Shown in pieces: positions 1 through 64,000 of a stretch of DNA of 64,000 nucleotides. The notes under the pieces were generated by a model, which was not told the DNA's origin, ran no database searches, and saw only the letters and a list, made by a program, of their open reading frames with translations. Source of the DNA: an uncultured Bacilli bacterium (GTDB taxonomy: Bacteria > Bacillota_I > Bacilli_A > RFN20 > CAG-826). Positions within the stretch are counted from its first letter, which is position 1. Every line of letters starts with the position of its first letter. The DNA is taken from contig CAKPBC010000001.1 in the NCBI GenBank assembly GCA_934140155.1, positions 589,009 through 653,008 of the forward strand, in the 5' to 3' direction. Both the position numbers and the translations under genes were made by a program.

Positions 1-87
1 TTAAATGATGGAACTTTTGGTAGATTTTTTAATGCTGAACAAAAGAGTACAGCATTTGTTTGGGGAAACGCTAATACAATTAAATAG
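1..87 (+). CDS. 3' end of an unidentified CDS (partial, enters from upstream of the window)
   Basis: Frame 1 is open from base 1 (...LNDGTFGRFFNAEQKSTAFVWGNANTIK) to TAG at 85-87. Too short to assign a family. Confidence 0.3.
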   Translation, partial: LNDGTFGRFFNAEQKSTAFVWGNANTIK

Positions 88-157
88 ATGAATTTTTTAA
101 ACTATTAAATTTATCTTACTTATGATAAAATTAGTTGAATAAGGAGAAAAATCATTT

Positions 158-1630
158 ATGAAAAATATCATTGAAAAACTTTTTCATGTTAATGAAAAAG
201 GATCAAGTATTAAAACAGAAATAATTGGTGGATTAATTACATTTATTGCAATGTGTTATATTTTGCCAGTTAATGCTGCTATTTTAGCAGATATGGAAAT
301 GAGCAAACTAGGCGTATTTGCTATGACTGCATTAGTTGGTGCTTTAGTAACATTTATTATGGGATTTGTTGCTAATTATCCAGTTGTTCTTAGTGCTGGT
401 ATGGGATTAAATGCATATTTGGCTTATACCATTTGTGGGAGTGCAGGATATTCATGGCAACAAGGAATGATTTTATTAACAATATCTGGATTATTATTTC
501 TAATATTATCTCTTACACCAGTAAGAAAGATTATTATTGAAGCAATACCACGAGATTTACAACTTATTATTTCTAGTGCTTTAGGAGCTTTCATTTGTTT
601 TGTAGGGTTAAGAAATTCCGGTGTTATTGTTGAAGGATCAACTTTAGTACAATTAGGTGATTTTTTAAATCCGTCAACTATAATTTCCATAGTTGCTATT
701 ATATTATGTTTTGGCTTAATGTTTTCAAAAAATAAAATTGTTTCTACTTTAGCTATCCCAATTAGTATCTTAGTTGCGGCAGTTGCGGGTATAGTTACTT
801 CAACTATCTTAATTAATAATGGATCTTTATCTGAAATTGATGGAGTATGGATGTTTAAATTAAATGAAAATATTTCTTATGCTAGCAAACTTCCAATTGC
901 TCCTTGGCTTGATAATAATGTTAGTTGGGGTATGAGTGGCGCAAAAGATGTTTTATTTTTTGGCTTATTAAATGATGGATATAGCACAAAAGATTTTGGA
1001 AATGACTTATTAAAAGTAATTTCTACACCTACATCATATATTGCAATTTTTTCATTAATATTTGTTAACTTATTTGATACAACAGCTACACTACTTGCTG
1101 TAGGAAGAAATACTGGTATTATTGATGAACAAGGAAAAATGCAAAATTATCAAAAAGCCGTTTTGGCGGATGCGGTAGGCGCTACAATATGTGGACCATT
1201 AGGAACATCAACTGTTACATCTTTTGCTGAAAGTAATGTTGGTGCAGAAATGGGAGCTAAAACTGGTTTAGCAGCAATAACTGCAGGATTAATGTTCTTA
1301 TTATCAGCATTTATTTATCCGGTATTTTCAATATTTACAGCTGGTTCAGTTACCGCTCCGGCACTAGTGTGTGTGGGTGCAATGATTTTTGTTGGTAATT
1401 TTAAAGATATTAATTTTAATGATCGTATTATTGCATTTACAGGATTTATTACTGTTATATTCTCATTATTAACATATTCAATTGCTTCAGGTATTGGTAT
1501 TGGATTAATTACTTATTGTGTAATGATGCTTGTAGCAAGACGTAGAAAAGAAGTATCTCTTCCAATATATATTATTGCAATCTTATTTGTAATTTCCTTT
1601 GCTTTATCAGCAATAATGACTATTTTATAA
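158..1630 (+). CDS. NCS2-family nucleobase permease (AzgA/PbuG-like adenine/guanine/hypoxanthine transporter)
   Basis: 490-aa polytopic ORF. N-terminal FHVNEKGSSIKTEIIGGLITFIAMCYILPVNA and distal SFAESNVGAEMGAKTGL are typical of AzgA-like NCS2 permeases. AAGGAG RBS upstream of the ATG. Confidence 0.85.
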   Translation: MKNIIEKLFHVNEKGSSIKTEIIGGLITFIAMCYILPVNAAILADMEMSKLGVFAMTALVGALVTFIMGFVANYPVVLSAGMGLNAYLAYTICGSAGYSWQQGMILLTISGLLFLILSLTPVRKIIIEAIPRDLQLIISSALGAFICFVGLRNSGVIVEGSTLVQLGDFLNPSTIISIVAIILCFGLMFSKNKIVSTLAIPISILVAAVAGIVTSTILINNGSLSEIDGVWMFKLNENISYASKLPIAPWLDNNVSWGMSGAKDVLFFGLLNDGYSTKDFGNDLLKVISTPTSYIAIFSLIFVNLFDTTATLLAVGRNTGIIDEQGKMQNYQKAVLADAVGATICGPLGTSTVTSFAESNVGAEMGAKTGLAAITAGLMFLLSAFIYPVFSIFTAGSVTAPALVCVGAMIFVGNFKDINFNDRIIAFTGFITVIFSLLTYSIASGIGIGLITYCVMMLVARRRKEVSLPIYIIAILFVISFALSAIMTIL

Positions 1631-1631
1631 T

Positions 1632-2510
1632 ATGAATAAATATACAAAAATATTATTGTATTGCTTAGAAATTTTAATGCTGATATTTATTTTTATTGGA
1701 AATAAATTATGGATGAATGGCTGGTCGAATATTTTAAGAATAATTATTTATATAGTAACTATTCTTTTAGCAATATTAGCAACAATTTTATTGGTACTAA
1801 AGAAAGAAGAATTATTTAAATTAATATTTACTGGCACAATTATATTTTTCATTTTGCTTTATGCTTTAGTAATAGTGAATAGAGTGTTTAATTTAGATGG
1901 AATAAGTAGTGATGAAGAAAAAATAGAACATATCATAGAACTTATTCAAAAGACAGGGTCATATGGTAAAATTGTATTTGTTTTATTACAAATATTACAA
2001 GTTGTAGTACTTCCTTTACCGGCTTTATTATGTTATGTATCAGGTGTTATGATTTATGGACCTTTAGAAGCATTTATTTTGTCTTCCATAGGTGTATTTA
2101 TTGGATCAATGATTTGCTATGTTATTGGCCGATTTTGTGGCAGAAAAGTGGTGCATTGGTTAGTTGGAGATAAAATGGATAAGTATTTAAATATTTTATC
2201 TACAAGAGGGAAAGGCCCTTTTGTAATCATGCAATTATTACCATTTTTTCCTGATGATGTATTATGTATTTTAGCTGGTGTTACTAATATGAACTTTTGG
2301 TTTTATTTAATTGTAATGCTGGTTATTAGACCTCTTGTAATAGCGGTTTATTGCTTTTTTGGAAGTGGTGCGATTATTCCATTTTCTGGATGGGGAATAC
2401 CAGTTTGGATATTAATATTTGTGGTATTCATTATTCTAGGAATATTGACTTATAAATATCAAGATAAAATTGATGAATGGTTTTTAAAACATAAAACAAT
2501 TAAAAAATGA
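1632..2510 (+). CDS. TVP38/TMEM64 (DedA/VTT-domain) family membrane protein
   Basis: 292-aa hydrophobic ORF. LPLPALLCYVSGVMIYGP ... LLPFFPDDVLCILAGVT resembles the VTT/SNARE-associated domain. ATG lies 1 nt after the permease stop. Confidence 0.7.
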   Translation: MNKYTKILLYCLEILMLIFIFIGNKLWMNGWSNILRIIIYIVTILLAILATILLVLKKEELFKLIFTGTIIFFILLYALVIVNRVFNLDGISSDEEKIEHIIELIQKTGSYGKIVFVLLQILQVVVLPLPALLCYVSGVMIYGPLEAFILSSIGVFIGSMICYVIGRFCGRKVVHWLVGDKMDKYLNILSTRGKGPFVIMQLLPFFPDDVLCILAGVTNMNFWFYLIVMLVIRPLVIAVYCFFGSGAIIPFSGWGIPVWILIFVVFIILGILTYKYQDKIDEWFLKHKTIKK

Positions 2511-2534
2511 TAGCAAATCCGCTATCATTTTTGT
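2508..2534. terminator. bidirectional rho-independent terminator between convergent genes
   Basis: 7-bp stem TGATAGC/GCTATCA with 6-nt loop, followed by a T-run on the + strand and flanked by an A-run. Confidence 0.6.
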
Positions 2535-2538
2535 TAGA

Positions 2539-3747
2539 TTATTTAACTAATTCTAATAATATCTTTACCATTTTTTCCATTTGAGTTAAAGATACATATT
2601 CGAACTTTCCGTGATAATTATATCCACCAGTTCCTAAATTTGGTGTAGGAAGTCCTTTAACAGTTAATGTTGCTCCATCTGTTCCACCACGAATAGGAGA
2701 GAATTTAAATGGAATATTTAATTTATTGTAAGTTTCAACAACACGGTTAAGCGAACGGGGATCTTTTTCAATATATGGACGCATATTTTGATAACTATCA
2801 GTTATAGATAGAGTAACAATTTCATATTCGTATTTATGATTTAAGATATCTCTAGCAATTTCAAAGTCTTTCTTTTGCTTTTCAAATAATTCTTTTGAGT
2901 GATTACGAATTATGTATTGCATTGAAGTGTGTTCGCAATCCCCTTTTATATTATGCAAATGATTAAATCCTTGATAACCTTCTGTTTTACTTGGAATCAT
3001 ATCGCTTGGTAACAAATCATTAAATTCTTCCGCGACTAAGATAGAATTAATCATCTTTCCTTTAGCGGAACCAGGATGAATGCTTTTACCATAAATTTCG
3101 ACATCAGCAGAAGCAGCATTGAAATTTTCATATTCAATCAAATCAATCTCGCCACCATCAATTGTATAAGCATAGTCAGCATCAAATTCAGTTATATCGA
3201 AATTATCTGTGCCACGACCGATTTCTTCATCTGGAGTGAAAGCAATACTGATTTGTCCATGTTTTATATTAGGGTGTTTAACTAATTCCTCCACTAAAGA
3301 CATGATAATTGCAATACCTGCTTTATCATCAGCGCCCAATAGAGAAGTACCATCAGTAACAATTAAAGTTTCACCAATATTTTTTAAAAGAGTAGGAAAT
3401 GTTTTGGTGTCTAAAATGATGTTTAAATCTTTGTTTAAAACAATATCACTACCATCATAGTTTGTAATTGTTCTTGGCTTTACGTTAGCGCCATTAAAAT
3501 CTGGAGATGTATCCATATGACTTATGAATCCAATTTTATCTTTTGCTTCTTCACAATTTGTTTCGATTTTAGCATATACAATGCCATATTTATTCAAATA
3601 AGCATTAGTAATACCTAAGCTTTGTAAATCATTAACAAGCTTACGAGCAAGATTTAATTGCTTACTTGTTGATGGGTAAGTAGAAGATGATTCATCACTT
3701 TGTGTATCAATATCCACATAACTTAGGAAACGTTCTTTAATATTCAT
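2539..3747 (-). CDS. pepT: peptidase T (tripeptide aminopeptidase, M20B)
   Basis: MNIKERFLSYVDIDTQSDE..., HMDTSPD, GADDKAGIA and PDEEIGRG motifs match PepT. I start at the internal ATG at 3747 (GAAGGG RBS) rather than the ORF-track start at 3780. Confidence 0.9.
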   Translation of the reverse strand: MNIKERFLSYVDIDTQSDESSSTYPSTSKQLNLARKLVNDLQSLGITNAYLNKYGIVYAKIETNCEEAKDKIGFISHMDTSPDFNGANVKPRTITNYDGSDIVLNKDLNIILDTKTFPTLLKNIGETLIVTDGTSLLGADDKAGIAIIMSLVEELVKHPNIKHGQISIAFTPDEEIGRGTDNFDITEFDADYAYTIDGGEIDLIEYENFNAASADVEIYGKSIHPGSAKGKMINSILVAEEFNDLLPSDMIPSKTEGYQGFNHLHNIKGDCEHTSMQYIIRNHSKELFEKQKKDFEIARDILNHKYEYEIVTLSITDSYQNMRPYIEKDPRSLNRVVETYNKLNIPFKFSPIRGGTDGATLTVKGLPTPNLGTGGYNYHGKFEYVSLTQMEKMVKILLELVK

Positions 3748-3854
3748 AATATCAATCCCTTCAAATACAACAAATATCATACACTAATTTTTTAATAAGT
3801 CCATAAATCTGATAAAATATGTTTGCAAAAAAATGTAATTAAATAAATTTAATC

Positions 3855-3883
3855 TTGAATTTATATATATTATTTGTTAGAAT
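3855..3883 (+). promoter_or_regulatory. sigma-A-type promoter of rplS
   Basis: TTGAAT (3855-3860), 17-nt spacer, TAGAAT (3878-3883). Confidence 0.55.
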
Positions 3884-3975
3884 AACAAAGCGTTTGAAAA
3901 AAGCGCCGCAGATGTTCCGCTGGAGATCACTTACTCGAATGAACATTGAAGATAACGAAAAGGAGCGTGTTTATT
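3884..3975 (+). promoter_or_regulatory. about 90-nt rplS 5' leader, possibly an L19-leader-type autoregulatory RNA
   Basis: Locally GC-enriched segment (AAGCGCCGCAGATGTTCCGCTGGAGATCAC...) between the promoter and the RBS in an otherwise AT-rich spacer. Position matches the known L19 leader of Bacillota. Structure not verified. Confidence 0.3.
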
Positions 3976-4323
3976 GTGAACAATAATTTAGTAAAAGAAA
4001 TCGAAAAATCACAATTAAAAACTGATATCCCATCATTCTCTTCTGGTGATACAGTTAATGTTTATGTCCGTATTATTGAAAACGGAAAAGAGAGATTACA
4101 ATTATTCCAAGGCGTTGTCATGGCTCGTGTTGGCGGTGGCGTTGGCGAAACATTTATCGTAAGAAAAATTAGTAATGGCATCGGTGTTGAAAGAACATTC
4201 CCATTACACTCACCTTCAATTAGTAAAATCGAAGTTGTTAAAAAAGGTAAAGTTCGTCGTAACAAAATCTTCTACTTACGTGAACGTTCAGGAAAAGCAG
4301 CTCGTATTAAGACTGTTCTTTAA
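3976..4323 (+). CDS. rplS: 50S ribosomal protein L19
   Basis: [47 protein letters not shown]... is canonical L19. GTG start at 3976 sits 10 nt after the AAGGAG RBS. The ORF-track start at 3946 is probably too far upstream. Confidence 0.9.
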
Positions 4324-4365
4324 TTTTTAGAAATTAATTTAAAAAATAATTTAATAAGTGACTTA

Positions 4366-4396
4366 AAGGTTTCTCTTTATTGAGAGCCTTTTTTGT
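4366..4396 (+). terminator. rho-independent terminator after rplS
   Basis: AAGGTTTCTC / GAGAGCCTT stem (one bulge, one G-U), then TTTTTG. Confidence 0.6.
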
Positions 4397-4459
4397 TGTT
4401 ATAAAAATTGCATTTAATTATAACTTAATTTATAATTAAAAAAGCAAGGAGTTAACGCT

Positions 4460-5053
4460 ATGGAAAAGAAAACAAAGAAAGCAAAAATAATTGATACTTT
4501 ATTTATTATAGCTGTTGTAATGTGCTTTTGTGTGACCTCTCTTTTGCTATATCGTAATATTTGTTACGACAAAGTAATTGTCTCTGGTAGTTCAATGGAA
4601 CCAACTCTTCTTAATGGAGATTATGGACTAATGAAGACTACAAGTGGAGCTAAAAAAAGCATAAAACGTTTTGATATTGTTATTTTCAAAGTTGATGAAA
4701 CAAATACATCAGAAGGTCATGATATTATTAAAAGGATAATTGGAATGCCAGGAGAAACAATTCGCATTGCTACCGATGGAGAAATATTTATAAATGATGA
4801 AATATTAGAACAATCATTTATTAGTGATAGCGCAAAAAAAGCAACATATAGAAGTGGTTCAGTAGCAGCAAATAAAGACTATGAAATCCCAAATAATGCA
4901 TATTTTGCTTTGGGTGATAATCGTGTCGCATCTTCTGATTCAAGAAGTCGTGGCGCTATATCAAAAGATAACATTGATGGTGTATTAAAAATTATTTATA
5001 AGCATTGTGATAATGATAAAGTTTGTAAAAGCATTTCGACAAGATGGTATTAA
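4460..5053 (+). CDS. lepB: signal peptidase I
   Basis: N-terminal TM segment, catalytic SGSSMEPTL box, KRIIGMPGE box, GDNRVASSDSR box. Confidence 0.9.
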   Translation: MEKKTKKAKIIDTLFIIAVVMCFCVTSLLLYRNICYDKVIVSGSSMEPTLLNGDYGLMKTTSGAKKSIKRFDIVIFKVDETNTSEGHDIIKRIIGMPGETIRIATDGEIFINDEILEQSFISDSAKKATYRSGSVAANKDYEIPNNAYFALGDNRVASSDSRSRGAISKDNIDGVLKIIYKHCDNDKVCKSISTRWY

Positions 5054-5124
5054 GCACTAAAAAGAAAGGACAAATGATAAAATCTTTATTTTAAGTAATG
5101 ATTTTATATTTTGGAGATTAAACA

Positions 5125-5856
5125 ATGATAAAAGTAAAAATGACAAAAAACTTTGCGGGATTTGAAATTATTGGATCATATGATGACTTTATTGACCTTT
5201 ATGATAATATTATGCTTGCTATAGGACCTGAGTGTGAAAATGAAAATATAGAGGATGCGCGCTTACATGTGTTGTCTTTTCTATATGATTTAAGGCATGC
5301 TTATAAGGGTCATAGAAACATAATAGTGGCGGATACTTCATTAGAAAAGGAAACAAAAAAAATTAGACAAATAAAAGAAAAAGTTGATTATGAAGTATTA
5401 TATAGTTTTTACTATTTGGTTCCAGATGCTTTAATGGATATTCTTATCATTAAATATTTCGTATCTATAAATAGAGAAGGAATTATTGATGAATTTGATC
5501 AATGTCGTAACACAATTCGCTTGTTTCAAAGTAAACTAATTGATGCTTTAAATACAATGCTTATTAAAGAGCAAATGATAAAAGTTGAACAAGAGTTATA
5601 TGATTCAATGATTTTAATAGAGGACTTTATTCTTCAATGGATTGATTTGCTTGATAAGGAATATATTTATGCTACTAAAACAAAAAGAAAAAATATGTTT
5701 ATGGATGTTTTAGATAAAGTATGTAATTATTTTAATTATCCAGAATTTGCTAATTTTAAATCTGAAATAGAATCTCTTGCAAGAGAGCATAATATACCTG
5801 TTAATGAAGTGAGAGGTCCGTTTAACGATTATGATCTTGATGATATTAAATGGTAA
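5125..5856 (+). CDS. hypothetical protein (no family recognised)
   Basis: 243-aa ORF with GGAGA RBS, co-oriented between lepB and rbgA. Predicted soluble, helical-looking. Confidence 0.5.
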   Translation: MIKVKMTKNFAGFEIIGSYDDFIDLYDNIMLAIGPECENENIEDARLHVLSFLYDLRHAYKGHRNIIVADTSLEKETKKIRQIKEKVDYEVLYSFYYLVPDALMDILIIKYFVSINREGIIDEFDQCRNTIRLFQSKLIDALNTMLIKEQMIKVEQELYDSMILIEDFILQWIDLLDKEYIYATKTKRKNMFMDVLDKVCNYFNYPEFANFKSEIESLAREHNIPVNEVRGPFNDYDLDDIKW

Positions 5857-5926
5857 TTATTAATTAATAGGGAAGATGTTAAAAAATATAGCAAAATAAC
5901 TTTAAAATAGAAAGAAGGGGGAAATA

Positions 5927-6787
5927 ATGGCAATTGAAAATAAAACAAACATCAACTGGTTTCCTGGCCATATGCAAAAAGCAACCAGAGAAATTGAGAA
6001 TAGAATAAAAATTGTTGATGTAATTATTGAATTACTTGATGCACGCGCTCCTCTTTCGAGCAGAAATAATGCTTTATTTAAGATTACTAAAGATAAAAAA
6101 AGATTATTAATTTTAACAAAAGCTGATTTAGCAGATGAAAAAATAACAAATAAATGGGTGGATTATTTTTCATCTTTAGGTTATTTGGTGATGTGCGCTA
6201 ATCTAAATGAAACTAAATTAGTGGATAAATTAACTACTAAAATTAATATTTTAGGACAAGAAAAACATGAAAAAGAAAAAAGAAAAGGAATGAAGCCACA
6301 GCCAATTAGAACAATGATAATTGGTATTCCTAATGTTGGTAAATCAACATTAATTAATCGTATAGCTAAACGTAATGCGGCATCTGTACAAAACACACCA
6401 GGACATACCAAATCTCAACAATGGATTAAAGTTGGCAATTCTTTTGATTTGTTAGATACGCCAGGAATTTTACAAGCAAATTACGAAGATAAGAATTACG
6501 CTACCAACTTAGCGCTTATTGGATCAATTAAAGAAACAATATTGCCTCTTGATGATTTGGGAGATATCTTACTTGACTATTTAAAAGAATATTATGTAGA
6601 AGACATAAAAACTCGTTTTAAGATAGAGTTTGATACTAATGAAGACAATTATAGTATCTTTACTAAAATTGCTTTAAAACGTGGTTTACTTCAAAAAGGA
6701 GAACCAGATGTTAGTAAAGCTAAAGCAGTATTTTTAAAAGAATTTAAAGAAGGTTTAATTGGTAGAATCTCTTTGGAGCGTATTTAG
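5927..6787 (+). CDS. rbgA: ribosome biogenesis GTPase A (YlqF/RbgA, circularly permuted GTPase)
   Basis: NWFPGHMQKA start; permuted G-motif order TKADL (G4), then GIPNVGKST (G1), then DTPG (G3). Confidence 0.9.
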   Translation: MAIENKTNINWFPGHMQKATREIENRIKIVDVIIELLDARAPLSSRNNALFKITKDKKRLLILTKADLADEKITNKWVDYFSSLGYLVMCANLNETKLVDKLTTKINILGQEKHEKEKRKGMKPQPIRTMIIGIPNVGKSTLINRIAKRNAASVQNTPGHTKSQQWIKVGNSFDLLDTPGILQANYEDKNYATNLALIGSIKETILPLDDLGDILLDYLKEYYVEDIKTRFKIEFDTNEDNYSIFTKIALKRGLLQKGEPDVSKAKAVFLKEFKEGLIGRISLERI

Positions 6788-7408
6788 ATGTTACATTATG
6801 AAAAAGATTATTATACAAATGAAATAGAATTTATTGCTGGATGTGATGAAGCAGGTCGTGGCCCGCTTGCGGGACCTGTTGTTTGTGCGGCAGTAATTAT
6901 GCCTAAAGATTTTCAAAATGAAGTGGTTAATGATTCTAAACAATTAACAGATAAAAAGCGAAGAGAACTTTTTGAGGTTATAAAAAAAGAAGCTATTGCT
7001 TATGCAGTTGTTGAAGTATCAGCGGATAAAATTGATGAAATTAATATTTATGAAGCTTCAAGACTAGGTATGGAATTAGCGTTAAGAAACTTAAAACACC
7101 GCTATGACATGGTTTTAACAGATTGCATGCCATTACTTCATGAAACAGTACCAGTAGAAGCTATTGTTAAAGGTGATGCTAAATCGTTTAATATTGCTTG
7201 TGCTTCGATACTTGCTAAAGTTACTCGTGATAACATTATGATTGAATTAGATAAACAATATCCAGAATATCAATTTGCTAAACATAAAGGCTATGGTACT
7301 AAAGTTCATTTAGAAGCTTTAGAAAAATATGGGGCTATTGAACATATTCATCGTAAAACTTATGGCCCAGTTAAAAATTTAAAAATAAAACAATTGACGC
7401 TTTTTTAA
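6788..7408 (+). CDS. rnhB: ribonuclease HII
   Basis: GCDEAGRGPLAGPVV motif and DSKQL motif. ATG directly follows the rbgA stop. Confidence 0.92.
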   Translation: MLHYEKDYYTNEIEFIAGCDEAGRGPLAGPVVCAAVIMPKDFQNEVVNDSKQLTDKKRRELFEVIKKEAIAYAVVEVSADKIDEINIYEASRLGMELALRNLKHRYDMVLTDCMPLLHETVPVEAIVKGDAKSFNIACASILAKVTRDNIMIELDKQYPEYQFAKHKGYGTKVHLEALEKYGAIEHIHRKTYGPVKNLKIKQLTLF

Positions 7409-7445
7409 ATTTAATCACCTATAAATATAATGGTAGGTGATTTTT

Positions 7446-8216
7446 TTGTTAACAGGACAAGATATATTATTATATTTTGCTTTAAAGCATTTAGGAGACT
7501 GGGATAAAATCTATACTTCTATAAAAAATAAGGATAGATTTGATGAAGAAGAATTTATAAGTTTAAAGACGAGATTAAAGAGTTTTTATGTGACCATTAT
7601 AGATGATGCTTATCCCGAGTATTTAAGACATTCTTTTAAGCCTCCATTTGTTATTTTTTATTATGGTAATTTAGATTTATTAATGCTTAATAATCGAATA
7701 ACGGTGGTAGGATCAAGAGATTGCTCTTCTTATGGAGAACAAGCCACTCAAATGGTTGTTAGCGAATTAGCAAAGGAAAATTATGTGATTGTATCTGGCT
7801 TAGCAAGAGGAATAGACGCTGTTGCACATAAAGCGGCAATTGATGCAATGGGAAAAACAATTGCTGTCTTAGGATCAGGTATTGATTATTGCTATCCAAA
7901 ACAAAATAAAGCATTATATGAGAAAATTAAAAATGAACATTTGCTTATTAGTGAATATCCTTTTGATGAATGTGCTAGTAAAGATAATTTTCCTAAACGT
8001 AATCGTTTATTAGCGGCTATTGGTAATGCTGTTTTGGTTACTGAATTTAAAATGCCATCAGGTACTAGCATTACCATTTCTTGTGCTTTAAATTTAGGAA
8101 AAGATATTTATTGTGTTCCTTTTCCTATTAATAAAGAGAATAGTAACAACAAGTTAATTAAAGAAGGAGCGATACTCGTAACTTCGGCATTAGATATCAT
8201 GGATGATAAGAAATAA
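7446..8216 (+). CDS. dprA: DNA-processing protein DprA (Smf)
   Basis: VVGSRDCSSYG, SGLARGIDAVAHKAA and AVLGSGIDYCYP motifs. Start uncertain: TTG at 7446 sits 6 nt after AGGTGA; the ORF-track GTG is at 7437. Confidence 0.85.
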   Translation: MLTGQDILLYFALKHLGDWDKIYTSIKNKDRFDEEEFISLKTRLKSFYVTIIDDAYPEYLRHSFKPPFVIFYYGNLDLLMLNNRITVVGSRDCSSYGEQATQMVVSELAKENYVIVSGLARGIDAVAHKAAIDAMGKTIAVLGSGIDYCYPKQNKALYEKIKNEHLLISEYPFDECASKDNFPKRNRLLAAIGNAVLVTEFKMPSGTSITISCALNLGKDIYCVPFPINKENSNNKLIKEGAILVTSALDIMDDKK

Positions 8217-8340
8217 TGATAGTTTTATACTTGATAAGTTATAAATAGTGATTTTATTGCTATAATATAAGTGCTTTATGAATTATAAGTGGGTCTTTTA
8301 GAATATTAAAATAATTTTTATCAAAAAAAAACAAATTTTT

Positions 8341-8360
8341 CTCATTACTCTAGTAATGAG
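8341..8360. promoter_or_regulatory. 20-bp near-perfect palindrome upstream of topA (operator-like)
   Basis: CTCATTACT-CT-AGTAATGAG has 9-bp arms with a 2-nt centre. The loop is too tight for an RNA hairpin. Followed by TATAAAAAT. Confidence 0.3.
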
Positions 8361-8450
8361 TATAAAAATCATTATATATAAAGGAAAAATAATGTTTGAC
8401 AAATGTGAAAAAAAGATTAAATATTTAATAGTCTATAAGGAGGGATTAGT

Positions 8451-10538
8451 ATGAAACTTGTAATTGTAGAATCTCCAACCAAATGCCATACTATTGGTAA
8501 ATATTTAGGTGATGAATATAAAGTTATGGCATCTTTAGGCCATGTCCGTGACTTATCTATAAAAGGAAAAAGTGGACTTGGTATTGATGTTGAACATGGT
8601 TTTAAACCAACATATGAAGTACAACCTAAGCAAATGGGTGTTGTTCGTGATTTAAAGAAAAATGCTAAAGAAGCTGATGAAGTTATAATTGCGACTGACC
8701 CGGACCGTGAAGGGGAAGCTATTGGTTGGCATTTAGCGGATTTATTAGGGTTAGACATAAATACAACAAAACGTTTAGAATTTCATGAAATTACAAGAAC
8801 AGCAATTACTAATGCTTTAAGTCATCCACGTACTATTGATATGAATCTTGTTGCTTCTCAAGAAACAAGAAGAATATTAGATCGTATTATTGGTTTTAAA
8901 TTATCCTCTTTATTACAAAATAAGATTAAATCTCGTTCGGCAGGTCGAGTTCAATCTTCTTCATTAAAGTTATTAGTGGATCAAGAAAAACTTATTAATG
9001 AATTTGTTCCAGAAGAATATTGGACAATGAATGTTGATTTAGTTAAGGAAGATATAAAACTTACTGCAACATTAAGCGGCGAAACTAAAGTTAAATCTGA
9101 AGAAGACGCTATTAAAATAGAAAATAGTTTAGGAAATACTGCAGAAGTTATTTCTATCGACAAAGTTCGTAAAGTAACAGAATCTAAACCGCCTTTTACA
9201 ACATCCACTATGCAACAAGAAGCATTTAATCGTTATAAATTTTCTACTAAAAAGACTGCAATGGTGGCACAAAAGTTATATGAAGGTATTCAATTAGCGA
9301 CCGAGACAGCAGGTCTTATTACATATATGCGTACTGACTCTGCTCGTTTAGCACCACAATTTGTAGAAAAAGCGCAAGCTTATATTAGTGAAAACTTTGG
9401 TGAAAATTATGTTGGAAAAACTAAAGCAAACAAAAATAAAAATGTTATTCAAGATGCTCATGAAGCAATTCGACCAACATCTTTAACAAGAACACCAGAA
9501 TCAATTAAAAAATATTTAACTAATGATGAATATAAACTTTATAGTTTAATTTATAATCGTGCTTTAGCCTCTTTAATGAGTGCTAAAATTGATGAAGTAA
9601 CAACAATTAAATTTAATTCTAATGGTGTTGAATTAAAAGTTAATGGTGTCGTAAATGTGTTTAATGGCTATAATGCTTTACTTAAAAGCAAAGATGAAGA
9701 TGTTAAAGTTCTTCCAAATGTTGATGTTGGAGAAGTATTTGAAATTCAAGATGTAGTTAAAGAACAACATTTCACTAAAGCTCCAGCAAGATTTTCTGAG
9801 GCTAAACTTGTTAAAACGATGGAAGAAGTCGGTATTGGAAGACCATCAACATATGCATCAACAATTGAAATATTAAAAGCGAGAAAATATGTTAATGTTG
9901 AATCGGGAATCTTAATTCCAACAGAACAAGGACTTAAGACTGACAATTTATTAGAAGAATATTTTACTAATTTAGTTGATCCATCTTTTACTGCCCAAAT
10001 GGAAAAGAATCTTGATGATATTGTTGCGGGTAGTGAATCACGCATTCAATTATTACAAACTTTTTATGATGGTTTTATGACTCAACTTGCTTATGCAAAA
10101 GAGCATATTGAAAAAGCTAAAGATGAACCAAGCGGAAATATTTGTCCAAAATGTGGTTCTCCAATGGTGTTTAAAAATTCAAAATATGGAAAGTTTGAAG
10201 CTTGCTCTAATTATCCACATTGTCACTATATTGCTCCAAAAGAAAAAGCAGAAATTCCAAGCGATGCTCCGATTTGTCCAGAATGTGGTTCCCCACTTGT
10301 ATTAAGAAAAAATAAAAAAGGACAAACATTCTATGGCTGTAGTAATTTCCCAAAATGTCATTACATCATGGAAGATAAAAATGCCAAAGTTGAAGAGCCA
10401 ATTATTGTTGGAAAGTGTCCAGAATGCGGTGGAGATTTACTTGTTAAACAAGGAAAATATTCAAAGTTCATTGGATGTAGCAATTTCCCAACTTGTCACC
10501 ATATGGAAAAATATATCAAACCAAAGAAGGCTAAATAG
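8451..10538 (+). CDS. topA: DNA topoisomerase I (type IA) with three C-terminal C4 zinc ribbons
   Basis: Toprim start MKLVIVESPTK, DPDREGEAI, active-site region ITYMRTDS, and three CP(K/E)CG...CSN(Y/F)P.CH repeats. Confidence 0.95.
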   Translation: MKLVIVESPTKCHTIGKYLGDEYKVMASLGHVRDLSIKGKSGLGIDVEHGFKPTYEVQPKQMGVVRDLKKNAKEADEVIIATDPDREGEAIGWHLADLLGLDINTTKRLEFHEITRTAITNALSHPRTIDMNLVASQETRRILDRIIGFKLSSLLQNKIKSRSAGRVQSSSLKLLVDQEKLINEFVPEEYWTMNVDLVKEDIKLTATLSGETKVKSEEDAIKIENSLGNTAEVISIDKVRKVTESKPPFTTSTMQQEAFNRYKFSTKKTAMVAQKLYEGIQLATETAGLITYMRTDSARLAPQFVEKAQAYISENFGENYVGKTKANKNKNVIQDAHEAIRPTSLTRTPESIKKYLTNDEYKLYSLIYNRALASLMSAKIDEVTTIKFNSNGVELKVNGVVNVFNGYNALLKSKDEDVKVLPNVDVGEVFEIQDVVKEQHFTKAPARFSEAKLVKTMEEVGIGRPSTYASTIEILKARKYVNVESGILIPTEQGLKTDNLLEEYFTNLVDPSFTAQMEKNLDDIVAGSESRIQLLQTFYDGFMTQLAYAKEHIEKAKDEPSGNICPKCGSPMVFKNSKYGKFEACSNYPHCHYIAPKEKAEIPSDAPICPECGSPLVLRKNKKGQTFYGCSNFPKCHYIMEDKNAKVEEPIIVGKCPECGGDLLVKQGKYSKFIGCSNFPTCHHMEKYIKPKKAK

Positions 10539-10594
10539 TCTTCTTTTTCTATTTGTTTGAGCAAAGTTATGTTATATTAATAAAGGTGATTAAT

Positions 10595-11881
10595 GTGAAA
10601 AAAGTAATAGTGGTAGGAGCTGGATTAGCAGGTGTAGAGGCTACATATTTTTTAATAAATAAAGGTATCAAAGTGGATTTATATGAACAAAGACCGATTA
10701 AAAATACTGGCGCGCATCATAGCGCTAATTTTGCAGAATTAGTTTGTTCTAATTCTTTGAAGTCTAATAATTTAGATAATGCTTGTGGATTATTAAAAAG
10801 TGAAATGCGCTTGATGAATAGTATAACTATGCAAATTGCGGATGAAACAAGAGTACCTGCTGGTAATGCTTTAGCGGTTGATCGTGATTTATTTGCAAGT
10901 AAAATTACCGAAATAATTAAGAATCATCCTTTAGTTAATTTTCATAATGAAGAATATGTTGACTTTGATTCTGACGCTTTGATTATTGTTGCGACTGGAC
11001 CATTATCAAGTGAAAATATTATTCAAAAACTAGAAACTATTACAGGAGAAAAAATGTTTTCGTTTTTTGATGCCTGCGCTCCAATTGTGGAAAAAAGTAG
11101 TATTGATTTTACTAAAGCATATTATAAATCTCGCTATGAACAAGGCGATAATAGTTACATTAATTGCGCCATGAATAAAGAAGAATATGAAAAATTTTAT
11201 GATGCTTTAATAAATGCTGAACTTGCCGAATTACATGATTTTGATAAAAAGTATTTTGAAGGTTGTATGCCAATTGAAGCAATGGCAAAAAGAGGAGAAA
11301 AAACTTTGCGTTATGGCCCTTTAAAACCAATGGGACTACGAAGAACACCCGAAGATCGTCCTTATGCCGTTGTACAATTAAGACAAGATAATGTTATTGG
11401 TAGTTTATATAATATTGTCGGTTTTCAAACTAATTTAACATATAGCGAACAAAAAAGAGTTTTCTCGCTTATTCCAGGATTAGAAAATGCTAAATATGTT
11501 CGATATGGCTTAATGCATCGCAATACTTATATTTGCGCTCCCAAACACCTAAATAGAGATTTGTCACTTAAAAATGCTCCATCTATTTTTATTGCCGGAC
11601 AATTATCTGGTGTGGAAGGATATGTCGAAAGTGCATGTTCAGGAATTATTGCGGCAATAAGTGTTTATAAAAGACTAAAAGGAGAAGAATTTATTGCTCC
11701 ACCAATAAATACAATGATTGGTGCTTTATTAAATTACTTAGCGATATGTTCTCCAAGTGATTTTTCACCAATGAATTCTAATTACGGAATCGTTCCGCGT
11801 GATACTAAGCTTGAAAAAATCGAAGTAAGTAATATTGCTCTTGCTTCATTAAAAGACTGGTGGAGTCATAATTATGAGTGA
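10595..11881 (+). CDS. trmFO: methylenetetrahydrofolate--tRNA-(uracil-5-)-methyltransferase TrmFO
   Basis: VKKVIVVGAGLAGVEA FAD fold, ELVCSNSLKS, GFQTNLTY, FIAGQLSGVEGYVES. GTG start at 10595 after AAAGGTGA. Confidence 0.92.
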   Translation: MKKVIVVGAGLAGVEATYFLINKGIKVDLYEQRPIKNTGAHHSANFAELVCSNSLKSNNLDNACGLLKSEMRLMNSITMQIADETRVPAGNALAVDRDLFASKITEIIKNHPLVNFHNEEYVDFDSDALIIVATGPLSSENIIQKLETITGEKMFSFFDACAPIVEKSSIDFTKAYYKSRYEQGDNSYINCAMNKEEYEKFYDALINAELAELHDFDKKYFEGCMPIEAMAKRGEKTLRYGPLKPMGLRRTPEDRPYAVVQLRQDNVIGSLYNIVGFQTNLTYSEQKRVFSLIPGLENAKYVRYGLMHRNTYICAPKHLNRDLSLKNAPSIFIAGQLSGVEGYVESACSGIIAAISVYKRLKGEEFIAPPINTMIGALLNYLAICSPSDFSPMNSNYGIVPRDTKLEKIEVSNIALASLKDWWSHNYE

Positions 11882-12785
11882 TGAAATTAGCATGTATAAA
11901 GAATATCTAAAATTAGAAAAAGGATATTCGGATAAAACAATTGAAAGTTATTTAGAAGATATAAAAAAGTTTTATAAATATGCCGAAAAAAGGGGATTTA
12001 ATCCTTTAAAAGTTTCTAATCTTACGATTCGTGGTTTTTTAAGCGATGAAAGAATTAATAATATTTCTAAACGTACTTTGAAGAGAAGATTAAGTGGATT
12101 AAGAAGCTTTTATGATTATTTAGAAAAAAATAAATATGTAAAATTTAATCCTTTTGTAGCGGTAACTTCACCTAAAGCAGATATTAAATATCCGAAAGTT
12201 TTATTTGATGATGATGTAGAAAAACTTTTAAAAGCTAACTTGGAAAGAAAAGATGAACTAATGGAGAGAGATCAAGCTATTCTTGAACTCCTTTATGCTT
12301 CGGGATTTCGTGGCTCTGAATTAGTAAATATTAATGTTAGTGATGTCGATTTTCGTGGAAGAATTATTAAAGTTATTGGTAAGGGCTCAAAAGAAAGGAT
12401 TGTTCCTTTTTCTATTGAGTGTCAAAAAGCATTGAACACTTATTACAAAGATTTAAGGCCAAAATTATTACTTAAATCTACAAGTGAAGAAATATCCACT
12501 AAATTATTTTTAAATAGTAAAGGTGAAAAATTAACTTTACGCGGTTTAGAATATATTTTGCATCAAATAGAAAATAAAACGGGAATATTTTTAGGACTTC
12601 ACCCCCATATGCTTCGTCATACTTTTGCTACGGGTCTTTTAGAACGAGGAGCAGATTTAAGAGTAATTCAAACGATGTTAGGACATGCATCTATTTCTAC
12701 AACTCAAATTTACACTCATGTAACTACAGAGGCGATGAAAAAAGAATATAATGAGGCGCATCCTCGTGCAAAAATAAAAAAATAG
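11874..12785 (+). CDS. xerC: tyrosine recombinase XerC/CodV-type
   Basis: N-terminal SAM-like domain (YLKLEKGYSDKTIESY), catalytic region ELLYASGFRGSEL ... HMLRHTFATGLL ... LGHASISTTQIYTHV. Conserved position after topA-trmFO. Confidence 0.85.
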   Translation: MSDEISMYKEYLKLEKGYSDKTIESYLEDIKKFYKYAEKRGFNPLKVSNLTIRGFLSDERINNISKRTLKRRLSGLRSFYDYLEKNKYVKFNPFVAVTSPKADIKYPKVLFDDDVEKLLKANLERKDELMERDQAILELLYASGFRGSELVNINVSDVDFRGRIIKVIGKGSKERIVPFSIECQKALNTYYKDLRPKLLLKSTSEEISTKLFLNSKGEKLTLRGLEYILHQIENKTGIFLGLHPHMLRHTFATGLLERGADLRVIQTMLGHASISTTQIYTHVTTEAMKKEYNEAHPRAKIKK

Positions 12786-12859
12786 CAACAAAAATCCACT
12801 CTTTGTTGATAAATATTCAATAATGTTGTATTCTTTTTTTGGAAACGGAGGAAAAAAAT

Positions 12860-13324
12860 ATGTCAAATAAAGTAAAAGGTTATTTGCTTGGAATTTTAGC
12901 TTCTTTAGCTGTAGTGGCTCTTTGGATTGTTCTTTATGTTTTTGTTGGCATTATTGCAGGATATATCGGTGCATTGATGGCACTATCAATTATCATGATT
13001 TACAAAAAATTTAATCCAGAAGATAATAGTAATGTTATTTACGTTGTTGCTTCAGTTATCGGATTATTTGAAATCTTCATTGCGGAATTTGCGAGTGTTG
13101 GCATTATGTGCGTTATGAACAATAAAGATTTTGGCAGTGAAGTGGCAAATTCTTTTGTTGGTATAGTACTTGATGTTGTTATTGCAGTCATTTTGTCGGC
13201 TTTAGTTTTATTCTATTACATTAGACAACAAACTAAAAAAGTTGAGACTCGTAAAGTAGAAAGTACAACTTCACCATTAGAAAACATTGAAACAAGTGAA
13301 AAAACAAACGAAAGCGAGAAATAA
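12860..13324 (+). CDS. small integral membrane protein (4 predicted TM spans, charged C-tail), function unknown
   Basis: ATG at 12860 follows a GGAGG RBS. The ORF-track TTG at 12839 is unlikely to be the start. Confidence 0.55.
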   Translation: MSNKVKGYLLGILASLAVVALWIVLYVFVGIIAGYIGALMALSIIMIYKKFNPEDNSNVIYVVASVIGLFEIFIAEFASVGIMCVMNNKDFGSEVANSFVGIVLDVVIAVILSALVLFYYIRQQTKKVETRKVESTTSPLENIETSEKTNESEK

Positions 13325-13326
13325 TC

Positions 13327-13737
13327 ATGGATTTCCAACAAACTAAAGATGAACTAATTACGCAAGGATTAATTTCATCTACTGAGGATTTGATTTTATG
13401 TGAAGATGCTCCTAGTAATTTTGATATTATTATGGGAGGAGCGTTAGGCGCGGCTTTAACTGCGAATAAGCGTAAAGTATATGCTTTAACTGTTGATGAT
13501 AAGCGTATCCAACTTTTTTATTTAGATAAGAAAACTTTAAAATACTTAAACTTAGTTGAGCGTTATAACATTAGCGATTTGAAGAAAATAAAAGCAAGCA
13601 CTTTTTTAGGCTATCAAGTTATATTTAAAACTAATGAACACACTATCAGTTTGCTATCTTCTAAAAAATATCGTGGTTATGATCAAAAAGAGGCTGTTAA
13701 GAGTATTTTTAACAAGTTAAAAGCATTAAAAAAATAA
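13327..13737 (+). CDS. hypothetical protein (possibly bacterial PH-like fold; not verified)
   Basis: 136-aa ORF starting 2 nt after the preceding stop. No motif recognised with confidence. Confidence 0.5.
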
Positions 13738-13745
13738 TTATTTAT

Positions 13746-13772
13746 GGGAAGTGATTTCGCTTCCCGTTTTTA
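13746..13772 (+). terminator. rho-independent terminator
   Basis: GGGAAG / CTTCCC stem, 8-nt loop, GTTTTT tail. Confidence 0.6.
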
Positions 13773-13795
13773 TTTGTTTAAAAAGCAAAAAAAAG

Positions 13796-13824
13796 TTGCA
13801 TAGTAATACTTACTATGGTAGAAT
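13796..13824 (+). promoter_or_regulatory. sigma-A-type promoter of rpsB-tsf
   Basis: TTGCAT (13796-13801), 17-nt spacer, TAGAAT (13819-13824), preceded by an A-rich UP-like tract. Confidence 0.6.
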
Positions 13825-13939
13825 AACTTGGCCTGAAAAATCAGGACTACACACATCATGGATTCATAGTTCGTGTCTTAATTACTTAAGGGACTATGTT
13901 CGAAGTGATGGAGGAACTAACAAAAGGAGGACTCATAAA

Positions 13940-14869
13940 ATGAGCGAAAAGGAAGAAGAAGTCGTAGTAGAAGAAAACGTTATGGAACAAGCTATGCCTG
14001 AAGAAGGTACACCTGTCATAACAATGAAAAAACTTCTTGAAGCTGGTGCACACTTTGGTCACCCAACAAGAAGATGGAATCCAAAAATGCAAAAATACAT
14101 TTTTGGTGCAAGAAATGGAGTTTACATTATCGATCTCCAAAAAACTGCAGCTAAAATTGAAGAAGCATATGCAGCTTTAAAACAAATCGTATTAGATGGT
14201 GGTAAAGTTTTATTTGTTGGAACAAGAAAACAAGTCCAAGAAGAAGTTATTGAAGAAGCAAACCGTTCTGGTTCATTCTACATCACAAACCGTTGGTTAG
14301 GTGGTACATTAACAAACTTCAAAACTTTATCAAACTCAATCCGTCATTTAAAAGATTTAGAAAAAATGGCTGATGATGGTACATTTGATGTCTTACCTAA
14401 GAAAGAAGTTGCTCTTTTAAAGAAAGAACAAGAAAAATTAATGAAGAACTTAGAAGGTATCAAAGAAATGCGTAAAGTACCTAACGCAATCATCGTTGTT
14501 GATCCACGTATGGAACACAATGCAGTTGCAGAAGGTCGTAAATTAGGAATCCCTGTATTTGGTATTTGTGATACAAATGCTGATCCAGATGAAGTAGATT
14601 ACGCAATTCCTGCAAATGATGACGCTATCCGTTCAGTACATTTAATCTTAGCAGTTTTAGCAGACGCTATCGTTGAAGCAAAAGGTGGACAAACAATTAT
14701 TGCTTACACTAAAGATGAAGATGATTCAGAAGTCTCTATGAATGATGCTTTAAAAGAAGAAGAAAAGAAAGTTGAAGAAGATGCTAAAGAAGAAAAACCT
14801 CAACGTAGAGCACCAAGAAAAAGAGTAAACAAAGAAGAAACAGCTCCAAAAGCTGAAGAGGAAAAATAA
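13940..14869 (+). CDS. rpsB: 30S ribosomal protein S2 with acidic N-terminal and Lys/Glu-rich C-terminal extensions
   Basis: [28 protein letters not shown] core. ATG at 13940 sits 8 nt after AAAGGAGG. The ORF-track start at 13751 is read-through of the leader. Confidence 0.93.
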
Positions 14870-14871
14870 AA

Positions 14872-15750
14872 ATGGCAAAACCAATTATTGAATTAATCAA
14901 AGTTTTAAGAGAACGTACTGGCGCAGGTATGATGGACTGCAAAAAGGCATTAGAAGAATGCGATTGCGACATCGATAAAGCTTGTGACTGGTTAAGAGAA
15001 AAAGGTATCGCTAAAGCAGCTAAAAAGGCAAGCCGTATTGCTGCTGAAGGTTTAACATTTGTTAAAGCATGTGATAAATGCGGAAAAGCAATTATCATTG
15101 AAGTTAACTGTGAAACAGACTTCGTTTCTAAAAGTGATGCATTTAATGAATTAGTTCAAGAAACAGCTAGAGTTATTATGCACAATAATATTGCTACTGT
15201 TGAAGAAGCAAAAGAAAATGCAGAAATCAAAGATTTATTTACTAACGCCACTGTTAAAATTGGTGAAAAATTAGATTTACGTCGTTTTGAAATTGTTGAA
15301 GCTTCAGAAGGACAAGCAATTGGTACTTACATCCACATGAAAGGTAAAATTTCTGTTTTAGTAGTTACTGATAAAGCTTGTGATGATGTTAAAGGTTTAG
15401 CAATGCACATTGCTGCGAATAACCCATTATATATCACAAAAGCTGATATCCCTGCTGATGTATTAGAACACGAAAAAGCCATTCAAATGGAAGCTGCTAA
15501 GACTGATGAAAAATTAGCTGGCAAACCAGAAGCAGTTGTTGCTAAAATTATCGAAGGTAAAGTTAACAAACAACTTTCTGAAACAACACTTTATGAACAA
15601 GATTATTTATTAGAACCAGGAACTACAGTTGGTAAGTTCTTAAATAGTCGTGGTGTTAATGTTGTTAAATTCGTACGTTACATGGTTGGCGAAGGCATTG
15701 AAAAACGTAAAGATGACTTTGCTGCTGAAGTAATGAGCCAAATTAAATAA
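14872..15750 (+). CDS. tsf: elongation factor Ts
   Basis: LIKVLRERTGAGMMDCKKALEE UBA-like N-terminus and CETDFVSKSD motif. Confidence 0.95.
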   Translation: MAKPIIELIKVLRERTGAGMMDCKKALEECDCDIDKACDWLREKGIAKAAKKASRIAAEGLTFVKACDKCGKAIIIEVNCETDFVSKSDAFNELVQETARVIMHNNIATVEEAKENAEIKDLFTNATVKIGEKLDLRRFEIVEASEGQAIGTYIHMKGKISVLVVTDKACDDVKGLAMHIAANNPLYITKADIPADVLEHEKAIQMEAAKTDEKLAGKPEAVVAKIIEGKVNKQLSETTLYEQDYLLEPGTTVGKFLNSRGVNVVKFVRYMVGEGIEKRKDDFAAEVMSQIK

Positions 15751-15760
15751 TTAAACTTTA

Positions 15761-15789
15761 AAGAACACTCCTTTTGAAGTGTTCTTTTC
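15761..15789 (+). terminator. hairpin/partial terminator between tsf and pyrH
   Basis: AAGAACACT / AGTGTTCTT 9-bp stem, 8-nt loop, short T-run. Confidence 0.5.
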
Positions 15790-15807
15790 ATAAACATTGG
15801 AGGTATT

Positions 15808-16530
15808 ATGAGTACATATAAACGTGTGTTATTAAAATTAAGCGGTGAAGCACTTGCTGATAAAAACAATAATATGATTCTAGAAAATTATAGTCTAGAT
15901 CAAGTAGCGGCATCTATTAAATTAATGGTTGACAAAGGAATGGAAGTTGCAGTCGTCGTTGGCGCTGGTAATATTTGGAGAGGCAAACTTGCTAAACAAA
16001 TTGGCATTGAAAGATCAACCGCTGACTATATGGGAATGCTTGGCACTATTATTAATGCTTTAGCGCTTCAAAGCGCTATTGAGAAGACTGGCATTGGCTG
16101 TCGTGTCTTAAGCGCTTTAGAGATTAAAGCAGTCGCGGAAACTTATATACGTCGCCGCGCAATTAGACATTTAGAAAAAGGCCGTGTAGTTATATTTGCT
16201 GGTGGTACAGGTAATCCATATTTTACTACTGATACATGTGCGACATTACGTGCTATGGAAATTGAAGCTGATGCTATCTTAATGGCTAAAAATGGTGTTG
16301 ATGGCGTTTATACTGCTGATCCTAAATTAGATAAAGACGCTCAATTTATTAAAACTATTACTTTTGATGAAATGTTAAAACGTGAATTAAGAGTTATGGA
16401 TCCAACTGCAATTGCCCTACTTAAAGATAATCAAATTGAAATACGCGTTTTTGATATGAATGAACCTACAAATATTGAAAAATTAATTAATGGTGAAGAC
16501 ATCGGAACCACCATAATAAAAGGAGAATAA
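15808..16530 (+). CDS. pyrH: UMP kinase
   Basis: YKRVLLKLSGEAL, VVGAGNIWRG, GGTGNPYFTTD motifs. Confidence 0.95.
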   Translation: MSTYKRVLLKLSGEALADKNNNMILENYSLDQVAASIKLMVDKGMEVAVVVGAGNIWRGKLAKQIGIERSTADYMGMLGTIINALALQSAIEKTGIGCRVLSALEIKAVAETYIRRRAIRHLEKGRVVIFAGGTGNPYFTTDTCATLRAMEIEADAILMAKNGVDGVYTADPKLDKDAQFIKTITFDEMLKRELRVMDPTAIALLKDNQIEIRVFDMNEPTNIEKLINGEDIGTTIIKGE

Positions 16531-16534
16531 AACA

Positions 16535-17083
16535 ATGGATGAAGAGTTAATCTTAGAATGTATTGAAGAAATGAATAATGCCCACGCTAATTTTGAAAAG
16601 TCATTAGCGACATTACGTGCTGGACGTGTTTCTCCAGCTGCTTTAGAAGAAGTAAAAGCTGATTATTATGGAGAAAAAACTCCTATTACTTATATTGCTT
16701 CAATTACTAATATGCAATCAAATGTCTTAGTGGTAAAACCATTTGATCGTAATGATGTTAAATCCATCGTTGCCGCTATTAACGAAGCAAATTTAGGTGT
16801 TAATCCAATTAATGATGGAGATTCTATTCGTTTAGTATTCCCAACTCTAACTGAAGATCGTCGTCGTGATTTAGTTAAAGTTGCTAAAAAATATGGCGAA
16901 GAAGCTAAAGTCGCAATTCGTAATATTCGTCGTGATTATAATGACAAAGTTAAAAAGGATAAGGAATTGCCAGAAGATTTAGCTAAAAAGCTTGAAAATG
17001 ATATTCAAAAAGCAACTGATGAGGCTGTTAAAAATATTGATGCTTCTATAGCTAAAAAAGAAAAAGAAATAATGGAGATTTAA
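16535..17083 (+). CDS. frr: ribosome recycling factor
   Basis: LRAGRVSPAALEEVKADYYG, PTLTEDRRRDLVK, IRNIRRD motifs. Confidence 0.95.
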   Translation: MDEELILECIEEMNNAHANFEKSLATLRAGRVSPAALEEVKADYYGEKTPITYIASITNMQSNVLVVKPFDRNDVKSIVAAINEANLGVNPINDGDSIRLVFPTLTEDRRRDLVKVAKKYGEEAKVAIRNIRRDYNDKVKKDKELPEDLAKKLENDIQKATDEAVKNIDASIAKKEKEIMEI

Positions 17084-17114
17084 TTTTATTAGGTAATTTC
17101 ATAATTTATAAATA

Positions 17115-17147
17115 TTGGGGATTTGAAAAAAAGTCTCCAATTTTTTT
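17115..17147 (+). terminator. rho-independent terminator after frr
   Basis: TTGGGGA / TCTCCAA stem (one G-U) followed by T7. Confidence 0.65.
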
Positions 17148-17306
17148 ATGCTGTTTCATCTTGCTTTTAATGTTATACTTTAAATATCAACTAGTAGTGG
17201 AGTTTATTTTTTTGTTTTTTGAAATAAAAATATCAACTCTCGGAAGAGTATGTTAATGTTTTATGACTATTTGTTTTATAATTATGGCGTAGGAGGAAAA
17301 AACAAG

Positions 17307-19277
17307 ATGGAAACAATAGGAGATAGAATTAAAAAGAAAAGAAAAGAAGCCAAAATGACTCAGCTTGAACTTGCGAATAAGTTAAGCGTCACTGATAGGG
17401 CTGTTAGTAAATGGGAACAAAATGAAGGAAACCCTGATATTAGTATCCTTCCTAAAATTGCAGAAATTTTCAATGTTACATTGGATTATTTAATGACAGG
17501 TAGTGAGCCAAAAAAAGAAATTATTATAATGTCGAAATTAGAACTATGTGCAAAAAGCGATGATCCGACGATGATAAAATCTTTAACATCTGATAGAGAT
17601 GAAAACGGAAAGAATCTTTTGGATTATGTAAAAAAATATAATAGTAAAAAAGTTTTAAAAGCATTAATAGATAATCATAGTTACCAAAATTATTATAATC
17701 GTCTTTTGCAGAGAGCATCTACAGTGTCTGCTACAAAGATGGCTATTGAAATAATGTTAACATGTATTCCAGTAGATAGAGAAAGAGAAGTAATAGAAGA
17801 AGTTTTTCACTCAGAAATTAGAACTACTGACGATAAATTTATAGAGGCTTTAAAGTGTAACATAAATGACAGTATAGAAATTGCTGAAGGTTTAAAAAGT
17901 GTTTTTAAATTTTTAGTAGAAAATTATGATGGTTTATCAAAAAAGCAAAAAGAATACTATTTTAATCTGGCAGAAAACGAAGAAGAAAGTGGACCTAATT
18001 GCTGGATTACAGCATATCCATATTTTGTTGAATACGCAATTTTAGAAAATAACGACGCATTATATGAAATGCTTATTTCACAAATCGAAAGACACAATAA
18101 ATGGGTCGAAACATCAAAAACTAGTATAAAAAAGCAACATAGAAATAGTGAATATGATTATTATCTGCAATTTTTTAAAGGTGTTAATTTATATTTGCTA
18201 CCATCAACATTCAATTATTTAATTTCCAAAAAGAATTTTAGACTTGCATATAGAGTAAATGCACTTTTAAGAAATCCACATACAAAAAGAGAAATTGAAC
18301 TTTTAGAAGTTGAAAATAATGATACTATTAACGAAAAAGAAAAAATAGAATTTCGTTGTATTGACTGTCATATGATAGTGTTAGAAGAAATAGAAAAATT
18401 AAAAGACTTAACATATATTAAAGAAATTTTAGATAATAACTATGTCAATTATTATGAAATGGTTTATAAATTATTAAAAACAAACAAAAAGGCTTTATTT
18501 AAGTTTTTTGTTGATAATAATTTAATTGAATTATCTGAACTTTTAATGAATGATAACGAGAAGAAATTATTAAATCAAAGCTGGGTGTATTTTAATTATC
18601 ACGCAGGCGATGAATTGACATTAAAACAATCAATTATTATTACAAACGATTCAAAAAAAGCATCAAAAGACAAAAAATATGTTTATTATAGAGATTTTGA
18701 GTATAAACTAGCTGAACTAATTGATACTGATTTAGATTTTGAATCACAAAAAACAAGTGATAATGCGATCATTAAATATTTTGAAATGTTTAAAAATGAT
18801 GTGTTTAATAAAATAAAAACAATAATAGATGCTGAAAACAAAGAAAAAGAAGAAAAGTTAGAAAAGGCGAGACTAACAAAAGAACTGACTCGTCCGTATT
18901 TTGAAAACCTTCTCTTAATGGGCAATGAAGATATGTTTATAGTTAAACTATGCTCGTTATTTGAGACTATATTGCGTTTTGATTATAAATGTGACCATGA
19001 TAATATTTATGAAAATATGAAACAATTTTTTGATAAAGGCCCTAAAAGCCGTGATATTGATGATGGGTGGGGATATATGACATTAGATACTGAATACGAA
19101 GAACGCTATGTAAAACCATGGAATGAAAAAAAAGATTTAATGAATAAATTAAGACTTAAAAGAAATTCTATAGTTCATCCAGAAAGAAACGAACACGCTG
19201 ATTTGAGCGAAGAAGAGTTAAAAAAATGTTTAGACTTTGTCTTTGCTGCTAACGGAGGAAATATATTCAATGAATAA
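17307..19277 (+). CDS. XRE-family HTH protein with long helical-repeat (ankyrin-like?) body and C-terminal HEPN-like domain (Rx4H)
   Basis: 656 aa from ATG 17307 (AGGAGG RBS). The N-terminus MTQLELANKLSVTDRAVSKWEQNEGNPDISILPKIAEIFNVTLDYLMTG is a classic XRE HTH. DENGKNLLDYVKKYNSKKVLKALIDN is ankyrin-like. The C-terminus LMNKLRLKRNSIVHPE carries R-N-x3-H (R619..H624, nt 19161-19178) flanked by helix-like segments. Confidence 0.6.
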   Translation: METIGDRIKKKRKEAKMTQLELANKLSVTDRAVSKWEQNEGNPDISILPKIAEIFNVTLDYLMTGSEPKKEIIIMSKLELCAKSDDPTMIKSLTSDRDENGKNLLDYVKKYNSKKVLKALIDNHSYQNYYNRLLQRASTVSATKMAIEIMLTCIPVDREREVIEEVFHSEIRTTDDKFIEALKCNINDSIEIAEGLKSVFKFLVENYDGLSKKQKEYYFNLAENEEESGPNCWITAYPYFVEYAILENNDALYEMLISQIERHNKWVETSKTSIKKQHRNSEYDYYLQFFKGVNLYLLPSTFNYLISKKNFRLAYRVNALLRNPHTKREIELLEVENNDTINEKEKIEFRCIDCHMIVLEEIEKLKDLTYIKEILDNNYVNYYEMVYKLLKTNKKALFKFFVDNNLIELSELLMNDNEKKLLNQSWVYFNYHAGDELTLKQSIIITNDSKKASKDKKYVYYRDFEYKLAELIDTDLDFESQKTSDNAIIKYFEMFKNDVFNKIKTIIDAENKEKEEKLEKARLTKELTRPYFENLLLMGNEDMFIVKLCSLFETILRFDYKCDHDNIYENMKQFFDKGPKSRDIDDGWGYMTLDTEYEERYVKPWNEKKDLMNKLRLKRNSIVHPERNEHADLSEEELKKCLDFVFAANGGNIFNE

Positions 19278-19932
19278 ATATCAATTAAATTTTTTAAAAC
19301 AAATAATTGTTAGTGTAGATGGAACCGATGGTGTGGGTGATTACGAATTAGATAATGAAGGCAACCTTATCATTATACAAAATGAAAACTATAACATCAC
19401 AAGTTATACTTTAAAAATAAAAAATAAAGATATATCTTCTGTTTTTTATTATATTAATGACTGGAGCAAAGTAAATTCAAATGATGATGTAATATCGGTT
19501 CCTATTGATTTCAATAATCCGACTAAAACAATTAAAATAGAATTTAAAAACGGGTTAGTTGATGACTTTGAGATAAATGTTTTGTTAAAAAGCGCAGATA
19601 AAGATGCATGGAATATAAAGCATTCAAGAGAAGTTAAAGAAGAAAGATTAAAAAATGTAGGGTTAGTTTTAAATAATGATGGTCATTTACATACTGTGAT
19701 TTTTAAACCATGCTGTGATGAATATTTATATACAATTGTTAAATGGTATGCAATAGGATATTCAAAAGGAAATTATTATAATACAATAAGCAATCATTTT
19801 TTAGAAGAACAAAAAATTCAAAATAGTTTTTATTCAAATATTGAATGTGCTTTTTATGTTGCTGCCGAAATAACTCAATTTGATAAAGATGGAAAAGAAT
19901 TAATATCATCAACTATTGGGTTCAAAAGTTGA
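19270..19932 (+). CDS. hypothetical protein, beta-rich, no family recognised (cassette gene B)
   Basis: 220 aa from ATG 19270 (GGAGGA RBS). Its start overlaps the upstream stop by 8 nt (ATGAATAA), implying translational coupling. Confidence 0.6.
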   Translation: MNKYQLNFLKQIIVSVDGTDGVGDYELDNEGNLIIIQNENYNITSYTLKIKNKDISSVFYYINDWSKVNSNDDVISVPIDFNNPTKTIKIEFKNGLVDDFEINVLLKSADKDAWNIKHSREVKEERLKNVGLVLNNDGHLHTVIFKPCCDEYLYTIVKWYAIGYSKGNYYNTISNHFLEEQKIQNSFYSNIECAFYVAAEITQFDKDGKELISSTIGFKS

Positions 19933-19957
19933 GTTTAGACTTGAGTAGGTGATAATT

Positions 19958-20932
19958 TTGAAATATTTATTTTTTGATATAGAATGCTCAAATTGTTTTA
20001 AAAAAAGTCCAAAAATATGCGAATTTGGTTATGTGCTAACTGATGATAAGTTCCAAGTTATTAGAAAAGATGATATACCTATGTCGCCTGGAAGAAAATG
20101 TGCTGACAATAGATTTGACACAACAATTTATAAAAGAGATCCAAATTTTCAGTGGGCATATGATCTTGATTATTATTTTGAATGTCCAGAATTTCTTCAA
20201 TATTATGAATTTATAAAACAATTGTTTAAAAAAGAAGATGTTTTAATATTTGGATATTCAGTCGAAAATGATGTTAGATATCTAGATAATGCTTTTAAAA
20301 GATATAAATTAAATCCAATTGAATATAAAATATATGACATCCAAAAAATGATGAAATATTATTCTGAAAAGAAAGAAAAAATTATGGGATTAGAGAATGC
20401 ATTTAAAAAGCTTTGTTCTATTGATGAGTTTATAAAATTACAACCGCATTTATCTAGAGATGACGCTATTATGGCAATGAGAGTTTTACAAAAAATGTGT
20501 GAAAATCTTAATGTTACCCCAATAGAAATGATAGAACTTTGTGATAAATGTAAATATGATTCCGCAGAGTATTTGACTGAATATTATAATAGACGAAAAG
20601 AAAAAGAGATTCTCGAATGTCGAAAATCATCAGGACTAGTAATATGGGAAGAGTTTTACAAAAGTGAAATATCATTTTTAGAAAACGAAAATTCAATTGG
20701 AAAAATAGTTACTATTAGTGGCAAAATAAAAGAAAATATAAATGCTTTAAATGAAGTAATTGATATAATTAAAGAAAAAAATTTTGTTGCTTTTGATAAG
20801 ATTGGTGGATCGGATTATTTAATAACATTGGATGAAGAAGATACAACCAGAATTAAAAAAGTGTTAAAGTATCCATATTCAGGAAAAGTAATTAGTATTC
20901 AAGAATTTAAAAATTTAGAGATAAAAATTTGA
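19958..20932 (+). CDS. DEDDh-type 3'-5' exonuclease (DnaQ/KapD-like) with C-terminal BRCT-like domain (cassette gene C)
   Basis: ExoI FFDIECS, ExoII FGYSVENDVRYL, ExoIII HLSRDDAIMA (H-x4-D). The C-terminal GKIVTISGKI...GGSDYLITLDEED...GKVISIQEFKNL resembles BRCT of LigA-type proteins. Start uncertain: TTG at 19958 after AGGTGA, or GTG at 19949. Confidence 0.7.
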   Translation: MKYLFFDIECSNCFKKSPKICEFGYVLTDDKFQVIRKDDIPMSPGRKCADNRFDTTIYKRDPNFQWAYDLDYYFECPEFLQYYEFIKQLFKKEDVLIFGYSVENDVRYLDNAFKRYKLNPIEYKIYDIQKMMKYYSEKKEKIMGLENAFKKLCSIDEFIKLQPHLSRDDAIMAMRVLQKMCENLNVTPIEMIELCDKCKYDSAEYLTEYYNRRKEKEILECRKSSGLVIWEEFYKSEISFLENENSIGKIVTISGKIKENINALNEVIDIIKEKNFVAFDKIGGSDYLITLDEEDTTRIKKVLKYPYSGKVISIQEFKNLEIKI

Positions 20933-20976
20933 TAAGTATTACTATATTTAAATTTCGTTATTAAGCTTAAAAAATA

Positions 20977-21020
20977 AAAAAGTTCGTTCCGTGAAATATC
21001 AATCGGTTCGAACTTTTTTT
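20977..21020 (+). terminator. rho-independent terminator closing the three-gene cassette
   Basis: AAAAAGTTCG-TT-CCG ... CGG-TT-CGAACTTTTT long interrupted stem followed by a T-run. Confidence 0.65.
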
Positions 21021-21138
21021 ATTACTTTGCTAGTAATTGCCATTTATTTTTATTAAAATATATCAAAAAAGCAAAAAAGTTGCTATTTATATTACTACAC
21101 TATGTGTATAATATAAATAAAGTTAGGTGGTGGCGTAG

Positions 21139-21867
21139 TTGAAAAAAGAATTTGTACTTCAAAAAAAATTGGACCACATCGCCTTCATTATGGATGGGAA
21201 TGGCCGTTGGGCTAAAAAAAGATTACTTCCTAGACATTTAGGCCATAAAGAAGGTTGTAAAAGAGTTATAGAAATTGTTCGCGCTTGTTGTGATTTAAAT
21301 ATTTATTGCGTAAGTCTATACGCTTTTTCTACAGAAAACTGGAAAAGGCCACAAGATGAAATTGACCATCTTTTTTACTATTTAGATGATTTCTTTAATA
21401 ATAATATTGAAGAATTTATTGAAAAAGGTGTTAGAGTTCATTTAATGGGCGATATTAATCGTTTACCATTACATACCCAAGAAACAATAAAACGCTCGAT
21501 GAATATGACAAAAGATTTAAACAAACATGTTTTTAATGTTTGTTTAAATTATGGTGGAAAAGATGAAATTGTTCGAGCCGCAATAAGTCTTGCTAAAGAC
21601 GTTAAAGATAATAAAGTTGATATTTCTCAAATTGATGAAACAATATTTGAAAACCATATGATGTGTCATGGTTTACCTCCAGTAGACTTAATGATTAGAA
21701 CATCAGGTGAACAAAGAATATCAAATTATATGTTATGGGAATTAGCGTATGCTGAAATGATATTTCCTACTACACCTTGGCCAAGTTTTACCAAGGATGA
21801 ACTTATTAAATGCTTAGAGATTTATCAAAAAAGAGATAGAAGATTTGGAGGGCTAAAGAATGAATAA
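21139..21867 (+). CDS. uppS: isoprenyl transferase (undecaprenyl-diphosphate synthase)
   Basis: HIAFIMDGNGRWAKKR, YAFSTENWKRP, IRTSGEQRISNYMLWE motifs. TTG start after AGGTGGTGG. Confidence 0.92.
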   Translation: MKKEFVLQKKLDHIAFIMDGNGRWAKKRLLPRHLGHKEGCKRVIEIVRACCDLNIYCVSLYAFSTENWKRPQDEIDHLFYYLDDFFNNNIEEFIEKGVRVHLMGDINRLPLHTQETIKRSMNMTKDLNKHVFNVCLNYGGKDEIVRAAISLAKDVKDNKVDISQIDETIFENHMMCHGLPPVDLMIRTSGEQRISNYMLWELAYAEMIFPTTPWPSFTKDELIKCLEIYQKRDRRFGGLKNE

Positions 21868-22834
21868 ATTGTCCACTGATGCAAAGAAGTCAATGAATGA
21901 TCGTATTGTTACTGCTTTAATATTAGTATTAGTTTGTGCTCCATGTTTATTTATAGGTGGATGGTTTTTCGCTATTTTAGTATTTGTAGCAACATTTTTT
22001 GCTTGCCATGAATTTATTAATGCCACCAAAAATAAATCTTATAGTTTATTCTTACATATTTTTGTACATGTAGTAACATATTCTTTTATTTTCTGGACAT
22101 TAATTAAAAACAATTTAATTGACTTTGGTTGGGAAATAGAAAATTGGTCTTTTGTTAATGCATTTAATGCTGATAAATCCATAAATGTTTCGGTTATTGG
22201 TATTGCTGTAGGTTTTTTAGTGTTATTTTTCTTAACGCTTAATCATGAAAAATTTAATGTTTCAGATGCTACATATTTATGTACGATGATGGTGTTTATG
22301 GGATTAGCGATTCAATCGTTCCTTTATTTACGATTCCGCCCTGCTTGTGGAGTGGAACCAGGGTTCTTTGATATCGAAAATTCAACATTACTAGTTTATG
22401 TTATTTTAGGAACTTTCTTATCTGATGCTGGTGCATATTTCTTTGGAATATTATTTGGAAGAAATAAAATGAATGAAAGAATATCTCCTAAAAAGACTTG
22501 GGAAGGATTCGTTGGAGGAGTTATAACTTCCACTATATTAAGTTTCTTATTTGCTTTCTTATTAGCGTATTATAAGCATCCAATTTTAAAGGATATTTTT
22601 GATTATGAACATTGGTATAATATTTTAATTGTTTCACTTATTATGCCATTAACCGCTAATTTGGGAGATTTCATTTTCTCATCTATTAAACGTAACTACC
22701 AAGTTAAAGATTTTGGTACCTTATTAAAAGGACATGGTGGAGTTCTTGATCGTATCGACTCATTACTTGTTACATCTTTAGTTGTAACAATTATTGTTAT
22801 TTTTATGGGCCATGGATGGAGTTTCTTATTATGA
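21860..22834 (+). CDS. cdsA: phosphatidate cytidylyltransferase
   Basis: Polytopic. SDAGAYFFGILFGRNKM...SPKKTWEG and SIKRNYQVKDFGTLLKGHGGVLDRIDS signature. Start overlaps the uppS stop. Confidence 0.9.
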   Translation: MNKLSTDAKKSMNDRIVTALILVLVCAPCLFIGGWFFAILVFVATFFACHEFINATKNKSYSLFLHIFVHVVTYSFIFWTLIKNNLIDFGWEIENWSFVNAFNADKSINVSVIGIAVGFLVLFFLTLNHEKFNVSDATYLCTMMVFMGLAIQSFLYLRFRPACGVEPGFFDIENSTLLVYVILGTFLSDAGAYFFGILFGRNKMNERISPKKTWEGFVGGVITSTILSFLFAFLLAYYKHPILKDIFDYEHWYNILIVSLIMPLTANLGDFIFSSIKRNYQVKDFGTLLKGHGGVLDRIDSLLVTSLVVTIIVIFMGHGWSFLL

Positions 22835-23991
22835 GAAAAATAATTTTATTAGGGGCTTCAGGTTCTATTGGGAGCCAAACTATTGATATTATTAAAAAGC
22901 ATCGTAAAACTTTTGATTTAGTAGGTTTTAGTGTCGGAAATAGAGTAGAAGTTATTGATGGCATTTTACGTGAATTTAAAAATGTTAAATATGTTGTAAT
23001 TAAAGAAAAAACAAACATGGAACAATTTAAAAATCGTTATCCACATATTAAGTTTAATTATGGCGATGATGGCTTAACAAAAATCATTGAAGAAGTTAAA
23101 TGCGATATGGTTGTTAATGCTTTAGTGGGATTTGTTGGTTTTTTACCAACTATTAAAACATTAGAATTAGGAATTGATTTAGCGCTTGCTAATAAAGAGT
23201 CTTTAGTAGTTGGTGGCAAATTAGTTAATGATTTAATTAAAAAACATCATAGTCATTTATATCCAATCGATAGCGAGCATGTAGCTTTGGCTAAATGCTT
23301 AAAAGCAGATAAAAAAGTTGATCGATTAATTATTACGGCATCAGGTGGAGCGTTTAGAGATTTTAATCGTGAGCAATTAAAAGATGTCACAGTTGAGATG
23401 GCTTTAAAACATCCATCATGGCAGATGGGAAATAAAATTACTATTGATTGCGCAACAATGATGAATAAAGGATTTGAAATTATTGAAGCATATTATTTAT
23501 TTAACTTTCCATTAGATAAAATTGATGTTTTACTTCATGATGAATCGCACATTCATTCTCTAGTGGAATTTGATGATGGTTCATATATTGCCGATATTGG
23601 TCCAGCAGATATGCGTGTACCAATAAGCTACGCTTTATTTAAAATGAAACGTGTTAAAAATGATTTTAAACGTTTACCAATTGAAGAATTTGGAACATTC
23701 CATTTTCGCAAGTTTGATCCCAATAGATATCCTTGTGTAGGATACGCTCGTGAGGCTTTAACAATTGGAGGAACAATGCCAGCGGTAGTTAATGCAGCGA
23801 ATGAAGAAGCAGTATATGCTTTCTTAAATAAAGAGATTTCGTTCTTATCAATCGAAAAAATTATAAAAAATGTTATGCAAGAGCATAATGTTATAAAGAG
23901 TCCAACTTTGTCGGACTTGCTTATGGCAAATGATTGGGCACGTGAGCAAGCAAAAAAATTGATAAAAAAGGAGCATGATTTATGTATTTAG
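22831..23991 (+). CDS. dxr: 1-deoxy-D-xylulose 5-phosphate reductoisomerase
   Basis: ILLGASGSIGSQT, LANKESLV, PIDSEH, ITASGGAFRD, MGNKITIDCATMMNKG motifs. ATG at 22831 overlaps the cdsA stop (ATGA). Confidence 0.93.
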   Translation: MRKIILLGASGSIGSQTIDIIKKHRKTFDLVGFSVGNRVEVIDGILREFKNVKYVVIKEKTNMEQFKNRYPHIKFNYGDDGLTKIIEEVKCDMVVNALVGFVGFLPTIKTLELGIDLALANKESLVVGGKLVNDLIKKHHSHLYPIDSEHVALAKCLKADKKVDRLIITASGGAFRDFNREQLKDVTVEMALKHPSWQMGNKITIDCATMMNKGFEIIEAYYLFNFPLDKIDVLLHDESHIHSLVEFDDGSYIADIGPADMRVPISYALFKMKRVKNDFKRLPIEEFGTFHFRKFDPNRYPCVGYAREALTIGGTMPAVVNAANEEAVYAFLNKEISFLSIEKIIKNVMQEHNVIKSPTLSDLLMANDWAREQAKKLIKKEHDLCI

Positions 23992-25175
23992 CAGGAATTG
24001 ATATTTTATCGATATTATTATGTATTATCAGTTTAGGAATTTTAGTTATTATTCATGAACTTGGCCACTTTACTATGGCTAAACTTTTTAACGTTTATGT
24101 TAATGAGTTTTCTATTGGTTTTGGACCACAACTTTTAAAAAAGAAAAAAGGAGAAACAACTTATTCTTTACGCGCTATCCCATTAGGTGGATATGTTTCG
24201 ATGTTTGGTGAAGGTATGGAAGAAGGACCAGATGGAGAAGAACTTAAAAACATACCTCAAGAACGTAGTTTACTTGGAATTAAAAAATGGAAACGCGCCA
24301 TTATCATGGCGGCAGGTATCATTCTTAACTTTGTCTTAGGATTCTTATTATTCTTTACTAATAATGCTTTCTTTGGACAACCGACATTAAGTAACCAAGT
24401 AACAGTTCAAGAAAAGTCGCCAATTGCGGAAAAAGGTTTAAAGACAGGCGACTATATTATTGAAGTAACAAGAACTTGTAATATTGATGGAAACGCTAAT
24501 GCATGTTCTAGCCTTAAGCCAGTAGAAATTACATCGGAAAATCCTACTGATTTATGGTATAGTGCTCTAGCAATAAAAGTAGATGGAGAAAATGGCTATG
24601 ATATTTCTCCTAAAAATGCTAATGATACATTAACGCTTGCCATTAAATATTATTCAGAAGGTGAGCAACCGAGTGATGCAAAAACCATTGATATTACTTT
24701 AACTGTTGATGTGGCAAAAAATGGCACATTATCTTGGAGCAAAATGGGTATTTCTACTTATTATCAATATGTGAGATATAAAAGTTTAGGGGCTATTTTA
24801 GGCGCAACCAATAGAGACTTTGGTGACAACACAGTCTTAATTGCTAAAACACTAGGTGGATTATTTGTTGGTAAAAACTGGGACGCTGTTGGAGGACCAG
24901 TAGCGATATTTACTCAATCATCACAAGTTTTAAAGAGCTATGGTTTTGGTATGTTTATTTATTTATGGGGAGCAATTTCTGTTAACTTAGCAATATTTAA
25001 TTTGTTACCATTCCCAGGATTAGATGGCTGGCATTTATTGGTGGTTATTATTGAAGGAATTACTAAAAAAGAAATTCCAGAAAAAGTAAAAAATATTGTT
25101 TCAACAATTGGATTAATCTTACTTTTTGGATTAATGATATTTATTATGGGACGAGATATTATACGACTATTTTAG
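23982..25175 (+). CDS. rseP: RIP metalloprotease RseP/RasP (M50 site-2 protease)
   Basis: HELGHF zinc motif in TM1, central PDZ-like insert, NLLPFPGLDGWH motif. Confidence 0.9.
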   Translation: MYLAGIDILSILLCIISLGILVIIHELGHFTMAKLFNVYVNEFSIGFGPQLLKKKKGETTYSLRAIPLGGYVSMFGEGMEEGPDGEELKNIPQERSLLGIKKWKRAIIMAAGIILNFVLGFLLFFTNNAFFGQPTLSNQVTVQEKSPIAEKGLKTGDYIIEVTRTCNIDGNANACSSLKPVEITSENPTDLWYSALAIKVDGENGYDISPKNANDTLTLAIKYYSEGEQPSDAKTIDITLTVDVAKNGTLSWSKMGISTYYQYVRYKSLGAILGATNRDFGDNTVLIAKTLGGLFVGKNWDAVGGPVAIFTQSSQVLKSYGFGMFIYLWGAISVNLAIFNLLPFPGLDGWHLLVVIIEGITKKEIPEKVKNIVSTIGLILLFGLMIFIMGRDIIRLF

Positions 25176-25194
25176 CGTATTAGGTTTTTGATTT

Positions 25195-28100
25195 ATGGAA
25201 GATAAAGTATTTGAAAGATTTTTAAAAGGAATGAACATTACTAATATCGAAGACTATGATATGTCTTTTGATTTATGTGAATGGAGCCCAATAAAAATTA
25301 ACAATGAAAAAATATTAACCATGGTAATTAGAAAAGAAATGCCATGGAATTATGACTTATTAAGAAAATTTTTAGGATCATTAAAAAACATTACTACTTA
25401 TAAATATACAATTCAGTATATTTATGATTTTAAACCCAGTGCTGAAGATGTTTATCATTTATTAACGGATTGGTATTTTGCTAATTTCGGCATTGCTTTT
25501 TTAGAAGATTATAAATTCAACGAAGAAAAACTAATAATTCAAGTCGATGATATCCCTTCAATCACTAATAAATTAAAAGGATTTATCGATTTATTAGAAA
25601 TTATTAATTACGATGATGTATTTGAGATAGCAAATAAATCTATTCAAACTGAAGAAACCGTTTTTGAAGAAAAAGAAACAATAGATGACGATGACGAAGA
25701 AGAAATTGATGAAGATGAAGCATATCGTTTAGAAATGGAACGTCGTAATCAAGAACGTTTAGAAGCAATGAAAGACGCTGTTGATAACTACGAACCCTTT
25801 AAAGAAAAGAAAGATAGCAGCGGTGGATTTGGAAAATACAAAAAGTTTTGCATTAGGAACATCGATACTAATTCTGAAAATGTCGATTTTGATGCCAAAG
25901 TATTTTCCTATGAAGAACGCAATACAAAAAAAGGCACAATTATTGCTACATTTGGCGTTGCGGACGCTACAGGAGCAATTCACGTAAAAGTATTTGAAAA
26001 TGCTAAATATTTTACAAAAGAAAAAATTCAAAGTATTAAAATTGGCGCTAATGCTCGAATTCGAGGACATGCTGAATATGATACTTTCGCCAAAGAATTA
26101 AATGTTACTGCGCGTTTTATTGATTTACTTCCTCCTGATGAACCAAGAAAAGATGAAGAGGAAGAAAAACGTGTGGAATTGCATTTACATACTAAAATGT
26201 CCACAATGGATGGCGTTACTAATATTGAAGATTATATTGCTTTAGCTCATTCAATGGGACACAAAGCAATTGCGGTTACAGATCATGGGGTTGTACAAGC
26301 TTTCCCAGCTGCGCAAAATGCAAGTAAAAAATATGGGAATATTAAAATCCTTTATGGTAGTGAACTTTACATGATTGATGATGAAGTTAATGCTATTAGA
26401 AATCCTTGTGATTTAGAACTTAATAAAGCTACTTATGTAGTATTCGACTTTGAAACAACGGGATTATCAGCAAGATATGATGATATTATCGAATTTGGTG
26501 CCGTTAAGTTTGAACAAGGTCGTGTCGTGGATTCTAGAGATATATTTGTTGATATTAATAGACCTCTATCAGAAAAAATTAAAGAATTAACTGGCATTAA
26601 TGATGCCATGATAAAAGGACAAAATTCCTTAGTAGAAGCAATTCACAAAATTCGTGACTTTGTTGGTGATGCGATATTAGTATCTCATAACGCGGACTTC
26701 GATATTGGATTTTTAAATGCTGCTTGTAAAAAAATTAATGAGCCAATATTTATGAATCCAGTTGTAGATACTTTAGCTTTAGCTAGATTTCTATTTCCAG
26801 AATCTCGTAACCATCGTTTAGGAACATTATGTCGTAACATGGATGTTGTTTATGATGAAGATGCTGCCCATAGAGCGGACTACGATGCTAGTGTAACTAA
26901 TGAAGTATGGCAAGCTATGATTGCGGTTTTAACAAAAGAAAATGCCCATTTAACACATAAAGATTTAGCTAATCTTAAAGCAAGTGATGAACATTATAAA
27001 CATCTTAGACCTGTACATGTGGTGGCTTTAGCTAAAAATGCTGCGGGTTTAAAAGATTTATTTAAAATTATTTCATTTTCACATATAAATTATTTTGCTA
27101 ACATACCAAAAGTACCACGCAGTTTGTTGGTTAAATATCGTGAAAATTTATTATTAGGTAGTGCTTGTTTTAATGGTGAAGTATTTGATACCGCTCGTAC
27201 AAGAACAAAAGAAGTATTACAAAAAGTAGTTAGTTTTTATGACTATATTGAGGTACAACCAACAGAAAATTATTCATATTTAATTAATATGGGTGATATT
27301 AAAGATGAAGAAGAATGTCATCAATATGTAAGAGATATAATTGAAGCTGCGGACGCTGCAGGTAAAGTAGTTGTGGCAACAGGAGACGTCCATTATCTTA
27401 ATCCGGAAGATAAAAGGTACCGTGATGTATTTATTTCCGCAAAAGCAATCGGAAATATTAATCACCCATTAATGCCTTATGCTCGTGAAAATATGGATTA
27501 TTTTGAAAATCCAGATCAACATTATCGTACAACAAGAGAAATGCTTGATGCGTTTGAATATTTAGGAAAAGAAAAAGCAAAAGAAATAGTTGTAACAAAT
27601 ACAAATAAAATTGTGGATATGATTGATGTATTAGAACCAATTAAATCTAAACTTTATACTCCAACTATTGAAAACTGTGAAAACTTGTTAAAAGATTTAT
27701 GCTATTCTAATGCTCATAAAAAATATGGTGATCCATTACCACCAATTGTGGCTGAACGTCTAGAAAAAGAACTTAATGGTATTATTAATAACGGATATTC
27801 GGTTATTTATTATATTGCTCATAAAATTATTCATAAGGCTAATGAAGATGGCTACATGGTTGGTTCAAGAGGATCAGTCGGTTCATCATTCGTTGCCACC
27901 ATGGCGGATATTACAGAAGTTAATGCTTTGCCTCCTCATTATCTATGTCCAAACTGTAAACATAGTGAATTTGAAGGTATTCCTCAAGTATCATCAGGAT
28001 TTGATTTACCAGAAAAAGATTGTCCAATATGTGGACATAAGATGATTCATGATGGACAAAATATTCCATTTGCTACATTCTTAGGATTTAACGCTGATAA

Positions 28101-29568
28101 AGTTCCAGATATTGACTTAAACTTCCCAGGCGACTATCAACCAATCGCACACCTTTACACTAAAGAATTATTAGGTGCGGGAAATGTCTTTAAAGCTGGT
28201 ACTATTGAAACTGTTGCGGAGAAAAACGCTTATGGTTACGCTAAAGGATATTTTGAAAGAGTCGGACCTAAAATTGGAAAAAGCCTCGATAAAATATCTA
28301 AAGCAGAAATTGAATACTTAGCAAAAGGATGTACGGGTGTTAAAAGAACAACTGGTCAACATCCAGGCGGTATTGTTGTTATTCCAAAAGATTATGAAGT
28401 TTATGATTTTACTCCAATTCAATATCCTGCTGATGATAAAGAAGCCGCTTGGAAAACAACACACTTTGATTTCCACGCTATTCACGATAACGTTTTAAAA
28501 CTGGATTTATTAGGCCACGTTGATCCAATGGCACTTAAGATGATGGCGGATACAACGGGAATTGATGTCAAAACTATTCCTTTAAATGATCCAGAAACGT
28601 TATCAATATTCTCTAGTGATGTGGCTTTAAAAAGACACTCAAATTATTTACATGAAACTACTGGTGCTTTAGGTATTCCAGAGTTTGGTACTAATATGGG
28701 ACGTCAAATGTTAAAAGAAACATCACCTAAATTATTCTCGGATTTATTAATTCTTTCTGGCTTATCACATGGTACTGGTGTTTGGGCGGGAAATGCGGAA
28801 GAATTAATTCGTAATGGTACTTGTACTTTACGTGAAGTTATCGGATGTCGTGATGATATTATGACTTATTTATCCGCGAAAGGTGTTCCGCCTTTAACAT
28901 CGTTTAAAATCATGGAAGATGTTCGTAAAGGTAAAAAAGTAAAACCAGAATATGAGCAAATAATGCGTGAAAATAATGTACCAGATTATTACATTGATTC
29001 ATGTAATAAGATTCAATACATGTTTCCTAAAGCTCACGCAACAGCATATGTTATGATGGCTATTCGTGTAGGTTGGTTTAAAGTACATATGCCATTATAT
29101 TACTACGCTACATTCTTAACTGTTCGTTCAAAGCAATTTGAACTTGAAACTATGATTAGTGGTGAAAAAGCAATCATTAAACGTTTAGAAGAAATTAAAG
29201 CAAAAGGCTTTGATGCTTCCGCAAAAGAAGTAGATATTGAAAAAACACTGACAATTTGCTTAGAGATGGCAGAAAGAGGATTCTCATTCTCTAATATTGA
29301 TTTATATAAATCAGATGCTTCTAGATTCTTAGTAGATGAAAAGAATAAATGTTTAATTCCACCATTTATTGCTATTGATGGACTTGGAGAAGCCGCGGCG
29401 GTTTCAGTAATTGAAGCAAGAAAAAACGGCGAATTCTTATCAAAAGAAGACTTGCTTGCTAAAACAAAATTATCACAAACTCACGTGGCAAAATTATCTG
29501 AACTACATGCTTTAGATAATTTAGCTGAAACAAATCAAATGGATTTATTTTCGTTTTTTAACATTTGA
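25195..29568 (+). CDS. polC: PolC-type DNA polymerase III alpha subunit (with internal DEDDh proofreading exonuclease)
   Basis: 1457 aa. PHP domain (VELHLHTKMSTMDG), exonuclease (YVVFDFETTGL, VSHNADFDIGFL, HRADYDA), zinc finger CPNCKHSEF...CPICGH, palm PDIDLNF. Confidence 0.97.
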   Translation: MEDKVFERFLKGMNITNIEDYDMSFDLCEWSPIKINNEKILTMVIRKEMPWNYDLLRKFLGSLKNITTYKYTIQYIYDFKPSAEDVYHLLTDWYFANFGIAFLEDYKFNEEKLIIQVDDIPSITNKLKGFIDLLEIINYDDVFEIANKSIQTEETVFEEKETIDDDDEEEIDEDEAYRLEMERRNQERLEAMKDAVDNYEPFKEKKDSSGGFGKYKKFCIRNIDTNSENVDFDAKVFSYEERNTKKGTIIATFGVADATGAIHVKVFENAKYFTKEKIQSIKIGANARIRGHAEYDTFAKELNVTARFIDLLPPDEPRKDEEEEKRVELHLHTKMSTMDGVTNIEDYIALAHSMGHKAIAVTDHGVVQAFPAAQNASKKYGNIKILYGSELYMIDDEVNAIRNPCDLELNKATYVVFDFETTGLSARYDDIIEFGAVKFEQGRVVDSRDIFVDINRPLSEKIKELTGINDAMIKGQNSLVEAIHKIRDFVGDAILVSHNADFDIGFLNAACKKINEPIFMNPVVDTLALARFLFPESRNHRLGTLCRNMDVVYDEDAAHRADYDASVTNEVWQAMIAVLTKENAHLTHKDLANLKASDEHYKHLRPVHVVALAKNAAGLKDLFKIISFSHINYFANIPKVPRSLLVKYRENLLLGSACFNGEVFDTARTRTKEVLQKVVSFYDYIEVQPTENYSYLINMGDIKDEEECHQYVRDIIEAADAAGKVVVATGDVHYLNPEDKRYRDVFISAKAIGNINHPLMPYARENMDYFENPDQHYRTTREMLDAFEYLGKEKAKEIVVTNTNKIVDMIDVLEPIKSKLYTPTIENCENLLKDLCYSNAHKKYGDPLPPIVAERLEKELNGIINNGYSVIYYIAHKIIHKANEDGYMVGSRGSVGSSFVATMADITEVNALPPHYLCPNCKHSEFEGIPQVSSGFDLPEKDCPICGHKMIHDGQNIPFATFLGFNADKVPDIDLNFPGDYQPIAHLYTKELLGAGNVFKAGTIETVAEKNAYGYAKGYFERVGPKIGKSLDKISKAEIEYLAKGCTGVKRTTGQHPGGIVVIPKDYEVYDFTPIQYPADDKEAAWKTTHFDFHAIHDNVLKLDLLGHVDPMALKMMADTTGIDVKTIPLNDPETLSIFSSDVALKRHSNYLHETTGALGIPEFGTNMGRQMLKETSPKLFSDLLILSGLSHGTGVWAGNAEELIRNGTCTLREVIGCRDDIMTYLSAKGVPPLTSFKIMEDVRKGKKVKPEYEQIMRENNVPDYYIDSCNKIQYMFPKAHATAYVMMAIRVGWFKVHMPLYYYATFLTVRSKQFELETMISGEKAIIKRLEEIKAKGFDASAKEVDIEKTLTICLEMAERGFSFSNIDLYKSDASRFLVDEKNKCLIPPFIAIDGLGEAAAVSVIEARKNGEFLSKEDLLAKTKLSQTHVAKLSELHALDNLAETNQMDLFSFFNI

Positions 29569-29577
29569 TATATAATA

Positions 29578-29599
29578 TAAAAGGCCTTGAGCCTTTTTA
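29578..29599 (+). terminator. hairpin/terminator after polC, abutting the tRNA
   Basis: AAAAGGC / GCCTTTT stem, 5-nt loop, T-run. Ends 1-2 nt before the tRNA 5' end. Confidence 0.5.
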
Positions 29600-29600
29600 T

Positions 29601-29676
29601 CGGGACGTAGCACAATTGGTAGTGCGCTTGCTTCGGGAGCAAGAGGTCGTGCGTTCGATTCGCATCGTCCCGACCA
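29601..29676 (+). tRNA. tRNA-Pro (anticodon CGG), CCA encoded
   Basis: Hand-folded cloverleaf. Acceptor CGGGACG/CGTCCCG; D arm GCAC-AATTGGTA-GTGC; anticodon arm CTTGC-TTCGGGA-GCAAG (CGG); variable AGGTC; T arm GTGCG-TTCGATT-CGCAT; discriminator A + CCA. 76 nt. Confidence 0.9.
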
Positions 29677-29689
29677 TTTAGATTGAATT

Positions 29690-29722
29690 AGTTCGATTCC
29701 TATACTTGGTTCGAACTTTTTT
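29690..29722 (+). terminator. rho-independent terminator after tRNA-Pro (homologous to the hairpin at 20977-21020)
   Basis: AGTTCGA-TT-CC ... GG-TT-CGAACT stem followed by T6. Confidence 0.55.
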
Positions 29723-29793
29723 ATTGCTCATATTTATTGCTCACTTTTATTGATTTATTGCTCACTTTTTGATATTATAAAGGTGAGCAATAA
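29721..29793 (+). promoter_or_regulatory. promoter with array of TTATTGCTCA(C) boxes (3 direct + 1 inverted), a putative autoregulatory operator
   Basis: Boxes at 29721-29730, 29734-29744 and 29755-29765 (direct) and 29783-29793 (inverted, GTGAGCAATAA). Putative -35 TTGATT (29750-29755), 17-nt spacer, -10 TATTAT (29773-29778). Box 3 lies in the spacer; the inverted box lies between -10 and the RBS. Confidence 0.45.
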
Positions 29794-29806
29794 AGGAGAT
29801 ACTCTT

Positions 29807-31207
29807 ATGGATATAGAATTTTTTAAAGAACTTATTCAGTATGAATATGAAAAAGAATGGATTGAGTTTAAAGAAAATTGGTATAACAGAGAAGAAATAG
29901 GAGAGTACATTTCGGCGTTATCGAATGTTGCAACTATTTGTGGTGTACCATACTCTTATATGATATGGGGCATAAAAGATAAAACGCATGAAGTAATAGG
30001 AACATCATTTAATTTTGATAAAGAAGAAAAAGGTGAGTCTTTAAAACATTACCTATCTAGAAACTTAACGCCTTCTATTTTATATACTTTTGAAGAACTT
30101 GAATATTTAGAAAAAAGAGTTGTTATTTTAACAATATCAGCAGCCAAATTGGTTCCAACAGAGTTTAATAAAGAAAGATTTATAAGAATAGGATCTAGTA
30201 AAGAACAATTAAGAAAATTCCCTATTATTGAAGCATCATTATGGGAAAAACTTAGAAAAGTTAATGATTCCATTTTAAATCACGAAGCTCCAAGACAAGA
30301 TTTAACTTTTAATAAACTTCTCCTTTATTACATGACAAAAGACTTACCTTTAAAAACAAATACTTTTAAAGAAGATTTATTCTTTTATGTACCTAATACT
30401 AAAAAATATAATCTCTTAGCGTATTTAATGGCAGATAAGAATAATGTAATTATGCGAGTATCTGTCTTTGAAGGAACAAAGAAGTCAGATAACCTTTATT
30501 CAATTAAAGAATTTGGAAATCAATGCATAATTTATACAATCGATCAAGTCCTTGAATACTGTAATATCATTAATGTGATGCAAAATGATGAATCTAATAG
30601 AGTTGTAGAAAGAAAAGAAATTCCTCTTTTTGATTCTAAAGCTTTAAGAGAAGCAATTCTTAATGCATTTATTCATAATGATTGGTTAGACTTAAATGCT
30701 CCGATGGTTTCTGTTTTTAATGATAGAATTGATATATTATCATATGGAACACTTCCTAATGGGCAGACTATTGAAGGATTTTATGCCGGAAAAAGTAAGC
30801 CGAGATGTAGGGAACTTTCTGATATATTCTTGCAATTAAGAATTAGTGAAAGATCTGGCCGAGGTGTTAATAAAATAGTGGATGTTTATGGCAAAGATGC
30901 ATTTACTTTCGGACAAGATTATATAAAAGTGTCGATTAAATACAACCGCCTTCTTGCTCACAAATCAAAAAAACGTGAGCAAGAAAGTGAGCAAGAAAAA
31001 AATAAAAAAATAAGTAAACCTCAGTTAAATATGAATAGAATTGTTTCCGAAATGCGAAATAATCCTAGTGTTACTACGATAGAATTAATAAATATTTTAG
31101 GATTAAAAAAGACATCAATTCAAAAATATATTCGTATATTACAAGAAAACGGAGTAGTTAAACGTGTTGGTGCAAATAAAAACGGATATTGGGATGTTTT
31201 AAAATAA
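29807..31207 (+). CDS. AlbA_2 (Schlafen-type) domain / HATPase_c_4 / C-terminal winged-HTH protein ('RecG-like ATP-binding transcriptional regulator' family)
   Basis: 466 aa from ATG 29807 (AAAGGAG RBS). N-terminal E.EWIEFKENW AlbA_2 signature, ISERSGRGVNKI HATPase_c_4-type motif, C-terminal TTIELINILGLKKTSIQKYIRILQENGVVKRVG wHTH. Confidence 0.75.
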   Translation: MDIEFFKELIQYEYEKEWIEFKENWYNREEIGEYISALSNVATICGVPYSYMIWGIKDKTHEVIGTSFNFDKEEKGESLKHYLSRNLTPSILYTFEELEYLEKRVVILTISAAKLVPTEFNKERFIRIGSSKEQLRKFPIIEASLWEKLRKVNDSILNHEAPRQDLTFNKLLLYYMTKDLPLKTNTFKEDLFFYVPNTKKYNLLAYLMADKNNVIMRVSVFEGTKKSDNLYSIKEFGNQCIIYTIDQVLEYCNIINVMQNDESNRVVERKEIPLFDSKALREAILNAFIHNDWLDLNAPMVSVFNDRIDILSYGTLPNGQTIEGFYAGKSKPRCRELSDIFLQLRISERSGRGVNKIVDVYGKDAFTFGQDYIKVSIKYNRLLAHKSKKREQESEQEKNKKISKPQLNMNRIVSEMRNNPSVTTIELINILGLKKTSIQKYIRILQENGVVKRVGANKNGYWDVLK

Positions 31208-31256
31208 AAAATAGGAGAGATAAGAAAAGGGAAAAAATTGAATATGAGAATTATAA
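31166..31256 (+). repeat. copy 1 of a segmental duplication (regulator 3' end + RBS + first codons of a membrane-protein gene; the start codon is mutated here)
   Basis: Near-identical to 31580-31684 except for a few substitutions (including ATG to AGG at the membrane-gene start) and a 15-nt in-frame deletion. Confidence 0.8.
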
Positions 31257-31357
31257 TGACTCATGAATCGCATTTTAGAAAACGGACAAAAAAATGGAAA
31301 AATTCTAAAAATTATTTAGGCTCTTTAATTTTTTTGGCCTTAAGTGTTAATAATTAA

Positions 31358-31621
31358 AATGATTTTACACTTGAATTCTCTAGAATAGATAGAAATAAAG
31401 CTGGCGAAATAAATGGCGAAATAAATGGCGAAATATCAGAAGAAGAATTCTCTGTTTTAAGTGTTTTTAAAACTAATAAAAATGCGACAAAAGATGAAGT
31501 TATCAAACAAACCGGTATTTCAAGTAGAACAATTGATAGAATTATTAAATCGTTGAAAGAAAAAGAATTGCTGAAAAGGGTTGGTGCAAATAAAAACGGC
31601 TATTGGAATGTTTTAAAATAA
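31358..31621 (+). pseudogene. 3' fragment (last ~87 codons) of a second AlbA_2/HATPase_c_4/wHTH regulator paralog
   Basis: Open frame without a start codon: NDFTLEFSRIDRNKAGEINGEINGEISEEEFSVLSVFKTNKNATKDEVIKQTGISSRTIDRIIKSLKEKELLKRVGANKNGYWNVLK. It aligns with the C-terminus of the 29807-31207 product. Confidence 0.65.
31403..31435 (+). repeat. 12-nt tandem repeat GGCGAAATAAAT x2.75 (encodes GEIN-GEIN-GEI linker)
   Basis: Directly visible. Analogous 12-nt duplications occur at 30974-30997 (xGTGAGCAAGAA x2) and 50721-50744 (GACCAAATAAAT x2) in the two paralogs. Confidence 0.9.
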
Positions 31622-31684
31622 AAAATAGGAGAGATAAGAAAATGGAAAAAATAATAAAACAAACAATTGAATATGAAAATTATA
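31580..31684 (+). repeat. copy 2 of the segmental duplication (intact version, leads into the 31642 CDS)
   Basis: See 31166-31256. The offset between copies is 414 bp. Confidence 0.8.
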
Positions 31685-32103
31685 AACAAAGCTTTTTTAT
31701 AATGATTGGAATGTTTTGTGTTTTAACTATATTATTTACTATACCTTTTTTGACTTTATATTTTACTAAATCTGATAATAGATATTTGATTGCTTTTATA
31801 GTGTTTATGGCACTTAATATTATAATTTGTTTACCATTCATAATATACAATATATATCGCATGCATTTTATTACGCAAATGGGAAAGAAAATGAAGATAA
31901 CTGAAGTGGAACTAAATAATTCAAATTCAGGAGTTTATGGATTAATGCGCTTTTATATTAATATTCCTAATTCTAATGGGAAAATTAAAGAAAAGAAAAG
32001 TTTATGTACAATGCGTGGAAGTCTTTTTAATCGGTATCAAAATAAAAAAGTAAAAATTTGTTATTTAGATAATTATGAATATTTCTTTATTGTCAAAGAA
32101 TAA
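31642..32103 (+). CDS. two-TM membrane protein with C-terminal soluble domain, function unknown
   Basis: 153 aa from ATG 31642 (AGGAGAG RBS). The ORF-track start at 31603 reads through the pseudogene stop region. Confidence 0.6.
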   Translation: MEKIIKQTIEYENYKQSFFIMIGMFCVLTILFTIPFLTLYFTKSDNRYLIAFIVFMALNIIICLPFIIYNIYRMHFITQMGKKMKITEVELNNSNSGVYGLMRFYINIPNSNGKIKEKKSLCTMRGSLFNRYQNKKVKICYLDNYEYFFIVKE

Positions 32104-32208
32104 ATATAACATCATTATTTAGGTGTAAGTCTCTAATGAAAATTGGAGATTTTTTGATGACACTTTAAAATATGTACAATGTTCAAAAATATGTTGACAA
32201 AAATCGTC

Positions 32209-32219
32209 GGGGGGGGGGG
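32209..32219 (+). repeat. G11 homopolymer (candidate slipped-strand contingency tract)
   Basis: 11 consecutive G in a strongly AT-rich sequence. Lies between TTGACA (32194-32199) and TATGAT (32220-32225), 29 nt upstream of the ATG at 32248. Confidence 0.9.
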
Positions 32220-32247
32220 TATGATATATGAGAAAAGAGGTTTTTAT

Positions 32248-32784
32248 ATGAAAAAAGAAAAAAGTTTAAAGGCACTAAGCATTAAGGCTGTAGTCTTTAG
32301 TGCAATTGTTGCGGCTTTCGCGTTGTTTTGTGATCCGCTAAGTCTAACATTTAACATTTTTAGAGGAGATAAAGTAATATTTAACTTTTTTACAATTGCA
32401 GTGCCAAGATATGACTATGCGCCAGAAGATATTGCATTACTATATTATGGGGCAAATGTCATTATCGTTTTACTAGTTGTTGCTACACTTGTTTTAAGTA
32501 TTTTAGCTTTATTAAATCAAAAAGGTAAGATGGTAAATGCCACTAACGGAATTACTAAAGCATTAAAAATTGTTTCAAAACTTGCATTTGGTTTAGGCGC
32601 TTTCCTTGCTAACATTGTTAATGTTGCTTTAGGTTTTATTACTTGTGGTGGAAATGGTGTTGTTACCCTTATTATTTATTTCGTTATTCTTATTTTAGCA
32701 TCAATTATGAATACAACATGTAAGAATTACGCAAATAGAATTCTTCCAGCTAAACAAAATAAAGCAGTTGCTGAAAATAAATAA
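32248..32784 (+). CDS. polytopic membrane protein (about 4 TM), function unknown
   Basis: 178 aa from ATG 32248 (AAGAGG RBS). The ORF-track start at 32179 would add 23 aa, including GGGG encoded by the G-tract. Confidence 0.6.
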   Translation: MKKEKSLKALSIKAVVFSAIVAAFALFCDPLSLTFNIFRGDKVIFNFFTIAVPRYDYAPEDIALLYYGANVIIVLLVVATLVLSILALLNQKGKMVNATNGITKALKIVSKLAFGLGAFLANIVNVALGFITCGGNGVVTLIIYFVILILASIMNTTCKNYANRILPAKQNKAVAENK

Positions 32785-32818
32785 TTAAAAAATAAGTTGA
32801 TAGAAAGAGGAAAAAACT

Positions 32819-33256
32819 ATGAAAAACAAATTTTTTATTGCCGTTGCTATGATGGCTTGTGCTTTACCATTAGTTTCTTGTGGTAATTCAAATGGAAAAC
32901 AATACTATGAAACTGCAATTAAGCATGTTAAAAATGATTTATTGGAGCGTTCTAAATCGTGGGACTTCCAATATTCTAATGCTGAAGTTTGTGAACAAAC
33001 TTTTAAAAGCGGAAATAAGACTATTGCTGTAGAATTCGATTATATTATTAAATATGAGGATATAAGTTTTGATTCAAAAAAAGAATTTGAAGGTACTTGT
33101 TATTTCATCATGTCTGATTATGATAAGACCACAAAAACTTTCAATAGTGTAAAATGCTCACAATGTTCTTATTATTTGACAAATGGTGATGACGGACTTA
33201 GATATACATATGCTTCTACAAAGGCATACGGGAAAGTAATTTATACACAAGATTAA
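32819..33256 (+). CDS. small lipoprotein, function unknown
   Basis: Signal peptide with lipobox LPLVS-C (MKNKFFIAVAMMACALPLVSCGNS). AGAGGA RBS. Confidence 0.7.
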   Translation: MKNKFFIAVAMMACALPLVSCGNSNGKQYYETAIKHVKNDLLERSKSWDFQYSNAEVCEQTFKSGNKTIAVEFDYIIKYEDISFDSKKEFEGTCYFIMSDYDKTTKTFNSVKCSQCSYYLTNGDDGLRYTYASTKAYGKVIYTQD

Positions 33257-33283
33257 TAATTAGAATTTTTTATTAGTAATTAT

Positions 33284-33315
33284 GCTTTCAAGATTGATTG
33301 CTTGAAGGCTTTTTT
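33284..33315 (+). terminator. rho-independent terminator
   Basis: GCTTTCAAG / CTTGAAGGC 9-bp stem (one G-U), 8-nt loop, T6. Confidence 0.6.
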
Positions 33316-33545
33316 AATTTTTAATAGAAGATAGGCAATAACTAATTAGAGATAAAAATATAAAGATTATAAATTAACTTAGTTGTATTGCAAATTAGTC
33401 GATGCATCTCTAAATATTGGAAATTTGTAATATTTAATGCTATATTAAGTATGGTTATTAAACTAGAGGATAAAATTAATATTGATAGTTAATTTTAAAT
33501 TTATTATCAACATATTTTATCCAAAAGCAAAGGAGACAAACGATT

Positions 33546-34100
33546 ATGAAAAAAGAAATTGAAACAAAATCCGCTATTTTCCCAATGCCAGTTCTAATGG
33601 TAGCGACATATAATGATGACGGAACTGTTGATGTTATGAATGCTGCTTGGGGTATGATGTTAGAAATGGACCAAATAGTATTAAATTTATCAGACTTCCA
33701 TAAAACTACTAAAAATATTTTAAAAAGAAAAGCTTTTACTGTTAGTGTCGCTGATGCAAAACACGTAAAAGAAGCGGATTATTTTGGTATTGCTTCTGGT
33801 AATGATATACCAAATAAATTAGAAAAAAGCAAAATGACATTTAGTAAATCTAATCATGTTGATGCACCAATTATTAATGAATTTCCAGTATGTATGGAAT
33901 GTGAATTTTTAGAAGAAACCAGCTGCGGAATCGTTGGTAGAGTACTTAATGTTACCGCTGATGAAGAAGTATTAACTAATGGTAATGTCGATATTAGCAA
34001 ACTAGACGCTATTGCATATGACCCATTCACTAATGGTTATTATGTTGTTAAAAAACGTGTTGGTAATGCTTTTAAAGATGGCTTAAGCATTAAAAAATAA
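33546..34100 (+). CDS. flavin reductase-like FMN-binding domain protein (flavoredoxin family)
   Basis: FPMPVLMVATYNDDGTVDVMNAAWG N-terminus is typical of the flavin reductase-like split-barrel family. Confidence 0.8.
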   Translation: MKKEIETKSAIFPMPVLMVATYNDDGTVDVMNAAWGMMLEMDQIVLNLSDFHKTTKNILKRKAFTVSVADAKHVKEADYFGIASGNDIPNKLEKSKMTFSKSNHVDAPIINEFPVCMECEFLEETSCGIVGRVLNVTADEEVLTNGNVDISKLDAIAYDPFTNGYYVVKKRVGNAFKDGLSIKK

Positions 34101-34103
34101 TGT

Positions 34104-34649
34104 ATGATTGAAGTAAAAAATCCAACAAATTCTAAACCGATTGCCTATAAAACCGAATTGGGAAAAGAAGTTTATGAAACATTAGAAAAACTTAATATAC
34201 CTTTTACGCGAGTTGAGACAAGTCCTGCGATTACTATGGAAGATTGCTTAGCAATTGATAAGGTATTAGGAGTAGAAGTTATTAAAACACTTTTTCTATG
34301 CAATCAACAAAAAACTAAATTTTATTTATTTGTTACAAAAAGCAATAAGAAATTTAATACAAAAGCATTTAGTTCGGCGCTTAATATAAGTAGAGTATCT
34401 TTTGGAAGCGAAGAATTACTGCATGAGTTATTAAAAGTAGTTATTGGTGCTTGTACTATGTTTAGTTGTTTAATTGATAAAGAAAACAAAGTAGATATAG
34501 TAATTGATGAAGATGTTATAAAAAATGAATATTATGGCTGTAATGATGGCACCACTACTTGCTATATGAAATTAAAAACAAGCGATGTGTTAGAAAAAAT
34601 ATTACCATTTTCTAATCATAAAGCGACAATAATTAGATTTAATTCTTAG
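34104..34649 (+). CDS. YbaK/ProX-type aminoacyl-tRNA editing (deacylase) domain protein
   Basis: IKTLFLCNQQKTKFYLFVTKSNKKFNTKAFSSALNISRVSFGSEELL matches the pattern of free-standing prolyl-tRNA-synthetase-associated editing domains. Confidence 0.7.
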   Translation: MIEVKNPTNSKPIAYKTELGKEVYETLEKLNIPFTRVETSPAITMEDCLAIDKVLGVEVIKTLFLCNQQKTKFYLFVTKSNKKFNTKAFSSALNISRVSFGSEELLHELLKVVIGACTMFSCLIDKENKVDIVIDEDVIKNEYYGCNDGTTTCYMKLKTSDVLEKILPFSNHKATIIRFNS

Positions 34650-34650
34650 T

Positions 34651-34700
34651 AAGAGTGATAAAGTGAATTAAATATTTTTTATTTATTCACTCTTTTTTTA
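34651..34700 (+). terminator. rho-independent terminator (two alternative stems)
   Basis: AAGAGTGA (34651-58) pairs with TCACTCTT (34887 style numbering: 34687-94), or AGTGAAT (34662-68) pairs with ATTCACT (34685-91). Followed by T7. Confidence 0.5.
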
Positions 34701-34806
34701 TTTTTGCTTTTAAAATATGTATTATAAATACATACAAAATTAAAAGAATATTTATAACTTGAATAATTTTTCAATAAATGTAGAATAAAATAAACGAGGT
34801 GTGAGT

Positions 34807-35520
34807 ATGTATCAAATTTGTATCGTTGATGATGAAATTAAAGAAATTAAATCACTTAAAGATTCCATCTTTAGTTTCTTTAAAACTAAATCATTAACTG
34901 TAAATGTTGATAAGTACGACAATCCAGTTTCTTTCTTAAATAATTTTGAAAAAAGCAAATATGATTTAATATTGCTTGATATTAGTATGCCACAAAAAAA
35001 TGGTATTGATGTTGCGCGTCTTATTAGAGAAAAAGATGATATGGTTAAAATAATTTTTACTACATCTTTAATTCAATATGCCATTAAAGGATATGAAGTA
35101 AATGCTTTTGATTATTTACTTAAACCAATATCATATTCATCTTTTTGCCTTACCATGGAAAGATTAATGAAGTTTATAAGTAATGATGAATTTATTATTA
35201 TTTCTAAAAATAAAAATACAACAATTAAAATCCCTATTATGAATATTAAATACATTGAAGTAATTGATCACAAAGTTATATTTCATACAACAGGAGAAAC
35301 ATATTCTTTGCGTGACACATTAGATAATTATATTGAAAAATTAAAAGATCATTATTTTTCATTATGTAATCGTTGCTATTTAGTTAATTTATATTATGTT
35401 ACTAAAATAGAAGAAGGTGCAGCTTATATAGGTGATGTAGTATTAAATATATCACGCGCTAAAAAGAAACAATTTGTTAATGACTTAAATAATTATTTAT
35501 CACTAGGTGGTGGTGTTTAA
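34807..35520 (+). CDS. LytTR-family response regulator (AgrA/ComE/VirR class)
   Basis: Receiver domain (ICIVDDE ... DLILLDISMP ... K at LLKP) plus C-terminal LytTR DNA-binding domain (IKYIEVIDHKVIFHT...FSLCNRCYLVNLYYV). ATG at 34807 after GAGGTG. Confidence 0.88.
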   Translation: MYQICIVDDEIKEIKSLKDSIFSFFKTKSLTVNVDKYDNPVSFLNNFEKSKYDLILLDISMPQKNGIDVARLIREKDDMVKIIFTTSLIQYAIKGYEVNAFDYLLKPISYSSFCLTMERLMKFISNDEFIIISKNKNTTIKIPIMNIKYIEVIDHKVIFHTTGETYSLRDTLDNYIEKLKDHYFSLCNRCYLVNLYYVTKIEEGAAYIGDVVLNISRAKKKQFVNDLNNYLSLGGGV

Positions 35521-35521
35521 C

Positions 35522-36874
35522 ATGGAATTATCACAATTAGCCCTTTATAAAATGGTTTTTGCTCTTGAAATTATTGTGGCAATGCTAATGTTTTCATATA
35601 GATTAAAGAAGCGTAATCATTTTGTTGTTAGATTAATTTTATCTATTGCTATAATTCTAGTTATTTCTTTTTTCTTTCCGTTATTTAAAAACATATCATA
35701 TACTTGGTGGTATACATCTTTAATGTTTTTAATATTATTTTTTATATGTGTAGGAATGTTATTTTTCATTTACGATGCTTCATGGCAAAGAATATTTTTT
35801 ATAGCGATTTCTTCTTATACTTTACAAACTCTTGCTCATAATGTTTTTGCCTTCATCTGTCATATTTCTGGATTGTATACTTCAAATTCAGTGGGCATAT
35901 ATGGTGAAACACTAGTGGATTTTTATAATAATGCCATTAATTTTATTTTATTTGCTTCTGTTTATTTAACGTGTTATTCCTTTATTTACGCTTTTGGCTA
36001 TCATTTTTTACGTAAGAAAATGTATGCGACAGATATTAAATTTAGTATTATTGTGATATTTGCCATGTCGGGTTTGATTTTATTTTCCGATATTTTGTTA
36101 AATGCAATATTTGTTTATTCTAATGGCGATTATAATCGTATTCACTCAATAGTTGTATCTTTATGTAATGTGATTTTATGTATTATGATTTTTTGCATTC
36201 AAACTTCATTTATTGATATTAGACATTTAAGAAAAGAATTATTAATTACTCAGCAATTACTTCATAAAGCTGATGAACAATACACTATTACAAAACAAAA
36301 TATTGATCTTATTAATATTAAATGTCATGATTTAAGGCATCAAATTCGCGAATTTGGTTCAAAAGAAAATGTTGATAAGAACACATTAAATGAATTAGAA
36401 AATATTGTATCTATTTATGATTCAACATTAAAAACAGGTAATGAAGCACTTGATTTAATTTTAACGGAAAAGAGTTTGCTTTGTACTAAAAATCATATTC
36501 AAATGAAGTATTTTGGTGATTGTTCTAGTTTAAACTTTGTTGATAAATCAGATTTATTTTCTTTATTTGGAAATGCTATTGATAACGCAATTGAAGCAGT
36601 TAATAAAACAGATAACAAAGATTTAAGAACAATTAATCTAATTGTTCGTCCTATTCATAGTTTAGTTTCCATTCGTGTGGAAAACTATTTTAGTGGAGAA
36701 ATTAAACTTGATAATGCGGGATTACCGATAACTACGAAAAAAGACAAAGATTATCATGGCTATGGTATAAAATCAATTATGTACATTTCTAAAAAATATA
36801 ATGGTGATGTTAGAATTAATGTTGATAATGAAAATCATATCTTTTCTTTGTCAATATTGTTGCCTTTAAACTAA
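35522..36874 (+). CDS. AgrC-like (HPK10-type) membrane sensor histidine kinase
   Basis: About 6-7 N-terminal TM spans, H-box IKCHDLRHQIRE, N-box LFGNAIDNAIEA, G-box DYHGYGIKSI. ATG lies 1 nt after the regulator stop. Confidence 0.8.
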   Translation: MELSQLALYKMVFALEIIVAMLMFSYRLKKRNHFVVRLILSIAIILVISFFFPLFKNISYTWWYTSLMFLILFFICVGMLFFIYDASWQRIFFIAISSYTLQTLAHNVFAFICHISGLYTSNSVGIYGETLVDFYNNAINFILFASVYLTCYSFIYAFGYHFLRKKMYATDIKFSIIVIFAMSGLILFSDILLNAIFVYSNGDYNRIHSIVVSLCNVILCIMIFCIQTSFIDIRHLRKELLITQQLLHKADEQYTITKQNIDLINIKCHDLRHQIREFGSKENVDKNTLNELENIVSIYDSTLKTGNEALDLILTEKSLLCTKNHIQMKYFGDCSSLNFVDKSDLFSLFGNAIDNAIEAVNKTDNKDLRTINLIVRPIHSLVSIRVENYFSGEIKLDNAGLPITTKKDKDYHGYGIKSIMYISKKYNGDVRINVDNENHIFSLSILLPLN

Positions 36875-36943
36875 TACTGAATACGGCAAGCAAATTACTG
36901 AATACGGCTATAAATCTCTAATGAAAGCGTTTTAATGTATAAT
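36875..36943 (+). promoter_or_regulatory. two perfect 13-bp direct repeats (TACTGAATACGGC, 21-bp period) plus extended -10: a putative LytTR-activated promoter
   Basis: Repeats at 36875-36887 and 36896-36908 (8-bp spacer). TGTATAAT at 36936-36943. No good -35, which is typical of activator-dependent promoters. Confidence 0.6.
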
Positions 36944-36972
36944 TAAATTGCTAAAAGGAGGTTTCTTTTATT

Positions 36973-37110
36973 ATGGAAACAAAGAAAAAGTACATAACTC
37001 CAAACTATTTGGAAGTTGATGTCGTTTTAGAAGATATTACGTGTGCCTCAGGAGATTTTGATGTAAAAGATAATAATGATCTCTTAGATAATGGCTATGT
37101 AGAGTTATAA
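36973..37110 (+). CDS. unannotated 45-aa ORF (candidate secreted/signalling or leader peptide)
   Basis: METKKKYITPNYLEVDVVLEDITCASGDFDVKDNNDLLDNGYVEL. Strong AAAAGGAGG RBS about 10 nt upstream. Below the ORF-track cutoff. Sits between the LytTR boxes and the first surface-protein gene. Confidence 0.45.
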   Translation: METKKKYITPNYLEVDVVLEDITCASGDFDVKDNNDLLDNGYVEL

Positions 37111-37124
37111 GGAGGTAAACATAT

Positions 37125-39194
37125 ATGAAAAAGAATGCAATTTTAGTATTTGTTTTACCGTTATTAATGTCAATGATGATGGGAGAAGCTAAAAAAGAAG
37201 TCCATAAAGATAATTTTGATTCTCTTACTTGCAAGGCAGAAGACTATCAAAGTAATGAAAAAATATTCTTAAAAAATATTAAATTAGGAGATTCTGATAG
37301 TTATAAATATTCTAAAGTTTATACTCAACTAGGTTATGATGGTTCAAATTATTTTTTAAGATTTGCTATGGCTGTTTCAGGAAATATTAATAGCATTTCT
37401 TATTCGTTAGATATTAATAACGAAAACTATGAATTAGGAAATAAAAATGTATCAACGTTATACCGTTCGATAAGTGCAAATGGAAAAAATTATTATTATT
37501 CGGAAAATTTAAATTCTATTACGGAAGATAAAAATGAATCATCAAGTGATTATTTGTGGTCTTGTTACACTATCAAATTTAAAGATGACCATCATCTATA
37601 TTCATCTTTATCACTTATTCCATCAATTAATGGGGAAATACTAGATAATAAAGTCACTAGTTTACAAGACGAAATAAATGGTAGCTATACTTATACTTTT
37701 GGTAATCTAGACTTAGCTAATGTAGGATTAGAAAGTGATAATTATTCTTATAATCAAACTATGAACATTGCCGGTTCATTAGATAATTCTAATACAAATT
37801 ATGAATCAGTTTATGCGCATAATTTTATATTAAGTGATAGTGAAGGCTATTTAAACGCTAATCCATTTAGTGAAAGAAATAAAGCAACTGAGTTTAATGC
37901 CAAAAATGCTGGAGGACAAAATCTTCCAAAGGCAGTTGCTAAATCTATAGGTAGTAATTATTTACATTACTTATATAATGGCGCAGGAGCAACATCAACA
38001 TTTACTAGTGAAGATACTTTTGCTGGTAAATTAGTTATTCGTGCTGCGACAGGTTATTTAACAAATAACTCTAATGGCTTTACTACTGGAGACATGCAAT
38101 TTAATAAAGTATTTGATGTTTTAGTTAACGGATATAAAGTAGAAGTTAGTGATGATATTATATTACCTGGTAAAGCAGGAGATTATGGCGATGCAATGGG
38201 AAACTTTGTTAATATTCCATTAGATGCTTTCTTTATTAAAGGTGATAATAAAATTGAAATTATTTCTAAAAAACCTTTAAAAGAAGATGGTACCCTTCTT
38301 TATAAAGATCCAGGCACCAATGGAACACAATCAAGTCCTTCATTAGATAGTGTGGAAGTTTATAAATATAAAGTTTGTGCAAATGATGTTGAAACTAAAA
38401 TAGTTGAACAAAAGTGTTTAGAAAATGGTAAAGAAACTCTTACTTTTAAAGATTATGGTAAAGTAATGAACAAAGTATTACCAATGTATGGAAGCCACGT
38501 TATTACAGGTACAAAAGTAAGCGAAAGCTCTGATTGCTTAGAGTTAAGCAATGTACATTGTGAAAGATGTAATGAGGTATTAAACGAACATATAACTACA
38601 TCTAACTATGTTGATATTACTAGTGATAATCTAGGTGGAACAAATGGTACTTATAACGGAAAAGACATTCGACCAGTAACAATGGTTGATAATAGTGCTT
38701 CTAGTGTAAATGTCAAAGCACTTGCTAATACCGCTCTTAATGGAAATTTAGCTAGACAATTCTATGGCGGAACATATGCAGAAGTTAAAGTAAATGTTGA
38801 AACTTCTTTTGTAGGAAGCATTGTTATTAAAGCCGCAAGCGGATATAACTATCTTGTAAACGATAGTTTTACAATATGGGGTACTGGTGATATGCAATTT
38901 AATCAAGTATTTGCTCTAACAGTTAATGAAAACGCGATTAGTATTGATGATGGAGCAACATTAAAAGGTAATGATAATGAAGGTAAAGGATTCACTAATA
39001 AAAGTAACGGAGAAGGTTATGCTTTAGCAATGGGCAACTGGATGTACATTATTATTGATAATGTTTCATTTATAAGCGGAGAAAATGTTATTAGATTAAC
39101 TTCATTAAGACATAACTATAAAGATAAGCCTGGCGATATGTCCACTGCGTCTTTAGATACTATTGGTATTTTTAATGAAACGTTTACAAAATAG
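37125..39194 (+). CDS. secreted protein with two CBM6/CBM35-like carbohydrate-binding-type modules
   Basis: Signal peptide MKKNAILVFVLPLLMSMMMGEA. Two modules (about 37940-38368 and 38709-39175) with the pattern IKAA(T/S)GY...GDMQFN(K/Q)VF...AMGN(F/W)...G(D/E)N.I...SLD(S/T). AAGGAGG RBS. Confidence 0.7.
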   Translation: MKKNAILVFVLPLLMSMMMGEAKKEVHKDNFDSLTCKAEDYQSNEKIFLKNIKLGDSDSYKYSKVYTQLGYDGSNYFLRFAMAVSGNINSISYSLDINNENYELGNKNVSTLYRSISANGKNYYYSENLNSITEDKNESSSDYLWSCYTIKFKDDHHLYSSLSLIPSINGEILDNKVTSLQDEINGSYTYTFGNLDLANVGLESDNYSYNQTMNIAGSLDNSNTNYESVYAHNFILSDSEGYLNANPFSERNKATEFNAKNAGGQNLPKAVAKSIGSNYLHYLYNGAGATSTFTSEDTFAGKLVIRAATGYLTNNSNGFTTGDMQFNKVFDVLVNGYKVEVSDDIILPGKAGDYGDAMGNFVNIPLDAFFIKGDNKIEIISKKPLKEDGTLLYKDPGTNGTQSSPSLDSVEVYKYKVCANDVETKIVEQKCLENGKETLTFKDYGKVMNKVLPMYGSHVITGTKVSESSDCLELSNVHCERCNEVLNEHITTSNYVDITSDNLGGTNGTYNGKDIRPVTMVDNSASSVNVKALANTALNGNLARQFYGGTYAEVKVNVETSFVGSIVIKAASGYNYLVNDSFTIWGTGDMQFNQVFALTVNENAISIDDGATLKGNDNEGKGFTNKSNGEGYALAMGNWMYIIIDNVSFISGENVIRLTSLRHNYKDKPGDMSTASLDTIGIFNETFTK

Positions 39195-39203
39195 GAGTAG
39201 TTT

Positions 39204-42200
39204 ATGAAATTAAAAACAAAGAAAAAAATATGTGTGGGCATTGATATATTTGTCGCCTTGCTTTTAGTGGGCGCAAATACGACATGCGGAGTTTTAAATG
39301 AATTAATTACAGGATATTTATGCGGATCAAAAGTAGATTATTCTAGTGACGAAACTCAAGAGGCTTTACAAGTATCCGATGCTTTGTGTCGAGAAATAAC
39401 AGAAGAAGGTATTGTATTATTACAAAATAAAGACGACCTATTACCTTTATCTAAATCCGAATTAGCCACTGTTAATGTATTTGGTTGGGGCGCCACTGAC
39501 GCTGGTTGGGTTATTGGCGGAAGTGGTTCCGCAGCGGGTAATAATGGCGCAATTCAAAGAAATGCTACTTTCTTTTTATCAGCACTAGAGTCAGCAGGTA
39601 TGGAATATAACAAAGAAATAATTGATATGTATACTAAGTTTTCTACTAAAGGATATGGAAAATCGCTTAACTTATCTTCTAGTGAATTCTTTACTATTCG
39701 TGAACCAGATATGAGTTATTATTCAAGTGAAATGATTAATAATGCTAAAGACTTTTCTGATGTTGCTTTAGTGGTATTCTCACGTCAAGGTGGAGAAGGA
39801 CAAGATGTACCGACTGTTCAATATAAATCAAAAGATAGTAAAAGTTTATTTAATCCAGTGCGTGATGATTCAAGAACTTATTTAGAAATAACTAAAGAAG
39901 AAGACGAATTGTTAAATATGGTAACAACTAATTTTGATAAAGTTATTGTCATTGTTAACTGCGCTAATGCAATGAAATTAGATTTTTTAGATCGTTATGA
40001 AAATATTGATGCTTGTTTATATATGGCTGGTACTGGTCAATCCGGAACTCATGCTATTCCTCGTGTTTTAAGAGGAAAAGTTACTCCAAGTGGAAAATTA
40101 ACTAATACATCACCATATGATTTTGCTTTAGACCCAACATACGCTAATTATACTGGTAGTAATAAGAGTATTACCTATGCTGAAAATATCTATTTAGGAT
40201 ATAAGTGGTTTGAAACTGCTGATAAAGAAAACTATTTTAAAGACTTATCAGTTACTTATGACGTTTTAGAAGAAAATGGCAATACGCATCAAGAAACTAA
40301 AAAAGGCTACGATGCTGCAGTTAAATTTCCTTTTGGCTTTGGTTTATCTTATACAGAATTCGAATGGGAAATTGAATCATTTACTTCAACAAGTGAATAT
40401 ATAACTAAAGATACAGAATTTACTTATGAAGTAACAGTTACCAATGTAGGTGATCGTAAAGGTAAAGATGTTGTGGAATTATATGTCACACCACCATATA
40501 CCAAAGGCGGAATTGAAAAAGCCGAAGTAAACTTAGTTGATTTTGCCAAAACTAGTTTATTAAGACCAGGCGATAGTGAAACTTTAACATTATCATTTAA
40601 ACCATATGATTTTGCATCTTATGATTGCTATGATATGAATAAAAATGGTTTTAAAGGTTATGAAGTAGAAAAAGGTGAGTATGTTGTTACTTTTAGAAGT
40701 GATGCACATACTATTAAAGAAATTCCTAACTCAACTTTAAAATATATTGCTAATGAAACAATTCAATTTGAAAATGATCCTGTTAGTGGCACAAAAGTAG
40801 AAAATTTATTTACTGGTGAAAATGCATATGCTGGTTGTGCCATTGATGGAAGTGACTTTGAAGGAGAAAAGCCAACATATTTAACACGTGCAGATTTTGC
40901 TAATACTTTTCCAAAAGTAACAGCTAAAAACGTTAGTAGTGGAGCAAAGGTTAGCGCTGCTAGTAACTATGTAGCACAAGTCGAAGAAGTTACAACTATG
41001 CCTAAAACTGGTGATGGAAAAGCTGGTAAATATTTGTTATACACTCATGAAGATGGTAGTGCTGCTAGTGAAGAAGAACTAAAGATGAATAAAAATATCG
41101 TAGTTAATAAAGAATTAGTTATGGAATTAGGTGCAAATTACGATAACGCTAAATGGGATGAATTATTAGATCAATTAAGTGTCTCAGAAATGGAAAACAT
41201 GATTCAATTAGGTGGATATCGTACATATCACGCCACATCTGTTGGTAAAAAATACATGATTGATAATGATGGATCTAATGGTTTAAATCGTTCGATTCAA
41301 GAAAATAATACTAGTGATCCAGCTCATGATATTGACCGTAGTGGATGGACTTATTTCCCATCTGATACGACAAGAGGTTGTACATGGAATAGTATAATCG
41401 AATATTCATTTGGTTTAGCACTTGCTGCTGAAGCAAAAAATACGGGTGTTGATGGTTGGTATGCGCCAACTTGTAATATGCCAAGAAACCCATTTGCAGG
41501 AAGAAATAGTGAATATATTTCTGAAGACCCATTGTTCTCTGGCAAATCAGTTGCGGAAGTAACAAGAGGTTGTATTGCCAATGGCGTTTATCCATATGTA
41601 AAACATTTTGCTGTTAATGATTCCGAAGCAGTAAGAAGTGAAAAATACACTTGGTTAACTGAACAATCATTACGTGAAATATATTTAAAGCCATTTGAAT
41701 ATGCTGTTAAAGTTGGAAAAGCAACTGGTATTATGACTTCATTTAATCGTGTTGGTGCAGTTTGGGCTGGTGGAAACTATGCTTTAACTACTCAAATCCT
41801 TCGTAATGAATGGGGATTTAGAGGTGCGACTGTTACAGATTATTATGCTGGAAGTGGCTATATGAAAATGAAACAAGGTGTTTATGCAGGACAAGATATA
41901 TTCTTAACTGGTATGGGAACAAAAGGCGAAACATTTGGTGGTAATAGTTCTAATCCAACATTTATTTCTCAAGCGCGAAAAGCGTGTAAAAACATTATGT
42001 TCAGTTTCTGTAATACTTATTATCAATCCGCTACTCATGATAGTTCTAATGATATTATTAAAACTAATATTGATAAGATTTCTGTTGTAGAAGCTGTATT
42101 CCCGTGGTGGATTCCACTTTTAGTAGGTATTGATTTAGTAGTTGTTGGTGGCTTAGGTGCTTGGACATTCTTCTTAATGAAAAAGAAACAATTAGTGGAA

Positions 42201-42377
42201 GAAGAAATTGTAGAAGAAAGTCATGAAAAGAAAAAATTTATTTCTAAAAAGAAATTAAGAGAAGAAATAGATAATTTATTACAAACTAATCAAGAATTAG
42301 AATTACAAATAAAATTATTGCAAGATAAATTAACTAAGTATGAAAGTAAATCTTCTAAATCTAAGGGGGAAAAATAA
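39204..42377 (+). CDS. glycoside hydrolase family 3 enzyme with permuted domain order, N- and C-terminal TM segments and a coiled-coil tail
   Basis: GH3 alpha/beta-sandwich domain first (LLQNKDDLLPL, VVFSRQGGEGQD), then Fn3-like (PFGFGLSYTEFEW...VTVTNVGDRKGKDVVELYV), then the catalytic barrel (KHFAVNDSE, SFNRVG, WGFRGATVTDY). TM near aa 8-28 and near aa 975-1000. K/E-rich heptad-like tail. Confidence 0.85.
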   Translation: MKLKTKKKICVGIDIFVALLLVGANTTCGVLNELITGYLCGSKVDYSSDETQEALQVSDALCREITEEGIVLLQNKDDLLPLSKSELATVNVFGWGATDAGWVIGGSGSAAGNNGAIQRNATFFLSALESAGMEYNKEIIDMYTKFSTKGYGKSLNLSSSEFFTIREPDMSYYSSEMINNAKDFSDVALVVFSRQGGEGQDVPTVQYKSKDSKSLFNPVRDDSRTYLEITKEEDELLNMVTTNFDKVIVIVNCANAMKLDFLDRYENIDACLYMAGTGQSGTHAIPRVLRGKVTPSGKLTNTSPYDFALDPTYANYTGSNKSITYAENIYLGYKWFETADKENYFKDLSVTYDVLEENGNTHQETKKGYDAAVKFPFGFGLSYTEFEWEIESFTSTSEYITKDTEFTYEVTVTNVGDRKGKDVVELYVTPPYTKGGIEKAEVNLVDFAKTSLLRPGDSETLTLSFKPYDFASYDCYDMNKNGFKGYEVEKGEYVVTFRSDAHTIKEIPNSTLKYIANETIQFENDPVSGTKVENLFTGENAYAGCAIDGSDFEGEKPTYLTRADFANTFPKVTAKNVSSGAKVSAASNYVAQVEEVTTMPKTGDGKAGKYLLYTHEDGSAASEEELKMNKNIVVNKELVMELGANYDNAKWDELLDQLSVSEMENMIQLGGYRTYHATSVGKKYMIDNDGSNGLNRSIQENNTSDPAHDIDRSGWTYFPSDTTRGCTWNSIIEYSFGLALAAEAKNTGVDGWYAPTCNMPRNPFAGRNSEYISEDPLFSGKSVAEVTRGCIANGVYPYVKHFAVNDSEAVRSEKYTWLTEQSLREIYLKPFEYAVKVGKATGIMTSFNRVGAVWAGGNYALTTQILRNEWGFRGATVTDYYAGSGYMKMKQGVYAGQDIFLTGMGTKGETFGGNSSNPTFISQARKACKNIMFSFCNTYYQSATHDSSNDIIKTNIDKISVVEAVFPWWIPLLVGIDLVVVGGLGAWTFFLMKKKQLVEEEIVEESHEKKKFISKKKLREEIDNLLQTNQELELQIKLLQDKLTKYESKSSKSKGEK

Positions 42378-44647
42378 TGAAAAAAGTATCAAAAGCCTTA
42401 GTGGCGGTCTTTGTATCATTCTTATCTCTAGGATTAATATCTTGTAATAAATCTAATAATCAAAAAGTTACAAGATTGCAAGTATTAGAAAATCCAACAA
42501 AATTAGAATATTATACTGGTGAATTATTTGATCCAACTGGCTTAGTATTAGGTGTTAAATATGAAAACGGAAGCACCGCTAAAGTGACAAGTGGATATAC
42601 ATATTCTCCTGATGATGAATTAACAGAAGATGATGAAGAAATTGTTATTCGCTATATGAATAAATCAGTGGTATTGGATATTGATATTAATGTAAAAATA
42701 CCAACAAGCTTAGAAATATCAAAAATGCCAGATAAATTAAATTATGTTGTTGGTGAAAAATTTGATTCAAAAGGATTAGAATTAAAGGCAACGTTTGAAG
42801 ATGGTGAAGAAAAAACGATTACAAAAGGATTTAGATGTTCGCCTAGTTCATCATTACGTGAATCACATAAACAAATCAAAGTAACTTATAATCGTAAATT
42901 TGTTTATGTTCCGATTTCTGTAACAAAAGTTTATTCTTCAATAGAAATCGCGCAAAATCCAACTAAAACATCATATTTAGAGCATGAGTATTTTGATCCA
43001 ACGGGTGTTGTGTTAAAAGGTAATTTTGTTGATGGCACCTCGGAAATAATTGAAAATTTTGATTATTCACCAAAAGAAAGATTATCATTAGATGATAAAA
43101 CAATTACTTTTACAGCGGGAAATAAAACTTGTACATTACAAATCGAAGTTAACAAAGGTGAAACACATAATATGTCAAAACATGTTGAACGTGTTGAGCC
43201 GACATGCGAGTCAGATGGTAATGTCGAATATTATTATTGTTCAATTTGTAATAAGTATTTTGCTGATGAGTTTGGTTTAGAAGAATTAAAAGATATTACT
43301 TTGCCAAAACATCACATATTTGCTTATGAAGATATAAAAGAAAGCGTTCCTGGTGTGCAAACCGCTAATAAGGTATGCACTCGTTGTGATTATAGTGAAG
43401 AAGTTAGTCCAAGTTATTATTATGACTTTGTAAGTAAAGACTTAATTGGTACAAATAACAATCCACCACAAAATCGTTACAAAAATATTATGAGCGGCAA
43501 AGCTGGTAGTGTAAATGTAACTAAATTAGGCGCTAATTCAGCAGGCGGAGAATATGTTAATTACAACTATGGTGGTGCTGGAGTTATTAATTCTTTTGAA
43601 GTAAAAGAAGATACAACGGCTAAACTTGTTATAAAAGCGGCAACAGGATATATTACGCAATTAGGTTCAGGACAAAATTGGATTACTGGTAATATGCAAT
43701 TCAATAAAGTATTTGATGTATTTATTAATGATGAAAACATTAATATTGATGATACTCAAGTATTATTGGGAAAAGAAAGCAAAGAGTACTATCTTGCTAT
43801 GGGTAATTGGACTTATATTTTGTTAGATAATATTAAACTCCAAAAAGGTGTTAATGATATAAGAATTATGTCTAAATGTCCTTATGTTGAAAATACTACA
43901 ACACCTTTATATCATGATGCTGGCGTGAATGGAACACAATCTACACCAATTCTTGATACAATCAGTTTATATGATGCTGATAATGTAAGTGAACATGTTC
44001 ATGTTATTGATGAAACAAAAGATTCAATGTATGCGATGATTGGTATATGTTCATGTGGAGAAGAAATTACTAAATCAGTTACCACTTATAATGTTAGTAA
44101 AAAAGATTTACATGGCAATTTAAGTGATTATCCTAATGATTATACTGGTGGCGCTAAAAATGTAGAAAAATTAGCAAAAGTTTCTACAGACGGAAACTAT
44201 GTAACAGGATTTAAAAATGAATCTGATTATGTGGAAGTAAAAGTAAATTCTAGTGCTACTAGCAATGGACTTATTGCTTTAAAAGTAGCAACAGGTTGTT
44301 CGAAAACTGATTCATCATATACACAATTTATTACTGATGATATGATTTTTAATAAAACTGCAAAAGTATTTATTAATGGTAATGAAATTGAAATTAATGA
44401 TAATCAAGTTATGATTGCACCAAGTGGATATGGAGATTACGGTTACGCAATGGGAAACTGGGTATATGTTAAATTACGTAATGTTCAACTTAATGAAGGA
44501 GAGAATATTATTCGTATTCAAGGCTTAGCGTTACCTCATGATGGAAGAAATTATTATTATGAGAATGATTATGCTGGAGCAAAATCACAATCAACATTTC
44601 AATTAGATACTATTAATTTTGATTTTGAATCTACATTATCATTTTAA
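42377..44647 (+). CDS. surface lipoprotein: three Big_3-type Ig-like repeats, Cys-rich linkers, two CBM6/35-like modules
   Basis: Lipobox LGLIS-C. Three repeats of P.K..Y..GE.FD..G(L/V).L....(E/V)DG. CBM-like modules at about 43511-43975 and 44159-44623, paralogous to those of the 37125 gene. Start overlaps the GH3 stop by 1 nt. Confidence 0.7.
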   Translation: MKKVSKALVAVFVSFLSLGLISCNKSNNQKVTRLQVLENPTKLEYYTGELFDPTGLVLGVKYENGSTAKVTSGYTYSPDDELTEDDEEIVIRYMNKSVVLDIDINVKIPTSLEISKMPDKLNYVVGEKFDSKGLELKATFEDGEEKTITKGFRCSPSSSLRESHKQIKVTYNRKFVYVPISVTKVYSSIEIAQNPTKTSYLEHEYFDPTGVVLKGNFVDGTSEIIENFDYSPKERLSLDDKTITFTAGNKTCTLQIEVNKGETHNMSKHVERVEPTCESDGNVEYYYCSICNKYFADEFGLEELKDITLPKHHIFAYEDIKESVPGVQTANKVCTRCDYSEEVSPSYYYDFVSKDLIGTNNNPPQNRYKNIMSGKAGSVNVTKLGANSAGGEYVNYNYGGAGVINSFEVKEDTTAKLVIKAATGYITQLGSGQNWITGNMQFNKVFDVFINDENINIDDTQVLLGKESKEYYLAMGNWTYILLDNIKLQKGVNDIRIMSKCPYVENTTTPLYHDAGVNGTQSTPILDTISLYDADNVSEHVHVIDETKDSMYAMIGICSCGEEITKSVTTYNVSKKDLHGNLSDYPNDYTGGAKNVEKLAKVSTDGNYVTGFKNESDYVEVKVNSSATSNGLIALKVATGCSKTDSSYTQFITDDMIFNKTAKVFINGNEIEINDNQVMIAPSGYGDYGYAMGNWVYVKLRNVQLNEGENIIRIQGLALPHDGRNYYYENDYAGAKSQSTFQLDTINFDFESTLSF

Positions 44648-44655
44648 AATTTTAG

Positions 44656-44690
44656 AACATAGGCTTATTAAATTAGGTCTATGTTTTTCT
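44656..44690 (+). terminator. rho-independent terminator ending the surface-protein operon
   Basis: AACATAGGC / GGTCTATGTT 9-bp stem (one G-U), then a T-run. Confidence 0.6.
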
Positions 44691-44754
44691 TTACTTTATT
44701 TGTGTACAAATAACAATATATTGTTATATAATTATTTCGAAATTAGGTGATAAT

Positions 44755-44937
44755 ATGCAAAGTTTACCAAGTAATGCTTATGTTTTATTGAGTGTAATTA
44801 ATACTAAACTAAGAGATTTTTATAGTTCATTAGATGCCTTATGCGATGATTTAGGTGAAGACAAAGAAGAAATTAATAGTCTTTTAGGCACAATTAATTA
44901 TCATTATGATGAAAAACTAAATCAATTTAAAAACTAA
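44755..44937 (+). CDS. DUF4250-like small protein
   Basis: 60 aa. LPSNAYVLLSVINTKLRDFYSSLDALCDDLG matches my memory of the DUF4250 family. AGGTGA RBS. Confidence 0.55.
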   Translation: MQSLPSNAYVLLSVINTKLRDFYSSLDALCDDLGEDKEEINSLLGTINYHYDEKLNQFKN

Positions 44938-45050
44938 AAAACTAAAGTTTTGTTTAAAATTATTGCTATATTAACTATTAATAAGTTAATATATAAGCGA
45001 GTATTGCATAATTATTTATGTGCTTGCATACTTATTAAGGGGAGAAATGC

Positions 45051-47114
45051 ATGAAGTATTTTTTAAAGAAAAATCTTATTGGGATAATAGCAATGTTAGT
45101 GTGTATTATTATTCCTATTGCCTATTTTTTATTTGTTTCTAATAGTTACGGAATATCACCAAGTGATTGTAAAACAACACAAAATGATGTTGAAGTATGG
45201 ATTAGTGAAGATGGTTCTATGAAAATCACTGAAAAAATGCAACTTACTACTAGGTGGTATGAAATAAATAAAGATATTGTTTATTCTGCAGATGATGATA
45301 ATAAAATTGCTGATAATGTAAGTGAAAATGGAACCAAGCAACAACAAAAGCCATCATTTGATGAAGATGTCGTAAGCGTTAGAGTGTTAGATCATAATGG
45401 CAAAGAAGTTATGAGCACGGGTAATAACAACTATGGCGATGATTATAGACGCGGTGATTTAATTTCTTATTCATTTAAAGATGGTAAGACGCATACTTGG
45501 GAAGATGATCCTTCGCATATTGTAGCAAGTGATTATGATAATGCAGAAAGAATATACATATATCGCGCAAGTGGTTTAGGACCTAATTGCACTATTGAAT
45601 ATACATATGGTTATAAAGGCGCAGTAATGTATTATAGTGATATTGCTGAAATTAATGCTAAATTTGTTTCTAGTAATGAAATGTCCACTAAAAATGTCAC
45701 TTGTACAATTCATTTGCCTTCAACTTTAAAAAAAGATTTAAAGAGTGAAGATGTTTATGTTTATGGACATGGTACAGATGGTAAGGTTACATATCCTCGT
45801 GTTGTTAATCAAGAAACTGGCGAAACAGATCCATATACAGTAATATTAACTAGTGAAGAGTTAAAAAAGAATGAAGAAATTGAAGCTAGAATCATGATGC
45901 CTAATACAATGTTTGATAAGTCTTTGTTTACTAATGAATATTGTAATGTTTCTAAGGTAGCGCATTTAGAAAATGCTATTAAATATGAAGAAGTAACAAT
46001 TCCTAATGAAACAAGAATGGCAAATATTGTTAATGTTGTGTCAATTATCATATTTGTATCATCAATAGGCTTTGCTATTTTTACATTTATTCATTTATAT
46101 AATAAATATGATAAAGAGTATACTCCAGAGTTCTTTAATGAATATTATCGTGAATTACCAAATGATTATGGCCCAGCAGTTATGGGATATTTGTATCGCT
46201 TTAAAGATCCAGACAAAAATGATGTCACAGCCACATTGCTAGACTTAATTAGAAGAAAATATATTATTCTTGATAATAATGGTGCATCTTTACTAGATGA
46301 TAAACCAAATTATAAAATGACATTAAATAGTGAAATGTCGACTTCAGATTTAATGCCACACGAACAAGAATTAATTAATTGGTTCTTCAATATTGTTGGT
46401 AATGGTCAAGAATTGAGTTTAGATGAGTTGGATAACTTCAACAAAAAAGAAAAGAACGCAATTGAATATCAAAATTGTAACAAGAGATTTAACGAATCCA
46501 TTAAAAGAAGTGCAGAAAGTTATGATTTCTTTGAAGCAAATGTTGCAACTAAGAAAACAGGCTTATTTAATATTGTAATGGTAGTAGTTATTTTAATTCA
46601 ATTTTTCATTAATGCGACATTTACTTTAGTTATTCCAGGCTTTAGTATTTGGTTTACGATTGGCTTTATAATATTTATCAATGTGTATGCTAGAAGTATT
46701 ATTAGACGTAGTAAAAAAGCAAATGAAGAATTTACTAAGTGGAAGGCATTTAAAAAGTTCTTAGAAGAATTCTCTAATATGAAAGATTATCCAATGCCAG
46801 GTATTATCGTTTGGGAACATTATATGGTTTATGCAACAGAATTTGGCATTGCTGATAAAGTAGAAAAACAAGTAAGATTTAAGTATTCTTCGCTTGGAAT
46901 GGAAAATGAATTAACTAGTAGTAATGCCACATTCTTCTTCTATCCAAGTTTCTACAACTATTATTCTTATCGTATGGCAAATTCATTTACGGTTGCTAGT
47001 ACAACTATTGCTAAAGCACAAGCTGCTCGAGCTGGAGGCTCTGGCGGTGGTCGCGGCGGATTTGGTGGAGGATCATCTCATGGTATGGGTGGTACTCATA
47101 TGAGTGGCCGTTAA
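45051..47114 (+). CDS. DUF2207-family membrane protein with Gly-rich C-terminus
   Basis: N-terminal TM, large extracytoplasmic domain, three central/C-terminal TM spans, terminal GGSGGGRGGFGGGSSHGMGG tail. This architecture is typical of DUF2207 and usually linked to LemA. Confidence 0.75.
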   Translation: MKYFLKKNLIGIIAMLVCIIIPIAYFLFVSNSYGISPSDCKTTQNDVEVWISEDGSMKITEKMQLTTRWYEINKDIVYSADDDNKIADNVSENGTKQQQKPSFDEDVVSVRVLDHNGKEVMSTGNNNYGDDYRRGDLISYSFKDGKTHTWEDDPSHIVASDYDNAERIYIYRASGLGPNCTIEYTYGYKGAVMYYSDIAEINAKFVSSNEMSTKNVTCTIHLPSTLKKDLKSEDVYVYGHGTDGKVTYPRVVNQETGETDPYTVILTSEELKKNEEIEARIMMPNTMFDKSLFTNEYCNVSKVAHLENAIKYEEVTIPNETRMANIVNVVSIIIFVSSIGFAIFTFIHLYNKYDKEYTPEFFNEYYRELPNDYGPAVMGYLYRFKDPDKNDVTATLLDLIRRKYIILDNNGASLLDDKPNYKMTLNSEMSTSDLMPHEQELINWFFNIVGNGQELSLDELDNFNKKEKNAIEYQNCNKRFNESIKRSAESYDFFEANVATKKTGLFNIVMVVVILIQFFINATFTLVIPGFSIWFTIGFIIFINVYARSIIRRSKKANEEFTKWKAFKKFLEEFSNMKDYPMPGIIVWEHYMVYATEFGIADKVEKQVRFKYSSLGMENELTSSNATFFFYPSFYNYYSYRMANSFTVASTTIAKAQAARAGGSGGGRGGFGGGSSHGMGGTHMSGR

Positions 47115-47122
47115 ACGATTTA

Positions 47123-47151
47123 TTGACATATTAAAAGAATAAAATTATAAT
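47123..47151 (+). promoter_or_regulatory. consensus sigma-A promoter
   Basis: TTGACA (47123-47128), exactly 17 nt, TATAAT (47146-47151), upstream of the 47172 lipoprotein gene. Confidence 0.65.
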
Positions 47152-47171
47152 TTTATTAGGAGGAAAAAATT

Positions 47172-48353
47172 ATGAAAAAGACGAAGATTTTATTGCCTAT
47201 TATGTTATTTGCATTATGCTCTTGCGGAGAGACAACTGATAGCAAAGGTAAAGCTATGGAGTATAGTGAAGGTGTCAAATTATTACAAAATTGTGTTAGT
47301 AATGTTGATACATATGATGCGATAGGATTTAATGCAAATCTTGAAAAATATGATTTACATGTATTTACCGATTCATATCAAGCTAATGTTGATACTCATG
47401 AAAAGTCTGGTGAATCTACTATTACTGATGTTGTTCAAGCAAGTGTAAGCGGTGAATTTGATGTTGCTGTTAGTGGTTTAACAAGTGCTACAGCGTTTAA
47501 TGAACTTAAGGCTTCTGTTAAAGCAAATTTAAATGCTGATGTTAAATCGGAAGGTCAAAGTGTGTTTGGAGACAATAAAGAACCTGTTGCCCTTTCTGCT
47601 CAATTCGTGTTAGATGAAGGTAATGGTTATGTTGATGTTAATAAACAATTAAAAGACCTTATTAGCACTAACGCGGGAGTTGAAATTCCTGAAAAGTTCT
47701 ATGCACCTGTTGTTTTTGATGAATCGAATATTACTTTCCCTTTATTCAATAATGACTTGATTGAAAATGGCATTGAAACTACTAAAGCACAAATTGAAGC
47801 ACTTATTAAAAAAAATGCCGAGGGTTTAACTGATGAACAAGTTAGTAAATTAATCGAAACTGTTAAAAATACACTTTCATCATTTGTTTCATTTAAAGTA
47901 TATCAAGGTGGTAAATATGAAGTGTCAGTTGAATTAAATAAAACTAATTTAACTCTTGCTGTAAATACTATTGCAACTAGTATTGCTAAAGCTGCTATGG
48001 GTGATAACGCATCTAATTTAACAGATGATCAATTAGCAGATATGGTTAAAGGTATGACTGAATCAATTACATCTAATTTTGATGGTATTGATCATATTAA
48101 ATTATCTGCAATGTTTTCTGAAAAGGCATTCCTAAGTGCCAAGGCTGATGTAGATGTCAAAGTTAAAACATTATCACAACAATCTACCTCTCCAGATGAA
48201 AATAATTTAATTAGTGTAATTGACACATATCTTGATATGAAATTAAAATCAAGCACTACATTATCATTTGGTGAAGATGTTAAAGTACTTACTATCGTTA
48301 ACAAAGAAGAATATACTTTAGTTAATTTAGGTGATAGTGGAGATAACAAATAA
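47172..48353 (+). CDS. lipoprotein, function unknown
   Basis: Signal peptide MKKTKILLPIMLFALCSCGE with lipobox-like LCS-C. AGGAGG RBS. No domain recognised. Confidence 0.65.
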   Translation: MKKTKILLPIMLFALCSCGETTDSKGKAMEYSEGVKLLQNCVSNVDTYDAIGFNANLEKYDLHVFTDSYQANVDTHEKSGESTITDVVQASVSGEFDVAVSGLTSATAFNELKASVKANLNADVKSEGQSVFGDNKEPVALSAQFVLDEGNGYVDVNKQLKDLISTNAGVEIPEKFYAPVVFDESNITFPLFNNDLIENGIETTKAQIEALIKKNAEGLTDEQVSKLIETVKNTLSSFVSFKVYQGGKYEVSVELNKTNLTLAVNTIATSIAKAAMGDNASNLTDDQLADMVKGMTESITSNFDGIDHIKLSAMFSEKAFLSAKADVDVKVKTLSQQSTSPDENNLISVIDTYLDMKLKSSTTLSFGEDVKVLTIVNKEEYTLVNLGDSGDNK

Positions 48354-48372
48354 AGGAAAGGAGATTGGAAAA

Positions 48373-48960
48373 ATGTTATTAATAATAAGCATTGGTGCAA
48401 TTGTTGGTATTGCTATTGCTGTCCTTATCGTAATCATTATTATTGCTATTGTTGCTTGGGCTATTAAAATGTATAACAAATTAGTAGATGGACGTAACAA
48501 AGTAAAAAATTCTTGGTCACAAGTAGATGTTCAATTAAAAAGAAGATTTGATTTAATTCCTAATTTAGTTGAAACTGTCAAAGGATATGCAAATCACGAA
48601 TCTGAAATTTTCACAAAATTTGCTGAAGCTAGAAAATTATATAATGATGCTTCTAGCGAAGGATCTGTTCAAAAAGCAGCAGAAGCTTCTAATCAATTAA
48701 ATAAATTAGTAACATTCACTATTGAAAAATATCCAGAATTAAAAGCTGATGCTCATTTTAGTGAATTACTATCGACATTAAAAGATACAGAAGACAAGAT
48801 TGCTTATACACGTCAATTCTATAATGATGTAGTCCTAAGTTATAACAATTTACGTGAAAAATTCCCAGGAAATATCATTGCTAATTCATTTAGTTTTAAA
48901 GAAGCAGAATTATTTAAAGTTGATGAAGCAAGCCGTGAAGCACCATCTGTAAAATTCTAA
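48373..48960 (+). CDS. lemA: LemA family protein
   Basis: N-terminal TM followed by YNKLV..RN.V.NSWSQVDVQLKRRFDLIPNLVETVKGYA.HE, the LemA signature. ATG at 48373 after AAGGAG. Confidence 0.88.
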   Translation: MLLIISIGAIVGIAIAVLIVIIIIAIVAWAIKMYNKLVDGRNKVKNSWSQVDVQLKRRFDLIPNLVETVKGYANHESEIFTKFAEARKLYNDASSEGSVQKAAEASNQLNKLVTFTIEKYPELKADAHFSELLSTLKDTEDKIAYTRQFYNDVVLSYNNLREKFPGNIIANSFSFKEAELFKVDEASREAPSVKF

Positions 48961-48970
48961 TTTACTATAT

Positions 48971-48995
48971 AGACCACTTCGGTGGTCTTTTTTTC
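48971..48995 (+). terminator. rho-independent terminator after lemA
   Basis: AGACCAC-TTCG-GTGGTCT stem-loop followed by T7. Confidence 0.75.
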
Positions 48996-49034
48996 ATGCT
49001 TAAAAAGTGCTATTATATTATGCAGGTGATGATT

Positions 49035-50324
49035 ATGGCTAATAAAATTTTTAAAAATGAAAAATCAATATTTGGTAAATTAGAAAATCTTTTTTGGACT
49101 TTATACAAAAAAGAATCATTTCGCTTTTTAATTGCTGGCGGACTTAATACACTTATGGGCATGGTTAGCGCAATTTTGCTCCGATTAGTTTTTGATGCTT
49201 GCGGTTGGAATTCCAAAATTTCTTTTGATTTTTTAACATCTTTAGGACTTGTAGATCCTAATATGGATATTCCTTATTTAATTGTGTTTGTTTGTTTATT
49301 ACCAGTTGCCTATACTTTACAAGCCAAAATATCATTTCAAACCAAGTGGGAGTGGCGCCGCTTAGCGGTTTATCCTTTAAGTTCTATTCCTAATTTCATT
49401 TGCCAAGAGTTATTTATCTGGTTATTTGAAGTAGTGCTTCACGTTAATTCTAGTGTTTCTTATGTTTTGTCTCCTATATGTTCATTACCTATTATGTTTT
49501 TTATCATAAGATTCTTAGTAAAGCCATTTAAAAAGAAAGCAAATTTATCAAAAGTAACAACAATATTTTGTGATATTGATGGAACATTAATTGATAGTAA
49601 TTCTAAACTAAATAAAGACACTATAAGCGCAGTTAAGCGTATTAAGGATAAATACTCGTTCTATCTTATCAGTGGTCGTCATTTTGCTTGTATGTGCGAA
49701 ATATATGATAATTTAGAACTTAACACACCAATAATATGTTGTAATGGCGCTTTAATTGCAACTAGAAACAAAGAAATTATTAATATTCAAGCAATGCCCA
49801 CTTATATTGCAAAAGAAATTTTTAATCAATATAAAGATCAAAATTTATCTTTAAGTATTTTTGCAGGATTTGAATGGTATGTAAATAATCGCGATGAATT
49901 AACACTTATTGAAGAAGGACTTGTAAACTTTAAATCAACGATTATTAAAGATGATTCTTTAATTGATAATGTTATTAAAGTAATGCTTATTTCTTCAAAA
50001 GAAAATATTGATAAGTTATATCCAATACTTAAAAACAAATATAAAGAAGTATTAGTAATGCGTAGTAAACCGACATTTATTGAAATATCCGCTAAAAAGG
50101 TGACTAAAGGTAACGCTATTAAATTTCTTAAAAAGCAATACAATTTAAAATCAAAAAATCTTATTGCGTTTGGTGATGGCATTATGGATGAAAGTATGTA
50201 TAAAGAATGCTCAAATAATGTTGCTATGGGTAATGCAAGAGAAGAAACTAAAAAGAAAGCAAATATTATTGCTAAAACTAATGACGAACTAGGTGTAAAA
50301 GTTATCTTAGATCAACTAAAATAA
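49035..50324 (+). CDS. fusion protein: GtrA-like 4-TM domain + Cof-type HAD-IIB phosphatase
   Basis: N-terminal FRFLIAGGLNTLMGMVSAILL (GtrA-like) with about 4 TM. C-terminal half has FCDIDGTLID (HAD motif I), LISGR (motif II), GDGIMDESM...AMGNA (motif III/IV, Cof-type). Start at 49035 or 49029. Confidence 0.7.
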   Translation: MANKIFKNEKSIFGKLENLFWTLYKKESFRFLIAGGLNTLMGMVSAILLRLVFDACGWNSKISFDFLTSLGLVDPNMDIPYLIVFVCLLPVAYTLQAKISFQTKWEWRRLAVYPLSSIPNFICQELFIWLFEVVLHVNSSVSYVLSPICSLPIMFFIIRFLVKPFKKKANLSKVTTIFCDIDGTLIDSNSKLNKDTISAVKRIKDKYSFYLISGRHFACMCEIYDNLELNTPIICCNGALIATRNKEIINIQAMPTYIAKEIFNQYKDQNLSLSIFAGFEWYVNNRDELTLIEEGLVNFKSTIIKDDSLIDNVIKVMLISSKENIDKLYPILKNKYKEVLVMRSKPTFIEISAKKVTKGNAIKFLKKQYNLKSKNLIAFGDGIMDESMYKECSNNVAMGNAREETKKKANIIAKTNDELGVKVILDQLK

Positions 50325-50374
50325 ACGCTAAATGACAATTATTATACTATATAATAATAGGGAGCTATTGTTAT

Positions 50375-51005
50375 ATGTATAAAGAATCTTTATCCGTTGA
50401 ACTTAAAAGAGAATTAATTGATGAAATTAAAAATGAGATTGTAGCCTTTTTAAATGCTTTTTGCCTTTGCAATTATTTTATTAAATCAAATATAAAAATA
50501 GAATTTTATAAATGTAAAGTTAAAATAACAACTCTAGGTGGGCTATATAGGACATCCTTAAATGAGTTCAAACTTATCATAATGTAGGATTAGTACATTT
50601 ACTTGATAAACTATAGTTTATTGAAAACTTTGGAATAGGCATACTCAAAACATTAGATGCTTAAATAAGAAACTAGAATTTGTTGATAGTGAAAATTATT
50701 TGCTTAATTTAAATTATAGTGACCAAATAAATGACCAAATAAATAATGCGATTAGTGATTTGAGATTGTCAATTTTAAAATTTATTAAAGAAAATCTAGA
50801 AACTAAGGTTTCAAGTATATATAAAGAATTAACGCATTCATTTGATAATTTATCTATTGATAAAATTAGAAACATCATTAAAAGAGAAATTAGAAATTAT
50901 GTCGAATTAAAAGGACTAAGAAGAACAGACGGATATTATATAAAATTGAACAATAGTTGTTTAAATAGTCTTTATTATTTGGTATATTTAATTGTAAAAA
51001 CATAA
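50375..51005 (+). pseudogene. decayed relic of a third AlbA_2/HATPase_c_4/wHTH regulator gene
   Basis: ORF-track pieces 50375-50587 (ESLSVELKRELIDEIKNEIVAFLNA = AlbA_2 start; VKITTLGGLYRTSLNEF) and 50700-51005 (SDQINDQIN linker repeat + HTH-like tail) are separated by stop codons. IENFGIGILKTLDA is readable in between. Confidence 0.55.
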
Positions 51006-51038
51006 TATTAGCGAAAGGGAAGAATAAGGAGCAAATAT

Positions 51039-52214
51039 ATGAATATTGGCATATTTACAGATACATTTCCTCCAGAGATAAATGGAGTAGCAACATCTTC
51101 TTATAATCTTGCTAATGCCCTAAATAGTCATGGGCATAATGTTTTTGTTATTTGCACAAATCCTTATTCTAAAAAATTAAGTTATAGTAATAGAACATTA
51201 CGTATACCAGGATTAGAATTAAAAAAATTATATTCTTATCGTATTGCTAATATTTACAATTCTAAAGCCATGAAAATAATAAACGATATGAATTTAGATT
51301 TGGTTCATGTTCAGACAGAAGCAAGTATAGGCTTATTAGGCCGTATAGCGGCTAAAAAAAGCAAAATACCATTAGTGTATACTTATCATACAATGTATGA
51401 AGATTATACTTATTATGTTACTAAAGGTAATGGCTTTTTTGACCATTTTGCTAAAAAAATCGTACGTTATCTTTCTCGTAATCTAGCGGAAAACACCACA
51501 GAATTCATATCACCAAGTATAAAAACAAAAGATATAATGCGTGATTATGGTGTTGATTCTTACATAAATATAGTTCCAACAGGAATTGATTTTTCAAAAT
51601 ATAAAAAAGAAAATATTGATAATGAAAAATTAAATGATTTACGTAAACAATATAATTTAGATGATAATTATGTGATTTTATCACTTGGTCGAGTGGCTAA
51701 AGAAAAATCCATTGATATATGTATTAAAGGCTTTAAGCAACTTATTGATGAAAAAAACATCAAAGTAAAATTTCTGATTGTTGGTGATGGGCCTGAATTA
51801 AATGAACTTAAAGAATTGGTACATGATATAGAATTAGATAAATATGTGATATTTGTAGGTTCCGTAATGGCTAACGAAGTTCCATTATATTATCGTCTTG
51901 CTAATTTGTTTGTCTCGGCTTCAATAACAGAAACACAAGGGTTAACATTTATGGAGGCGATGGCTTCAAGTATTCCAATACTTGCACGATTTGATGAAAA
52001 TTTGGTTGATGTAGTTACTGATAATGAAACTGGCTTTTATTTCAGTGATGAACTTGATTTTGCTAAACAAATAAAGAAAATAATGAAACTAGATAATAAA
52101 CAAAAAGAAAAGATTTTAATTAATGCGATGAATATTTGTAATCAATATTCGTTAGATAAGTTTTACGATAATATTATGGAGGTATATACTCGTGCCATTA
52201 GAAAATACTGGTAA
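51039..52214 (+). CDS. GT4 glycosyltransferase, alMGS-like 1,2-diacylglycerol 3-alpha-glucosyltransferase candidate
   Basis: MNIGIFTDTFPPEINGVATS N-terminus closely resembles the Acholeplasma laidlawii alMGS/Firmicute glucosyl-DAG synthase starts. C-terminal E-x7-E-type region TETQGLTFMEAMAS. Confidence 0.75.
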   Translation: MNIGIFTDTFPPEINGVATSSYNLANALNSHGHNVFVICTNPYSKKLSYSNRTLRIPGLELKKLYSYRIANIYNSKAMKIINDMNLDLVHVQTEASIGLLGRIAAKKSKIPLVYTYHTMYEDYTYYVTKGNGFFDHFAKKIVRYLSRNLAENTTEFISPSIKTKDIMRDYGVDSYINIVPTGIDFSKYKKENIDNEKLNDLRKQYNLDDNYVILSLGRVAKEKSIDICIKGFKQLIDEKNIKVKFLIVGDGPELNELKELVHDIELDKYVIFVGSVMANEVPLYYRLANLFVSASITETQGLTFMEAMASSIPILARFDENLVDVVTDNETGFYFSDELDFAKQIKKIMKLDNKQKEKILINAMNICNQYSLDKFYDNIMEVYTRAIRKYW

Positions 52215-52995
52215 TATAACGATTAAAGAAATCAAAAGAACAAAAAAAGGTGTATTTTTAATATTATCGGATGATCAAGAAATAGAGATTTGTGATGATA
52301 TTATTTTAGATTTTTATTTATTTAAAGATAAAGAATTAAATGAGTCGATAATAAAAGAAATTAAGAAAAACGCTAATATGCAGAATACTTTGAAAAAAGC
52401 ATATGCAATGCTTGGGCGTGGGACATATACTAAAAACGAAATTAAGCGTAAATTGCTTCAAAAAAAATGCTCGCCTGCAGTAGTGGATCAAGTTATTGCT
52501 AAGTTACTAGCACTTCATTATATTGATGATGATCAATATGTAGAAGAATATGTTAGTAATGCTAAAGAAAAAGGTTTTGGACCAAATAAAATTAAATCAG
52601 TTTTAATTAGTAAAGGTATTACTGACCAAAGATTAATGAATATAAATTATAGTGATGAAGAAGAACTAGAAATTATAAAAAGACAAATTCCTAAATTAGA
52701 AAAAAAATATGTAAATTATAATTATCAAAGTAAATTACAACATATTTATGATAAATTAATAGCATTAGGATTTAATAAAGAAATTGTTCAAAATGCTTTA
52801 TCTAATGTCGAAGAAAAAGATGAAAATAAAGAACGAGAACTTTTAAAAAACGATTTATTAAAAGCTAAAAGAAAATACACTAAAGTAATAGATAAAAATG
52901 AACGAAATAAAAGAATAATATCTTATCTATATAAAAAAGGTTATAGTTATTATATAATAAGTGATGAGTTAAAGGATGATGAAAATGAAAATTAA
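52192..52995 (+). CDS. recX: RecX family regulatory protein
   Basis: Three-helix repeat pattern: YTKNEIKRKLLQKKCSPAVVDQVIAKLLALHYIDDDQYVEEYV ... GPNKIKSVLISKGI. GTG start 9 nt after GGAGG. Overlaps the GT4 end. Confidence 0.8.
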   Translation: MPLENTGNITIKEIKRTKKGVFLILSDDQEIEICDDIILDFYLFKDKELNESIIKEIKKNANMQNTLKKAYAMLGRGTYTKNEIKRKLLQKKCSPAVVDQVIAKLLALHYIDDDQYVEEYVSNAKEKGFGPNKIKSVLISKGITDQRLMNINYSDEEELEIIKRQIPKLEKKYVNYNYQSKLQHIYDKLIALGFNKEIVQNALSNVEEKDENKERELLKNDLLKAKRKYTKVIDKNERNKRIISYLYKKGYSYYIISDELKDDENEN

Positions 52996-53938
52996 AGATT
53001 TAGAAGAAAATAAAGAAATTGATGGCATTTATCTAATAAGTAATGTTACTCAAGGAGTTACTGGTACCGGAGCGCCTTATTTAAATATTACATTACAAGA
53101 TGCAACAGGAAATATTGAAGCTAAAAAATGGTCCGCTAGTGAGGCGGATATTGAGTTTTATAAAGTTCGTAAAATAGTTCATATCAGGGGTATGGTAATT
53201 TCTCATAATGGAAAATTACAAGTGAAAATTTTAAGTGAAAATGATGTTAATAACGAAGAAATTGATATACAAGGTTATGTGGCATCATCTCCAATATCAC
53301 AAGATATATTAATTAATGAATTTAAAACATATCAAAATATGATTAAGAATAAAGATATTCGTAGATTAGTGGATGCTTTAATTAATAAGTATTATAAAAG
53401 TTTTCTAGAACATCCTGCAGCCACGAGAAATCATCACGAGTATTGTTCGGGGTTGTTACAACATTCTGTATATTGCGCCAAATTATGTTTAGCTATTGCT
53501 AGCACTTATGATGATGTACCAGGAATTTTACCAATTGATAAAGATATTTTAATTGCAGGAGCGTTGCTTCATGATTTAGGTAAAATCAAAGAACTATCTG
53601 GACCTATCATTGCCGAATATACAGTAGAAGGACGATTATTAGGACATATTTCCATTATGAATGCCGAAATTAAAGAAATGGCGGATAAATTAAATATTGA
53701 AGGAGAAATACCACTTTTATTAGAACATATGATTCTTTCCCATCACGGACAACATGAGTTTGGTTCACCAGTATTACCAATGACAAAAGAAGCATTAATT
53801 TTAAGCATTGCTGATAATATTGATGCAAAACTTAATATGTTGGATAAAGAATTGAATAATGTCGAAGAAGGAACATTTACTACTAGAATATTTCCACTTG
53901 AGAATAGAAGTTTCTACCGTCCTAAAACAAAAAAATAA
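52985..53938 (+). CDS. yhaM: 3'-5' exoribonuclease YhaM (OB-fold + HD domain)
   Basis: OB-fold region YLNITLQDATGNIEAKKW and HD region AGALLHDLGK ... ILSHHG. Confidence 0.85.
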   Translation: MKIKDLEENKEIDGIYLISNVTQGVTGTGAPYLNITLQDATGNIEAKKWSASEADIEFYKVRKIVHIRGMVISHNGKLQVKILSENDVNNEEIDIQGYVASSPISQDILINEFKTYQNMIKNKDIRRLVDALINKYYKSFLEHPAATRNHHEYCSGLLQHSVYCAKLCLAIASTYDDVPGILPIDKDILIAGALLHDLGKIKELSGPIIAEYTVEGRLLGHISIMNAEIKEMADKLNIEGEIPLLLEHMILSHHGQHEFGSPVLPMTKEALILSIADNIDAKLNMLDKELNNVEEGTFTTRIFPLENRSFYRPKTKK

Positions 53939-53950
53939 CAAATTAATCAT

Positions 53951-53986
53951 AAAAAAAAACTCAGTTCATTGAACTGAATTTTTTTA
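53951..53986. terminator. bidirectional terminator between convergent yhaM and hit
   Basis: A9-C-TCAGTTC-ATT-GAACTGA-A-T7. Confidence 0.7.
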
Positions 53987-53990
53987 TAGA

Positions 53991-54410
53991 TTATTTTAAA
54001 TCTTCTTTGATTGAATTAGCGATGCTTGGTAATGACATTTGTTCAAGTAATTTGTTTTCTTTGAATTCAATAACAAGCCCATCACTATTTGCATATCTTG
54101 GTATAACATGAACGTGGAAATGCATAACTGTTTGACCCGCAGCGGGATAGCAATTGGTTAGAACGTTTACTCCTTTAGCGTGTAAATTTCTAATGATTGA
54201 TTGACCAATAGTTTGTGCCACGTTCATAACTTTGTTCATTATCTCTTTTGGCGTTGAAAGAAATGTGTCATAGTGTTCTTTTGGAACTACAAGTGTATGA
54301 CCTTTAGTAGTTTGCGATATATCAAGAAACGCTAAGACATCATCATCTTCATAAACTTTAACGCAAGGAATTTCTCCTTTAATTATTTTACAAAAAATAC
54401 ATTCATCCAT
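53991..54410 (-). CDS. HIT-family (Hint-like) nucleotide hydrolase
   Basis: CIFCKII start and histidine triad MHFHVHVIP. Confidence 0.9.
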   Translation of the reverse strand: MDECIFCKIIKGEIPCVKVYEDDDVLAFLDISQTTKGHTLVVPKEHYDTFLSTPKEIMNKVMNVAQTIGQSIIRNLHAKGVNVLTNCYPAAGQTVMHFHVHVIPRYANSDGLVIEFKENKLLEQMSLPSIANSIKEDLK

Positions 54411-54421
54411 ATTTAATTCCT

Positions 54422-54455
54422 CCTAGAAGAAAAGGAGACCAAACAAGTCTCCTTT
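54422..54455 (-). terminator. hairpin/terminator downstream of the lipoprotein operon
   Basis: AAAGGAGAC / GTCTCCTTT 9-bp stem with a 7-nt loop, U-rich on both sides. Confidence 0.5.
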
Positions 54456-54462
54456 AATTTTT

Positions 54463-56097
54463 TTATTTGTCAGCGTCTTCATCCCATACATCAGGATAAG
54501 TTGTTTTGAAGTATTTGTAAACAGCAGTATCATGGAATAAGATATTAGCTTCTTTTAAGTAATTAACTAAAGCTTTTTCTTTATAAGTATCACGACTTGC
54601 ATATTTAGTTGTCATTTCATCAACAACTTCTTCACGCATAGCTTCAGTGTATTGGTTTGCTTCACTGCTTGCGCCAGTTCTTAATTTTGATGAGTTGACA
54701 GCTTCTTCAATTTGAATAATGTAATATGTAGAAGTACCTTTATCATAAATTACACAATCCATATTTCCTTCAACACCATGTTCCACTGATGATGGTTTTA
54801 AATAATAAACACCATTAACATATTTAACATATTTATTATTTTCATTTTTAGCAACAATTTGTTCTTCTTGATAGCCATTTAAATTACTATAAGTATTATT
54901 AGCAATAGCGATATCAAATAAGCGACTTGTAATTGTAGAAGGAAGAGAAGTTGAATCGTTAGTTTTAACATACCAACCATCTTCATTTAAAGCTTTCTTT
55001 CTTAAAGAATTCTTTTCCATTTCCAAACCGGTTTCTTTTGCGTATGCGCCAGAACCTGTGAAAGCAGCTTCTTGAGTAGCATCAGATAACGCTTCTACTT
55101 TATTGATTTTGCTATAGTTTGTAGCAACATCACCAAATAATGTTTCAACATAATAAGTTCCAATATTTCCATCTGCAGAAGTGACTTTTTCAAATCCTGC
55201 TTCTTTTAATAAAACATTAATAGGATCACTTTCATCAGTTGGAAGATCAATACCTTTCCAAGCTTTTTCTAATATTGATAAATCTGCAGTAGCAGTGCTA
55301 TCATCAAGATATTTTACCACGAAAGCATGTACTAAGTTAGCAGCGGCTTCTGGGTGAGTTTCACTTTCACTAATAGCAACATAATTAATTTTACGTCCAG
55401 CAGCACGACCAAGTGAATCAGCTTCTTTATCTTTGATATACTTTTCAACTAATAATTCACGATATACTTCTGGTAAATATGTATCTTCTTTATATTGTGC
55501 ATAAGAGTTAGATAATACATATTTTCCAACATTTGGTACATTGTCATCAGGAGTATAAGCAGTTCCATCTTCTTTAAATCCGCCTTCATACAAGTGATCT
55601 AAAGAATCATTTAAGAAGACATAGTCGTTATGATAAGAAGTGAAAGAATTACTAATAGAATAAGTCAATGATTGTTGAATTGTTTTAACGAATAATTCTT
55701 CATTAAATTTATTACGATAATCATAACTACCGCTAGAAATAGCAGAGTATAACTTTTTATCCATTCTAGCATTGATTTTTTGAACTAATTCTTTATCTTC
55801 TTCTTTGGTGGATTTTACTAATGCATCGTAATCACCAATTTCTTTTTTGGCGATTAAGTATAATGTTTCATTTAATACTTCAGAATTAATAGAACCATCA
55901 TCTAATAACTTGTCATAAACAAGAGTACGTAAGTTATTTGTTAATGCAGTAGCGTTTTTGTTATCAATGGTATCCCCACTAATAAGCCAATCATTGTTAT
56001 ATGAAGGTTTTGCTTTGATATCGCAACCTGCTAATAAAAGCATTGATGAAGCGAGAACAACGAGCAATTTCTTATTATTTCGTAACACTGCAAGCAC
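54463..56097 (-). CDS. large lipoprotein, function unknown
   Basis: Signal peptide with lipobox LLLAG-C. 544 aa. Start overlaps the upstream gene by 23 nt. Confidence 0.65.
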   Translation of the reverse strand: MLAVLRNNKKLLVVLASSMLLLAGCDIKAKPSYNNDWLISGDTIDNKNATALTNNLRTLVYDKLLDDGSINSEVLNETLYLIAKKEIGDYDALVKSTKEEDKELVQKINARMDKKLYSAISSGSYDYRNKFNEELFVKTIQQSLTYSISNSFTSYHNDYVFLNDSLDHLYEGGFKEDGTAYTPDDNVPNVGKYVLSNSYAQYKEDTYLPEVYRELLVEKYIKDKEADSLGRAAGRKINYVAISESETHPEAAANLVHAFVVKYLDDSTATADLSILEKAWKGIDLPTDESDPINVLLKEAGFEKVTSADGNIGTYYVETLFGDVATNYSKINKVEALSDATQEAAFTGSGAYAKETGLEMEKNSLRKKALNEDGWYVKTNDSTSLPSTITSRLFDIAIANNTYSNLNGYQEEQIVAKNENNKYVKYVNGVYYLKPSSVEHGVEGNMDCVIYDKGTSTYYIIQIEEAVNSSKLRTGASSEANQYTEAMREEVVDEMTTKYASRDTYKEKALVNYLKEANILFHDTAVYKYFKTTYPDVWDEDADK

Positions 56098-57862
56098 CGC
56101 CTTCCTTAATTAAGTTGTCAATTTCTTCTTTAGAAGTGGCAGCATTAATTGCTTTTGCACATCCAATGGATAATAAACGATTTTCTCTGTTTTGATCGAT
56201 TACTTGTAAACTATCAACAAATTCGTTCCAAGTCTTTTCCATACTATTTTGTTTTGTATATTCGTTATATAAACGAGTGTTAACAAGATATTGATTAATA
56301 GCGTTTTCTAATGTTAAGTATTCATATCCATCACGGACACCATTAACATATTTTGGAACTTCAACTTTAATTTCATCGTTAATTTTAAGATTAAGTTCTG
56401 TTTTTCCTTTTTCTAAATAATAAGTGAAGATTGAAGAATCAATTAAACTATCGTAATTTTTAACTGCAGTTTCAATTTTACTAGCACGTTGACGGTAGTC
56501 TTTGTTTTCTTGTCTATTAAAGTTAACATATGATGTACCAATGTCTTTGTCATAGTCTTCAGCTTTCTTAGTATAATCGTAATAGTTAGTTAATGAATCT
56601 GTGGATTCAATTAAGCCAGACTTTTCAGCAACAATGAAGAAAATACCTTGATAACCTGAATCACCATCACCAGAACCAGAACGAACAACTAAGATTGGTT
56701 GTGGGTTGCTAGCGCTTGTAGTACATAATGCATATTCACCATCTTCAAGTAATCCAGCAAGTGCAGGAACATCATTAGCATTCTTAAATGCTTTTTGTTC
56801 AACACCATTAATCACTTTGTTTTTTGTTGTAATTAATGAAACTTGATGTGAATTAAACAAGTTGTTGAAATAAATGTTTCTAGGATAGTAAGTGGCATCA
56901 TTATTGTTAATATTGATGTTTTCGCCTGTTGGAAGTTTTTCTTTAGAAGCAACTTTTTCCATATCTAAGATTTCTTGGAAATCAATCTTATAATCTTTTG
57001 ATGCTTTTTTAGATGAGAAATAGTCTTTAGCATTAGTTGGCATATGAATGCTATTCAAACGAGTTTCGTCAACATTACTTGCTTTGCCATTGAAAATAGA
57101 ATCAAAAGCATATAAGCCAAGTTTGAATTCATTAACATAGCCAGTATCTACTGTGACAATATCTCCTTCACCGAAGTTTGCAGCAGAACTTGAATCGCCT
57201 GATAAGCTTTGAGCAACAGAACCGAAAGTTTCATTGCCTCTAGCTAAACGTTTAACAGCACCAACAAGTTTTGTTGTTTCTGATTCAGTGATTTGACCCT
57301 TATAACCAGAGTCAGTAGAAGAAGCACTAACGTTGATTAAGATGTGACTAATGTGGTAAGGAACTTTTTGGTTGATGTATTCTTTTAATAAACCAAATGT
57401 GCCTTTGCCGCCATTGTCATCAAAATAATCATTACGGGCTTTTTCTTTTAGTTTTTCGTAGACGAATGAATCTTGTAGTTCGTCTAAATTTGCGACGCCA
57501 TTGCTTTGAAGAATTTTGTCGAGTTCGTCATCATAATTTGTTGCATTAGTTTTAGCATTAGATCTTGCTTCATCTTTTGCTTGACTAACACGTTGTTTTG
57601 CGTCTCTTGTGATTTCTGGTGTTTCTTTGATAGAAGCACGAATGATGACTTCTGAAATCGCATTATAGTAAGTAGAAATTCCGGTTGACTTAGTGATATA
57701 TTTGTTGAAAATATCATCAACGGTAATTCCATGTGCTACTTCGCTACCATTGTTAATAGTTAATATTGTACCCTCTTGTTTTTTTACAGGATCGCAAGCG
57801 GTAAGTGATAATCCACCAACCATAAATGCTACCATACCGAGTACAAGGTTACGTTTTTTCAT
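56075..57862 (-). CDS. PrsA-like lipoprotein with parvulin-type PPIase domain
   Basis: Lipobox LSLTA-C. Central VPYHISHILINV...GNETFGSVAQSLSGDSSSAANFGEGDIV...VNEFKLGLYA fits the parvulin pattern. AAGGAGG RBS. Confidence 0.7.
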   Translation of the reverse strand: MKKRNLVLGMVAFMVGGLSLTACDPVKKQEGTILTINNGSEVAHGITVDDIFNKYITKSTGISTYYNAISEVIIRASIKETPEITRDAKQRVSQAKDEARSNAKTNATNYDDELDKILQSNGVANLDELQDSFVYEKLKEKARNDYFDDNGGKGTFGLLKEYINQKVPYHISHILINVSASSTDSGYKGQITESETTKLVGAVKRLARGNETFGSVAQSLSGDSSSAANFGEGDIVTVDTGYVNEFKLGLYAFDSIFNGKASNVDETRLNSIHMPTNAKDYFSSKKASKDYKIDFQEILDMEKVASKEKLPTGENININNNDATYYPRNIYFNNLFNSHQVSLITTKNKVINGVEQKAFKNANDVPALAGLLEDGEYALCTTSASNPQPILVVRSGSGDGDSGYQGIFFIVAEKSGLIESTDSLTNYYDYTKKAEDYDKDIGTSYVNFNRQENKDYRQRASKIETAVKNYDSLIDSSIFTYYLEKGKTELNLKINDEIKVEVPKYVNGVRDGYEYLTLENAINQYLVNTRLYNEYTKQNSMEKTWNEFVDSLQVIDQNRENRLLSIGCAKAINAATSKEEIDNLIKEGGACSVTK

Positions 57863-57894
57863 AAATAGCCGTCCTCCTTATAAATATAGCATTG

Positions 57895-57910
57895 TTATTG
57901 TATACAATAA
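57895..57910. promoter_or_regulatory. perfect 16-bp palindrome TTATTGTATACAATAA in the divergent promoter region
   Basis: Seen directly. Lies 33 bp upstream of the PrsA-like gene start on the minus strand. Confidence 0.35.
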
Positions 57911-58070
57911 TGACTTACAATTCAAGTTTTTTCTTTTAAAAATGTATTTTTATAAAATACAGGGCGTATTATTGTTAATATTTGGGCTATTGGAATTAAA
58001 CTTTTCCAAAATGAGTTACCTTTTAAATTAACTTGCATAATATATCGTGAAAAACAAAGGAGGAAAGTTT

Positions 58071-58178
58071 ATGAATCCAAATTTAGGATACCAAAATGGT
58101 GGTTTCGGCGCCGCTTTTGCCTTCATTCTTGTTCTTTTCATTTTAATTGCTATTATTGGTTGCTTTGGTTGCTGCTAA
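58071..58178 (+). CDS. tiny TM protein (35 aa) with Cys-rich tail, YjcZ/'tiny_TM_bacill'-like
   Basis: MNPNLGYQNGGFGAAFAFILVLFILIAIIGCFGCC. AAAGGAGG RBS. Below the ORF-track cutoff. Confidence 0.55.
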   Translation: MNPNLGYQNGGFGAAFAFILVLFILIAIIGCFGCC

Positions 58179-58207
58179 TAAGGTAATTGCTTTGAGGAGG
58201 TGAACTT

Positions 58208-58297
58208 ATGAATAACAGTTATTTTGCAATAATCCTTGTATTATTTATTTTACTTGTCATCATCGGTTACGGATGCTGGACTGGTTGCGGTTGCTAG
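58208..58297 (+). CDS. tiny TM protein (29 aa) with Cys-rich tail, paralog of the preceding ORF
   Basis: MNNSYFAIILVLFILLVIIGYGCWTGCGC. GAGGAGG RBS. Shares the VLFIL..IIG core. Confidence 0.55.
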   Translation: MNNSYFAIILVLFILLVIIGYGCWTGCGC

Positions 58298-58304
58298 TTT
58301 AAGG

Positions 58305-58331
58305 GGCAAAGGAAACTTTGCCTTTTTTTTT
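58305..58331 (+). terminator. rho-independent terminator (GNRA tetraloop)
   Basis: GGCAAAG-GAAA-CTTTGCC followed by T9. Confidence 0.7.
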
Positions 58332-58426
58332 ATTGTTTTTTATCAAATTTTATCGTTTCCATTGTTAAGAAAATTAGAGTGGTGTAAAATAATTAAGATT
58401 TGTGAATCTTAGGAGAGTGACATTTT

Positions 58427-59254
58427 ATGCCAACTTTAGAAATTATTAATTTGCACGCTAATGTGGAAGGAAAAGAAATTCTAAAAGGAGTAAATTTAAA
58501 AGTATCAACTAACGAAACTGTAGCTTTATTAGGTCCTAATGGACATGGTAAATCAACATTGCTTGCTGTCATAATGGGCAATCCTCGTTATACAGTAACT
58601 GAAGGAAAAGTTTTGCTAGATGGACAAGATGTTTTAGCAATGTCTGTTGACCAAAGATCACGTGCTGGTATTTTCTTAGGAATGCAATATCCTAGTGAAG
58701 TTCCTGGAGTAATAAATGCTGATTTCTTAAAAGCAAGTATTAATGCTCATCGTGAAAAACCAGTAACATTATTTCAATTTTATCGTATGTTAGAGTCTAA
58801 TTCCAAAGAAATGAAAATATCAATGGATATGGCAAATCGTTCGTTAAATGAAGGGTTTTCTGGTGGAGAGAAAAAACGTAATGAAATTTTACAAATGCGT
58901 TTATTAAATCCAACAATTGCTATGCTTGATGAAATTGACTCTGGACTTGATGTTGATGCTTTACAAACTGTTTCCGAAGCTATTAGAAAACAACAAGAAT
59001 TAGGTACAGGATTTTTAGTTATTTCACACTATGCAAGACTATATGATTTAATTTCACCAACTCGTGTTGCAGTTATGGTTAATGGTAAAATCGCTGTTGA
59101 AGGTGGAAAAGAAATTATTAAGAAAATTGATACAACTGGTTATGAATGGATAAGAACTGAATTAGGAATTTCAATTGAAAAAGATGAACCTAATATGCGT
59201 GATGTATCAATCGGAAGTTGTGCAACGAAAGAGGTTGTTAAAAGTGGGAAATAA
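58427..59254 (+). CDS. sufC: Fe-S cluster assembly ATPase SufC
   Basis: Walker A GPNGHGKST, signature LNEGFSGGEKKR, Walker B IAMLDEIDSGLD. Confidence 0.95.
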   Translation: MPTLEIINLHANVEGKEILKGVNLKVSTNETVALLGPNGHGKSTLLAVIMGNPRYTVTEGKVLLDGQDVLAMSVDQRSRAGIFLGMQYPSEVPGVINADFLKASINAHREKPVTLFQFYRMLESNSKEMKISMDMANRSLNEGFSGGEKKRNEILQMRLLNPTIAMLDEIDSGLDVDALQTVSEAIRKQQELGTGFLVISHYARLYDLISPTRVAVMVNGKIAVEGGKEIIKKIDTTGYEWIRTELGISIEKDEPNMRDVSIGSCATKEVVKSGK

Positions 59255-60083
59255 TTTGCTAAAAAGTGATAACATTACAAGCAAATTAGTGGATGACATT
59301 TTTTATATCTCGATTAATTCTTCAAATGAAGAAAATTATTCAATTTTAACTTTAAAAGATATACCAAGCGAAAATATTGAAATTACTTGTAATGAATATG
59401 TGAAAGTAAAAATTTTAATTAATGAATTTGAAAACAAAAATGTAAAGTTTGTTTTAAAAAATAATGCATTTTTGAAACTAAATTTTTTGTCTTTGACTCA
59501 AAGTGCTTGTGGCAACTATTTATTTGATTTAGAAGAGTCATCTAATGCTTTTGTTGCTATGGCTGATTTAGTTAAAGGTAATGTGGGTTTTAATGCAACA
59601 TTTAATCTTTTAGGAGATAACGCTAATAGTGAATGGCATTTAGCTTCATTAGGCGCAGATAATGATAAAAAAGTATTTAGCATTAACTTCAATCATGTTG
59701 CTAAAAACACAACAGGAGTTATGTCTAATTATGGTGTTGTTGAAGATGAATCAATGATGCATTTTAAAGGCATTTCTCATATTAAAAACGGATCAATTAA
59801 ATCAAAAACACATCAATCAGCTAAAATTATGGTGTTTGATCCAAAATGTCACGCAAAAGCAAATCCAATTTTAAAAATTGATGAAAATGATATTGAAGCA
59901 AGCCATGCCGCAATTGTCGGAAAAGTAAATGATGAACATATGTTTTATCTATGTTCAAGAGGCATTAGTGAAAATGACGCTAAACAATTAATTACATTAG
60001 GATACTTAAAACCAATTACGAACTATTTTGAAGATCAAAAATATGTTCAAGAAATAGTTGATGGCATTGAAAAGAGGTTATAA
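59244..60083 (+). CDS. sufD: Fe-S cluster assembly protein SufD (short form)
   Basis: The C-terminal beta-helix region ...IEASHAAIVGKVNDEHMFYLCSRGISENDAKQLI matches the SufB/D family. GTG at 59244 sits 9 nt after AAAGAGG and overlaps the sufC end. Confidence 0.8.
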   Translation: MGNNLLKSDNITSKLVDDIFYISINSSNEENYSILTLKDIPSENIEITCNEYVKVKILINEFENKNVKFVLKNNAFLKLNFLSLTQSACGNYLFDLEESSNAFVAMADLVKGNVGFNATFNLLGDNANSEWHLASLGADNDKKVFSINFNHVAKNTTGVMSNYGVVEDESMMHFKGISHIKNGSIKSKTHQSAKIMVFDPKCHAKANPILKIDENDIEASHAAIVGKVNDEHMFYLCSRGISENDAKQLITLGYLKPITNYFEDQKYVQEIVDGIEKRL

Positions 60084-60085
60084 GT

Positions 60086-61309
60086 ATGATTGATTATCAA
60101 AAATGCTTAAAAGATTTCCCTATTTTAAATAAAACAATGCAAAATCATCGCCTTGTTTATTTAGATAATGCTGCGACTACTTTTAAACCAACAGTTGTGC
60201 TTGATTCGATAAAAGACTATTACGAAAATTATTGCGCAAATACACATCGTGGAGATTATGATATTGCTCATACTGCTGATGTGAAATATGACGAAGCACG
60301 TCAAATTGTTGCGGATTTTATTGGCGCTGATAAAAGCGAAGTTGTTTTTACTGCTGGGGCATCAATGTCATTGAATATGATTGCTTATGGTTATGCTAAA
60401 TTTTTACAATCAGGCGATGAAATTCTTATTACGGAAGCAGAACATGCCTCTAATGTCTTGCCTTGGTTTACTATTGCCAAAGAAAAAGGTTGTATTATCC
60501 GTTATATTCCTTTAACTGAAGAAGGAAGACTAACAATAGACAATGTTAAAAAAGCCATGACTGATAAAGTTAAAGTTATAGCGGTTGCCCAAGTTACTAA
60601 TGTTCTTGGCTTTATTGTTGATATTAAAAATATTGCTAAAATTGCTCATGAAAATGGTGCAATTTTAGTGTGTGATGGAGCACAAAGCATTCCACATTTT
60701 AAAGTTGATGTTAAAGATCTAGATTGTGATTTCCTAGCATTTTCCGGACATAAAATGTGTGGACCTACGGGCATTGGCGTTATGTATGGAAAATTTAACC
60801 TTTTAAAAAAAATGGAACCATTAATGTCTGGCGGCGGAATGAATGCTAGATTTAATATGTGTGGAGAAGTTAGTTTATTACTTCCACCTGCCAAATTTGA
60901 AGCTGGAACACAAAATATTGAAGGCGCAATTGGTTTAGCTAGCGCTATTAAATATTTAGAAAGTATTGGCATGGATAATATTGAAAACCATGAAAAAGAA
61001 CTAAGAAAATACGCTATTTCTAAATTGAAACAACTTGATAATGTTATCTTATATAACGAAAATGCAGAATCTGGTATTATCACCTTTAACATTAAAGACG
61101 TATTTGCCCAAGATGCTGCGACTTATTTTAATTCAAAAGGTATATGCGTACGTTCAGGACAACATTGTGCAAAAATTTTAATCGATTTTTTAGGCACAGT
61201 GGCCACTGTTCGTGCTAGTATATATTTCTACAATACAATAGAAGATATAGATGCTTTAGTTGAAGCATGTAAGAAAGCAGGTGACTTCCTCGATGCCTAT
61301 TTCAATTAG
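60086..61309 (+). CDS. sufS: cysteine desulfurase SufS (class V aminotransferase)
   Basis: YLDNAATT, HRG, PLP-lysine region FSGHKMCGPTGIG, active-site loop RSGQHCA. Confidence 0.93.
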   Translation: MIDYQKCLKDFPILNKTMQNHRLVYLDNAATTFKPTVVLDSIKDYYENYCANTHRGDYDIAHTADVKYDEARQIVADFIGADKSEVVFTAGASMSLNMIAYGYAKFLQSGDEILITEAEHASNVLPWFTIAKEKGCIIRYIPLTEEGRLTIDNVKKAMTDKVKVIAVAQVTNVLGFIVDIKNIAKIAHENGAILVCDGAQSIPHFKVDVKDLDCDFLAFSGHKMCGPTGIGVMYGKFNLLKKMEPLMSGGGMNARFNMCGEVSLLLPPAKFEAGTQNIEGAIGLASAIKYLESIGMDNIENHEKELRKYAISKLKQLDNVILYNENAESGIITFNIKDVFAQDAATYFNSKGICVRSGQHCAKILIDFLGTVATVRASIYFYNTIEDIDALVEACKKAGDFLDAYFN

Positions 61310-61742
61310 TCCTATGATGATGCGTCAAATTATTATGGATCATTATGAACATCCGCATAATAAACGCACACCAACTGATGATAGATATTTAAAAATCAAT
61401 ATGAATTCGGAATCATGTATTGATAACATTGATGTGTTTTTGCTTGTTGAAAATGGAATTGTTAAAGATTGCTGTTTTGATGGAATTGGTTGTACTATTT
61501 CTACGGCTTCTACATCAATTATGACCGATTTAGTTAAAGGCAAAACCATTGAAGAAGCAGAAAAAATAATTGATAACTACAAGAAGATGATTTCTGAAGA
61601 TAAGTTCGATGAAGAACTTTTAGATGAAGCAATTGTGTTTATGAACACTAGCAAACAAGCTAGCCGTATTAAATGTGCGACAATTGGCTGGAATGGTTTA
61701 AACGAATTATTAGAAGAAAGTAAAGGTGAGAAACATGAATAA
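61293..61742 (+). CDS. sufU: SufU (IscU-like zinc-dependent sulfur transferase)
   Basis: [14 protein letters not shown] start, [27 protein letters not shown] cysteine ligands. ATG at 61293 sits 8 nt after AGGTGA. Alternative ATGs at 61314-61320. Confidence 0.88.
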
Positions 61743-63132
61743 TAACGAATTACCTACTGATGATTATAAGTATGGTTTTAAAAATGAAGATGTTTCTATT
61801 GCTAATACCGGTAAAGGTTTAAATGAAGATGTTATAAGAGAAATCTCTAAATTAAAAAACGAACCAGAATGGATGTTAGAATTTCGCTTGAAAGCATACA
61901 AATTATTCAAACAATTACCACTTCCTTCTTTTGGACCAGACTTATCAAATTTAGACTTTGATTCTTTTACATACTTTATTCGTCCTTCTGAAAAAGTAGA
62001 AAATAGTTGGGAAAAAGTACCTGAAAAAATCAAAGAAACTTTTGATAAATTAGGAATTCCGGAAGCTGAACAAAAGTATTTAGCGGGTGTTTCTACCCAA
62101 TACGAATCTGAAGTTGTTTATCATAATATGCTTAAAGAAGTTCAAGATAAAGGTGTTATTTTTCTTGATACTGACTCAGCTTTAAAAGCTTGCCCAGAAT
62201 TATTTAAAAAATATTTTAATAGTGTTGTTTCAGTGGGAGATAATAAATTCTCTGCACTTAATGGAGCGGTGTGGTCAGGAGGATCATTTATATATGTTCC
62301 TAAAGGCGTACATCTAGAAAAACCACTTCAATCATATTTTAGAATTAATAATGAAAAATCCGGACAATTTGAACGTACTTTGATTATTGTTGATGAAGGC
62401 GCTGATGTGCATTATGTTGAAGGATGTACCGCCCCAACATATTCAAAAGAATCTTTACATGCTGCAGTGGTAGAAATTATTATTTTAAAAGGCGGAAAAT
62501 GTCGTTATTCAACTGTTCAAAACTGGTCTAATAATATTGTTAATTTAGTTACTAAACGCGCTCTTGTTATGGAAAATGCCCAAATGGAATGGATTGACGG
62601 TAATATTGGCAGCCAAGTAAATATGAAATATCCTGCTTGTATTTTAGCGGGAAGAGGAGCAAAAGGCACATGTATTTCAGTTGCTGTTGCTTCTCATAAT
62701 CAATATCAAGATGCTGGAGCAAGAATGATTCATTTAGCACCAGATACAGTATCCACTATTATATCAAAATCAATTGTTAGAAATGGCGGGGTTGCTAATT
62801 ATCGTGGCACTGTTCGTCATACTAGAAATGCTATAAATTGTAGAAGTCACGTTGAATGTGACACATTAATACTTGATAATATTTCACGAAGTGATACAAT
62901 TCCTACGAATGAAGTCATGAATGACGAATCATTTATTGAGCATGAAGCTACAGTTTCGAAGATTAGTGAAGATCAATTATTCTATTTAATGTCACGTGGA
63001 ATATCAGAAAAAGATGCCACTCAAATGATTATTATGGGATTTATTGAGCCTTTCTCAAGAGAACTTCCTATGGAATATGCTGTAGAACTCAATCAATTAA
63101 TTAAAATGGACATGGAAGGAAGCGTAGGATAG
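61735..63132 (+). CDS. sufB: Fe-S cluster assembly scaffold SufB
   Basis: YKYGF start, [41 protein letters not shown] motifs. Start overlaps the sufU stop (ATGAATAA). Confidence 0.95.
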
Positions 63133-64000
63133 TGAAGTACGATTATGACATCATTGTTGTTGGCGGTGGACACGCTGGCATGGAAGCGAGTTTAGCTAGT
63201 GCTCATATGGGCGCTAGTACTTTGCTATTAACTTTAAATATTAAAATGATGTCGAATATGCCGTGTAATCCATCTATTGGAGGATCGGCAAAAGGCATTG
63301 TAGTACGTGAGATAGATGCTTTAGGCGGAATGATGTCTAAAGGCGCCGATCATGAATATTTACAAATGAAAATGCTTAACACTGGTAAAGGACCAGGTGT
63401 CCAATGTTTAAGAGCGCAAGAAGATAAAAAATCTTATCCACGCTATATGCAAAATATTGCTTTAAATACTAAGAATTTAACAGTTAGAGAAGGAATGGTA
63501 ACTGCATTGCTTCATGATGATGAAAAAGTATTTGGAGTAGTTGTTAATAATGAAGAAAAAATATATGCAAAAGCTGTTATTTTAACAACAGGAACATATA
63601 TGGAATCATGTATTTTAAGAGGTCATCATAAAGAAAGTGCTGGTCCAGATGGTGAAAAACCTTCTTTAGGATTATCTCCATATTTAGCCTCAATGGGTAT
63701 TAAATTATTAAGACTTAAAACTGGTACTCCTCCACGTATTCAAAAGGATTCTATTGATTACTCGGTTATGGAACCACAATATGGTACAGAAGGTAATTTG
63801 GGCTTTTCTTATGAAACAAAAGTATTTAAACCATTAAAAGATCAAGCTTTATGTTGGTTAATATATACAACACCAGAGACACATCAAATTATTCGTGATA
63901 ATTTGAAAGAATCCGCGATGTATAGTGGACTTGTTCGTGGCATTGGACCAAGATATTGTCCAAGTATTGAAGATAAAATTGTGCGTTTTGCCGATAAACC
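63132..64000 (+). CDS. mnmG: tRNA uridine-5-carboxymethylaminomethyl synthesis enzyme MnmG (GidA), 5' partial (runs off window)
   Basis: Not in the ORF track because it is open-ended. [27 protein letters not shown]...MPCNPSIGGSAKGIVVREIDALGG...GPRYCPSIEDKI is canonical MnmG. GTG start overlaps the sufB stop by 1 nt. Confidence 0.9.
   Translation, partial: MKYDYDIIVVGGGHAGMEASLASAHMGASTLLLTLNIKMMSNMPCNPSIGGSAKGIVVREIDALGGMMSKGADHEYLQMKMLNTGKGPGVQCLRAQEDKKSYPRYMQNIALNTKNLTVREGMVTALLHDDEKVFGVVVNNEEKIYAKAVILTTGTYMESCILRGHHKESAGPDGEKPSLGLSPYLASMGIKLLRLKTGTPPRIQKDSIDYSVMEPQYGTEGNLGFSYETKVFKPLKDQALCWLIYTTPETHQIIRDNLKESAMYSGLVRGIGPRYCPSIEDKIVRFADK

Follow-up and report, generated by a model that had tools for sequence, protein, structure and literature searches.

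RosmerTA systems combine a helix-turn-helix (HTH) protein with an ImmA/IrrE-type zinc peptidase, either on the same chain or as a separate partner, and with the cognate RmrT toxin. Features of these and of several other described systems recur in three co-oriented genes, here called A, B and C, which interrupt the frr-uppS junction in the window (the whole 64,000-nucleotide stretch of DNA that was analysed). Like the XRE-HTH regulators of toxin-antitoxin (TA) and defence systems, the A protein matches the PADLOC models HTH_VI (E 7.5e-13), RmrA (3e-10) and capH (5.7e-6) as well as ImmR (1e-12), and, as in type II TA operons and XRE regulators, the cassette has palindromic putative operators at its own promoter and a downstream gene that overlaps A. 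However, the similarity of A to RosmerTA RmrA, CapH and ImmR/cI is confined to its first ~70-135 residues, and unlike the XRE-HTH regulators of TA and defence systems it is a protein of 656 aa with a predicted nuclease domain of its own. RosmerTA itself was rejected as an assignment, as RmrA models align at most to residues 3-137 of A and none of the three proteins matched a peptidase family, which leaves A with neither an ImmA/IrrE-type partner nor such a domain.

The cassette lies between the intrinsic terminator of frr, the gene that flanks it upstream (16535-17083), and a dedicated terminator before uppS (start at 21139), and the split junction described in an earlier sequence-only reading of this DNA was borne out by analysis of open reading frames and gene limits; all features given below are on the forward strand. 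The frr terminator (17114-17147), found by a terminator scan as a hairpin at 17114-17141 followed by a T-run, folds at -13.1 kcal/mol (z -4.4); it is the predicted upstream boundary of the cassette and would insulate it against read-through out of frr. Gene A (17307-19277, 656 aa) most likely starts at the ATG at 17307, with AGGAGG at 17291-17296 and the N-terminus METIGDRIK in its homologues. Gene B (19270-19932, 220 aa) has its ATG inside ATGAATAA, which also holds the TAA of A, so that the two genes overlap by 8 nt; a ribosome-binding site was also identified, and through the overlap B is probably translationally coupled to A. Gene C (19958-20932, 324 aa) follows after a gap of 25 nt and most likely starts at the TTG at 19958 (MKYLFFD, matching homologues), with an alternative GTG at 19949. 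The hairpin and T-run (U-run in RNA) 3' of C, at about 20976-21020, folds at -16.6 kcal/mol (z -5.9) and would form the downstream boundary, and among the loci compared no sequence conservation was found beyond the stop codon of C. The frr terminator, the overlap, the gap of about 25 nt and the dedicated terminator had all been claimed from the sequence, and all held. The claimed promoter-like element before uppS proved weaker, being an extended -10 alone (TGTGTATAAT, 21104-21113) that was read by eye.

A regulatory region of ~130 bp travels together with the A+B pair. Its inverted repeat O1 (17184-17204), ATATCAAC-TAGTA-GTGGAGTT, is a putative operator for the HTH of A; the family consensus is AATTCTAC-N5-GTAGAGTT, with a core of TCTAC-N5-GTAGA that reads TCAAC-N5-GTGGA in this cassette. 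The repeat stands 110-128 nt (about 120) 5' of the start codon in ~40 of 43 distinct upstream regions and is kept in distant clades at unrelated genomic sites. A promoter box stands 3' of O1, and at many loci a TTGAC-N17-TATAAT promoter lies immediately 5' of it. Substitutions midway along the two arms are not compensated, and RNAalifold predicted no paired positions in this region, so that a DNA site fits O1 better than an RNA hairpin. The second element, O2 (17236-17253), is the palindrome ACTCT-CGGA-AGAGT followed by ATGT, and corresponds to a family-wide TCTAC-N5-GTAG / AAGTAGGTTTAC box that lies just 5' of the proximal -35 or overlaps it. O2 is identical at four different genomic sites in loci of the window's clade, and its position is conserved family-wide. 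The TATAAT at 17277-17282, within a block of conserved columns (T[AG]TAAT-like, often TGnTAnAAT, in an alignment of 31 loci), is the predicted proximal -10 of the cassette promoter. The proposal of a separate promoter region is in agreement with these repeats and promoter boxes, conserved across the family, and together with the cassette's own terminators they uphold the description of a self-contained unit.

The domain order proposed for the A protein, an XRE HTH followed by a long helical body, was confirmed. The HTH (aa 8-62; 17328-17492) matches Pfam HTH_3 with E 3.5e-15 and 56.2 bits, above the curated cut-off of 23; its five-helix fold is characteristic of XRE/Cro-C1 domains, and it matches ImmR and P22 c2 both in a PDB profile search and by Foldseek (TM 0.88-0.93 over about 64 residues). 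An AlphaFold2 model of A (pLDDT 88) is helical throughout, with an ankyrin-like or repeat body to which Ank_2 matches in 7 of 30 members and in which Pfam detects no TPR; the whole-protein Foldseek search returned HTH matches, weak RNPP-like matches and nothing else. The C-terminal HEPN-like domain (about aa 525-650) carries the Rx4H motif R619-N-S-I-V-H624 (19161-19178), a conserved Rx4-6H within a domain modelled as all-alpha. R619, N620 and H624 are invariant across HEPN-bearing members, corresponding to R98, N99 and H103 of a family alignment in which R95 is also invariant. HEPN_RiboL-PSP (PF18735) matches 15 of 16 C-terminal domains of the family (best E 3.3e-6, below Pfam's curated cut-off) and DUF4145 matches 10 of 16, while Apea and Swt1 match weakly and a PDB profile search returned ApeA alone, marginally (E 0.83). 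Metal-independent RNase activity is the biochemical mark of the HEPN superfamily. The invariant motif supports the HEPN-like assignment; the A protein of this cassette scores below threshold against PF18735 (25.4 bits, cut-off 28.4), and the domain is not universal, being absent from ~45 of the best 120 A-family clusters. With almost half of the family lacking it, a HEPN RNase cannot be the universal effector. A is under purifying selection (dN/dS 0.16 against a sister strain).

B, which had been called a 220-aa orphan, remains one: Pfam, NCBIfam, PADLOC and PHROGs gave no match. This cytoplasmic protein is A's constant companion, encoded immediately 3' of it in essentially every locus, and is itself under purifying selection (dN/dS 0.11 against the sister strain). 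Its AlphaFold2 model (pLDDT 86.7) has two tandem FN3/Ig-like beta-sandwich domains, for which Foldseek returned tandem FN3 and cytokine-receptor folds and, more weakly, arrestin/Vps26; the modelled fold is generic and offers no clue to function. Among 1.84 billion proteins, B has 208 representative clusters. At one locus (L138) B is joined in a single protein to an A-type HTH/N-terminus, and the next gene encodes S, a small RNxxxH protein.

The identification of C as a DEDDh 3'-5' exonuclease was well founded. In the exonuclease domain (aa 1 to about 185), D7 and E9 (Exo I, DxE), N104-D105 (Exo II, D) and H164-x4-D169 (Exo III, Hx4D) are invariant across 32 diverse members, and C matches PHROG 192 (E 8.5e-13) and the PADLOC DEDDh model (E 1e-5). 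RNase_T, DEDDh_C and DNA_pol_A_exo1 match 18, 12 and 10 of the 32 members, respectively; RNase_T reaches E 1.9e-7 in the family, and the C protein of this cassette scores 20.3 bits against a cut-off of 24. The BRCT-like character proposed for the tail of roughly 130 aa after this domain was not confirmed: the likeness, seen by eye alone in the last ~95 aa, has a weak Pfam BRCT match in 1 of 32 members (E 0.017), and a PDB profile search using the tail alone found no BRCT. The C proteins of clade II end differently, in a Cys-rich tail.

The same gene order, A-B-C with the same 5' region, recurs at unrelated sites in other genomes: at cotJB/Mn-catalase, rhamnose/DUF2130/ACPS, SLFN+HNH and spoIVA/peptidase sites. 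A+B is found at over 15 other, unrelated positions on chromosomes of gut Bacillota, in MAGs of Clostridia and Bacilli and in gut metagenomes. The co-occurrence looked for among the three genes is near-constant for A and B, and C is replaceable or missing in many lineages. Most HEPN-bearing lineages have no C, and the third gene may encode the DEDDh enzyme, an HNH_4 nuclease (copies 56% identical, either 3' of B or 5' of A) or the small protein S, or be missing. C is present at each of the five sampled loci whose A lacks HEPN, and no version examined is therefore devoid of a nuclease. C is accessory: many A+B loci do without it, and in the sister strain L007 it is frameshifted. The evolutionary unit is the A+B pair with its regulatory region rather than a fixed trio. 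Some copies stand near defence genes: one A-B-C-like locus adjoins AriA/AriB-like (PARIS-like) genes, and C homologues without A or B adjoin an MkoA-like helicase (E 2.6e-73; Mokosh-like) or lie within an island holding an IetA-like ATPase. Many neighbourhoods of A, B and C are plain housekeeping genes, however, and enrichment in defence islands is therefore anecdotal, not statistical.

In this species the cassette appears to be fixed. Sixteen contigs with an identical Frr were read, and in 8 of the 8 places listed the cassette, or its start, is present where the contig allows; the presence/absence polymorphism looked for at frr-uppS was thus not seen. A foreign base composition had been suggested from spot counts, and the cassette is indeed low in G+C (26.0%, against 29.9% for the window), within the lowest 6% of same-size windows (sd 2.1). 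The signal is nevertheless weak, and GC3 does not differ between the cassette and its flanking genes. Apparent fixation and a GC3 equal to that of its neighbours indicate that the cassette is not a recent arrival in this species.

The reading that we favour, with moderate confidence, is that the cassette is an undescribed, autoregulated nuclease-based conflict module, of anti-phage/abortive-infection or toxin type, with A+B as its core. Its recurrence at unrelated sites, its modular third gene and its conserved operator and promoter architecture speak for this, as does the position of some copies beside known defence components or serine recombinase and relaxase genes; purifying selection on A and B and the invariant, presumably catalytic, motifs of C and of HEPN-bearing A point the same way. 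Against it stand the housekeeping neighbourhoods, the apparent fixation in the species, the GC3 like that of the neighbours, the sub-cut-off HEPN matches, the many A members without HEPN, the generic fold of B and the whole-protein Foldseek result for A. No housekeeping family in Pfam or NCBIfam claims A, B or C. As the sequence-only reading had stated, no named anti-phage system is matched beyond shared generic domains in PADLOC-DB v2.0.0, where A matches through its HTH alone (RmrA, HTH_VI, capH, PDC-M69A), B has no match and C matches the generic DEDDh model alone; this absence fits novelty and equally fits a non-defence role. We infer a defence function from domain content and context, which agree with the abortive-infection module originally proposed; a toxin-type reading stands alongside it, and the trio is not fixed. 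In such a module, A would dimerise on the conserved O1 and O2 sites through its XRE HTH and hold the operon at a low level. The strict adjacency of A and B, their translational coupling and the one natural fusion suggest that the helical, ankyrin-like body of A may be a scaffold for B, and that B may act as a sensor of the trigger or as a brake on the nuclease. A product of a phage or mobile element, for example, could then act as the trigger that turns the HEPN domain, as its conserved Rx4H would allow, into an active RNase. C might degrade nucleic acid from free 3' ends, whether invader DNA or RNA fragments, as one of a set of interchangeable nuclease modules with the HNH nuclease and the small RNxxxH protein.

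The layout of the cassette, with palindromic putative operators at its own promoter and overlapping, coupled genes, is also that of type II TA operons, and it may instead be an addiction or stress module that persists as a selfish element without a dedicated anti-phage role, the toxin being HEPN or C and the antitoxin or autorepressor being the HTH part of A with B. In type II TA operons a toxic protein is neutralised through direct binding by an autoregulating antitoxin transcribed with it. The likeness of the A HTH to TA antitoxins, RmrA of RosmerTA among them, the resemblance of L138 to a classic pair (an HTH and B-domain protein, then a small RNxxxH protein) and the occurrence of small solitary cassettes amid housekeeping genes are consistent with this. 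A, however, greatly exceeds the usual size of an antitoxin or toxin and carries a DNA-binding domain and a predicted nuclease on one chain, and immune systems more typically show variable extra nucleases and nearby defence genes. We regard this alternative as unlikely, although it overlaps the conflict module, since one system can serve both in TA and in abortive infection.

We give less credence to a cellular regulatory operon, in which A would be a ligand- or peptide-sensing transcription factor, in the manner of the RNPP proteins, controlling B, C and possibly other genes in a physiological process, for instance competence, repair or the turnover of nucleic acids, with a HEPN-like domain that is non-catalytic or regulatory. 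A does resemble RNPP regulators (PlcR, ComR, PrgX, Rgg) in following an N-terminal XRE HTH with a helical-repeat body, and these were its top whole-chain Foldseek matches (E about 0.01, weak HTH-plus-repeat matches to PlcR, ComR and PrgX); fixation beside core genes, a GC3 like that of the neighbours and the many HEPN-less A members would also suit such an operon. A is, however, twice as long as RNPP regulators and ends in a HEPN-like domain, in which R-N-x3-H is invariant wherever it is present, and membership in RNPP quorum sensing was rejected on the E-value of about 0.01, TM-scores of 0.10-0.21 and the lack of TPR Pfam matches. No adjacent peptide gene was noticed on incidental inspection. 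The patchy distribution and variable location are unlike a core pathway, and the swapping of nuclease partners between versions and the lack of any NCBIfam or Pfam housekeeping match also speak against such an operon. We judge it very improbable that the cassette was left behind or is carried by an integrative mobile element (ICE, IME or prophage), in which A would serve as an ImmR/cI-type immunity repressor and B and C would belong to the element. In favour of this, the HTH matches ICEBs1 ImmR and P22 c2 best, and a relaxase and serine recombinase lie near one locus (L120) and serine recombinase genes near two others (L136 and L013). Most loci, however, are without mobile-element genes; no integrase, tRNA or flanking repeats were found within the window, searches of IMG/VR, INPHARED phages and PLSDB plasmids yielded no C homologue, and the conserved unit stops right after its last gene.

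For the favoured conflict module, the nearest parallels to the predicted effectors are the immune-attached DEDDh exonucleases and the HEPN conflict proteins. C shares its three Exo motifs, DEDD plus His, with the Cas2-DEDDh proteins of type I-E CRISPR systems (8fyc/8fy9), and, as a stand-alone accessory nuclease beside immune-type genes, it finds its best PDB and PADLOC matches in Cas2-DEDDh and in the CRISPR-associated 'DEDDh' model of PADLOC. Unlike Cas2-DEDDh, however, C has no CRISPR-Cas genes near it and has a tail of its own that differs between clades, and the similarity is very weak (E 0.004 against 8fyc, with one motif covered). The architectures in a published survey of HEPN proteins (PMC3710099) do not include an XRE HTH with an ankyrin-like or helical body and a HEPN domain accompanied by an obligate tandem-FN3 partner gene. 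A also differs from the HEPN Abi and toxin proteins in that almost half of its family lacks HEPN. Where the domain is present, the all-helical C-terminus with its invariant R-N-x3-H, best matched by the RiboL-PSP-HEPN and DUF4145 profiles below their curated cut-offs, resembles these proteins (AbiD/AbiF/AbiJ-type, PF18735, DUF4145), and, as in many HEPN conflict proteins, the HEPN-like domain shares its chain with further domains and its gene belongs to a small accessory operon.

The + strand of the window reads rpsB-tsf-pyrH-frr, then three co-oriented genes (A, B and C), then uppS-cdsA-dxr-rseP-polC. In Bacillus-type genomes frr directly adjoins uppS; here the two lie 4.05 kb apart. The upstream neighbour frr (16535-17083, +) has its own terminator, a hairpin with a T-run (17114-17147, +; -13.1 kcal/mol, z -4.4), and the cassette is closed 3' of C by a strong terminator on the same strand (-16.6 kcal/mol, z -5.9), with uppS starting at 21139 (+) behind a putative extended -10 of its own. 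A (17307-19277) probably starts at ATG 17307 (+), because AGGAGG lies 10 nt 5' of it and all homologues begin with the equivalent METIGDRIK; the same two features disfavour ATG 17250, the start in the ORF list and in gene calls on related contigs. The stop codon of A and the start codon of B are both contained in ATGAATAA, the B ORF (19270-19932, +) ends at 19932, and C (19958-20932) most likely starts at TTG 19958 (+), 25 nt past B, with MKYLFFD as the family N-terminus. The ORFs, A/B overlap, B/C gap and terminators described in the sequence-only reading were therefore borne out. Its view of a conflict-type cassette is partly supported, but its fixed trio does not stand: the core is A and B with their operator region, C is accessory and the nucleases are modular.

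In the within-species comparison of identical Frr, for which 16 such contigs were read, all eight places shown carry the cassette at frr-uppS, or the part of it that the contig reaches. The cassette is likewise at frr-uppS in a strain (locus L007) whose A is 94% identical to that of the window, and on these grounds we regard it as fixed in this species. Comparison of this strain with the window indicates purifying selection on A and B (dN/dS 0.16 and 0.11, respectively). In L007 a tandem duplication of 20 nt (TATTTGACTGAATATTATAA x2) interrupts C (3684-4678, corresponding to window 19958-20932), A and B remaining intact; the interruption reflects either a pseudogenised accessory nuclease or an assembly artefact. 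In other lineages the A-B-C order recurs at very different sites: adjoining cotJB and Mn-catalase (L001-3), adjoining rhamnose genes, DUF2130 and ACPS (L008), 3' of a SLFN_AlbA_2 ATPase and an HNH gene (L009), and near spoIVA and a peptidase (L004).

Homologous loci were counted by scanning metagenomes with an A alignment that omits the HTH and then scoring all collected loci by HMM. A six-sequence HTH-less alignment (A9) was effective as the query, a broad B alignment (A7) and an eight-sequence A alignment (A8) being too divergent; a profile search of genome contigs with the full A alignment was dominated by the HTH pattern, its only true full-length relatives being L010-L013. In this census B lies directly 3' of A in essentially every sufficiently long locus. 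C is found in the window clade and in 5/5 loci sampled from the clade whose A lacks HEPN, and most loci of a third clade (HEPN-bearing A of ~590-740 aa, including named Eubacteriales, Clostridia and Bacilli MAGs) are without it. Elsewhere the position of C is empty or is taken by an HNH_4 nuclease or a helical protein, S. The HNH_4 nuclease (316-317 aa) follows B in loci that lack C (L118 2950-3903, L123 3346-4299) and precedes A in loci that have C (L009 6781-7731, L104 3107-4090), and these partner nucleases share 56% identity across lineages. S (160-185 aa) has its own RNxxxH motif, and hhalign aligned this RN..VH motif with that of HEPN at E 9e-4, but with 23% probability; as S also had no Pfam match, we dropped it as an established HEPN and retain it as a HEPN-like candidate. 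In L138 a 405-aa natural fusion (7740-8954) joins an A-type HTH and ankyrin-like N-terminus to a B beta-sandwich domain, with an S gene directly after it (8976-9527); this pair is a minimal two-gene form of the module. A-family cluster members P0110-P0120 (~422 aa), considered as HTH-B fusions, lack the B domain and were rejected as such. Two loci of the HEPN-less clade II (L110 3039-4028, L136 10452-11432) encode a further HTH_3 protein (326-329 aa) between B and C.

A is a 656-aa protein with a canonical XRE HTH (HTH_3, 56 bits), and its AlphaFold2 model is helical throughout (pLDDT 88). Directly past the HTH lies a near-invariant ankyrin-like stretch, SKxELCAKxDD...DENGKxLxDYxKxYNSxKVLKALID, and Ank_2 matches were obtained in 7/30 A-family members; whole-chain Foldseek gave nothing informative past the HTH. 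The motif LRxxRNxxVH is located in the final ~130 residues. Scanned alone, A C-terminal domains matched HEPN_RiboL-PSP (15/16) and DUF4145 (10/16) with scores under the Pfam curated cut-off, and R619, N620 and H624 are invariant among the HEPN-bearing ones; we accept the C-terminus as a predicted HEPN domain at the superfamily level. Such a domain is present in 59 of the top 120 A-family clusters, and ~45 full-length ones are without it. The 220-aa B was unmatched in every family library scanned (Pfam, NCBIfam, PADLOC, PHROGs), and searching all 1.84 billion representative proteins with HMMER yielded ~208 B clusters, defined at 50% identity, almost all of them stand-alone proteins of 220-270 aa. 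Its predicted model (pLDDT 86.7) has two beta-sandwiches in tandem and resembles FN3/cytokine-receptor pairs, FN3 modules of phage tail proteins and, more weakly, arrestin/Vps26; the modelled fold is of a binding type, not an enzyme type. C (324 aa) belongs to the DEDDh exonuclease family, with D7/E9, N104-D105 and H164-x4-D169 invariant in 32 diverse homologues and profile matches to PHROG 192 (8.5e-13) and the PADLOC CRISPR-associated DEDDh model (1e-5); its sole PDB match is Cas2-DEDDh. The BRCT-like tail ascribed to C is unconfirmed: among 32 members one had a weak Pfam BRCT match, and a PDB profile search gave none.

The DNA upstream of A is alignable over ~130 nt between loci at unrelated genome sites, and its architecture was read from ~43 distinct upstream regions. 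Many loci have a consensus promoter, TTGAC-N17-TATAAT, abutted 110-128 nt 5' of the ATG by an inverted repeat, AATTCTAC-N5-GTAGAGTT, which takes the form ATATCAAC-N5-GTGGAGTT in the window clade and is present in ~40/43 upstream regions, against ~0.006 per region expected by chance (our own estimate, from pattern degeneracy). The remaining elements are a second TCTAC-like repeat with a nearly invariant box, AAGTAGGTTTAC(T/A)TTTT (window version ACTCTCGGAAGAGTATGT), and a -10 box with RBS. At the centres of the two arms of the repeat, substitutions are uncompensated (TCTAC/GTAGA, TCAAC/GTGGA, TCAAC/GTAGA, TCCAC/GTAGA). RNAalifold over 31 loci predicted 0 pairs in the leader, an Rfam scan of the leader gave no match and its fold z was -1.3; a structured RNA or riboswitch was rejected, and DNA operators and promoters are preferred. 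The simplest reading, which we infer from the sequence pattern, is that the repeats are putative operators for an A dimer that overlap its own promoter or promoters, i.e. autoregulation.

The foreign composition suspected in the sequence-only reading survives as a weak signal. G+C is 26.0% in the cassette against 29.9% in the window. Among windows of the same size the cassette falls in the lowest 6%, a level matched by two further stretches of the window, and its GC3 (0.145-0.186) cannot be told apart from that of the core genes on either side. This suggests an old, ameliorated acquisition. Just 5' of rpsB are two small unannotated ORFs (12839-13737, +) of 161 aa (predicted membrane-like) and 136 aa, and in L090 the same two come after a XerC-type integrase gene. 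Directly 3' of polC the window encodes a 485-aa SLFN_AlbA_2 + HATPase_c_4 + HTH_24 protein (29750-31207, +), 47% identical to the product of a gene ~2 kb upstream of the L009 cassette; genes of this kind also flank A-B in L013 and a lone C in L098. Two ORFs after it (31603-32103, 32179-32784) lie in a low-GC stretch at ~31.5-35 kb (25-26% G+C).

We consider that A and B probably form a conflict module, of a defence/abortive-infection or toxin-antitoxin-like kind, since this best fits a strict two-gene core with its own autoregulatory DNA, swappable nucleases with intact motifs, and patchy, variable sites. A dimers would occupy putative operators O1 (17184-17204) and O2 (17236-17253), B would be bound to A as a sensor or brake, and a trigger would free or activate the HEPN RNase of A; C would remove nucleotides from the 3' ends of nucleic acid, and versions that lack HEPN would have the DEDDh enzyme as their sole nuclease. 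A pure toxin-antitoxin or addiction module, which overlaps this explanation, is on its own unlikely. More tentatively, with chances that we put somewhat short of even, A and B may represent a new family of bacterial immune modules, widespread in gut Bacillota. A single A chain would then contain a repressor seated on the operator, a scaffold of repeats and, in roughly half of the members, a HEPN RNase; an obligate tandem-FN3 partner would control that chain; the DEDDh exonuclease, the HNH nuclease and a HEPN-like protein standing alone would plug into the core as interchangeable cartridges; and invader sensing would directly couple de-repression of the operon to nuclease activation.

The association of the module with defence and mobile DNA is real but anecdotal. 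One A-B-C-like locus has AriA/AriB-like (PARIS-type) genes next to it, a SLFN_AlbA_2 gene, a serine-recombinase fragment and a Fic gene surround A-B in L013, and L136 also has a serine recombinase. In L120 a large serine recombinase takes the place expected for B after A, with a MobA/VirD2 relaxase upstream (9842-11476, -; 5202-6353, -), and the module there seems to lie within or next to an integrative mobilisable element. The nearest solved structures to the HTH of A are ICEBs1 ImmR and P22 c2; no C relatives were found in the phage and plasmid collections IMG/VR, PLSDB and INPHARED. The window has no tRNA and no meaningful direct or inverted flanking repeats at the cassette, and there is no conservation among loci 3' of the last gene; a transposon or integrative insertion was rejected on these grounds. 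That the module is mobile-element cargo or an immunity repressor is very improbable. Many A/B copies, that of the window included, sit amid ordinary metabolic genes. That the module is a regulatory operon of the cell, built on an RNPP-like sensor, is quite doubtful, the swappable nucleases being among the features that a conflict module fits best.

Gut Firmicutes are poorly covered by experimentally validated defence systems. Should the module prove to be a defence or toxin system, their nuclease-based immune repertoire would gain a new architecture, and two orphan families, B (about 200 clusters) and the A body, would acquire a function. The module would then also constitute a natural effector-swap experiment, because the same sensor/regulator core pairs with HEPN, DEDDh or HNH nucleases. 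If it is not related to defence, it would still be an unusually mobile, autoregulated operon inside a highly conserved housekeeping gene array. The conserved operator makes the regulatory part immediately testable. The module is a well-delimited, widespread, uncharacterised candidate, and one of many computationally predicted nuclease modules.

No such architecture is among those given in a survey of the HEPN superfamily (PMC3710099), and full-text literature searches found no description of A-B(-C). The view that the genes match no named system holds, PADLOC-DB v2 matches being confined to generic HTH and DEDDh domains. Two settings of C without A or B invite comparison with other designs. 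In L098 (7001-11940) a lone C is directly 5' of a MkoA-like SF1 helicase (PADLOC 2.6e-73), followed by a 481-aa protein; by analogy this set may be a Mokosh-like variant, with DEDDh where Mokosh has a PLD nuclease. In the island of L099 (1-14948) and L100, a lone C adjoins a 111-aa HNH_4 relative, and the island also encodes an HTH + PIN + ankyrin protein with a design logic like that of A, PIN replacing HEPN; isochorismatase, PRTase, radical SAM, AAA_17 and UPRTase-like genes are also present, and an IetA-like AAA ATPase adjoins an 822-aa HSP70-like protein. All component domain types of the A-B module are already familiar from conflict systems.

Follow-up and report, generated by a model that had tools for sequence, protein, structure and literature searches.

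The window, that is, the whole 64,000-nucleotide stretch of DNA that was analysed, contains a three-gene operon headed by a gene which we call gene A and placed between frr, which ends at position 17083, and uppS. Directly downstream lie gene B, an orphan, and gene C, an exonuclease gene (Table 1). The module sits within a housekeeping cluster, and the A-B-C insert represents a clean case of a small island in the very conserved order rpsB-tsf-pyrH-frr-uppS-cdsA. The GC content of the insert is 0.22-0.29, compared with 0.30-0.365 for the flanks, and no convincing direct repeats or att-like sites were found flanking it. An earlier note on this DNA had taken gene A as a stand-alone gene, and it overlooked the obligate partner B, the insertion between frr and uppS, the DEDDh exonuclease encoded by C, and a sister subfamily that lacks the HEPN tail.

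Table 1. Features of the A-B-C module. Positions are those of the window and amino acid (aa) numbers those of the gene A protein.
Feature	Position	Strand	Basis or remark
frr intrinsic terminator	17114..17141	+	stem-loop plus T-run; upstream edge of the inserted module
Extended -10 element TGtTATACT (P1)	17171..17179	+	read from sequence
Box 1, operator-like palindrome TCAACTA-g-TAGTgGA	17187..17201	+	directly 3' of the extended -10; proposed site for the gene A HTH dimer
Box 2, ATATCAACTCTCGGAAGAGTATGT	17230..17253	+	core AAGTAKG conserved in all subfamilies
Second -10-like box TATAAT (17277-17282) and Shine-Dalgarno AGGAGG (17291-17296)	17277..17296	+	sequence, 6-locus alignment
Gene A (HTH / helical body / HEPN-like protein, 656 aa)	17307..19277	+	ORF and domain analysis
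XRE/Cro-type HTH, aa 1-66	17307..17504	+	Pfam HTH_3, PDB matches, low dN/dS
Weak ankyrin-like unit, aa 76-122	17532..17672	+	hhalign; lies within the N-body, which is variable and covers aa about 69-340
Conserved helical core, aa about 341-440, invariant E384	18327..18626	+	shared by the long, the short and the HEPN-less forms
Long single helix, aa 487-524, running into the C-terminal domain	18765..18878	+	AF2 secondary structure
HEPN-like domain, aa about 525-656	18879..19274	+	sub-threshold PF18735 matches, Foldseek, dN/dS 0.03
Putative catalytic motif R616-L-K-R619-N620-S-I-V-H624	19152..19178	+	conservation, 35 to 144 sequences
Gene B, 220-aa orphan partner	19270..19932	+	its start ATG and the stop codon of gene A overlap (ATGAATAA)
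Gene C, DEDDh-type 3'-5' exonuclease with C-terminal extension	19949..20932	+	start codon uncertain by a few codons

Automated gene callers start gene A at ATG 17250, giving a protein of 675 aa. We prefer the ATG at 17307, because AGGAGG lies 10 nt 5' of it and because the homologs start at the matching position with M-x-x-I-G-D-R-I. The reading frame given in the earlier note is real, lying on the + strand with its end at 19277 and a good ribosome-binding site in front. Its three-part layout is likewise borne out, with an XRE HTH, an all-helical body and a C-terminal domain containing LRLKRNSIVH; this string spans aa 615-624, such that the residue numbers R619 and H624 are correct.

The N-terminal assignment is secure. 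Residues 8-62 match Pfam HTH_3 with an E value of 3.5e-15 (56.2 bits against a gathering cutoff of 23), and the AF2 model places helices at aa 4-64, as in the five-helix fold of lambda-repressor-like proteins. Among solved structures, ImmR and P22 C2 come nearest (Foldseek TM 0.90-0.93, rmsd 1.0-1.3 Å), whilst the best HTH matches overall are ICEBs1 ImmR, P22 C2, RstR and DicA. When the full-length protein was searched against the PDB by fold, the HTH dominated the results and the body and C-terminus gave nothing usable.

The AF2 model of full-length gene A has a mean pLDDT of 89.2 and is all-alpha over aa 77-480, in agreement with the helical middle region proposed previously. An ankyrin-like unit had also been proposed there, and this claim is weakly supported, for aa 76-122. 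A family slice covering aa 76-122 aligns with the ankyrin consensus in hhalign at P about 0.001-0.002 (probability 14-18%), against P 0.6-0.9 for the TPR and shuffled controls; the body outside this slice showed no ankyrin similarity by hhalign, a Pfam search of the gene A protein returned no Ank match, and Ank_2 was found in one of 35 relatives (E 0.007). A reading of gene A as an RRNPP/TPR regulator was also considered and rejected, given that the TPR consensus showed no similarity to the gene A family in hhalign (P 0.35-0.85) and that Foldseek TM values to PlcR, ComR and PrgX are about 0.2.

The C-terminal domain was read in the earlier note as a HEPN ribonuclease on the strength of its R-N-x3-H segment. 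An R-x4-6-H string is by itself uninformative in gene A, because a second one (RFDYKCDH) is present, and the weight lies on conservation. In an alignment of 35 sequences with identities down to 22-24%, the only invariant C-terminal columns are R616, R619, N620 and H624; across 144 sequences R619 never varies, whilst conservation is at least 90% for L615, R616, N620 and H624. A polar residue, here N620, usually follows the R of HEPN motifs. The earlier note had let its reading depend on such conservation, and the motif is indeed conserved in all homologs that retain this C-terminus. The segment carrying the motif matches Pfam HEPN_RiboL-PSP (PF18735) with an E value of 8e-4 for the full protein and 5e-5 for the isolated domain, at scores (19.8-23.7 bits) that fall below the gathering score of 28.4. 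PF18735 matches were also found in 13 of 35 and 66 of 112 gene A relatives, with a best E value of 8.3e-7 and with nearly all or all of them sub-threshold, and in short-form relatives the match covers profile positions 65-181 of 191. Amongst the best 25 of 35 families matched by the 112 relatives, the other recurrent non-HTH matches, DUF4145 (7) and HEPN_MAE_28990 (1), all belong to the HEPN clan. Abi_2 (AbiD/AbiF) did not match gene A up to an E value of 1, and was absent from the families listed for the 35 relatives and from the best 25 of 35 families for the 112. Neither an L-PSP endoRNase nor ParB was found in gene A or in any neighbourhood examined.

The AF2 model of the C-domain (pLDDT 93.7) is all-alpha apart from one beta-hairpin insert, and the predicted fold around R619/H624 best matches HEPN proteins. 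The top Foldseek matches in the PDB are HEPN proteins, headed by 4nqf (probability 0.96) and 2hsb (TM 0.62) and followed by YutE, HepT/SO_3166, AbiV and Csx1, although these matches are weak (E at least 0.17, probability 0.96 and 0.84, TM 0.44-0.62). A fold search against viral predicted structures returned only noise, and sequence profiles of the C-domain and of B found nothing meaningful among PDB sequences (spectrin and proline racemase, E at least 0.06). The invariant motif, the PF18735 matches on the same segment and the HEPN fold matches support the earlier reading, and from sequence and model the C-terminal domain of gene A is a probable RNA-cutting (HEPN) domain with a predicted activity.

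Clustering at 50% identity divides the gene A family into about 300 clusters, most of which come from uncultured Firmicutes of the gut and rumen. Short forms of 340-370 aa without the N-body exist, and a sister subfamily without the HEPN tail keeps both partner B and exonuclease C. The HEPN domain is therefore not essential for the role of the conserved core. A full-length gene A profile search of genome contigs keyed on the HTH, with 76 of the 80 loci being generic HTH proteins and four (L009-L012) being useful. Comparison of gene A with a 96%-identical relative gave dN/dS values of 0.02 for the HTH, 0.03 for the HEPN domain and 0.24 for the N-body, which holds 32.5 of the 42.5 nonsynonymous differences. 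The HTH and HEPN domains of gene A are under strong purifying selection. The invariance of R619, the conservation of R616, N620 and H624 and the low dN/dS of the domain form a pattern characteristic of a catalytic rather than a degenerate HEPN.

Gene B is an obligate neighbour of gene A, being found directly 3' of it in all 13 non-redundant loci and also in loci L096-L100, and the B family is about equal in size to the A family. The orphan protein that it encodes is, to judge by the sequence, beta-rich, and no match was found in Pfam, PHROG, PADLOC, NCBIfam or the PDB. In PADLOC 2.0, only HTH-bearing models match gene A and nothing matches gene B. Gene C matches the generic CRISPR-associated DEDDh model of PADLOC (1e-5) and phrog_192 (E 4.3e-12), with a sub-threshold match to Pfam RNase_T (E 9e-4, 20.3 against 24 bits). 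The residues D10, E12, D108, H167 and D172 are invariant across homologs of 31-74% identity, and C is judged from its sequence to be an intact-looking DEDDh exonuclease with all catalytic residues. Homologs of C occur in loci L001, L089, L090 and L007, and C was also assigned in L097, L098 and L099 by position and size, with Pfam DEDDh matches in L098 and L099. Where gene A has a HEPN domain gene C is optional; it is present in all three HEPN-less loci examined.

The region upstream of gene A contains promoter-like elements shared with related loci. A -10-like hexamer is found at the position equivalent to P1 in these loci, and a TGn extension can be read by eye in six of them (L096, L001, L097, L090, L007 and L098). 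All 12 loci with enough upstream sequence have an equivalent of Box 1 at this place, nine having been detected by palindrome search and three (L001, L004 and L098) by eye, and the columns TCAAC...GT.GA are invariant across six loci in unrelated neighbourhoods. An alignment of six loci likewise contains invariant TA.AAT.AT and AGGA columns, at the second -10-like box and the Shine-Dalgarno sequence. The Box 1 half-sites fall into two classes, TCAAC-type and TCTACG-type, that co-vary with residues of HTH helix 3 (T-D-R and S-D-K, respectively), a co-variation that is confounded by phylogeny because there are only two clades. Autorepression by gene A is argued on the basis that the palindrome which follows the extended -10 co-varies with these residues. 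The idea of self-repression, raised previously as one of two options, is strengthened by this operator-like element, which is conserved at the promoter and co-varies with the HTH.

Relatives of gene A at 62-66% identity occupy different neighbourhoods. The neighbours of related loci include type III CRISPR-Cas, a CBASS-like cyclase, WYL and type III R-M genes, and serine or tyrosine recombinases; clear defence-gene neighbours are found in only 2-3 of about 16 loci. The gene A family had no matches in 50,697 phage records and 72,556 plasmids, and a set of 2.9 million viral contigs yielded only three loci. On these counts a prophage or plasmid origin of this copy was rejected.

On balance, we lean towards gene A heading a horizontally mobile operon of two or three genes (A-B-C), one that encodes a conflict module which regulates itself and serves in anti-phage defence, abortive infection or as a toxin-antitoxin system. 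A gene A dimer would bind the Box 1 palindrome and shut down its own operon, and dimerisation would also bring two HEPN domains together, as happens in other HEPN RNases. The N-body, which evolves fast, may detect a trigger or hold the nuclease silent, either by itself or together with B; upon activation, the HEPN domain would cut RNA, with gene C providing an alternative or auxiliary nuclease effector. More tentatively, and as a proposal that we would call possible but not likely, the module may belong to an undescribed family of bacterial immune modules that unite, in a single polypeptide, an operator-bound repressor of the operon itself and a trigger-activated HEPN RNase. This polypeptide would work with B, the nuclease would be modular (HEPN, DEDDh or both), and sensing by the body would couple derepression to the destruction of RNA.

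The tight coupling and translational overlap of A and B, together with a promoter that looks autoregulatory, would also suit a type II-like toxin-antitoxin system, in which the HEPN domain of A is the toxin, B the antitoxin and the HTH the autoregulator, and which stabilises genomic islands rather than defending against phage. The module often adjoins recombinases of mobile islands, and HepT-MntA and RnlA-RnlB, structures of which are among the C-domain fold matches, are established HEPN toxin/antitoxin pairs. However, B is found with the HEPN-less subfamily too, in which it would have no toxin to neutralise, it resembles no known antitoxin, and both the gene order and the fusion of the HTH to the 'toxin' are atypical. 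We regard this explanation as unlikely, and it overlaps with the conflict module that we prefer, because many toxin-antitoxin modules also serve defence. It is less probable still that gene A is purely a transcription factor whose HEPN-like part is non-catalytic, serving in ligand or nucleotide binding or in dimerisation, with B and C doing the work. Against it stand the invariance of R619 and the conservation of R616, N620 and H624 in 144 sequences, the dN/dS of the domain and the absence of TPR similarity. For it speak the HTH and a conserved putative operator, the retention of the same operon by HEPN-less relatives, and a weak RRNPP-type fold likeness to PlcR, ComR and PrgX (probability 0.7-0.96, TM about 0.2). 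Non-catalytic modules do occur among HEPN relatives, MtlR being one. HEPN families without the catalytic motif have been tabulated (Anantharaman et al. 2013, PMC3710099).

The nature of the best HTH matches, ImmR, P22 C2, RstR and DicA, raises a further explanation, that gene A is an ImmR/CI-like immunity repressor of an integrated mobile element with a C-terminal part devoted to the biology of the element, for example superinfection exclusion. Some loci lie beside integrases or recombinases and one contig was flagged as viral, yet in the window and in L001, L089 and L097 the three genes are surrounded by neither an integrase nor an element, and the absence of the family from the phage and plasmid collections described above, with its near-absence from the viral contigs, adds to our view that this is very improbable. 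Lastly, the HEPN resemblance could be spurious, with a generic helical bundle carrying an R-x4-H string by chance. Every database score for the gene A protein alone is sub-threshold, but the sub-threshold matches share one clan and, in dozens of independent relatives, fall on identical residues, at the positions that alone are invariant in the domain; we give the idea hardly any credence.

Cas13, Csm6/Csx1, RNase L, several Abi proteins and many toxin-antitoxin systems all have a HEPN RNase as their effector, and the key question for every one of them is how this RNase is silenced and then switched on. A literature search for an HTH-HEPN-DEDDh system returned only CARF-HTH-HEPN (Csx1), which is unrelated, and we found no description of a HEPN domain that is permanently joined to a repressor head with sequence specificity and strictly co-inherited with a partner such as B. 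The family moreover offers natural 'experiments': in the three HEPN-less loci examined, the DEDDh exonuclease is always present. Should the module serve in defence, both its sensor-effector design and the protein family B would be new additions; should it be a toxin-antitoxin or regulatory module, it would still show nuclease domains being swapped on a conserved regulatory chassis.

Several known systems share parts of this design. In HepT-MntA and RnlA-RnlB a HEPN RNase is restrained by a co-encoded protein, and HepT structures are among the fold matches of the C-domain. However, gene A has neither an MNT nucleotidyltransferase nor an RnlB-like partner, B being an orphan, and its regulatory HTH is fused to the HEPN protein itself. 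RNase L and Ire1 combine an ankyrin or other sensor domain with a KEN-type HEPN, and their RNase is activated by dimerisation. The logic of gene A may be analogous, with a helical, ankyrin-like sensor region upstream of a putative HEPN RNase, but gene A lacks a kinase-like domain, its ankyrin similarity is marginal and there is no detectable sequence relationship. The RRNPP regulators PlcR, ComR, PrgX and Rgg likewise place a large helical domain after an XRE HTH and give weak fold matches; against this, TM values are only about 0.2 and similarity to the TPR consensus is absent.

The closest sequence family to gene A is RiboL-PSP-HEPN (PF18735), with a match that spans the R-N-x3-H helix and the terminal helix and an Rx4-6H motif common to both. 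This family has been described as distantly related to AbiD/AbiF, and is defined by the contexts of fusion to an L-PSP endoRNase and a ParB neighbour (Anantharaman et al. 2013, PMC3710099). Unlike its members, gene A scores below threshold and has neither the L-PSP fusion nor the ParB neighbour, and its HEPN domain is always tied to an XRE HTH, the helical core and partner B. PF18735-type HEPN domains also occur in the validated anti-phage systems PD-T4-2, PD-T4-5, PD-T7-3 and ApeA (PMC10952713), in which a HEPN of the same flavour as that of gene A is the presumed defence effector; their architectures and partner genes differ, and the PADLOC models, among which these systems are included, match only the HTH in gene A and nothing in B. 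Finally, ICEBs1 ImmR, P22 C2 and the 434 repressor share with gene A the HTH fold and a palindromic operator, putative in gene A, at the promoter. Compared with these XRE autorepressors, gene A carries about 590 extra residues that end in a nuclease-type domain, rather than in a simple oligomerisation or peptidase-sensitive domain.

The C-terminal HEPN-like domain that the earlier note had proposed for gene A (the HTH/helical-body/HEPN-like protein) was upheld by a conserved motif, sub-threshold matches to Pfam HEPN_RiboL-PSP (PF18735) and HEPN fold matches at weak E values. Taken together, these lead us to conclude that the C-terminus of A is probably a divergent HEPN domain, whose nearest kin is the RiboL-PSP / AbiD-F branch (PMC3710099 describes the family). 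The numbering of R619 and H624 was right, because LRLKRNSIVH occupies aa 615-624. A second R-x4-6-H string is present elsewhere in A; such a string alone is uninformative, its conservation is informative, and L-R-x-x-R-N-x-[IVML]-[VAS]-H was found in every homologue retaining A's C-terminus. In domain alignments of 27-35 sequences (identity down to 22-24%) the only invariant columns were R616, R619, N620 and H624; across 144 sequences R619 was invariant and L615, R616, N620 and H624 were each at least 90% conserved. PF18735 matches exactly the motif-bearing segment of A at a sub-gathering score (cutoff 28.4 bits; 19.8 for the full protein, 23.7 for the domain alone), and is matched by 13/35 relatives and by 66 of the 112 representatives (best E 8.3e-7), covering profile positions 65-181 of 191 in short-form relatives. 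The other recurrent non-HTH families among the best 25 of 35, DUF4145 and HEPN_MAE_28990, both belong to the HEPN clan. When aa 480-656 were modelled separately (pLDDT 93.7), the top PDB folds were the HEPN proteins 4nqf (probability 0.96) and 2hsb (TM 0.62), with further matches to YutE, SO_3166/HepT, AbiV and Csx1, all at weak E (at least 0.17); the viral structure library returned only noise.

The open reading frame ending at 19277 is a real gene, and 17307 is indeed the better start, since AGGAGG lies 10 nt upstream and homologues all begin at the equivalent M-x-x-I-G-D-R-I. Gene callers' start is ATG 17250, giving 675 aa (proteins P0001/P0002); this would place the -10-like box and ribosome-binding site inside the coding region (17250-17306). 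The predicted XRE HTH was recovered as a Pfam HTH_3 match (aa 8-62, E 3.5e-15). From aa 77 onward A is all helical except for short beta elements in an AlphaFold2 model (55-sequence alignment as input, mean pLDDT 89.2), so that the helical body of the earlier note stood. Its ankyrin-like unit proved weak: resemblance to the ankyrin consensus was limited to aa 76-122 (hhalign P about 0.001-0.002 vs 0.6-0.9 for TPR/shuffled controls) and a Pfam search of A found no ankyrin.

Features of the A-B-C operon and its control region
Feature	Position	Strand	Remarks
Extended -10 element, TGtTATACT	17171-17179		upstream-most of the conserved elements
Box 1, palindrome TCAACTAgTAGTgGA	17187-17201		directly 3' of the extended -10
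Box 2, ATATCAACTCTCGGAAGAGTATGT	17230-17253		second conserved box, core AAGTAKG
Second -10-like element, TATAAT	17277-17282		followed by the Shine-Dalgarno sequence
AGGAGG	17291-17296		
Gene A	17307-19277	+	preferred start
Gene B	19270-19932	+	start within the A stop codon (ATGAATAA)
Gene C	19949-20932	+	DEDDh exonuclease; D10, E12, D108, H167 and D172 conserved

Among 143 representatives with the C-domain, 71 comprised HTH, N-body (aa about 69-340 of A), core (aa about 341-440, with an invariant E384) and HEPN, whilst 19 were short forms (340-370 aa) made up of HTH, core and HEPN. The remaining 53 were without the HTH, and we interpret these as mostly N-terminal fragments. A sister subfamily of ~580 aa (P0050-P0095, P0105, P0109; loci L007, L098, L099) retains HTH, N-body and core, and carries an ankyrin-like repeat and a conserved DDGWGYM at its end, without the R-N-x3-H helix. 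The same DDGWGYM motif forms the beta-hairpin insert of A's HEPN domain (aa about 581-587). As the short forms lack the N-body and the sister subfamily lacks the HEPN tail, the conserved chassis is the HTH plus core, with N-body and HEPN tail as optional modules.

The control regions of A genes are conserved despite unrelated neighbourhoods. A Box 1-type element occupies the equivalent position in 12/12 loci with sufficient upstream sequence (nine flagged by a palindrome search; L001, L004 and L098 read by eye). It falls into two classes, TCAAC...GTTGA and TCTACG...CGTAGA, matching perfectly the two variants of HTH helix 3, V-T-D-R-A-V-S-K-W-E-Q and V-S-D-K-A-[VI]-S-K-W-E-[KS]. Such co-variation is expected if Box 1 is the operator of an A dimer, and we regard it as a putative operator, with the caveat that the classes are at the same time two clades. 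The Box 2 core, unlike Box 1, does not co-vary with the HTH. It is present in all subfamilies about 65-75 nt 5' of the ATG (seen in the window, L001, L089, L090, L097, L006, L007, L098, L099 and L100), usually beside or within a short palindrome or hairpin, and may be a second operator, an activator site or a 5'-UTR structure.

A sits in the conserved cluster rpsB-tsf-pyrH-frr-[ ]-uppS-cdsA-dxr-rseP-polC, past the frr terminator, and the GC content of the 17.2-21.1 kb block is 0.22-0.29 vs 0.30-0.365 in its flanks. The 96%-identical relative in L096 carries this insert at the same frr-uppS site; relatives at 62-66% protein identity lie in very different neighbourhoods. Some distant members have as neighbour an effector module of type III CRISPR-Cas (Cas10, RAMPs), one is flanked by a CBASS-like cyclase plus WYL and by a type III restriction-modification system, another locus has a Schlafen/AlbA_2-type protein, and serine or tyrosine recombinases are neighbours at some loci. 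Defence genes lie beside distant members at L004:1-7579 and L090:1-6820 and 11778-16146. Across the whole window (1-64000) the + strand carries 42/45 ORFs of at least 180 aa, the GC content is close to 30%, and an Rfam search gave a single RNA gene, a tRNA at 29601-29673; together these fit a piece of leading strand from the chromosome of an AT-rich Firmicute.

C is found with HEPN-bearing A in the window, L001, L089, L090 and L097, and is absent from L004, L006, L009, L010, L012, L091, L093 and L095; in the HEPN-less loci both B and C were present in 3/3 examined. In L096 (3684-4678 vs window 19949-20932) a 20-nt indel shifts the reading frame of C and splits it into 212 + 119 aa; either C is a pseudogene there or the assembly is wrong. 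Between L096 and the window B is 99.5% identical and A only 95.2%. At L098 the block has a serine recombinase on one side and a tyrosine integrase on the other; inside it, B and the DEDDh gene are separated by an additional protein of 329 aa (7683-8672) that gives a weak match to an HTH.

The simplest reading is that A-B-C is a self-repressed, mobile conflict module. An A dimer would occupy Box 1 and restrict operon expression, the helical body and/or B would either keep the paired HEPN domains silent or detect a trigger, activation would lead to RNA cleavage, and C would serve as an alternative or additional nuclease. Domain identities, operon structure, mobility, conservation of the operator and the pattern of selection were observed, whereas DNA binding, dimerisation, RNase activity, the part played by B and any defence phenotype are predicted. 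A rival that overlaps with this reading is an addiction-type toxin-antitoxin pair of A and B. B lies immediately 3' of A in 13/13 non-redundant loci (local hmmsearch), B-sized genes are called directly 3' of A in L096-L099, and the beginning of a B homologue comes after the short-form A of L100. B is homologous across all contexts examined, and its family of about 100 clusters had no match in Pfam, NCBIfam, PHROG, PADLOC or PDB.

Alternatively, A could be a transcription factor only, its HEPN domain being non-catalytic; conservation of the motif and the low HEPN dN/dS speak against this. Between A and its L096 counterpart overall dN/dS was 0.16, with 0.02 for the HTH, 0.03 for HEPN, 0.31 for the core (few sites) and 0.24 for the N-body, which holds 32.5/42.5 nonsynonymous differences. 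In this one pairwise comparison the low values suggest that both terminal domains are functional and constrained; the N-body appears fastest-evolving, compatible with a recognition surface. A might also be the immunity repressor of a mobile element. In favour, the closest solved structures to its HTH are ICEBs1 ImmR and P22 C2; against, the family is almost missing from viral contigs, and none was found in annotated phages and plasmids.

With regard to the conflict module, we found no description in the literature of an XRE-HTH/HEPN protein with A's partner set. The HEPN effector type is already known, since validated defence systems contain PF18735-type HEPN domains (PMC10952713); the unfamiliar features are HEPN fused with a repressor head, an orphan partner (B) and the HEPN/DEDDh modularity.

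Follow-up and report, generated by a model that had tools for sequence, protein, structure and literature searches.

An isolated G tract within a putative promoter

The locus described here raises the question of whether a homopolymeric G tract, which divides the putative promoter of two genes in an uncultured gut commensal, could act as an expression switch for the proteins that these genes encode. We analysed a 64-kb stretch of DNA (hereafter the window) with a GC content of 29.9%, and re-reading of the coordinates placed the tract, G11, exactly at positions 32209–32219 of the + strand, directly 5′ of a TATGAT hexamer. The window contains 7500, 1535, 151, 26 and 2 G runs of one, two, three, four and five residues, respectively, and beyond these lengths only the single run of 11, while the longest C run is five, so that the tract is the sole G or C run of more than five residues in the 64 kb. 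Runs of at least 11 G are expected at a frequency of 2.4e-4 per window if bases are independent and 2.7e-4 under a first-order Markov model. At G11 in the window, and G9–G12 in other samples, the tract is of a length (about eight or more G/C) at which homopolymers are hypermutable. No second tract is present in the window, and these 64 kb thus give no hint that further genes are switched by repeats.

A perfect match to the −35 consensus, TTGACA (6/6; 32194–32199, + strand), lies 10 nt before the tract and is unchanged in all 16 of the alleles described below. The + strand of the window has just nine copies of this hexamer, and its position beside the tract is therefore unlikely to be due to chance. 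It is followed by the 5′ part of the spacer, read from the sequence as AAAATCGTC (32200–32208, + strand), then by the tract itself, and then by a candidate −10 hexamer, TATGAT (5/6; 32220–32225, + strand), from which the tract is separated by an extra T in six alleles. The distance between TTGACA and TATGAT in the window is 20 nt. The original prediction had described the 11-G run as an outlier in AT-rich DNA, lying exactly between these two hexamers with a 20-nt spacer, and both the run counts and the coordinates bear this out.

On its 5′ side the promoter region is bounded by a terminator-like hairpin and U-run at the end of the upstream gene, which encodes a 153-aa protein (hairpin at 32127–32155, + strand). 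The stem has 11 bp and is closed by a GAAA loop, the U-run is UUUUUU, and the 62-nt fold that contains it has a minimum free energy (MFE) of −14.5 kcal/mol (z = −2.6), with pairing preserved despite substitutions in four other loci (L006, L010, L032 and L033; U-G to C-G and A-U to G-U). Because the two-gene operon is bounded upstream by this terminator, its promoter must lie within 32157–32247. We scored every −35/−10 pair in this interval against the consensus, allowing spacers of 14 to 23 nt, and TTGACA-20-TATGAT (11/12) was the sole pair to reach at least 10/12, with the runner-up scoring 9/12 at a spacer of 22 nt. From these features we infer that TTGACA/TATGAT is the promoter in use, although the leader that such a split promoter predicts is only about 15 nt long, which counts against it.

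An Rfam search gave no match near the G tract. Two further readings of the region were considered and rejected. The spacer, composed of AAAATCGTC plus Gn, has no inverted repeat or dyad of the kind expected of a MerR-type long-spacer promoter (19–20 bp), and a pyrG-style start of reiterative transcription within the tract would depend on a poor upstream promoter, in which AAAAAT has no −35 and no pair does better than 9/12 (spacer 22 nt).

The downstream operon is predicted to encode two envelope proteins

A Shine-Dalgarno motif, GAGG (32237–32240, + strand), is located 7 nt before ATG 32248, which opens a reading frame for a 178-aa polytopic membrane protein of a lineage-restricted orphan family (32248–32784, + strand), with about four helices predicted. 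After a gap of 34 nt this is followed by an ORF for a 145-aa lipoprotein found in this species only (32819–33256, + strand), which carries a signal peptide with the lipobox LVSC, and the two-gene operon is closed by an intrinsic terminator (33284–33317, + strand) formed of a 9-bp stem, GCTTTCAAG/CTTGAAGGC, and then TTTTTT. The local genes are all on the + strand. A protein with four transmembrane segments and a lipoprotein had been proposed at these same positions, and on the features given above both products are predicted to be envelope (surface) proteins.

Searches with the membrane protein returned nothing above the curated cut-off in Pfam, where the only hit was S1FA (E 0.0055; 17.3 bits, cut-off 21), and no match in NCBIfam. 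Likewise, the lipoprotein had no match in Pfam and only weak sub-threshold matches in NCBIfam (E 0.007–0.09), and neither protein matched PHROGs or PADLOC. A word-indexed protein search yielded seven clusters for the membrane protein and one for the lipoprotein, with the homologues of the latter confined to this species, while an exhaustive profile search across 1.84 billion representatives picked up three proteins, all of which belong to the small family of the membrane protein itself. No paralogues of either gene were found in the protein searches, and AlphaFold2 models of the two proteins were poor (pLDDT 45 and 51). The membrane-protein gene is nevertheless intact in 12/12 distinct alleles and the lipoprotein gene in 10/10, and dN/dS is mostly about 0.15–0.4 for the former and, across both genes, mostly about 0.15–0.5 in the most divergent pairs, with one pair at about 0.7. 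The low dN/dS and the intact alleles together indicate that the operon genes are maintained by purifying selection.

Tract length varies between otherwise identical sequences

Using exact protein-identity look-ups and one metagenome DNA scan, the latter of which contributed one extra locus, we recovered 16 independent contigs that span the tract, with the window counted among them. A scan of species-representative genomes gave one match, a metagenome-assembled genome (MAG) from a Hadza gut metagenome in which the contig breaks at the tract, and the remaining carrier contigs were assembled from metagenomes, one or more of which are labelled human gut. Across the 16 alleles we detected G9 three times, G10 seven times, G11 three times, G12 twice and an interrupted form, G5TG5, once, bearing in mind that consensus lengths of long G runs in contigs may include assembly error.

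When the T residues that follow the tract are also counted, the spacer is 19 nt in eight alleles (G10 plus T in L002, L019, L026, L031 and L034; G9 plus TT in L003, L006 and L020), 20 nt in five (G11 plus T in the window and L010; G10 plus TT in L005 and L033; G5TG5 plus T in L032), 21 nt in two (G12 plus T in L001; G11 plus TT in L017) and 22 nt in one (G12 plus TT in L004). A G-to-T change at the 3′ end of the tract conserves length, and the alternation between T and TT thus says nothing about whether the total length of the spacer is under selection.

Tract length also differs where the surrounding DNA does not. Over 6439 bp the window differs from L002 by 0 mismatches, and their sole indel is the tract, which is G11 in the former and G10 in the latter. 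The flanks of L003 and L005 are identical over 1345 nt, yet the tracts are G9 and G10, respectively, and five loci (L001, L003, L005, L006 and L010) that share the same 1000 nt downstream have tracts ranging from G9 to G12. The surrounding 7.5 kb also contains eight A7/T7 runs, which served as a control and were invariant in all of the 6–19 loci that cover them. The tract is hypermutable, changing in length at a much higher rate than the flanking DNA changes in sequence. A comparison of tract length among strains had been put forward as a check on the original prediction, and its outcome is a set of G9–G12 differences that extends to otherwise identical sequences.

The interrupted allele in L032 reads GGGGGTGGGGG (L032:560–600) and has a 20-nt spacer, whereas the tract is uninterrupted in the other strains. 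G5TG5 should be much less mutable than a continuous run and is a candidate for a 'locked' spacer of 20 nt.

A candidate spacer switch and a neutral alternative

On balance, we favour the view that the tract functions as a promoter-spacer expression switch, or rheostat, for two lineage-restricted surface proteins. Slipped-strand mispairing at the tract would add or remove G residues and so alter the distance between TTGACA and TATGAT in a sigma-A-type promoter of the two-gene operon, and the altered spacing would in turn lead to a heritable and reversible change in the amount of both envelope proteins in each lineage. Three parts of this reading are inferred, namely the control of expression by the spacing, the reversibility of switching within a population and its adaptive value.

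The spacer optimum of sigma-70/sigma-A promoters is 17 ± 1 nt, and spacers of 19–22 nt are expected to be weak. None of the 16 alleles has an optimal spacer of 17–18 nt, the range being 19–22 nt with a mode of 19 nt, and the observed alleles are predicted to run from weak (19 nt) to off (20–22 nt). Since every observed spacer is over-long, the behaviour envisaged is that of a low-level rheostat, in which 19 nt, the shortest and commonest spacing, would be the most active state observed and 20–22 nt would be progressively off. A fully ON state would be rare and would need a spacer of 17–18 nt, provided by G8–G9, or by G7–G8 with the extra T; as no such allele occurs among the 16, this state is hypothetical. 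The 19-nt mode (8/16) fits either selection for the most active state available or a population in which expression is mostly low. Of the switch as first proposed, the hypermutable tract, the only strong −35/−10 pair and the envelope genes downstream are all retained, but the predicted ON lengths, G8–G9 in the TATGAT background (17–18 nt), are absent from 16/16 alleles, all of which have spacers of 19–22 nt.

The best-surviving alternative is a neutral mutational hot spot, in which the tract slips often and expression of the operon is independent of its length, the reason being either that a −10 with a G at −14 works without a −35 or that there is little transcription of the operon in any case. 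It would account for the non-optimal spacing of all 16 alleles and the lack of an ON allele among them, for the interrupted and presumably stabilised allele of L032, and for the presence of one tract only in the window. However, a perfect TTGACA 10 nt 5′ of the sole long G run is unlikely to have arisen by chance, and the genome does not appear to tolerate such runs freely, given that those of more than five are otherwise absent. Furthermore, genes under purifying selection need a promoter, and the intergenic region holds no other good one. We therefore regard neutral slippage as unlikely, though it is the alternative to be taken most seriously.

Contig breaks at the tract

In addition to the 16 spanning contigs, about 12 further contigs (L007–9, L014, L022–25 and L027–30) end in the tract or within about 75 nt of it, or have an N gap there. 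L008 begins at GGGTATGAT, L028 stops at TCGTCGG, the tract of L022 is replaced by Ns, and L014, the contig of the GTDB representative, begins 5 nt past it. These breaks are compatible with mixed tract lengths in the reads or with poor read-through. There is a practical side to this, since many assemblies of the species, that of the GTDB representative MAG among them, are interrupted at the tract, which also misleads gene callers.

The breaks bear on a second alternative, namely that the tract is real but has a single true length, with Illumina errors after long G runs causing both the apparent lengths and the breaks. Homopolymer lengths are indeed error-prone, and poor read quality alone could explain many contigs breaking at this point. 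However, the range of 9–12 is wide and comes from several studies with at least three assembler naming styles, the linked substitutions (T versus TT, and G5TG5) represent real diversity at the site, and the A7/T7 control runs did not vary. An origin of the length differences in sequencing error is, on this evidence, very improbable.

One contig behaves differently at its end. L023 (L023:2050–2094; sample ERZ28615125) can be followed along the locus to TTGACAAAA, after which it continues into an unrelated sequence, CACGAAATTACTGATATACTTCTACTTGTCGCT, up to the contig end. CACGAAATTACTGATATACTTCTACTTGTCGCT is absent from the window and from every other locus, and either a chimera at the end of the contig or a rearrangement of the promoter may explain it. 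ERZ28615125 also yields L008, the contig that starts inside the tract.

Leader and start codon

A third alternative places transcription initiation further upstream, for example at TACAAT (32176–32181), a hexamer 28 nt upstream of the tract, such that the tract would lie in the 5′ UTR and affect mRNA structure, stability or translation. TACAAT has no usable −35, though, as the best available is TTGATG with a 15-nt spacer, which overlaps the U-run of the upstream terminator, and the hexamer reads TACAGT in 5/16 alleles. An extended −10 promoter at this site, TGTACAAT, had been offered as an alternative in the original prediction and is weak for the same reasons, together with a mis-spaced TG: because the TG abuts TACAAT, it sits at −14/−13 and not at −15/−14, where an extended −10 would require it. 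Likewise, predicted folds of the leader with tracts of G7–G13 showed no length-dependent occlusion of the Shine-Dalgarno motif or start codon (MFE −7.1 to −9.1 kcal/mol). A role for the tract within the 5′ UTR thus seems highly unlikely.

The start codon of the membrane protein is ATG 32248, as judged from the Shine-Dalgarno motif and from the N-terminus, MKKEKS, which is common to the orthologues; in sister species these have an identical MKKEKS start preceded by GGAGG. The tract ends 28 nt before this ATG and is hence non-coding, and since it lies 5′ of the real start codon any effect that it has would be transcriptional and not frame-shifting. Gene calls in public assemblies instead take ATG 32221, which is part of the −10 hexamer, as the start of a 187-aa protein, and the call in L032 begins still further upstream, giving 208 aa.

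Translational switching, in which initiation at ATG 32179 (or 32191) would add MFKNMLTKIVGGGG as an N-terminal extension and the tract would set the frame of the membrane protein, is extremely unlikely: ATG 32179 is in frame through GGGG in the window allele, as had been pointed out originally, opening a 201-aa ORF, and one gene caller did extend the L032 ORF upstream, but neither 32179 nor 32191 is preceded by a Shine-Dalgarno motif while ATG 32248 has a strong one, orthologues without a tract share the MKKEKS start, and a hand count found only 4/16 alleles in frame, while the downstream start would be used whatever the frame.

Relation to known phase-variable promoters

A promoter-spacer switch of the kind favoured here belongs to a known mechanism class. 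Most known examples of promoters switched by repeats come from mycoplasmas and from pathogens of mucosal surfaces. In Mycoplasma hyorhinis, whose genus is a low-GC relative of the Bacilli, the length of a homopolymer in the promoter spacer controls the vlp lipoprotein genes, and the present locus is similar in having a homopolymer in the putative promoter spacer upstream of a lipoprotein gene. However, the vlp tract is poly-A, and the vlp genes are a family of many members that encode repetitive, variable lipoproteins; the present tract is poly-G and precedes a single operon. Variation of homopolymer tracts is reportedly documented in Bordetella pertussis as well, where a poly-C tract in the fim2 and fim3 promoters sets the spacing between an upstream element and the −10, with BvgA binding upstream. 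These resemble the present case, with its putative promoter, in combining a C/G homopolymer in the promoter with genes for surface structures, but the fim promoters depend on BvgA as an activator, and no activator is indicated at the G-tract promoter.

The closest resemblance is to porA of Neisseria meningitidis, in which a tract of G9–G11 between the −35 and −10 gives graded expression, with surface expression high at 11G, about 2-fold lower at 10G and 6-13-fold lower at 9G (PMC3639595). Both porA and the locus studied here, at its candidate hexamers, have a G homopolymer of 9–12 residues between the −35 and −10 of a surface-protein gene, with length variation among isolates; opc, with a poly-C tract, is a further example. 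However, in porA the common allele is optimal and shorter tracts reduce expression, while here all alleles lie beyond the optimum, at 19–22 nt. Furthermore, porA belongs to a proteobacterial pathogen, whereas the present host is a Gram-positive-type uncultured gut commensal, and the putative targets are unrelated orphans.

In those parts of the literature that our search covered, the repeat-promoter mechanism class is well known, with the usual pathogen examples, and the catalogues of phase variation in gut bacteria consist almost wholly of invertible promoters, mostly in Bacteroidales. New here are the unstudied commensal host and the unusual feature that the spacers of all alleles exceed the optimum. 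If the proposed switch is real, it would extend repeat-driven promoter switching to a new group, represented by an uncultured commensal in which the switch is polymorphic across people's metagenomes, and it would be among the first phase-variable promoters of the SSR type (as opposed to the inverton type) to be described from a Firmicute commensal of the gut. Two anonymous envelope proteins would thereby be marked as likely objects of fluctuating selection, exerted for instance by phage, antibody or niche, and it would follow that public metagenome assemblies are sufficient for discovering and genotyping switches of this kind.

Sister species and genomic neighbourhood

Orthologues of the membrane protein from sister species (L011–L013, L015 and L016) share 60–65% amino acid identity with it, and the G tract is absent from all five of these loci. 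Their promoter is TTGACA-17-TAATAT, about 100 nt 5′ of the ATG, with TAAGAT as the −10 in one. As the sister species have a well-spaced promoter and no tract, the tract appears to be recent and specific to this species. A newly born species-specific switch, in which an ancestral TTGACA-17-TAATAT gave way to a promoter split by a growing G tract and acting as a rheostat at spacings above the optimum, is a conceivable origin, although we would stop short of calling it probable.

The genes that follow the orthologue also differ among sister species. In L013 the orthologue is truncated to 105 aa (L013:3001–3320) and the next gene encodes a 658-aa lipoprotein (MCMKKIYLALFLSLLTLSSC...; L013:3362–5338), while in L011 and L012 a full-length orthologue is followed by a 576-aa non-lipoprotein. 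This difference in the next gene shows that the downstream partner is not conserved.

Upstream of the operon, the 153-aa membrane protein (31642–32103, + strand) has two N-terminal transmembrane segments and matched PycTM (PADLOC, E 0.004) and PgaD (NCBIfam, E 0.005) weakly; both matches probably reflect transmembrane composition. In the window and in L002 a gene for an AlbA_2/Schlafen-type regulator follows tRNA-Pro (29750–31207), whereas L001 and L034 are without it and the gene for PolC directly precedes that for the 153-aa protein. The presence or absence of the AlbA_2/Schlafen-type gene places the operon at the edge of a strain-variable region. Further differences were observed in two other loci. 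L005 has no tRNA_edit gene and a shortened LytTR gene (L005:2375–3172), and in L007, past the flavin-reductase gene, DUF4250 and DUF2207 genes replace the tRNA_edit, LytTR and kinase genes (L007:1931–3967).
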